This document shows positions 1-16,453 of a stretch of 16,453 nucleotides of DNA, piece after piece (the first letter of the stretch is position 1; every line of letters begins with the position of its first letter). The stretch covers positions 1-16,453 of the forward strand of contig JBBQSO010000106.1 in NCBI GenBank assembly GCA_038213805.1. The letters are read 5' to 3'. The notes beneath the pieces were generated by a model. That model searched no databases and was not told the origin of the DNA. It worked only from the letters and a program-made list of their open reading frames with translations. The DNA comes from Planctomycetota bacterium (GTDB lineage: Bacteria > Planctomycetota > UBA11346). The position numbers were made by a program, and so were the translations under genes.

Positions 1-2340
1 TACCACCGGCGACGCCAGCCGGTGGTGCGCCGGGGGCTGCGCGGCGAGCGCGCACAACCTGGCCGCTGCGGTCGCGGTCTCGACGGCGGTCGCGGCGACC
101 GCCGGGTCGATCCACACGTAGGTCAGACCGTCCGGCAGCGGCACCCGGCCGTTGACCAGCGGCAGCTCGCGGCCATCGGCGCCGCAGGCGCGCTGGACGG
201 CGCACGGCAGCTGGACAGTCGCGGCGGAAGCGGGCGCGCCGCCGTACAGCACCGCGACGCAGCTGCCGTCCTCACCACCGGCGAAGACGCGCGCGAGGAT
301 GACCGGCGCGCCGACGCCGCGCAGATCGCCCAGGTAGTGCCGCCCGCCGAGCGCCGACGCCGCAAACGCGTAGGCGGCCATGCTGCGCAACGGGGTCGCC
401 TCGCGGCCCATCATCCCGAAGTTCTTCGGCCCTTCCTCGTAGGAGACGTAGACGAACGGGAAGTAGCGGGCGACGCCGCAGGCCTTGCTCTCGATCGCCT
501 TGGCGGCGATCTCGATCGCGCTGAGCGCATCCTGGTCGTGCACCGGCCGGCCAGGGCCGGCACCCCAAGGCCAGCCGCACTCGCTGTGCCACAGCGGCAT
601 TCCTGCGACGCCCTGCGTCGCCATCCACGCGCGGTACTTCGCGACCATCGCCTCGACACCCGGCGCGCGATCGTAGGAATGGAAGCTGACCACATCCGCA
701 TCGGCGAGCATGCCATTGGCGGCGCAGGTGTCGAAGTACGGGCCCGGCGGCATGGTCGCGAAGACCCCGGCGACCACCGGGGCTGTCGCGCCGGCCGCGG
801 CCAGGGCATAGCTCACTGCCTTCACCGACGGCGCATACTGCTCGGCGGGCACGGTTTTCAGATCCGGCTCGTTGTCGACCTCGACCGCGCCCCAGGCGCC
901 GCTCCAGTGCTTGGCGATGGCGGTCCACGCGGTGGCGACCGCGGACAGGTCCTGCGCGTACGGCGATGCGGCGATCATGCCGTGGTGCCGGGCGCCACCT
1001 TCGAGGATCTCGAGCACTCCGACGTGGCTGGTGGCGTAATCCGCGCGCAGGTGGTCGAAGGCGCGCCCGCCATCCCAATTGTAGGTGGCGGGCTCGGGGT
1101 TGACCGCGCCCAGGCCCAGCCGCTCGCGCGACATGGCGATGCCGCAGCGCGCCAGGCTGCGCACCAGCGCCGTGCGTCGCAGCGGATCGGGCTCCAGCCA
1201 TGACAGCCCGGAATCCATGCAGAAGAACGGGTCGGCGGGCGCGCGCTGCGCGTCGCTGGCGACGATGCCGAACACCTGGTGCGCCGCGGGGAATGCCACC
1301 TCGGCGTAGCCGCGTGCGAAAACGCGCGTGATGGCGACGGTGCCGACCGGCCCAAGCGTCGCGGTCCCGGCGTCGACCGGCCGGCCATCGTAGCCGCTGA
1401 TGGTGTACGGCACCTGATCCGTCGGCCCGGCGGAGGCGACGCGCCAGCGCAGGGTCGCGGCCTGCCCGGGCGTGACAAAGAAATCCGCATGGTCGAGCGG
1501 GGTGAAACCGCTGGCGGCGGCGCTGGCGATGGCGACGCGCCACGCACTCACCAGGGGCATGCCTGCGGTCACCGGCTGGTTGAAGCGGAATCCCGCCGCG
1601 GTCAGCGCGTCGGTGCGCGTCGCCTGCGGCAGGGCCACAGCGTCAAGCACCACGGTCGCGTTGATCCGCACCGTGGCGGTACGCTGGATGGTGTCGACCA
1701 GCAGGTCGAGGTGGTCGGGAGCCTCAGCGTGCAGCAGCGTGGCATCGTTGTGCGTCACGAGATTGACCGTGCCGGCCTGCAGCGCGTAGCCACCCGCGCT
1801 GACCAGCAGGATGAGTTCGCTGTTCACCCAGAAATCGCCGCTGAGATCGCCGCGGCCCAGGCAGATGGCGGTGAAGCCGCTGCCCGTCGCGCGCACGTCG
1901 GCCTGCACGCGGATGGTGCCGGCGACCAGCGGGATGGCGTGGTGCGCGCCGCCGGCCGTGGTGGCGGTGGCACCGACGGCGGTGATCGAGATGCCAGCGT
2001 TTGCACTCCAGGTGGCGGAGCCTTCCGCCAGGGGCGCTCCAGCCAGAGCCGCATTCGACGCATGGCCTGCGCCGGCCACCAGGGGATCGGCGAAGGTCGT
2101 GATGGCCGAGCCGCGTGCCGTCGCGATGTTCGCGACGGGCGCACCATCCGTCGCCGCTGGAGTCGTCCCTGGCTGATGCGGTGCGGGCGTTTCTTCGCCG
2201 AAGCAGGATGAGAACAGCAACAGCAGGGCAGCTGCGGCAGGGCGGACGGCATGGGTCAAGAGCCAGCTTCGGCGGACATGCGCGCCGTGACCACGTGCAG
2301 GGGTCGAGCAGCGTTGGGAGAGCCCAGAGTGCGACATCAT
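1..2340 (-). CDS. Secreted/lipoprotein clan GH-A glycoside hydrolase (GH39/GH5-like TIM barrel with N-terminal beta-rich domain); 3' end runs off the window
   Basis: Hand-translated frame absent from the ORF track: open from ATG ATG at 2340/2337 (upstream GGATGGAAAC; in-frame TGA at 2395-2397) down to base 1, 780 codons. N-terminus ..VRRSWLLTHAVRPAAAALLLLLFSSCFGEE (signal peptide, possible lipobox FSSC). Motifs: VEVDNEPD (acid/base Glu, 868-870), VVSFHSY, PLWHSECGW (nucleophile Glu, 580-582), KNFGMM. TTG at 2259 is an alternative start. Confidence 0.85.
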   Translation of the reverse strand, partial: MMSHSGLSQRCSTPARGHGAHVRRSWLLTHAVRPAAAALLLLFSSCFGEETPAPHQPGTTPAATDGAPVANIATARGSAITTFADPLVAGAGHASNAALAGAPLAEGSATWSANAGISITAVGATATTAGGAHHAIPLVAGTIRVQADVRATGSGFTAICLGRGDLSGDFWVNSELILLVSAGGYALQAGTVNLVTHNDATLLHAEAPDHLDLLVDTIQRTATVRINATVVLDAVALPQATRTDALTAAGFRFNQPVTAGMPLVSAWRVAIASAAASGFTPLDHADFFVTPGQAATLRWRVASAGPTDQVPYTISGYDGRPVDAGTATLGPVGTVAITRVFARGYAEVAFPAAHQVFGIVASDAQRAPADPFFCMDSGLSWLEPDPLRRTALVRSLARCGIAMSRERLGLGAVNPEPATYNWDGGRAFDHLRADYATSHVGVLEILEGGARHHGMIAASPYAQDLSAVATAWTAIAKHWSGAWGAVEVDNEPDLKTVPAEQYAPSVKAVSYALAAAGATAPVVAGVFATMPPGPYFDTCAANGMLADADVVSFHSYDRAPGVEAMVAKYRAWMATQGVAGMPLWHSECGWPWGAGPGRPVHDQDALSAIEIAAKAIESKACGVARYFPFVYVSYEEGPKNFGMMGREATPLRSMAAYAFAASALGGRHYLGDLRGVGAPVILARVFAGGEDGSCVAVLYGGAPASAATVQLPCAVQRACGADGRELPLVNGRVPLPDGLTYVWIDPAVAATAVETATAAARLCALAAQPPAHHRLASPVV

Positions 2341-2616
2341 GTTTCCATCCCGTGCATGCGGCGGCAGTCGGTCACGTAGGTCAGCCTTGTCAGGTCAGCG
2401 CGGTCGATAATCTGAATGAGTAGACCAAATAGATCTGAATTCGTTGACGGACTTCCTGCAAAATGCCCGATCTCCACCACGCAAATAGGCCCATACCGGC
2501 CCTGAATCGCACGCAGGCTCATTGCTGGTCCGTAAGGTGTGGCGGACAGCGCGTCCCTTCCGCGTGTTCACGGCACGTCGCAGGGACCTTGGCTTGGCAA
2601 ATGCTCTGTGACGGAC

Positions 2617-4353
2617 ATGTCTGATGCGACGCGCGGCACTCACCCCTTGGGTGTTGGCCTTACTGATTTCGAGATCCTGCCTCCCGAACGTATCGGCGCC
2701 TATCGGCTCCTTGAGCGCCTGGGCCGGGGCGGCATGGGTGAGGTCTACCGCGCCGTCCATGAAGTGACCGAGCGGGTCGTCGCGCTCAAGGTCGTCGACC
2801 TTGACGATAACCAGTTGCGCCACCACCTCGAACAGGTCACGCGCGAGGCCATGGCGATGGCCTCGCTCCGCGATGCCCACGTCGTCACCTGCTACAGCTT
2901 CGGCGAAGACGGCCGCAAGCTCTTCCTGGCCTTGGAGCTGATGGCCGGAGGCGATACCGCGCGCATGGTGAAGCAGCGCGGGCAGCCCTGCGCGGAAGCG
3001 GAGATCCGCACGTTCGCCAAGGCCTGCGCCCGGGGCCTGGCGGCGATCCACCGCATCGGTCTGGTGCACCGCGACATCAAGCCCTCAAACATCCTGCTCG
3101 ATGCCGCCGGCAACGCCAAGCTGGGTGATTTCGGCTTGGCCTGCTTCCGCGAGGTCGACGGCCAGGAGCCGGTCCGCACCGAGGTCGGAACTCCAGCATA
3201 CATGCCCCCCGAGTCGATCACCGGCGTGTCCGCTCCTGACATCCGCGGGGACATCTATTCCCTGGGCGTGACCATGTACTTCTGGGCGACGGGCGTCTCA
3301 CCCTTCCGGGACGTCAACGGGTATTCAGCCATGCAGCGGGTGCTTGCAGGGGGATCGCCGCCGATCCATGCGTTCAATCCGGGGATCTCGGACGAGCTCA
3401 TCGCCATCGTCGCGCGGGCGATGCAGCCGGACCGTGAGCACCGCTTCCAGGATCCACTGGCCCTGCTCGCCGCGCTGGAGGGCAAGGAGATTGCTCCGTC
3501 GGTGGTGCCGTTGTCCACCACGCCACGCACGGAGGCTCTCCCCACGCACCCCCGCACGGCAACCAGCAGGCGCTTGATCTGGGCGGGGTTGGCGGTGGTG
3601 GTCCTGGTCGTCGCCATGGTCTCGCTGCGCTCTGCGCCTGCTGCGACCGCGAACACGGTGCCCGTTGCTGGTCTTGCCGCCAGCGCTGGCGGTCCCGCTG
3701 CGAGCGCTCTCGGAGGTGGCTACCGGGTGCCCTGGGTCGGCGACGGCCTGGTCCACTTCCATGAGAACGGCGCGGTCAGCTACACCCAGGCGGGACAGAT
3801 GATCCACCTCGCCGAGGAGGGCTGGCTGGATGGCGAGGCGGCGCCCGCCCTCACCGGACTGCTCGCCAGCACCGGCGATATCTCCGTCGAGCTGGCGCTG
3901 CGCCCGGGCAATCTCAGCCAGGAGGGACCGGCGCGGATCTTCTCCATCGGGCTGACGCCGCGGGCCGCCGATCTGATGATCGGCCAGTCCGGATCCCGTA
4001 TCGAGGTGCGGGTGCGCACCAGCGCCACCAACCCCGATGGCACCAGGCCCAACCTGATCAGCGATGATGGCGTGCTGGATGCGGCCTGGCACCACCTGGT
4101 CTTCATCCGCGCGGGCACCCACCACGCGCTGTTCATCGACGGCACCCTGCGCATGGAATGCGACGTCCCCGGCGACCTCAGCACCTGGAACCGGGACTAT
4201 CCGCTCTGCGTCGGCAACGATCATCGCGGTGGTTTTCCCTGGGCCGGCAGCGTCGAGCGGCTCATCCTGGGCGCCCGGGCGTGGAGCGCGGAGGAGGTCC
4301 GGGCCCGCTATGCGGGCTGGCAGCACGCTATGGTCCACACTCAGGCACGCTGA
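2617..4353 (+). CDS. Membrane Hanks-type Ser/Thr protein kinase with C-terminal extracytoplasmic LamG/concanavalin-A-like domain
   Basis: Kinase motifs LGRGGMGEVY, VALK, HRDIKPSN, DFG, GTPAYMPPE, DIYSLG. TM helix LIWAGLAVVVLVVAMVSL. LamG-type motifs ISVELALRP, WHHLVF, LFIDG, PLCVGN, RAWSAEEV. ATG 2617 is preferred over the track's GTG 2539; start uncertain. Confidence 0.92.
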   Translation: MSDATRGTHPLGVGLTDFEILPPERIGAYRLLERLGRGGMGEVYRAVHEVTERVVALKVVDLDDNQLRHHLEQVTREAMAMASLRDAHVVTCYSFGEDGRKLFLALELMAGGDTARMVKQRGQPCAEAEIRTFAKACARGLAAIHRIGLVHRDIKPSNILLDAAGNAKLGDFGLACFREVDGQEPVRTEVGTPAYMPPESITGVSAPDIRGDIYSLGVTMYFWATGVSPFRDVNGYSAMQRVLAGGSPPIHAFNPGISDELIAIVARAMQPDREHRFQDPLALLAALEGKEIAPSVVPLSTTPRTEALPTHPRTATSRRLIWAGLAVVVLVVAMVSLRSAPAATANTVPVAGLAASAGGPAASALGGGYRVPWVGDGLVHFHENGAVSYTQAGQMIHLAEEGWLDGEAAPALTGLLASTGDISVELALRPGNLSQEGPARIFSIGLTPRAADLMIGQSGSRIEVRVRTSATNPDGTRPNLISDDGVLDAAWHHLVFIRAGTHHALFIDGTLRMECDVPGDLSTWNRDYPLCVGNDHRGGFPWAGSVERLILGARAWSAEEVRARYAGWQHAMVHTQAR

Positions 4354-4395
4354 GCGCTTGGTACAGGCGCCGGCTCGCTGCCGGAGGAGCCGACC

Positions 4396-5526
4396 ATGTT
4401 AGAGATCTGCGCTGATGCCGATGCCGCCCTGATGATCCTCGCTGAAAAGCGCGGTTTGCTGACCCCTGCCCAGATCGAGCAGGTCACGCGCACGCGGGGA
4501 CGCCGCTCAGCCGCCGTCGCCCTGGTCCAGGATGGCATCCTGGACGTGCAGGCGGTGCGTGCACTTCGCACGGCGGTGCGCAAGCACTCCATCGATCATG
4601 CAATAGATGGCTATGAACTGCAGGGCAAGCTCGGCAGCGGGGGCATGTCCGAGGTGTTCAAGGCCATCGACCTGGTTTCGCGCAAGCCGGTGGCGATCAA
4701 GGTCGTCGCGCCGCGTCGCCCGGGTGATGGCCTGTTCCTTGAGCGCTTCCAGCGCGAGGCCCGGGCGGCTTCCGCGGTCGACCACCCCAATGTCATCGCC
4801 TGCTACGGGACCGGGCAGACCCACGGCAAGGCCTACATGGTGCTCGAGTACATGCCCGGTGGCGACCTCGAGGGCCTGGTCGACCGGGCGCAGGGCCGCC
4901 TGGATGAGGCACTGGCGCTGCGTATCGCCAGGGATTGCGCGCGCGGTCTGGTGGCGGTGCATGCCCACGGGCTGGTGCACCGCGACGTCAAGCCCTCGAA
5001 CATCCTGCTGGCCGCCGACGGGACCGCGAAGCTGGGCGATCTTGGTCTGGCCAAGAGCACGGCGCCGGACGACCAGCTCACCATGCCGGGCATGCGCGTG
5101 GGCAGCCCAGGCTATGTCTCGCCGGAACAGGCCAGCGGCGCGAGTGAGACCGACATCCGCAGCGACATCTTCAGCCTGGGTGCGACTCTCCACCATCTGT
5201 TCTCGGGGCGCAGCCCCTTCAGTGGTGGCAGCCCGCTCGAGATCATCATCAACACCATCCGCCTCGATGCGCCACCGCTGAGCGTGACCGCACCCTGGGT
5301 TTCGCCGCGCATCTCGGCGGTGGTCGCGAAATGCCTGGCGCGTCGTCCGCAGGACCGCTACCAGGATCCAAGCGAATTGGCGGATGCGCTGCAGCAGATC
5401 CATGAGGGCGCCCCGGTGCACACCACGGTGCGCCGCGTCCGCCGCTACACCGCCACCAGGGTCACGGCGTGGGGCATGCTCGTGCGCCGGCTGCTGACTG
5501 GCATCGGTCTGCGCCAGGCTGGTTGA
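4396..5526 (+). CDS. Cytoplasmic Hanks-type Ser/Thr protein kinase with short helical N-terminal domain
   Basis: Motifs LGSGGMSEVF, VAIK, RFQREA, HPNVI, HRDVKPSN, DLG, GSPGYVSPE, SDIFSLG. Strong RBS GGAGGAG at 4383-4389, 42 bp downstream of the first kinase. Confidence 0.93.
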   Translation: MLEICADADAALMILAEKRGLLTPAQIEQVTRTRGRRSAAVALVQDGILDVQAVRALRTAVRKHSIDHAIDGYELQGKLGSGGMSEVFKAIDLVSRKPVAIKVVAPRRPGDGLFLERFQREARAASAVDHPNVIACYGTGQTHGKAYMVLEYMPGGDLEGLVDRAQGRLDEALALRIARDCARGLVAVHAHGLVHRDVKPSNILLAADGTAKLGDLGLAKSTAPDDQLTMPGMRVGSPGYVSPEQASGASETDIRSDIFSLGATLHHLFSGRSPFSGGSPLEIIINTIRLDAPPLSVTAPWVSPRISAVVAKCLARRPQDRYQDPSELADALQQIHEGAPVHTTVRRVRRYTATRVTAWGMLVRRLLTGIGLRQAG

Positions 5527-5532
5527 GCGACA

Positions 5533-6828
5533 TCACCGGATCACCACCCGCACCACGTTGCCGGGGATCAGATCAGGCTTGGGCACATCCAAGTCGATGC
5601 GCACGTAGACGGCGCTCGGATCGGTGATGCGGTCGCGCAGCGACGGATGCACCTTGTACTGGATACCGCCGCCGGCCGTGATCCGACCCGGGATGCCGTG
5701 CACGCCGGTGGTCGGGTAGACGGTGACCTGCGCCTTGAGGTGCAGGTCGCGGGCGCGTTCGGGTGGGACGAAGGCGTTGATCCACAGTTTGCCGGTGCCC
5801 GAAACCGACATCAGTTCGGCGTCCTTGGGGACGTTGCTGCCGTCGGTGACGAAGACCTCGGTGACCACGCCGTCGGCGAGTGCCCGGACCTCGGTCGGAC
5901 CCGCGAGCTTGCGCAGGTTGGCGACCCGCGCCTCCAACCCGGCGATGCGCGAGCGAATGTTGTCCAGGCCGCGCTCTCTGATGCGCTGCAGCTCGACGCG
6001 CGCCTGCGCATAGAGCGTGGTCAGGGTGTCCACGTAGCCCTTGCCGACCTCCACCGCGGCCTTGTCCGCCTCTTCTTCACGTGCCTGGCGGGCGTTCTCC
6101 GCCTCCTGGGCTGCGAGCGCGCCGGCGAGCTGGGCCTTGGCATCATCACGTTCGTACAGGGACAGGCGCTCGGCCTTCTGCGCTTCCTCCTCTTCGGCGG
6201 GCAGCGCTGCGCCCTGCGCCAGCAGCGCCTGCACCACCGCGAGACGCTTCCCACGCTCCTCGACCAGGCCGTCGCGGAACGAGACCTGCCTGGTCAGGCG
6301 CTCGATCTCCTGCTTCTGCCGCGCTGCAGTGGTCTCGCGCTCGCGGGTGGTAGTCTCGGCGTGCCGCTGGAGCTCATTCAGGCGGCTGCGCGCGCCTTCC
6401 AGATCGCGCATCTCGACCGCGGGGTCATCGAAGGCAGCCTGCTTCTGCTCGACCATGGTCTCGAGAATGCCGCGCTGCTGCACCAGGATCTCCTGCGCTT
6501 CCTTCAGCTCGGTCTGCGCGTCGTCGGAGACCAGCACGCACAACACGGTGTCCGCCGCCACACGGTCGCCGGGCTCGGCGTGCACACTCACGACGCGCGA
6601 GCGTACCGGGGCGTGGAACACCTCGACGCCAGTGGCGACCACGCCATAGCTGTAGATGTTCTCGCGATCATAGAGCCACCACGCCAGCATCGCGATGAGC
6701 GCGAGTGCCAGGGCAGCAAGCAGGATTTTACCCATCGGCAGCGGGTGCGGACGCGCCGCCTTCATCGCCGTCTGTTCGGGGGAGACCGGCGCCTGCTGCT
6801 TGGCGTTGGGGGCGAACGTGAGCTTCAT
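5533..6828 (-). CDS. HlyD-family membrane fusion/periplasmic adaptor protein (431 aa)
   Basis: Start re-called at ATG 6828 (MKLTFAPN), which overlaps the upstream stop as ATGA. TM ILLAALALALIAMLAWWLY; lipoyl half-motifs APVRSRVVSVHAEPGDRV and ALADGVVTEVFVTDGSNV flank a ~208-aa E/Q/R/A-rich coiled coil; C-terminal barrel LWINAFVP..LIPGNVVRV. Confidence 0.88.
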   Translation of the reverse strand: MKLTFAPNAKQQAPVSPEQTAMKAARPHPLPMGKILLAALALALIAMLAWWLYDRENIYSYGVVATGVEVFHAPVRSRVVSVHAEPGDRVAADTVLCVLVSDDAQTELKEAQEILVQQRGILETMVEQKQAAFDDPAVEMRDLEGARSRLNELQRHAETTTRERETTAARQKQEIERLTRQVSFRDGLVEERGKRLAVVQALLAQGAALPAEEEEAQKAERLSLYERDDAKAQLAGALAAQEAENARQAREEEADKAAVEVGKGYVDTLTTLYAQARVELQRIRERGLDNIRSRIAGLEARVANLRKLAGPTEVRALADGVVTEVFVTDGSNVPKDAELMSVSGTGKLWINAFVPPERARDLHLKAQVTVYPTTGVHGIPGRITAGGGIQYKVHPSLRDRITDPSAVYVRIDLDVPKPDLIPGNVVRVVIR

Positions 6829-9800
6829 GGCGGATTCCCTGGGAGGTGCGGCGGCGCTGCGGGCTGGGTCGGCGATGGCGGTGCGGGCATCACGGCGGCG
6901 AGATCGTGGATGGCGGTGCGGTGGCTCGGTGACGTCCCGCCGCTCAGCGTGGCCAGGCTGTGGCGCAGGGCGTCGAGCCGCGCCGGCGTGATCCCGCGCA
7001 GCGTCTCGTCCGCGGGCGATCCGGAGCCCAACTCGATGCCGAACTCGAGCTCCTTGGGCCAGACCGAGAGCGCTTCCCTGGCGAGTGCGATGACCCGTTC
7101 CGGGTCGGCGCTGTAGCACAGCGCGGTGGCGCCATCCGTGGTGGCGGCGATGGCCGTCAGCAGATCGCGCTGCTCGGCGCGGAAGAACTGTGCTGGGCAG
7201 TCCACCCACAGCGTCGCCGGCTGTTGCGTGCGCGCTGCGCGCAGCAATTCAAGATAGCGGTTCGTCAGCGCCGCGCGGCGCTCGCCACCAGCGGCCCAAC
7301 CCGGGTCCGCCTGCGGCTCCAGGTCCAGTTTCAGGCCCTGGAAGCGGTGCGCGGCGTGCTCTTGGAACGCGGCCAGGCGTCGGCATGCGGGGGCGAGGCC
7401 ATCGGCGCCCTGCAGCCACTCCGGTTCGCCGAGCAGCGCCCAGACCGCTATCCCGGCCTGCTCGGCGCTGGCGATGAACTCCCCGATGGAGGTGGCGGAT
7501 TCGCCCTCCAGGACGGTGCCCGTGGCGCCGATGTAGAGGTAGATGCGATTGATGTGGGCGGTCGTGGCGGTGGCGAGTGCCGCCACCCCATGGTCTGCGA
7601 GGAGTTCGTCGCGGTGCCAGGCCCACGTCGATGCCGGTGCGGTAATCCCCGCGGCGTGGTCCACGTCATCACCGCCCGGGGCGGTCACGCCGGCGCCCGG
7701 CGCAGCAATTGCGGGTGCAGGTGCTGCGCTGAGTCCTTGTGCGAGCATGGCGGCGAGACCCTGGGCCTGGCTGATGCGGATGTAACGCTCAGCCACCAGC
7801 TGCCAGGCGTCCGCCTGCGCGCGGTGCGCCAGCAGCGCCGTCCGCTCGATGTCGATCAGCCCGGTCGCGGTGAGCGGGGCGTCACCACCCACTTGGCCAC
7901 GCTCAGCGCGCAGGTGCGCCACGCGCAGCGTTTCCTGCGCCGCGCGCAGCGCCGCGCGCCCCGCGTCCAGCTCGCCGCGCGCCTGATGGTAGGCGGCCCA
8001 CGCCTCGGCAAGATCGTGGCGGATGACCAGGGCCGCAGCCTCCTCGCCAGAGCGCAGAGCCTCCTGGAGGCGCTCCTGGTAGGCGCGGTCGAGATCGCGG
8101 TCCTTGAACCACCCGAGCGGCAGATTGCCGGACAGGCCCAGGCTGGTGAAGTCGTCGACCGGGTCGGTGCCGTAACGCGCCGAGTAGGAATACCCGGCGC
8201 TGACCGCGACCGTGGGTCGGTAGCGTGAGCCGGCCTGAGACGAGAAGAACGCCTCGCGCAGCGCCGCGTGCGCGGCGCTCATGGCCGGATGGTTGAGCAG
8301 CGCGACCCGCAGCAGGTCGGGATACTCATCGACCGGCAGTTCCCAGGATGCCGGCGCTCCCGGCTCGGTGGGGGTGCCCGCAGCAAGCCCGCACAGGCCA
8401 AGGATGCGCTCGCGCAGGATCCGCTGCCAGCGCTCATCGCTGGCCACATCGCCCCGGCGCTTGACCCGTTCCTGCTCCAGGATCAGGTCCTGTTCCAGGC
8501 CAGAGCGGCCGGCCTTGCGCTGCTGGTCGATCACGCCGGCCGCGCGTTCCGCCAGCGCCGCAAGATCACGATCGCGATCCAGTCGCTGCCCATACGCCTG
8601 CCAGGCGACGAAGGCCAGCGCCGCATCTGCCTGTTGGCGGTTCACCTCTTCGGCCAGCGCGTCGCGGGCGATGCTCGCGCGCACGACGCCCGCTTCGCTC
8701 AGGGCGTGGTTGCGGTCCCATTCGAAGAGCGGCTGTGTGACCCCAAGCACCCCGCGCAGCACGTTCTGGGCGAGGTAGTCGCCAGAAAAGGTGGTGGGAT
8801 TGGTGAAGATCCCGACCGCGGGTGTGTAAAAGGCCCCGAAATTGAGCGTCGGCAGATTCGCCAGACGCAGCTGCCGCGCCTCGATGAGCGCCGCGGCAAG
8901 CAGGGCGCGACGCCGCAGCACGGCCGGATTGCGCGCCTCGACCAGGGCGGCCACGTCCTTCAATTCAAGATGCTGCGGGATTTCGATCAGCCGCGGTCGC
9001 AGGTGGCCGTCGACGGTGGCGAAGGCGATGCCCGTTTGGGGACCGGCCGTGACGGCGCCTTGGGCGTCCTCCTTCCAGGGGACGGGCGCGGAAGCATCCA
9101 GTCCGCAGTGGAAGAGCTGGAAGCTGCCGGCCGGATCAGCTGCGAAGACCATGCCGGTGCCATCCGCGCGCAGGCTGCGTACATCGTAAGCTTGGCCCGC
9201 TAGCAGCGCGCGCGGCGCCTGGCCCTCGGCATCCATGGCCATCAGCAGGTGGTGCGCATCATCGGCGCGATGCAGCCACGCCACCGCGCCGCTACTGCCA
9301 ACGGCGATGGGCAGCGCGTTGCCGCCATCGCTGGTCAGCCGGGCACTGCCGGCGTTGCCGACCTGCCCCTGGTCCACGGTGAAATCGAAGCGGAACACGT
9401 CGAGCGCACCATCGCCCAGCGTCTTCCCGACCAGCAGGCTGCGGAAGATCCGGCACTGCGGACCCGCCACCGCCGTGAAGCGGAAGGTGCGCGGATCGAG
9501 CAGCCAGGGCCCGCCCACGCCCGGCTGCGTGCGTATGGCGAAGAGCGCGACGTCCTCGCGCCCGACGTCTTCCGCACCAGGCTCGCGCGGCAGGGGGTCG
9601 GCGCCGGATGGATCCAGACGAAAGCCCACCATGCGGATGCCGTCCCGGCCGAGATCATCGACCAGGCGCTGATCCCCGCTGGCCAGCGGTTGGGCGAGCC
9701 CCGTGTAGAGCCGCCGCTGCGCGGCGTCATCGGATTCCTGCTCGACGGCGGCCTGGTCACGGCGTGCACACGCGGCCAGGACGAGACCGAGCAGCGCAGC

Positions 9801-9884
9801 CAGCCCGAGGAGCGGCAGCACCGGGCGCGTGCGCCTGCCGGACGTCGCCGGGCAGCGTGGGGACATGGTTGGGGGCCTGCTCAT
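6825..9884 (-). CDS. TolC-family outer-membrane efflux lipoprotein fused to an N-terminal TolB-like propeller region and a C-terminal glycoside-hydrolase-like TIM barrel (1019 aa)
   Basis: Lipobox LAAC (Cys39, 9768-9770). Two OEP repeats: ARNPAV..LPTLNF..VTQPLFEW and LLNHPAM..RPTVAV..GNLPLGW. Ala/Pro linker, then TWAW..NRIYLY..GIAVWALLGEPEW..RFQGLKLDLEP. ATGA overlaps at both ends. Confidence 0.85.
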   Translation of the reverse strand: MSRPPTMSPRCPATSGRRTRPVLPLLGLAALLGLVLAACARRDQAAVEQESDDAAQRRLYTGLAQPLASGDQRLVDDLGRDGIRMVGFRLDPSGADPLPREPGAEDVGREDVALFAIRTQPGVGGPWLLDPRTFRFTAVAGPQCRIFRSLLVGKTLGDGALDVFRFDFTVDQGQVGNAGSARLTSDGGNALPIAVGSSGAVAWLHRADDAHHLLMAMDAEGQAPRALLAGQAYDVRSLRADGTGMVFAADPAGSFQLFHCGLDASAPVPWKEDAQGAVTAGPQTGIAFATVDGHLRPRLIEIPQHLELKDVAALVEARNPAVLRRRALLAAALIEARQLRLANLPTLNFGAFYTPAVGIFTNPTTFSGDYLAQNVLRGVLGVTQPLFEWDRNHALSEAGVVRASIARDALAEEVNRQQADAALAFVAWQAYGQRLDRDRDLAALAERAAGVIDQQRKAGRSGLEQDLILEQERVKRRGDVASDERWQRILRERILGLCGLAAGTPTEPGAPASWELPVDEYPDLLRVALLNHPAMSAAHAALREAFFSSQAGSRYRPTVAVSAGYSYSARYGTDPVDDFTSLGLSGNLPLGWFKDRDLDRAYQERLQEALRSGEEAAALVIRHDLAEAWAAYHQARGELDAGRAALRAAQETLRVAHLRAERGQVGGDAPLTATGLIDIERTALLAHRAQADAWQLVAERYIRISQAQGLAAMLAQGLSAAPAPAIAAPGAGVTAPGGDDVDHAAGITAPASTWAWHRDELLADHGVAALATATTAHINRIYLYIGATGTVLEGESATSIGEFIASAEQAGIAVWALLGEPEWLQGADGLAPACRRLAAFQEHAAHRFQGLKLDLEPQADPGWAAGGERRAALTNRYLELLRAARTQQPATLWVDCPAQFFRAEQRDLLTAIAATTDGATALCYSADPERVIALAREALSVWPKELEFGIELGSGSPADETLRGITPARLDALRHSLATLSGGTSPSHRTAIHDLAAVMPAPPSPTQPAAPPHLPGNPP

Positions 9885-11434
9885 GCCTTCGGCGCTCCGC
9901 GACCGTGCGAGATCTCGTCATCGGCCAACACCAGCAGGTCGCTGGCGGTGGTGCTTCCCGGGGCCAGCGCGCCCACCGCATCGTGCATCAGTGCCTGGGC
10001 GTCGGCGTGTTCCGCGCGCGCGACAACCACGGCGATGATCAGTTCCTCGGCCATCTGCCCGGCGTCGCTGCGCGCCTGGAACACCGCCGAGATGCGCTGC
10101 GCCACCACCTCGGCGCCGGCGAGCGGCGTGGACGGCAGCATCAGGGCGAGCGTGCCCTCTTCCCAGATGCACGGCACATCCAGGGTGCGCAAGCCCGTCG
10201 TGGCCGCCTTCCACAGCTCCTGGACATAGTGCATGTAGCCGTCCAGACCGCCGCTGCGCACGTCCTCCAGCCGCGTGGCGCGCACCATCACCAGCGACAC
10301 CGGCGTGGTATAGCGCTTCAGCCGCTCCAGCTCGCGCTGCAGCGAATAGAGGAAGAAACTCTTGGCGTAGAGGCCGGTGCCGGCCTTGCGCAACACATTC
10401 GCCATATCCCAGCCGGAGAGGTCCTGGGCCGCCACCACCTCATCGGCCCGCGGGGTGAGGTCATAGGCGTAAACCAGTCGCTCGACCGTGCGCTCCGGTT
10501 CGACATGGGTCTTGCAGGAATGGCAGCGCGCCTGCACGCGCGTCTCGGATGAGATGAAGGCGCAGCTCCGGCACACGTAGCAGCCCGTGGGCTTCTCGTA
10601 GTCGCGGCCGATCTGGCGCAGCTGCACGCGGCACTTCGGGCAGACCAGGTCCTGCCCCTGGGTGAAGTTCGAGAGCGTGTCCATGTGTGCGCAGGCGAAG
10701 TGGTGAATGATGGTCTCGCGCACGAAATCGACGGAGCCGCACCGCGCGCACGACTCGCCATAGCTGAGCTGGTGGCAGGCGCACGACGGGCAGGCGCGCA
10801 GCCGTTCGACGATGGTGCGCTTGCAGATGCCCTGCTGAACCAGGCGTTCGAGCAGCGCGACCTGGTCGACGGCCATGCCCAGGGTGCGCGCGACCTGGGG
10901 GTAACGCCAGCCGTCGATGTCGTCCACCGTCAGCTGTGGCTGCACGCTGCGCTGCCCGGATTCGATCAGCGCGCCGACCAGGTCGAGACAGCGCTGATCG
11001 TCCAGCGGCGGGCGGTTGCGGGCGAGCACGTGCAGCAGGGTGCGCTCGATCTCCGCGAGCAGCGCGGCGCGCGACCTGGGCAACTCGAACACGCGGTCGC
11101 GGCCGGCCCGCAGTCCGCCGGCGGCCGCCGCCGCGACGTCCTGGACCAGGTAGAGCACGGCAGAGAGGTTGCCACGCAGGGCGGGGTGGCGCGCCAGTTC
11201 ACCCATCGGCGAGGCGCCGGTGATGGCGACGATGCACAGGTCGTAGTGGCGGTCGGTGATGCCGATCTCCCACGTACCGCTCAGCACCACCCCCTCGACC
11301 TCGAGCGGGACGACCGTGGCATCGCCGTGGCCCAGCACCGGGACCACGCGCAGTTCGGCACCGATGGTCTCGCGCAGCTCGAGGCAGCCGAGGTCGTCAT
11401 CGCAGATCAGCAGGATGCGGCAGGGTTCGCTCAC
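9881..11434 (-). CDS. Pseudo-receiver + TackOD1-like multi-Zn-ribbon + degenerate GGDEF protein (probable c-di-GMP receptor)
   Basis: REC-like ILLICDDD..YDLCIVAI..FELP. Cys/His pairs CPSC, CARC, HFAC, CPKC, CRSC, CHSC (10514-10792). GGDEF-fold signature TGLYAKSFF..LQRELERLKRY..SLVMV and RTLD-VPCIW-EEGTL (10148-10189). GTG start with GGAG upstream. Confidence 0.85.
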   Translation of the reverse strand: MSEPCRILLICDDDLGCLELRETIGAELRVVPVLGHGDATVVPLEVEGVVLSGTWEIGITDRHYDLCIVAITGASPMGELARHPALRGNLSAVLYLVQDVAAAAAGGLRAGRDRVFELPRSRAALLAEIERTLLHVLARNRPPLDDQRCLDLVGALIESGQRSVQPQLTVDDIDGWRYPQVARTLGMAVDQVALLERLVQQGICKRTIVERLRACPSCACHQLSYGESCARCGSVDFVRETIIHHFACAHMDTLSNFTQGQDLVCPKCRVQLRQIGRDYEKPTGCYVCRSCAFISSETRVQARCHSCKTHVEPERTVERLVYAYDLTPRADEVVAAQDLSGWDMANVLRKAGTGLYAKSFFLYSLQRELERLKRYTTPVSLVMVRATRLEDVRSGGLDGYMHYVQELWKAATTGLRTLDVPCIWEEGTLALMLPSTPLAGAEVVAQRISAVFQARSDAGQMAEELIIAVVVARAEHADAQALMHDAVGALAPGSTTASDLLVLADDEISHGRGAPKA

Positions 11435-11452
11435 GGGAGGGCTCCAAGCGGT

Positions 11453-12778
11453 TCAGAAGCGCGGCGCGTTGCGCCAGGCGGATTGCGGCAGGAAGGGATC
11501 CTGCTGGTTGAGGCGCAGGATCTCCATCACGGTGGCGTAGATGCGCACCCAGCGGAAGAACACCTCGTTGTAGAGCGGCAGGAGCGGCGCCCACGCCAGC
11601 ATCCACAGCTCATCACGCCGGCGCTCGCTGGATACCAGCGCGGTGGTCACGCTCAGCGTCGACAGCAGCGCATAGACGGCCAGGCAGATGGCCATGACGC
11701 CGACCAGCACGACGGGCGCGACGACGATCATGACCGCCAAGTAGACCACATAGAGCAGGTTCGCGATCACCGAGACCAGCAGCACCTGCCCGAGTTCGAC
11801 CGCCATCAGGAACCCATATCGGCGTCCGTTGAGCAGCTCGAGGTGCTTGCGGAAGGCCACCCGCACCAGGTCGCGGTCCCAGCGGATGCGCTGGCGGACC
11901 AGCGTCTTCAGGTTCTCCGGGACATCGGTGGTCGCGATGGCGCGCGGGGCGAATACCGTGCGCCACCCCGCGCGGTGCGCCTTGAGTGTGTTGTCGAGAT
12001 CCTCAGCCGTCGCCACATCGCAACCTCCAAAACCATCAAACGCCGCGCGGCGGTAGGACACACAAGCCCCGCTGGCGATATAATTGGTGCCGAACAGGCC
12101 AAGCCAGCGCCGGTGCAGGCCGATGGCGATCACGTACTCCACCGCCTGCATGCGCGTCCAAAACGAGGCCGCATGGTTCCGCACCTTGAGGTTGCCCGCA
12201 ACCACCGCCACCCGCGGGTCGCAGAAGGGGCCGATGAGGTGCCGCAGCAGGTCGCGATCGAAAGAGGTGTCGACGTCGAGAAAGACGAGGAACTCGCCAT
12301 TGGCCATGCGCGTGCCGAGGTTCTGGCCACTCGGCTTGCCGCCGCGCCCAGTGGCGGCCGAATTGCGCACCAGCCTGATCAAGCCGCGCTGCGCGTAGGG
12401 CAGGGCGCGCGCATAGGTGCGATCTTCCGAACCGTCATCGACCACGATGATCTCAAGGTTCGGGAAGCCGGTCTCGAGCAGGGATTCGATCGCGGGAATC
12501 ACCGCGGCCTCTTCGTTGTACCCCGCCAGCACGACGCTCACGCGCGGCGCGGTGGCCAGGAAGCGATCATGTGCGGCCGAGGTATCCCGCGGCAGGCCGA
12601 GGGAACGCATGACCAGCAGCACTACGGACGGACCGAGGAAGCGCCGCAGATCGAAGAGGATGAATGGCAGGAAGACGACCAGCAGCCACCAGCCCTGCTC
12701 GCCGCAGTACTGTATCCACCCATGCCAGGCCTCTGCGCAGGCGAAGCGTATACGGTCAAGGAGATCAAGCAGCCCCAT
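11453..12778 (-). CDS. Processive family-2 glycosyltransferase (PgaC/IcaA/HasA/Alg8-like polysaccharide synthase)
   Basis: Motifs GYNEE, VVDDGSED, GGK, FLDVD (DxD), SGA, AEDLD (TED-like) and QRIRW (QxxRW, 11879-11893). N-terminal TM and several C-terminal TM helices. Confidence 0.92.
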   Translation of the reverse strand: MGLLDLLDRIRFACAEAWHGWIQYCGEQGWWLLVVFLPFILFDLRRFLGPSVVLLVMRSLGLPRDTSAAHDRFLATAPRVSVVLAGYNEEAAVIPAIESLLETGFPNLEIIVVDDGSEDRTYARALPYAQRGLIRLVRNSAATGRGGKPSGQNLGTRMANGEFLVFLDVDTSFDRDLLRHLIGPFCDPRVAVVAGNLKVRNHAASFWTRMQAVEYVIAIGLHRRWLGLFGTNYIASGACVSYRRAAFDGFGGCDVATAEDLDNTLKAHRAGWRTVFAPRAIATTDVPENLKTLVRQRIRWDRDLVRVAFRKHLELLNGRRYGFLMAVELGQVLLVSVIANLLYVVYLAVMIVVAPVVLVGVMAICLAVYALLSTLSVTTALVSSERRRDELWMLAWAPLLPLYNEVFFRWVRIYATVMEILRLNQQDPFLPQSAWRNAPRF

Positions 12779-12852
12779 GCACGGAATCCCGGGTGGCGGT
12801 GACGGACCCGGGGAGCATCCGGATGCGGCTCCCTAGATCAACGATTCGAAAA

Positions 12853-12903
12853 GCAGACGTGCAGGATGCACGCAGGGCGGTTTTCGCAGACGTGCATTTT
12901 GCA
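12853..12903. promoter_or_regulatory. Tandem operator-like repeat GCAGACGTGCA-N3-TGCA x2 upstream of the GT2 gene
   Basis: Copies at 12853-12870 and 12886-12903 (33-bp period). Copy 1 contains the perfect dyad CGTGCA-GGA-TGCACG (12858-12872). Lies 75-125 bp upstream of the GT2 start. Confidence 0.55.
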
Positions 12904-13034
12904 GCCGTGTTCGCCAGGTCCCCGTAACCGGAACGGGCCAGCCTCGTCTATGGCCCGTGCATGGCGAATGTGTGAAGTTGATGATGGCAGCGCTCTCAGC
13001 GCGTCGGTCATGCGGGATGGCGCGCCGGGGCGCC

Positions 13035-13050
13035 AGTCCGCATGCGGACT
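13035..13050. repeat. 16-bp perfect palindrome AGTCCGCATGCGGACT
   Basis: Exact self-complement in the epimerase-GT2 intergenic region, about 45 bp past the epimerase stop. Function unknown. Confidence 0.5.
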
Positions 13051-13093
13051 TAGGCCATACGTCCCATCGTCGATGGCCCTCAGCTGGCGGTCC

Positions 13094-14047
13094 TCAGCGC
13101 AGGCAATCGCCGATCATCGCACCGAGATCCAGCCCCTGCTTCCAGCCGGTAAGCCGCTGCAGCTTGCGGATGTCGGGCACGCGCCGGCGCATGTCCTCGA
13201 ACCCGCCCTGGGGGAAGGCCTCGGCGTAGGGGACGTCGCGGATGCGCGAATTGCTGCCGGAGGTCGCGATCACGCGCTCGGCGAGGGCGCGCATGCTGAT
13301 CTCCTCGCCACCCCCGATGTTCACCACCTCGCCCACCGCCGCCGGGCACGCGAGCAGGGCGACGATGGCGGCGACCGCATCGGCGACGTGCAGGAAGCAG
13401 CGGCTCTGCGCGCCGTCGCCGTGCACCTCCACGTCGTGGCCGCTGCGCGCCGCCTGGCAGAAGCGCGGCAGGACCATGCCGTAGGCACCCGACTGGCGCG
13501 GCCCGGTGACGTTGAAGAAGCGCCCGATGACGACCGGCAGGCCGCGCTCGCGGTGGTAGGCCAGCGCCTGGAACTCGTCCAGCAGCTTGGAACAGGCGTA
13601 GCTCCAGCGATGCAGGCGGCTGGCGCCCAGCACGCTGTCATCGTCCTCCGCGAACGGGGTGCGCTCAAGCTTGCCGTAGACCTCGCTGGTCGAGGCCAGG
13701 AACAACGGCAGCCGGCCGTGGGCGGTGGCGGCGCGCAGCACCACCTCGGTCCCGCGCACGTTGGTGACGATCGACGCCACCTGGCGCTCAAGGATGCGCC
13801 GCACCCCGACGGCCGCGGCGAGGTGGATCACCGCGTCGACGTTGGCGCAGGCCTCGTCGACCACCAGCTCGTCGCAGACCGAACCGTGGATCACGCTCAA
13901 CCGCGCATCGTGCGCCGCCGCACGCAGATTGCTGAAATCCCCCGTGCTGCCGTCGTCGATCACCGTCACCGCCGACCCGCGGGCGAGCAGCCATTCGACG
14001 AGATGACTGCCGATGAAGCCGGCTCCGCCGGTGACGAGGTAGCGCAT
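13094..14047 (-). CDS. NAD-dependent NDP-sugar epimerase/dehydratase/decarboxylase (extended SDR, ArnA/UXS-like), 317 aa
   Basis: Start re-called at ATG 14047: MRYLVTGGAGFIGSHL. Motifs HLAA, ASTSEVYG, RWSYACSK (YxxxK), RFFNVTGPRQ, GDGAQSRCF, DMRRRVPD. Confidence 0.93.
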   Translation of the reverse strand: MRYLVTGGAGFIGSHLVEWLLARGSAVTVIDDGSTGDFSNLRAAAHDARLSVIHGSVCDELVVDEACANVDAVIHLAAAVGVRRILERQVASIVTNVRGTEVVLRAATAHGRLPLFLASTSEVYGKLERTPFAEDDDSVLGASRLHRWSYACSKLLDEFQALAYHRERGLPVVIGRFFNVTGPRQSGAYGMVLPRFCQAARSGHDVEVHGDGAQSRCFLHVADAVAAIVALLACPAAVGEVVNIGGGEEISMRALAERVIATSGSNSRIRDVPYAEAFPQGGFEDMRRRVPDIRKLQRLTGWKQGLDLGAMIGDCLR

Positions 14048-14560
14048 GGCGAGGGACGCTAGGGAGGGTCCGCGCGGTCGCCATGGAGAGTTTGCAGTGG
14101 GTTGGGCGGGCCCCTTCCCCGCAGCCCTGGTTGCAAACTTGGCGCTGTACCGGAGGGAGCGCGAGGCGGATGTGGCGGTCCGGCCGGCCCAGTTCAAGAC
14201 CCGCGGCGAAGGAGTGGGAACCAATGACCCGGGTCGCGCGACCAGTTTTGGCGCCTCCTGGCGATGGGCTGCAGTAGGGTGTCAGCGTTCAACCGCGAGT
14301 ACGCGTACATGAACGCTGCCTTAGGAGCAGACGCCTAAGACGAAAAGGCGTAAAGAGCATTAAGACCGGAATGAAGTCATAACGGCATTTAAGAGACACG
14401 CGCATAAAACGCTGCAATGCGCAGGACCATAAAACCGCACAATCTTGCATTACGCAGCACACAGAAAACAGCAGACGGGCAAAAGCCCGACGAGCTTGTG
14501 TTTAATCCAAACACGCACCTGGTACGGTTCCCGCTACACAGTTCAAACCGGAGATCCTTC

Positions 14561-15385
14561 ATGACGTTCCAGTCCATACCCCTTTCTCTGCTCACACTCC
14601 TCGCAGGACTTTGCTGCTCGGCTCAAGGAGCCGACAACCAGAACAATAATTCGCAGCTCGGAAACACCGATAACGCCGGCAGTTCGAATAACGGATCGCT
14701 GAATTTATTCGATCGCGGCGGCCCGGTCGGATACTGGGCATTCGACGAGGGCAAGGGTTCCGTAGCCCATGACTCGAGTGGCAATGGCTACGACGGGACC
14801 ATCGTCGGCGCATTATTCACCCCTGGCGTGATCGGCACTGCGCTCGAGATGGGCCAGGACCGCTATGTCATGATCGGACGCGAGAAGGAACTCGCTCTCT
14901 CCGATACTATCACCATCGCGGCGTGGGTGCGGGCTGGCGACGCAGGCGAGACCTCCTTTATGCGCATCCTCTCCAAAAAAGCGGACTTTCCCACTCGCGA
15001 TGGGTACGAGATGGAGTACAATTTCCGTACGGGGGAACTTGATGTCATCGGCAGCGGCGACCTCATTTGCCGCGCCTCCGGCGTCCATCTGGATGGCAAC
15101 TGGCATCATCTCACGGGAGTGATCGACAAGGACAGGGGCCATCTCTACGTGGATGGCATCGAGCGTCCAAGCACCGGACTGGTCGGTAAGCCCAAAAAAG
15201 ACAAGACCACCCCGGTGGTCATCGGACGACTCGCCGGCAAGCCATTCGCTTTTTTCTACCGCACGCTGGATGAAGTGCGGCTCTATGACTATGCCCTGAC
15301 GCCCGCCGAAGTTGCGGCGCTGGTGCTGCTCAAGTCGCCACTTTCGGGTGGCGGCCTTCTGGGCCTTCCCAATGGGAATGGATGA
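14561..15385 (+). CDS. Secreted LamG/concanavalin-A-like lectin-domain protein (274 aa)
   Basis: Start re-called at ATG 14561 (GGAGA at 14550-14554). Signal peptide MTFQSIPLSLLTLLAGLCCSAQG|AD; Asn-rich linker; motifs VGYWAFDEG..DSSGNG..TIAAWV..WHHL..LYVDG..LDEVRLYDYALTPAEV. Confidence 0.9.
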   Translation: MTFQSIPLSLLTLLAGLCCSAQGADNQNNNSQLGNTDNAGSSNNGSLNLFDRGGPVGYWAFDEGKGSVAHDSSGNGYDGTIVGALFTPGVIGTALEMGQDRYVMIGREKELALSDTITIAAWVRAGDAGETSFMRILSKKADFPTRDGYEMEYNFRTGELDVIGSGDLICRASGVHLDGNWHHLTGVIDKDRGHLYVDGIERPSTGLVGKPKKDKTTPVVIGRLAGKPFAFFYRTLDEVRLYDYALTPAEVAALVLLKSPLSGGGLLGLPNGNG

Positions 15386-15392
15386 TTCTCCG

Positions 15393-15793
15393 CTAGCCGG
15401 TTCCGGGCGGTGACCGCGGTCTGGTGACCGCGTTCTGTAGGAAGGTGGCATTGTCGCGTGGCCTCACGCGACGCGCGACGCCACCCCTAAGGAGGATCTC
15501 GATCAACCTGATCCTGGCGGCGATCGGCACAGCCGCCTGCTCGGACTGTGCCGGAGTGCACATCGGCAACTGGATGAGGTAAGTGGTGGGCGTGGCTGAG
15601 GCTGGTGATTGCAGCCTGAGCACGTCCAATCGCTTCGCCCAATAGAGTGCAACGGATTGGCGCAGATCTGGCGTTCGCGGGCGAAGGCGCCCCGGGATAG
15701 GCCCGATCGCTGCCAGGCTTCGATGAGGGTACGGCCTCATACGGCGGGGTTGAGTATTAGGGCGCGCATCATGCTGGTCGGATGGGTCTGCAT
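15393..15793 (-). pseudogene. tnpA: IS66-family accessory protein TnpA (ORF1) pseudogene
   Basis: Frame A from ATG 15793: MQTHPTSMMRALILNPAV*GRTLIEAWQRSGLSRGAFARERQICANPLH (TGA at 15737-15739). After a frameshift near 15645, frame B reads YWAKRL..LIQLP..LIEILLRGGVARRV..FLQNAV. The joined sequence fits the IS66 TnpA pattern W-x2-SGLS-x2-AF..YW-x-KRL..IEI-x-L-x2-G. Confidence 0.7.
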
Positions 15794-15884
15794 GAGGCTG
15801 CCTAAGAGCGCGATTTTATCGATGTGGATTTCGGTCCTCTCGTACACGTGCCTGAACGGACACGGTGTGGGCGTGCGTCCCGGT

Positions 15885-15917
15885 AAACAAAAACCCCACG
15901 GTCTGCACCGTGGGGTT
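15885..15917 (-). terminator. Rho-independent terminator
   Basis: On the minus strand, AACCCCACGGT-GCAG-ACCGTGGGGTT (perfect 11-bp stem, 15892-15917) followed by TTTGTTT. Downstream of the minus-strand oxidoreductase gene. Confidence 0.85.
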
Positions 15918-16086
15918 CGTCTGATTATGAGTCAGGAGACGCGCACACCCCGATCTACTTCAGGGAATGCGCCAAGAGGTTCTGGCGCACGGCGCCGGCT
16001 CGTCCCCTCAGCGGCACAGGGTTTTCCTGATCCAACGTACCCCGGGGAAGGTCACGTCCCTCGCTCCCCGGTGCGTGCGCTGGTCG

Positions 16087-16453
16087 TTACAACGAGCCCA
16101 GGAATGCCATCAGTGCTTGCACGTCGTTGTCCTTGAGGCCATCAAATGCGGCGATCACCGCCGCGGCCTCGCCGCCGTGCGCCTCGATGGCCTGGCGGAG
16201 GGTGGTCATGCTCTGATCGTGGAGGAAGCCGACGCGGAAGCGCAGGCCCCACAGCGGCGGGGTCTTCACTTCGAAAGCGCCCGCGCCCGACTGCGCCACG
16301 CTGTTGCCCGTGCCGACGTCATGCAGCAGCAGATCGGAATAGAGATTCACCGGCTGGTTGGACAGGTAGGGATACTGGCTCACCCCGGTCCGCATGGTCG
16401 GAACATGGCAAATGGCGCACCCGGTGGTGGCGAAGACCTTCTCGCCCTTCTGG
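16087..16453 (-). CDS. Di-heme oxidoreductase (DHOR / thiol-oxidoreductase-like) family protein, C-terminal part; 5' end outside the window
   Basis: Frame extends to the window edge: QKGEKVFATTGCAICHVP (CxxCH at 16405-16419), YSDLLLHDVG, KTPPLWG, FLHD, AIEAHGGEA, LMAFLGSL*. Confidence 0.9.
   Translation of the reverse strand, partial: QKGEKVFATTGCAICHVPTMRTGVSQYPYLSNQPVNLYSDLLLHDVGTGNSVAQSGAGAFEVKTPPLWGLRFRVGFLHDQSMTTLRQAIEAHGGEAAAVIAAFDGLKDNDVQALMAFLGSL

Follow-up and report, generated by a model that had tools for sequence, protein, structure and literature searches.

A predicted planctomycete relative of the Shewanella Mxd system that encodes its own TolC-family component fused to a chitinase-like domain

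Introduction

How does a polysaccharide synthase deliver its product when it is encoded with an adaptor and a TolC-type channel but with no pump? A four-gene operon in a planctomycete genome raises this question. The window (the whole stretch of DNA analysed, 16,453 nucleotides) encodes a GT2 synthase, a regulator with TackOD1 and GGDEF domains, a TolC-family component (OMF) fused to a hydrolase-like domain and a HlyD-type membrane fusion protein (MFP). The initial annotation put the system forward as a candidate undescribed one, unless it matched an operon already characterised. We asked what the parts are related to, whether their linkage is conserved and which export route they suggest.

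Results

The operon is compact and contains no transporter

All four genes lie on the minus strand in the order GT2, regulator, OMF fusion, MFP (Table 1). An 18-bp gap separates the first two, ATGA overlaps at 9881-9884 and 6825-6828 join the regulator to the OMF fusion and the OMF fusion to the MFP, and a convergent kinase gene ends at 5526, 6 bp from the MFP gene. The initial annotation had described this tight, co-oriented arrangement and its abrupt end correctly, as well as the lack of a transporter: no ABC/RND/MFS, Wzx/Wzy or TPR-porin family was found among 10 window proteins scanned with Pfam and NCBIfam. The NDP-sugar enzyme said to precede the cluster is present but lies 315 bp upstream, not tightly coupled. 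Just 4 of 30 planctomycete loci (L023, L026, L027, L029) have such an enzyme ahead of the GT2, and we did not count the epimerase among the core parts. All five genes (the operon and this enzyme) show a third-position GC of 0.83-0.93.

Table 1. Coordinates of the operon genes, their subfeatures and the upstream enzyme in the window
Feature	Position	Strand	Length	Basis or remark
MxdC-family HlyD-type membrane-fusion adaptor (MFP)	5533..6828	-	431 aa	Pfam, hhalign
Three-part OMF fusion	6825..9884	-	1019 aa	Lipoprotein signal, N-terminal domain, two OEP repeats (TolC family), GH18-like barrel
GH18-like TIM barrel, residues 744-997	6894..7655	-		Fold and profile comparison, LKLDLEP motif
Two OEP (TolC-family) repeats	8475-8960 and 7890-8318 (span 7890..8960)	-		Pfam
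N-terminal domain, residues ~41-293	9006..9764	-	~250 aa	Comparison among loci
Signal peptide, lipobox-like LAAC, Cys39	9768..9884	-		By eye
MxdA-family regulator	9881..11434	-	517 aa	GTG start; TackOD1 and GGDEF by Pfam, MxdA homology
RxxD I-site R416-T-L-D419	10178..10189	-		Predicted c-di-GMP site, five residues ahead of the GGDEF loop
MxdB-family processive GT2 synthase	11453..12778	-	441 aa	Pfam PF00535; GT2 clade with MxdB-like synthases
NAD-dependent NDP-sugar epimerase/dehydratase	13094..14047	-	317 aa	Accessory

The regulator belongs to the MxdA family

The regulator combines a multi-CxxC TackOD1 zinc ribbon (residues 148-326; PF18551, 7e-44) with a GGDEF domain (residues 353-490; PF00990, 3e-5), behind an N-terminus that appears receiver-like by eye and has no Pfam match. 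Its loop reads EEGTL (425-429) in place of GG[DE]EF, and we rejected an active diguanylate cyclase; GG[DE]EF is found in 0 of 465 full-length TackOD1 proteins. The RxxD motif is kept in 270 of 287 TackOD1-family sequences and, in a separate alignment, in 30 of 38 regulators; there it persists in 17 of 20 planctomycete rows and is lost from 5 of 8 from Bacteroidota. Together with the dead GGDEF motif, the intact RxxD of the window protein is consistent with the c-di-GMP receptor initially proposed. The TackOD1 family is wide, with 1,391 clusters (50% identity) at E 1e-10 or better and 681 at 1e-30 or better, and it includes MxdA of S. oneidensis MR-1 (AAN57153.1 / SO4180). MxdA and the window regulator share 24% identity over 298 aa (E 7e-22), with RVTD (387-390) of MxdA aligned on RTLD, and a search of the source genome with MxdA returned the window regulator as its sole match. 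MxdA binds c-di-GMP according to PMC11395469 and PMC7666153, and the control is placed at the post-transcriptional level (PMC13713693, PMC11395469).

Rather than acting allosterically on the synthase, the TackOD1 protein could be a zinc-ribbon signalling or transcriptional regulator, or one that in this lineage responds to phosphorylation and not to c-di-GMP, but we consider this unlikely. The TackOD1 domain is similar to double zinc ribbons, and its function is obscure (PMC5847659); stand-alone copies (L018, L025, L028, L052 and the archaeal L037) and receiver fusions in Roseibium and Palleronia would suit such a role, as would the loss of RxxD in several Bacteroidota and a Ser/Thr kinase found next to the operon in 5 of the 9 loci of the same family. 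The small number of diguanylate cyclase genes in the source genome (90% complete), only two, and the lack of an EAL match would also suit it. However, the two cyclases have intact GGEEF and the genome holds one HD-GYP-type gene, both in favour of c-di-GMP signalling. Likewise, the intact RxxD in the window and in most planctomycete rows argues for c-di-GMP, as do the reported binding and post-transcriptional control of MxdA, and in most cases the regulator gene directly adjoins that of the GT2 or overlaps it.

The adaptor and its linkage to the synthase are conserved

The MFP matched HlyD_3 (PF13437, 2e-12) and has a single TM segment at 28-54 behind a short cytoplasmic N-terminus. In all comparisons, MR-1 MxdB and MxdC were represented by proteins of locus L071, whose regulator is 76% identical to MxdA and whose gene order is A-B-C-small. 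Against seven MxdC-like proteins the window MFP aligned end to end (residues 1-430; hhalign 99.2%, E 3e-19), the pairwise BLAST match being weak (E 1e-4). The 129-aa mxdD-like protein of L071 had no match in the source genome, and most relatives likewise show no gene of this kind after the MFP, so mxdD was treated as not defining.

GT2 lies beside TackOD1 in 22 of 30 planctomycete, 10 of 10 Bacteroidota, 11 of 11 proteobacterial plasmid and 14 of 14 MxdA-like metagenome loci, and an MFP accompanies the pair in 17, 10, 10 and 13 of these, respectively; the sampled genomes are related to each other and the counts are not independent. The conserved synteny called for by the original proposal is supported by these counts. 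All four parts occur together in 13 of the 30 planctomycete loci, two further loci have an MFP but no GT2, and six TackOD1 genes (two of them near contig ends) have neither nearby. A linked OMF was found in only 1 of 11 proteobacterial plasmid and 1 of 14 MxdA-like metagenome loci (L084, Pfam); as most proteobacterial Mxd loci have none, linked TolC is not a defining part.

Nor did any examined cluster contain a pump in a scan of 83 proteins chosen from the clusters and their flanks, out of 345 unassigned ORFs; pairing of HlyD and TolC with a pump would have spoken against a synthase-linked conduit. We rejected a type I secretion system or tripartite efflux pump for want of a cognate ABC, RND or MFS transporter in the cluster, a partner in trans being possible. 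The corresponding reading, that adaptor and TolC fusion serve a pump encoded elsewhere (in protein or small-molecule export, or envelope shaping) and affect polymer export indirectly, has in our judgement a low probability. An indirect role of TolC was left open for the rhizobial BgsBA system (PMC13438883), the source genome holds about 9 other RND genes, two of which (C146, C1:58174) have no OMF listed nearby, the L020 cluster has one ABC exporter 3.4 kb upstream and a divergent MFS pump flanks L035. Yet most of these RND genes have an MFP gene alongside, the pump at L035 comes with an MFP and OMF of its own, and the window MFP belongs to a dedicated family that accompanies the GT2 in three phyla even where no OMF is present; fusion of the OMF to a sugar-hydrolase fold also argues against a borrowed pump.

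The TolC-family component is fused to a GH18-like barrel

A Cys at the place equivalent to Cys39 of the OMF fusion recurs in L017, L021, L022, L024, L043 and L045, and the domain that follows it is present in 9 of the 30 planctomycete loci and was absent from all other groups. The initial annotation had left both the lipoprotein signal and this N-terminal domain unnamed. A TolB/PD40 beta-propeller was set aside for the domain as a weak lead only (Atlas 0.78-0.81, under the lead threshold of 0.9). The channel region matched OEP in two stretches (PF02321, 7e-21) and is divergent, with no phmmer match to a solved TolC structure and TIGR01844 below cut-off.

A single-sequence model of the whole fusion was unusable (pLDDT 36.8); the barrel model reached pLDDT 92, and its top fold match was the GH18 structure 6k7z (TM 0.64). 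The best match of the barrel profile, spanning the full length, was PDB 10yv ('Putative GH97 from Cellulomonas fimi', of which we found no mention in the literature among the matches listed; E 1e-17), GH18 enzymes were the next sequence matches (E 0.003-0.015), and hhalign against two GH18 domains gave 26% (E 7e-4). D854 and E856 in LKLDLEP align with the GH18 catalytic DxE, which is kept in 15 of 16 barrel domains. Unlike GH18 chitinases and 10yv, the window barrel is fused to an OMF. Measured against the catalytic DxxDxDxE motif of GH18, these domains have His/Lys in place of the first Asp of DxDxE, and no PF00704 match rose above cut-off (in the barrel family, only 1.7e-5 in L040, below cut-off). 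Motif and model thus point to the TolC-hydrolase fusion envisaged at the outset, with a putative hydrolase of GH18 type. The fusion recurs in Planctomycetota, Bacteroidota and one proteobacterial-type locus; the OMF occurs without a hydrolase domain in L024, L026, L044 and L051, and Methylocystis (L035) encodes the barrel on its own, in a gene placed between those for MFP and TolC.

The synthase groups with MxdB-like GT2s

The GT2 (PF00535, 4e-28) carries DDGS (D115), DVD (168-170), TAEDLD (257-262) and QRIRW (296-300), hydrophobic segments at ~30-57 and 321-383, and no PilZ or other appended domain in Pfam. Its best NCBIfam matches, PgaC/IcaA (1e-44) and NodC (4e-32), both fell below cut-off. 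In a tree of 35 of 70 rows, from which BgsA, ApsS, three GT2s of the source genome itself and redundant rows were excluded, 27 TackOD1-linked GT2s formed one clade apart from PgaC, NodC and deacetylase-GT2 fusions (support 100/97). Earlier, a quick method had placed a long-branch ApsS-like row inside the Mxd group (support 83); a BgsA-like protein (from L086, taken as bgsBA from position and gene content) fell outside it in that same quick tree. The L071 GT2 found the window GT2 as its best match in the source genome (1e-45; next 2e-8). A PNAG/Pga system was rejected on the separate GT2 clade and a TIGR03937 score of 153 bits against a cut-off of 422, and PgaD, PgaA and PgaB partners were not found among the window proteins or the scanned cluster and flanking proteins.

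An alternative in which this short, NodC-like GT2 produces oligosaccharides or a glycan linked to lipid, and no long matrix polymer, with export by the TolC duct and length set by the GH18-like domain, is quite improbable: 441 aa, few TM segments, the NodC score, a hydrolase built onto the exit channel and the wording of the available text of PMC7666153, where the Mxd product is only 'probably an exopolysaccharide', would allow it, but the long-polymer synthase PgaC is equally 441 aa and scores higher, mxdA and mxdB mutants show no aggregation and no three-dimensional biofilm (PMC3691769), and no conserved acyltransferase or deacetylase was found in the clusters.

Discussion

By homology, the regulator, GT2 and MFP are members of the MxdA, MxdB and MxdC families, and the operon is a planctomycete relative of the Shewanella Mxd system plus its own OMF fused to a chitinase-like domain. 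It shares with mxdABCD a homologous regulator (TackOD1 and dead GGDEF with RxxD), the same GT2 clade, a homologous MFP and a tight operon without a pump. It differs in gene order (A-B-C-D in Shewanella), in the added TolC-family OMF with GH18-like domain, and in its longer regulator N-terminus and MFP coiled coil. The view that the system has no characterised counterpart does not survive this match of its core to the genetically characterised mxdABC operon.

Sensing of c-di-GMP for a synthase by a dead GGDEF domain with RxxD is familiar from PelD, and export in Pel/BcsE-type systems runs through TPR/porin or PelBC components, not an MFP-OMF pair. BcsE uses a similar sensor (PMC8892547). Unlike the window regulator, Pel and BcsE systems have no TackOD1 zinc ribbon.

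The GT2-HlyD-TolC combination had also been thought uncharacterised, whereas c-di-GMP-switched tripartite models are in print for rhizobial BgsBA-TolC (PMC13438883) and for XcsAB-TolC (Maeda 2018, via PMC8892547 and PMC12430437). BgsBA-TolC, which makes a mixed-linkage glucan, resembles the window operon in its GT2, HlyD-type MFP, TolC and c-di-GMP switch. There, however, BgsA itself binds c-di-GMP by a C-terminal domain that the window GT2 does not have, TolC is general and unlinked, and neither a fused hydrolase nor a separate receptor is present. The cyanobacterial XcsABC-TolC cellulose system has a synthase, HlyD-like adaptor, TolC-like exit, glycanase and c-di-GMP control, but its synthase is of PilZ type, its endoglucanase is a separate gene and, in T. 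vulcanus, the xcs genes lie scattered, and experimental validation of the model is said to be lacking (PMC8892547 and PMC12430437). The pump-free set of GT2, MFP and OMF is common to all of these; in the window the layout is known from genes alone. No paper joining four of the five elements synthase-dependent secretion, membrane fusion protein, degenerate GGDEF, glycoside hydrolase and TolC was found in a search that covered few subscription papers; TackOD1 itself appeared in a single paper, and there was nothing relevant on mxd/TolC exopolysaccharide in Planctomycetes, judged by titles and abstract openings.

We consider it probable that this Mxd-family operon encodes a c-di-GMP-switched synthase whose polymer leaves through its own adaptor and TolC-type channel while the fused hydrolase trims or clears. 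Binding of c-di-GMP by the MxdA-type regulator, presumably in contact with the synthase, would lead the GT2 to polymerise a biofilm polysaccharide and to hand the chain to its own adaptor and the co-encoded TolC-type channel. At the inner membrane, adaptor and TolC would thereby have the synthase as their partner instead of a pump, a direct coupling that we infer here as the BgsBA and XcsAB papers did for theirs. Because the synthase is NodC/PgaC-like and the barrel has a GH18-type DxE, the polymer may contain N-acetylated sugars. The topology of TolC would put the hydrolase domain in the periplasm, where it may trim or clear stray polymer, acting on leaked or stalled chains; if the adaptor-TolC duct is sealed, on the other hand, a hydrolase lying outside it would have no access to the chain. 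We hold more tentatively, as a plausible but far from secure extension, that the operon is a self-contained Mxd machine in which the pump-replacing synthase drives a HexNAc-containing polymer through the adaptor into a TolC with its own glycanase.

What is new, judging from motifs and models, is a dedicated TolC-family lipoprotein in an Mxd-type operon, fused to a GH18-like barrel with DxE. Pump-less polymer export through MFP and TolC, already proposed elsewhere and rarely encoded in one operon, is likely here. Both PMC13438883 (2026) and PMC12430437 (2025) leave open whether TolC conducts a polysaccharide directly, in part because tolC in those systems is unlinked and pleiotropic; a dedicated, translationally coupled OMF brings direct conduction within reach of a test that needs four genes and a single clean deletion. 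The relationship further ties a Shewanella biofilm locus that has been little studied to the wide TackOD1 family, gives this domain of unknown function a characterised member in MxdA, and may make the fused GH18-like domain a tool for identifying the Mxd polymer. If the self-contained machine is real, it would reveal the missing outer-membrane exit of Mxd, make MFP-OMF export a general class of synthase-dependent secretion and give TackOD1 proteins the role of c-di-GMP switches for a polymer that is uncharacterised.

Operon layout and flanking genes

On the window sequence, the initial annotation held for all four genes, for their overlaps and for the gene that converges on them. Pfam and NCBIfam assigned a PgaC/NodC-like GT2 synthase, a regulator with TackOD1 plus a weak GGDEF match, an outer-membrane-factor (OMF) protein in which long stretches on both sides of the OEP match lack annotation, and an adaptor (MFP) of HlyD type. 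The same profiles found no pump, flippase or porin among 10 scanned window proteins, in line with the claim that the cluster has none. The regulator shares 94% identity with a protein from a Planctomycetes bacterium. The epimerase, 315 bp upstream of the operon, is accessory, not core.

Directly beside the operon lie two Ser/Thr kinase genes in tandem, one of them a kinase-LamG fusion. In L024 and L027 (L numbers denote comparison loci) their best-hit counterparts adjoin the operon too, and in L026 they have moved to its upstream side; the operons of L021 and L045 have other kinases next to them. A kinase lies beside the operon in 5 of 9 same-family loci, which are kin and not independent, against ~11% for random blocks of the window's genome (63 kinase ORFs); phosphoregulation of the operon by neighbouring kinases is possible. 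The secreted-looking protein at the window's start (at least 780 aa, cut by the contig end) matched nothing in Pfam or NCBIfam; inspection by eye suggests a barrel of glycoside-hydrolase type, with a VDNEP motif. The window's other end has a LamG-domain protein and a cut di-haem oxidoreductase gene; in L023, too, a di-haem oxidoreductase gene comes before the epimerase.

Positions of features in the window, MxdA and comparison loci (L096 is from the window's own genome)
Feature	Sequence	Position	Strand
Secreted-looking protein, cut	window	1-2340	-
Kinase pair	window	2539-5526	+
LamG-domain protein	window	14417-15385	+
Di-haem oxidoreductase gene, cut	window	16087-16452	-
RxxD site (RVTD)	MxdA P0420	387-390	
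Second GT2 and its surroundings	L096 (C71)	5333-9727 (9332-13726)	
~1,100-aa protein with terminal GT2	L090	2817-6119	
~1,100-aa protein with terminal GT2	L092	1739-5089	
~1,100-aa protein with terminal GT2	L093	3802-7209	
TackOD1 regulator without nearby GT2 or MFP	L018	9357-10844	
TackOD1 regulator without nearby GT2 or MFP	L025	9234-10721	
TackOD1 regulator without nearby GT2 or MFP	L028	3631-5757	
TackOD1 regulator without nearby GT2 or MFP	L052	3394-4914	
Mxd-type regulator + GT2	L030	8539-10899	
Nucleotide-sugar enzyme	L040	3972-5282	
Nucleotide-sugar enzyme	L044	6309-7625	
Nucleotide-sugar enzyme	L057	7882-9243	
Nucleotide-sugar enzyme	L047	11887-13290	
Nucleotide-sugar enzyme	L080	527-1546	
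Nucleotide-sugar enzyme (galE)	L068		
Nucleotide-sugar enzyme (galE)	L070		

Kinship with Shewanella Mxd

By regulator, synthase and adaptor, the operon belongs to the family of the Shewanella oneidensis MR-1 biofilm locus mxdABCD, and the claim that the system is undescribed does not stand. MR-1 MxdA scored 5e-71 for TackOD1 and 1e-4 for GGDEF, and its only match in the window's genome was the window regulator (24% identity over 298 aa, E = 7e-22). MxdB and MxdC were compared through stand-in proteins of L071, a locus whose regulator is 76% identical to MxdA and whose order (regulator-GT2-MFP-small gene) is that described for mxdABCD (PMC3691769). The L071 GT2 matched the window GT2 at 1e-45, with the runner-up at 2e-8. 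In a 35-row tree, 27 TackOD1-linked GT2s formed one side of a branch (support 100/97), with PgaC, NodC and deacetylase-GT2 fusions outside; an earlier 70-row quick tree contained a long-branch intruder (support 83). The window adaptor gave a full-length profile match to Mxd-type adaptors (99.2%). Earlier work describes the genetics of mxd and presents MxdA as an effector of c-di-GMP (PMC3691769, PMC7666153, PMC11395469, PMC13713693).

Among the proteins that group as sister to the Mxd GT2s are those of ~1,100 aa tabulated. Close to their start, two of these three have a GH18-type DxDxE motif, which pairs the same activities in a different arrangement. The second GT2 of the window's genome groups with a BgsA-like protein in the quick tree, and lies behind a kinase and convergent to an HlyD-type gene, possibly as another pump-less synthase-adaptor pair.

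A retained RxxD site in the regulator

The regulator keeps RxxD (R416, D419) five residues ahead of a dead loop, EEGTL. RxxD is present in 270 of 287 homologs and in 30 of 38 paired loci, and the regulators that lost it are chiefly those of Bacteroidota and truncated forms; GG[DE]EF occurs in none of 465 full-length homologs. NVDEF of MxdA has been described as analogous to GGDEF (PMC13713693). When MxdA (residues 358-400) was set against a small profile of five canonical GGDEF domains, NVDEF aligned with their upstream DxDxF strand, and the true loop position was TRDGL, behind RVTD; pairwise alignment of MxdA and the window regulator gave the same register. Two GGEEF cyclases and one HD-GYP-type protein are encoded in the genome, which had no EAL match. 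TackOD1 was defined, with function unknown, in PMC5847659, the only paper to name it in a literature search omitting most subscription papers.

The exit protein

The OMF fusion comprises a lipobox-like Cys39, an N-terminal domain restricted to its lineage (with a propeller as a weak lead only), two OEP repeats and a C-terminal domain confidently predicted as a TIM barrel (pLDDT 92, 16 sequences). The OEP region had no phmmer match to solved TolC structures. The barrel's top Foldseek match was GH18 chitinase 6k7z (TM 0.64), with many other barrels nearly as close; its profile matched PDB 10yv (a Cellulomonas fimi protein whose entry names it a putative GH97) at 1e-17, with GH18 enzymes next at 0.003-0.015. 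Atlas pointed to GH18-like clusters (0.95), and DxE, aligned with the GH18 catalytic motif, is retained in 15 of 16 barrel rows. The fusion occurs in 10 planctomycete loci plus L063, L065 (Pfam OEP) and L084; L035, L040 and L046 encode the barrel in a gene of its own, and L024, L026, L044 and L051 have an OMF without it.

A chain inside a sealed duct would be hidden from a periplasmic hydrolase, a point against this reading of the exit protein, as are the missing TolC match and the relatives that lack the barrel. The putative hydrolase domain may act on leaked chains, as AlgL and BcsZ do. We found no description of an Mxd-linked OMF or OMF-hydrolase fusion in the literature searched, with most subscription papers outside the search.

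Conservation across genomes

TackOD1 matches above the Pfam threshold came from 13 of 41 relatives, 24 of the phylum's 401 genomes, 10 of 301 Bacteroidota genomes and none of 14 control genomes. We compared 30 planctomycete, 10 Bacteroidota, 11 proteobacterial plasmid (from 20 matched records) and 14 MxdA-like metagenome loci (a fifteenth was dropped as a chance match), and viewed one archaeal locus separately. Local profiles placed a GT2 near TackOD1 in 22, 10, 11 and 14 of these, respectively, and an MFP in 17, 10, 10 and 13; because the sampled genomes are kin, locus counts are descriptive and carry no test. All four parts, read from profile results, are present in 13 of the 30 planctomycete loci. 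Five more are broken off by contig ends, one lacks the MFP and two the OMF, one has only a GT2 and separate barrel gene, two only regulator and MFP, and six the regulator alone. Gene order differs between loci; the parts remain together. A scan of 83 proteins chosen from flanks and clusters (of 345 unassigned ORFs) gave a single export pump, an ABC exporter lying 3.4 kb upstream of the L020 cluster; on the annotated plasmid of L035, a divergent MFS pump is accompanied by an MFP and an OMF of its own.

In genome G085 the parts seem split over two contigs (L046, L050). The Bacteroidota clusters L057-L060 and L062 include a two-component block, a DUF4114 protein and, before the MFP at the OMF position, a ~420-aa unannotated protein without a Pfam match; all three aligned regulators of this group have lost RxxD. 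The L030 regulator and GT2 are carried by a mobilizable Aeromonas caviae plasmid of 29 kb; the module can therefore be mobile. The nucleotide-sugar enzymes adjoining Mxd-type clusters vary (UDP-sugar dehydrogenase, GalE, uridylyltransferase, epimerase), and with them the polymer may vary from lineage to lineage.

Comparison with other export systems

Judged from sequence, the operon is predicted to be a polysaccharide system of the synthase-dependent kind, with an MFP and an OMF as its exit. Assignment to Bgs/Xcs, Pga or type I secretion was rejected. In the rhizobial Bgs system, mixed-linkage glucan activated by c-di-GMP needs tolC, and a BgsA-BgsB-TolC complex was proposed, with an indirect TolC role allowed (PMC13438883). 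A cyanobacterial XcsAB-TolC cellulose model has also been described (PMC8892547, PMC12430437); PMC12430437 notes that its genes are scattered and that the model lacks validation. The GT2-HlyD-TolC conduit switched by c-di-GMP that the initial annotation proposed is plausible and largely anticipated in print. The value of the finding rests on the dedicated OMF-hydrolase fusion and the link between TackOD1 and MxdA.

Follow-up and report, generated by a model that had tools for sequence, protein, structure and literature searches.

A TolC-family channel protein with a C-terminal glycoside-hydrolase-like barrel in an Mxd-type exopolysaccharide gene cassette from Planctomycetota

The window analysed here is the whole of a 16,453-nucleotide stretch from a Planctomycetota bacterium (contig JBBQSO010000106.1). 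Its minus strand carries the following genes.

5533..6828, minus strand: HlyD-type membrane-fusion (adaptor) protein, 431 aa (Pfam HlyD_3 and HlyD_D23)
6825..9884, minus strand: 1019-aa outer-membrane protein of the TolC family (P0001; OMP below), a predicted lipoprotein with extra N- and C-terminal domains (open reading frame and translation, GC3, Pfam OEP, full-length relatives)
9881..11434, minus strand: MxdA-like protein with a TackOD1 zinc ribbon and a degenerate GGDEF domain (Pfam TackOD1 E 7e-44, GGDEF E 2.7e-5)
11453..12778, minus strand: processive membrane GT2 synthase resembling MxdB, PgaC and NodC, 441 aa (Pfam GT2 families)
13094..14224, minus strand: NAD-dependent sugar epimerase/dehydratase (Pfam Epimerase E 7e-51; NCBIfam LegB/RmlB/GalE-like)

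The ATG of the HlyD gene overlaps the stop codon of OMP (ATGA), and the TackOD1-GGDEF gene shares 4 nt with the start of OMP. This neighbourhood recurs elsewhere: a HlyD homologue lies directly downstream of OMP in 19 of 21 related loci, a TackOD1-GGDEF gene lies upstream in 15 of the 21, and the order GT2, TackOD1-GGDEF, OMP was found at all 14 loci where the OMP gene is full-length and the upstream DNA long enough. Furthermore, of 13 additional loci with stand-alone or shorter fused copies of the OMP C-terminal domain, at least 8 have homologues of the GT2 and TackOD1 genes next to the copy. TackOD1 was not found in 14 control genomes. The epimerase/dehydratase gene stands outside the conserved core and recurs only in the closest relative with upstream sequence.

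The GT2 synthase possesses DDG, DVD, AED and QRIRW motifs together with hydrophobic segments at its termini, and its best NCBIfam matches were PgaC_IcaA (1.2e-44) and NodC (4e-32), both under cut-off. In the TackOD1 protein, EEGTL replaces GGDEF and the sequence RTLD, an RxxD site, is found 5 residues before it at the canonical spacing; from its sequence, the protein is probably a c-di-GMP receptor. Judged by gene type, the degenerate-GGDEF regulator, the membrane GT2 and the adjacent HlyD-like adaptor constitute an Mxd-type gene set, here translationally coupled. The exopolysaccharide-synthase context that an initial annotation of the window had assumed is present as a GT2 cassette, and is conserved in relatives. 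In Shewanella oneidensis, mxdABCD encodes an MxdA-like regulator, the MxdB GT2 and the efflux-adaptor-like MxdC; that paper describes no dedicated outer-membrane gene and gives MxdD no known homology (PMC3691769). The mxdABCD operon represents the same type of gene set, whereas its gene order differs and, by that description, only the present cassette includes a dedicated OMP.

Within OMP, the following parts could be distinguished.

9768..9884, minus strand: signal peptide and lipobox L-A-A-C (Cys39), read from the translation
8925..9767, minus strand: N-terminal beta-rich domain, residues ~40-320, beta-propeller-like (TolB/DPP-IV type)
7734..8924, minus strand: TolC/OEP outer-membrane-factor core, residues ~321-717 (Pfam OEP; MtrE profile match)
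7632..7733, minus strand: Ala/Pro-rich linker of ~34 aa, residues ~718-751 (sequence)
6885..7631, minus strand: predicted C-terminal (beta/alpha)8 glycoside-hydrolase-like domain (C-domain), residues ~752-1000 (AlphaFold, fold matches, profiles)
6828..6884, minus strand: Pro-rich C-terminal tail, residues ~1001-1019 (sequence; low pLDDT)

The reading frame at 6825-9884 on the minus strand is open throughout and of coding-type composition, its GC3 being 0.83 for the whole frame and 0.86 for the part encoding the C-domain. Cys39 is conserved without exception in 23 full-length relatives and would be the site of OMP lipidation. Pfam OEP (PF02321) matched the core as two stretches (E 7.3e-21; 75.3 bits against a cut-off of 22). 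The score of 37 against the NCBIfam TolC subfamily model falls far below the cut-off of 225, and OMP is for this reason regarded as a divergent TolC/OMF member. A single-sequence search of the PDB with the OEP core alone returned no match, and a profile built from an alignment of closer relatives matched MtrE (4mt0, E 5.7e-8) over MtrE residues 146-436 of 447. Since this alignment reaches residue 436, the channel fold should be complete before the linker begins. Two OEP repeats above threshold and an apparently complete channel fold place the protein, at the level of sequence, within the TolC/OMF family (PF02321). The linker itself, already noted in the initial annotation as rich in Ala and Pro, was seen at residues ~718-751; where it enters the C-domain model (first 10 residues) pLDDT is reduced to 69. 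At the other end, the last blocks of the model show pLDDT of 56-76, and the Pro-rich tail (residues ~1001-1019) is probably disordered.

The initial annotation had missed both the lipobox and the ~280-aa beta-rich domain that follows it. No Pfam family was matched by this N-terminal domain. Its AlphaFold model (pLDDT 85.5) is made up predominantly of strands, and Foldseek matched it to propellers of the TolB and DPP-IV type (E 2e-5 to 1e-4), yet with a TM of only ~0.3. Matches to TolB profiles were weak (E 8e-4 to 8e-3).

A fusion of this kind might arise spuriously, were separate TolC and hydrolase genes to be wrongly joined by assembly or gene calling, and the window does make up an entire contig (16.4 kb) of a draft genome in 180 contigs. 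Such an artefact, a possibility that the initial annotation had itself raised, is refuted by the single unbroken frame of uniform GC3 and by the occurrence of the same architecture at 21 loci from independent assemblies; one of these, the complete genome of a cultured Desulfoluna, carries the fusion as a 998-aa ORF. We give it practically no credence. The fusion is present as an uninterrupted frame of ~1000 aa in 6 close relatives and in dozens of 50%-identity clusters, and full-length relatives occur in Planctomycetota, Desulfoluna, Hydrogenedentota and others, spanning several phyla. The search for further OEP fusions that had been proposed with the initial annotation identified OEP in 57 of 154 family proteins scanned; stand-alone secreted barrels of ~290 aa and shorter fused copies also belong to the family. 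In a ladderised FastTree phylogeny of 149 domain segments, the ~1000-aa forms sit together at one end, and the tree has 31 changes of label, many of which stem from incomplete metagenomic gene calls; we draw from it no inference on the number of fusion origins. The open-access literature searched yielded no description of a fusion between a TolC/OEP protein and a glycoside hydrolase.

The C-domain was modelled by AlphaFold over residues 742-1019 using an alignment of 97 sequences. The resulting model (mean pLDDT 92.8, pTM 0.89) possesses eight strands alternating with helices, that is, the predicted (beta/alpha)8 TIM barrel that characterises GH18. The ~250 aa of alternating beta/alpha pattern noted from the sequence alone correspond to these eight strand/helix units, and the proposal of a TIM barrel at the C-terminus of a TolC protein is borne out by the model. 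Foldseek neighbours comprised Cwp19 (E 1.9e-7), the GH18 structure 6k7z (TM 0.60), GH20 and the hydrolase domain of PgaB (6au1). With VIA-align, Cwp19 again ranked first (Z 18.6), accompanied by many GH18 structures (Z 15-17), the spore cortex-lytic GH18 enzyme SleL (Z 16.7), and the PgaB hydrolase-domain structures 6au1 (Z 16.2) and 4f9d (Z 15.2). All structural neighbours among the matches listed are glycoside-hydrolase TIM barrels. The scores form a flat series, as is typical of TIM barrels, and they therefore single out no one family. The PDB title of Cwp19, the top match, refers only to a functional region of a C. difficile wall protein.

The presence of wall enzymes (Cwp19 and SleL) among the best structural matches raises the possibility that the barrel remodels peptidoglycan, making local cuts in the GlcNAc-containing wall glycan to let the adaptor-channel tunnel be built through the sacculus. 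Dedicated wall hydrolases do likewise for other trans-envelope machines. Two members of the family lend some colour to this idea, namely P0126, which has an AMIN domain before OEP, and a Bacillus plasmid homologue annotated as an 'amidase'. A review, moreover, places peptidoglycan at the adaptor-TolC junction of AcrAB-TolC, near the site expected for the tethered domain (PMC8892547). Against this stand the flatness of the fold-search list, which gives the top rank of Cwp19 little weight, the unverified nature of the 'amidase' label and the fact that ordinary TolC systems need no such domain. Additionally, the family tracks Mxd-type GT2 and TackOD1 genes even where it is not fused to a channel. 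We consider a role in wall remodelling unlikely.

Neither Pfam (even at E 10) nor NCBIfam contained anything matching the C-domain of OMP, and a single-sequence search of the PDB with this domain likewise returned nothing. The two collections hold no model for the family, and known families were reached by profiles only. When the C-domain alone was used as query, 299 representative clusters were recovered at E<=1e-3, of which 15 reached E<=1e-30 (best E 3e-86), well beyond what chance would give; public labels of family proteins read only 'TolC family protein' or 'hypothetical'. A homologous-protein search with a diverse family alignment returned 10 proteins with uninformative names. A tblastn search of plasmids gave two Bacillaceae matches in uninformative contexts, one being the Bacillus homologue mentioned above.

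In an hmmsearch of the PDB, the family profile matched 10yv (E 8.8e-38), the GH18 structure 5xwf (E 3.1e-5) and another GH18 chitinase (5e-3). Alignment of the family with GH18 by hhalign gave a probability of 74.9% (E 2.6e-5) over strands 4-7, superimposing RFQGLKLDLEP on the GH18 sequence FDGxDxDxE and the conserved Tyr on MxYD. The equivalence with the beta-4 motif of GH18 put forward in the initial annotation was thus recovered by both methods. GH18 was also the only Pfam family matched by more than one member of the C-domain family (3 of 45, weakly), the best PF00704 score of any relative being 27.4 bits against a gathering cut-off of 29.6; the C-domain of OMP does not reach this threshold. 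In a language-model atlas, its nearest clusters were GH18-like and DUF4015. The domain resembles GH18 (PF00704) in its barrel, in the pattern F-x-G-x-x-x-D-x-E-(x)-P at the end of strand 4 and in a Tyr after strand 6, but it is short (~250 aa), lacks the insertions of classical chitinases and has no PF00704 match. As judged from these profiles and motifs, the C-domain family is a distant relative of the GH18 chitinases and a separate family, not a member of GH18.

The only solved structure of this family is 10yv, a 275-aa protein deposited as 'Putative GH97 from Cellulomonas fimi'. The profile of the stand-alone homologues matches it end to end, and the C-domain of OMP shares its W-x-W start, LD-x-EP motif and H-x-Y end; the nearly invariant columns of the WxW, GEPxW, LDxEP, MxY and HD(Y) blocks are all present. 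In contrast to OMP, 10yv is a free protein from a Gram-positive source, has no channel and carries Phe at the Tyr position in the alignment. In the open-access literature searched, no paper on 10yv was found.

The depositors' putative GH97 label for 10yv is neither supported nor explained by our searches. We rejected it, given that no GH97 structure occurs among the 47 and 50 fold matches listed. GH97 enzymes are much larger.

The residues of the C-domain corresponding to the GH18 catalytic motif are the following.

7314..7346, minus strand: RFQGLKLDLEP, the beta-4 motif, residues 847-857 (aligned to GH18 FDGxDxDWE)
7323-7325, minus strand: D854, aligned with the last GH18 Asp
7317-7319, minus strand: E856, aligned with the catalytic GH18 Glu
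7113..7115, minus strand: Tyr924, just past beta-6, aligned with the Tyr of GH18 MxYD (hhalign and hmmsearch)

The initial annotation had located the beta-4 motif correctly but, in placing it at 7314-7343, stopped three bases short. It had also stated that D-x-E is kept, as it is, and that the first Asp has become Lys; in the alignment K852 takes the place of the middle Asp and it is Q849 that takes that of the first. The complete GH18 strand-4 motif is DxxDxDxE, a form also seen in the GH18 alignment used, and only its last Asp and Glu remain in OMP. Strand 6 spans model residues 177-181, and Y924 is model residue 183. From the positions of these residues at the C-terminal ends of strands 4 and 6, the conserved side chains of the predicted barrel would line a cleft.

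Among about 150 family members, 91-97% of rows conserve each of D854, E856 and Y924, whether the domain is fused or free: D854 in 56/58 OEP-fused and 94/98 other rows, E856 in 54/58 and 94/98, and Y924 in 53/58 and 91/96. The position of the middle Asp is K, H or Q across the family. The residue after Y924, equivalent to the Asp of MxYD, is Ser in OMP and mostly Arg or Phe in relatives.

Two of the four acids of the GH18 motif being replaced (by Q849 and K852), the domain might have lost hydrolysis altogether and serve as a glycan-binding or guide module, which holds or chaperones the growing polymer or serves to dock the channel to its adaptor or to the synthase. A few family members (e.g. 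P0038, P0063 and P0064) do lack the D or E, and the OMP copy has no Pfam GH18 match. Chitinase-like lectins, however, characteristically lose the Glu, whereas here the residues of GH18 chemistry (last Asp, Glu and Tyr) are kept in over 90% of rows, fused and free. This is the pattern predicted by purifying selection on catalysis, and it counts against a binding module, which we regard as improbable. Conservation of D-x-E and the Tyr thus favours a putative enzyme over a lectin.

Retaining GH18 enzymes can transglycosylate, and the barrel could by such chemistry attach exported chains to one another or to an acceptor on the cell surface. The Lys or His conserved at the middle-Asp site, specific to channel-fused copies (K in 35/58, H in 20/58), hints at altered chemistry. 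Nothing in this analysis supports transfer directly, however, and the periplasm is a poor site for attaching polymer to a surface acceptor; we consider this reading very improbable indeed.

We favour the interpretation, at a probability of about 0.6, that the C-domain is a glycanase of the periplasm and an integral part of a conserved four-gene exopolysaccharide exporter of the Mxd type, most likely cleaving the polymer of its own system. The processive GT2 synthase, closest to PgaC and NodC, would make and translocate this polymer, probably gated in response to c-di-GMP by the TackOD1/dead-GGDEF protein with its RxxD site, and the HlyD-type adaptor would link synthase to channel. From the known topology of TolC and OprM, the C-domain is expected to reside in the periplasm. 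Each channel trimer would accordingly carry three hydrolase domains, held on flexible linkers of ~34 residues beside the adaptor-channel junction, where they would cut a polymer probably containing N-acetylhexosamine. Cutting would trim or release chains, or clear polymer that had escaped into the periplasm. In this scheme the catalysis, its substrate, the geometry of the trimer and gating by c-di-GMP are all inferred. Some points sit less comfortably with a glycanase: the profiles linking the family to GH18 do so at E ~1e-5 and hhalign gives no more than 75% probability, two of the four motif acids are gone (Q849, K852), the Asp after the Tyr is Ser, and, if the polymer travels within a sealed adaptor-channel tunnel, a periplasmic domain would miss it during normal export.

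Synthase-dependent secretion of polysaccharides such as cellulose, alginate, Pel and PNAG is central to biofilm biology, and in such systems the trimming, release or clearance of polymer falls to separate proteins such as BcsZ, PslG, PelA, AlgL and the PgaB C-domain. To our knowledge, nearly every synthase-dependent system has a periplasmic glycanase, the exact role of which is debated. The separate periplasmic glycanases (the GH153 C-domain of PgaB, PelA, BcsZ, PslG, AlgL) share with the C-domain their encoding alongside a synthase and the job proposed here. They differ in belonging to other families and in being free or TPR-associated, whereas here the barrel is covalently part of the channel. 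Joining a glycanase-like domain to the exit channel sets both its position and its copy number (three per channel), and opens the purpose of the hydrolase to direct test by deleting the domain or introducing point mutations.

The combination of a GT2 synthase, a HlyD-like adaptor and a TolC-type channel has precedents. The TolC of the rhizobial BgsBA exporter of mixed-linkage glucan is the cell's general-purpose TolC. The bgsBA operon is described as bicistronic, from which it follows that TolC is encoded outside it (PMC13438883). Cyanobacterial cellulose is exported via a HlyD-like adaptor and a TolC-type channel (PMC8892547, citing Maeda 2018), and in that system the BcsZ homologue is separate. 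Unlike in either exporter, the channel here is dedicated, predicted to be lipidated and equipped with two extra domains. Polysaccharide exporters of the HlyD/TolC type, so far few in number (mixed-linkage glucan, cyanobacterial cellulose and Mxd), are thereby extended to Planctomycetota, Desulfobacterota, Hydrogenedentota and others.

More tentatively, and at odds that we place somewhat below even, OMP may represent the first recognised TolC-family channel with an enzyme of its own, and the unnamed GH18-related family a dedicated subunit of a widespread, c-di-GMP-gated tripartite exopolysaccharide machine. In such a machine, hydrolases tethered at the adaptor-channel junction would set chain length or release polymer, and Shewanella MxdD may represent this domain in unfused form. 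The cassette provides a first functional context for a family of at least 299 sequence clusters without a Pfam or NCBIfam model, and likewise for the recently solved structure 10yv with its doubtful label. The full cassette is present in cultured Desulfoluna strains, which are possible experimental hosts.

The glycoside-hydrolase-like region described in the initial annotation is encoded by the 3' part of a single reading frame in the window, which is a complete contig of a draft genome (5.5 Mb, 180 contigs, estimated to be about 90% complete). G+C content of the window is about 0.70, and GC3 of the OMP gene is 0.82-0.86 in each third, the neighbouring genes being alike.

6825-9884, minus strand: OMP, single ORF of 1019 codons without internal stops
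Residues ~718-751, minus strand: Ala/Pro-rich stretch preceding the flagged region, as the initial annotation had it
Residues 847-857, nt 7314-7346, minus strand: motif RFQGLKLDLEP, read from the sequence

Pfam recognised only the middle of OMP, as two OEP (TolC-family) stretches (E 7e-21). When a profile of full-length relatives was compared with gonococcal MtrE, the core aligned as far as residue 436 of 447 (E 5.7e-8); the channel fold is thus complete upstream of the linker. The signal peptide ends in L-A-A-C and, since the lipobox cysteine is invariant in 23/23 full-length relatives, OMP is most likely an OprM-type lipoprotein. Between lipobox and OEP core lies a conserved beta-rich domain of ~280 aa (8925-9767, minus strand) without a Pfam family. 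It was modelled with a pLDDT of 85.5, and Foldseek and weak profile matches pointed to TolB/DPP-IV-type propeller blades at a TM of only ~0.3.

As a single query, residues 742-1019 matched nothing in Pfam (E up to 10), NCBIfam or PDB sequences. An exhaustive HMMER search with the C-domain returned 299 representative clusters at E<=1e-3, 41 at <=1e-10 and 15 at <=1e-30, and an alignment with 96 of the matched proteins was supplied to AlphaFold2. In the resulting model (mean pLDDT 92.8, pTM 0.89), eight strands alternate with helices. A Foldseek search of the PDB yielded TIM barrels only, glycoside hydrolases foremost, including Cwp19 (E 1.9e-7), the GH18 chitinase 6k7z (TM 0.60), GH20, GH10 and the PgaB hydrolase domain. 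An independent VIA-align search also placed Cwp19 at the top (Z 18.6), above a flat list at Z 15-17 with many GH18 chitinases, GH1 enzymes and PgaB (6au1, Z 16.2); such a list shows the fold class and does not pick out a single family. The C-domain is therefore, as modelled, a glycoside-hydrolase-type TIM barrel, and the fold initially proposed is borne out by prediction.

Family assignment was approached with a profile built from 45 homologues, most of them stand-alone. This matched PDB entry 10yv (275 aa) end to end at E 8.8e-38, followed by GH18 chitinases (5xwf, E 3.1e-5; 9buf, 5e-3; chitotriosidases, ~0.05), with the family's GlhLDiE-P placed over GLNLDWEYP and its MaY over MAYD. Using hhalign, the family was further compared with a small alignment built from genuine GH18 domains of the window's genome and relatives, giving a probability of 74.9% (E 2.6e-5) across 109 columns that span strands 4-7. 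Here RFQGLKLDLE-P is paired with IFDGIDVDWEYP and ATALCYSA with FNIMAYDF, so that E856 corresponds to the catalytic Glu of GH18 and D854 to its last Asp, while Y924 aligns with the GH18 Tyr. The early observation that D-x-E is kept and the first Asp is Lys holds for D854 and E856; K852 and Q849 stand in place of the other two motif aspartates. GH18 was the sole Pfam family touched by more than one member (3 of the 45 scanned), and a language-model look-up placed GH18-like and DUF4015 clusters nearest. The best of these matches scored 27.4 bits, where the Pfam threshold is 29.6. We conclude from these comparisons that the family is a distinct one, distantly related to GH18 without belonging to it.

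The only solved structure of the family, 10yv, is titled 'Putative GH97 from Cellulomonas fimi'; we found no paper on it, and no GH97 structure was among the fold-search matches listed for the C-domain. Because profile and fold searches relate the family to GH18-type barrels, this label may be wrong.

Conservation was counted over 180 domain rows, aligned by HMM and drawn from 155 proteins.

Residues at key barrel positions in OEP-fused and other rows
D854: Asp in 56/58 OEP-fused, 94/98 other
E856: Glu in 54/58 OEP-fused, 94/98 other
Y924: Tyr in 53/58 OEP-fused, 91/96 other
K852 position: Lys in 35/58 and His in 20/58 OEP-fused; Gln in 39/98 and His in 36/98 other

W754, W756, E820, W823, D895, E947, H993 and D994 are also conserved. 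In the model, conserved residues sit at or just past the C-terminal ends of strands 1, 3, 4, 5, 6, 7 and 8, the face that carries the active site in TIM-barrel enzymes, and would line a cleft. Conservation of D-x-E and Tyr disfavours the alternative that the barrel is a binding-only module.

The fusion recurs well beyond the window. Six close relatives (888-1042 aa) share the OMP architecture, one of them, from a Planctomycetota MAG, being publicly named only 'TolC family protein'. The search for OEP-barrel architectures detected OEP at E<=1e-3 in 57/154 family proteins scanned (two of the 57 below the gathering score): ~35 of these measure ~1000 aa and include the N-domain, which the other ~23, of ~700-800 aa, lack. 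The rest are ~290-aa secreted stand-alone proteins, 430-630-aa proteins with unknown N-termini and three (P0089, P0070, P0051) with two tandem barrel copies and no OEP. Scanning one genome per species yielded 21 related loci in Planctomycetota, Brocadiaceae, Desulfobacteraceae and Desulfoluna, Hydrogenedentota, Rhodothermaeota and Proteobacteria. These include three cultured Desulfoluna strains, one with a complete genome and a 998-aa ORF; together with the uninterrupted frame, this excludes the assembly artefact that had been a concern.

In evenly drawn samples, the barrel domain occurred in 24/401 genomes of the window's phylum, the three same-genus genomes of that sample (86-89% complete) yielding no match, and in 12/401 of the phylum of a Parvularculaceae MAG. 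The window's genome holds one copy. A Planctomycetota contig (L055, G203:C62) carries two copies, a stand-alone one (2884-3717) and, 6 kb further downstream and beyond TackOD1 and GT2 genes, one fused to OEP in a 710-aa protein (9607-10389).

The genes around OMP are as follows.

5533-6828, minus strand: HlyD-type adaptor, its ATG overlapping the OMP stop (ATGA)
9881-11434, minus strand: TackOD1 zinc-ribbon and GGDEF-like protein, 4-nt overlap with the OMP start
11453-12778, minus strand: GT2 synthase with motifs DDG, DVD, AED and QRIRW and hydrophobic ends
13094-14224, minus strand: sugar epimerase/dehydratase, outside the conserved core

GT2 and TackOD1-GGDEF genes lie directly upstream in 14/14 loci with a full-length OMP gene and sufficient upstream DNA; TackOD1 precedes OMP in 15/21 related loci, one beyond these full sets. 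HlyD follows OMP in 19/21, one of the two exceptions ending 90 nt past the OMP gene, and Pfam confirmed the four-gene cassette in Desulfoluna limicola. Of 13 further loci with stand-alone or shorter fused copies, at least 8 also carry homologous GT2 and/or TackOD1 genes a few kb away at most; three of the five others are short contigs. The barrel family thus accompanies the GT2 synthase with or without fusion to a channel. In a Proteobacteria MAG, a barrel remnant (L021, G411:C132:245370-245918; 157-aa ORF, one TGA within the match) directly precedes a HlyD gene, with neither GT2 nor TackOD1 detectable nearby; the cassette there seems to be decaying.

The GGDEF-like domain reads RTLD, five residues, EEGTL. 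With RTLD at this canonical spacing, it keeps only the allosteric RxxD I-site, the active site being lost, and the protein is probably the cassette's c-di-GMP receptor, MxdA-like. For the Shewanella mxdABCD operon, PMC3691769 describes an effect of MxdA on c-di-GMP, a membrane GT2 (MxdB), a protein similar to an efflux-pump component (MxdC) and one without known homology (MxdD). The cassette shares with mxd, so described, an MxdA-like regulator, a GT2 and a HlyD-type adaptor, but has a dedicated channel. Two polysaccharides, rhizobial mixed-linkage glucan (PMC13438883) and cyanobacterial cellulose (Maeda 2018, cited in PMC8892547), have been proposed to leave the cell by way of a HlyD-like adaptor and a TolC-type channel. 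Given these gene types and precedents, we read the cassette as an Mxd-type tripartite exporter with a dedicated channel, probably c-di-GMP-gated.

The best NCBIfam matches of the synthase were PNAG synthase PgaC/IcaA (1.2e-44) and NodC (4e-32), both far under cut-offs. Combined with the GH18-type Asp-Glu-Tyr set, this likeness suggests that the barrel's substrate contains N-acetylhexosamine. TolC and OprM form trimeric channels with both protomer termini in the periplasm, where three barrels per channel would hence hang on ~34-residue linkers. Most likely, the barrel cleaves the system's own polymer, either trimming or releasing chains or clearing polymer leaked into the periplasm, roles that have been suggested for free glycanases in other synthase systems. 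A rival in which the barrel cuts peptidoglycan and opens the wall for the tunnel is disfavoured because unfused copies, too, are linked to the synthase. That rival draws on the structural matches to Cwp19 and SleL and on P0126, an 847-aa family protein with AMIN, a peptidoglycan-binding module, ahead of OEP and barrel; PMC8892547, moreover, places peptidoglycan at the adaptor-TolC junction in AcrAB-TolC. A transglycosylase is a further rival to cleavage of the system's own polymer.

Every component type is already known, and that synthase-dependent systems have a periplasmic glycanase is not a new idea either. What is new is the covalent fusion of a glycanase-like domain with a TolC-family channel, of which we found no description in the open-access papers searched, together with an unnamed hydrolase-like family tied to Mxd-type synthases and a four-gene cassette conserved over several phyla.

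Three further features of the window lie outside the cassette.

1-2340, minus strand: 780-aa open frame running past the contig end, GC3 coding-like (0.87)
2539-4353 and 4396-5526, plus strand: pair of Ser/Thr protein kinases in tandem, facing the HlyD gene end, with Laminin_G_3 at the C-terminus of the first
14417-15385, plus strand: 322-aa protein upstream of the operon and on the opposite strand, with Laminin_G_3 (concanavalin-like) and weak similarity to the TafC fimbrial family

The 780-aa frame had no match in Pfam or NCBIfam, nor in L002 and L003, two syntenic relatives. In both of these the cassette is flanked by the same kinase pair, and in a third locus, L005, kinases adjoin GT2, raising the possibility of a regulatory link with the cassette within Planctomycetota.
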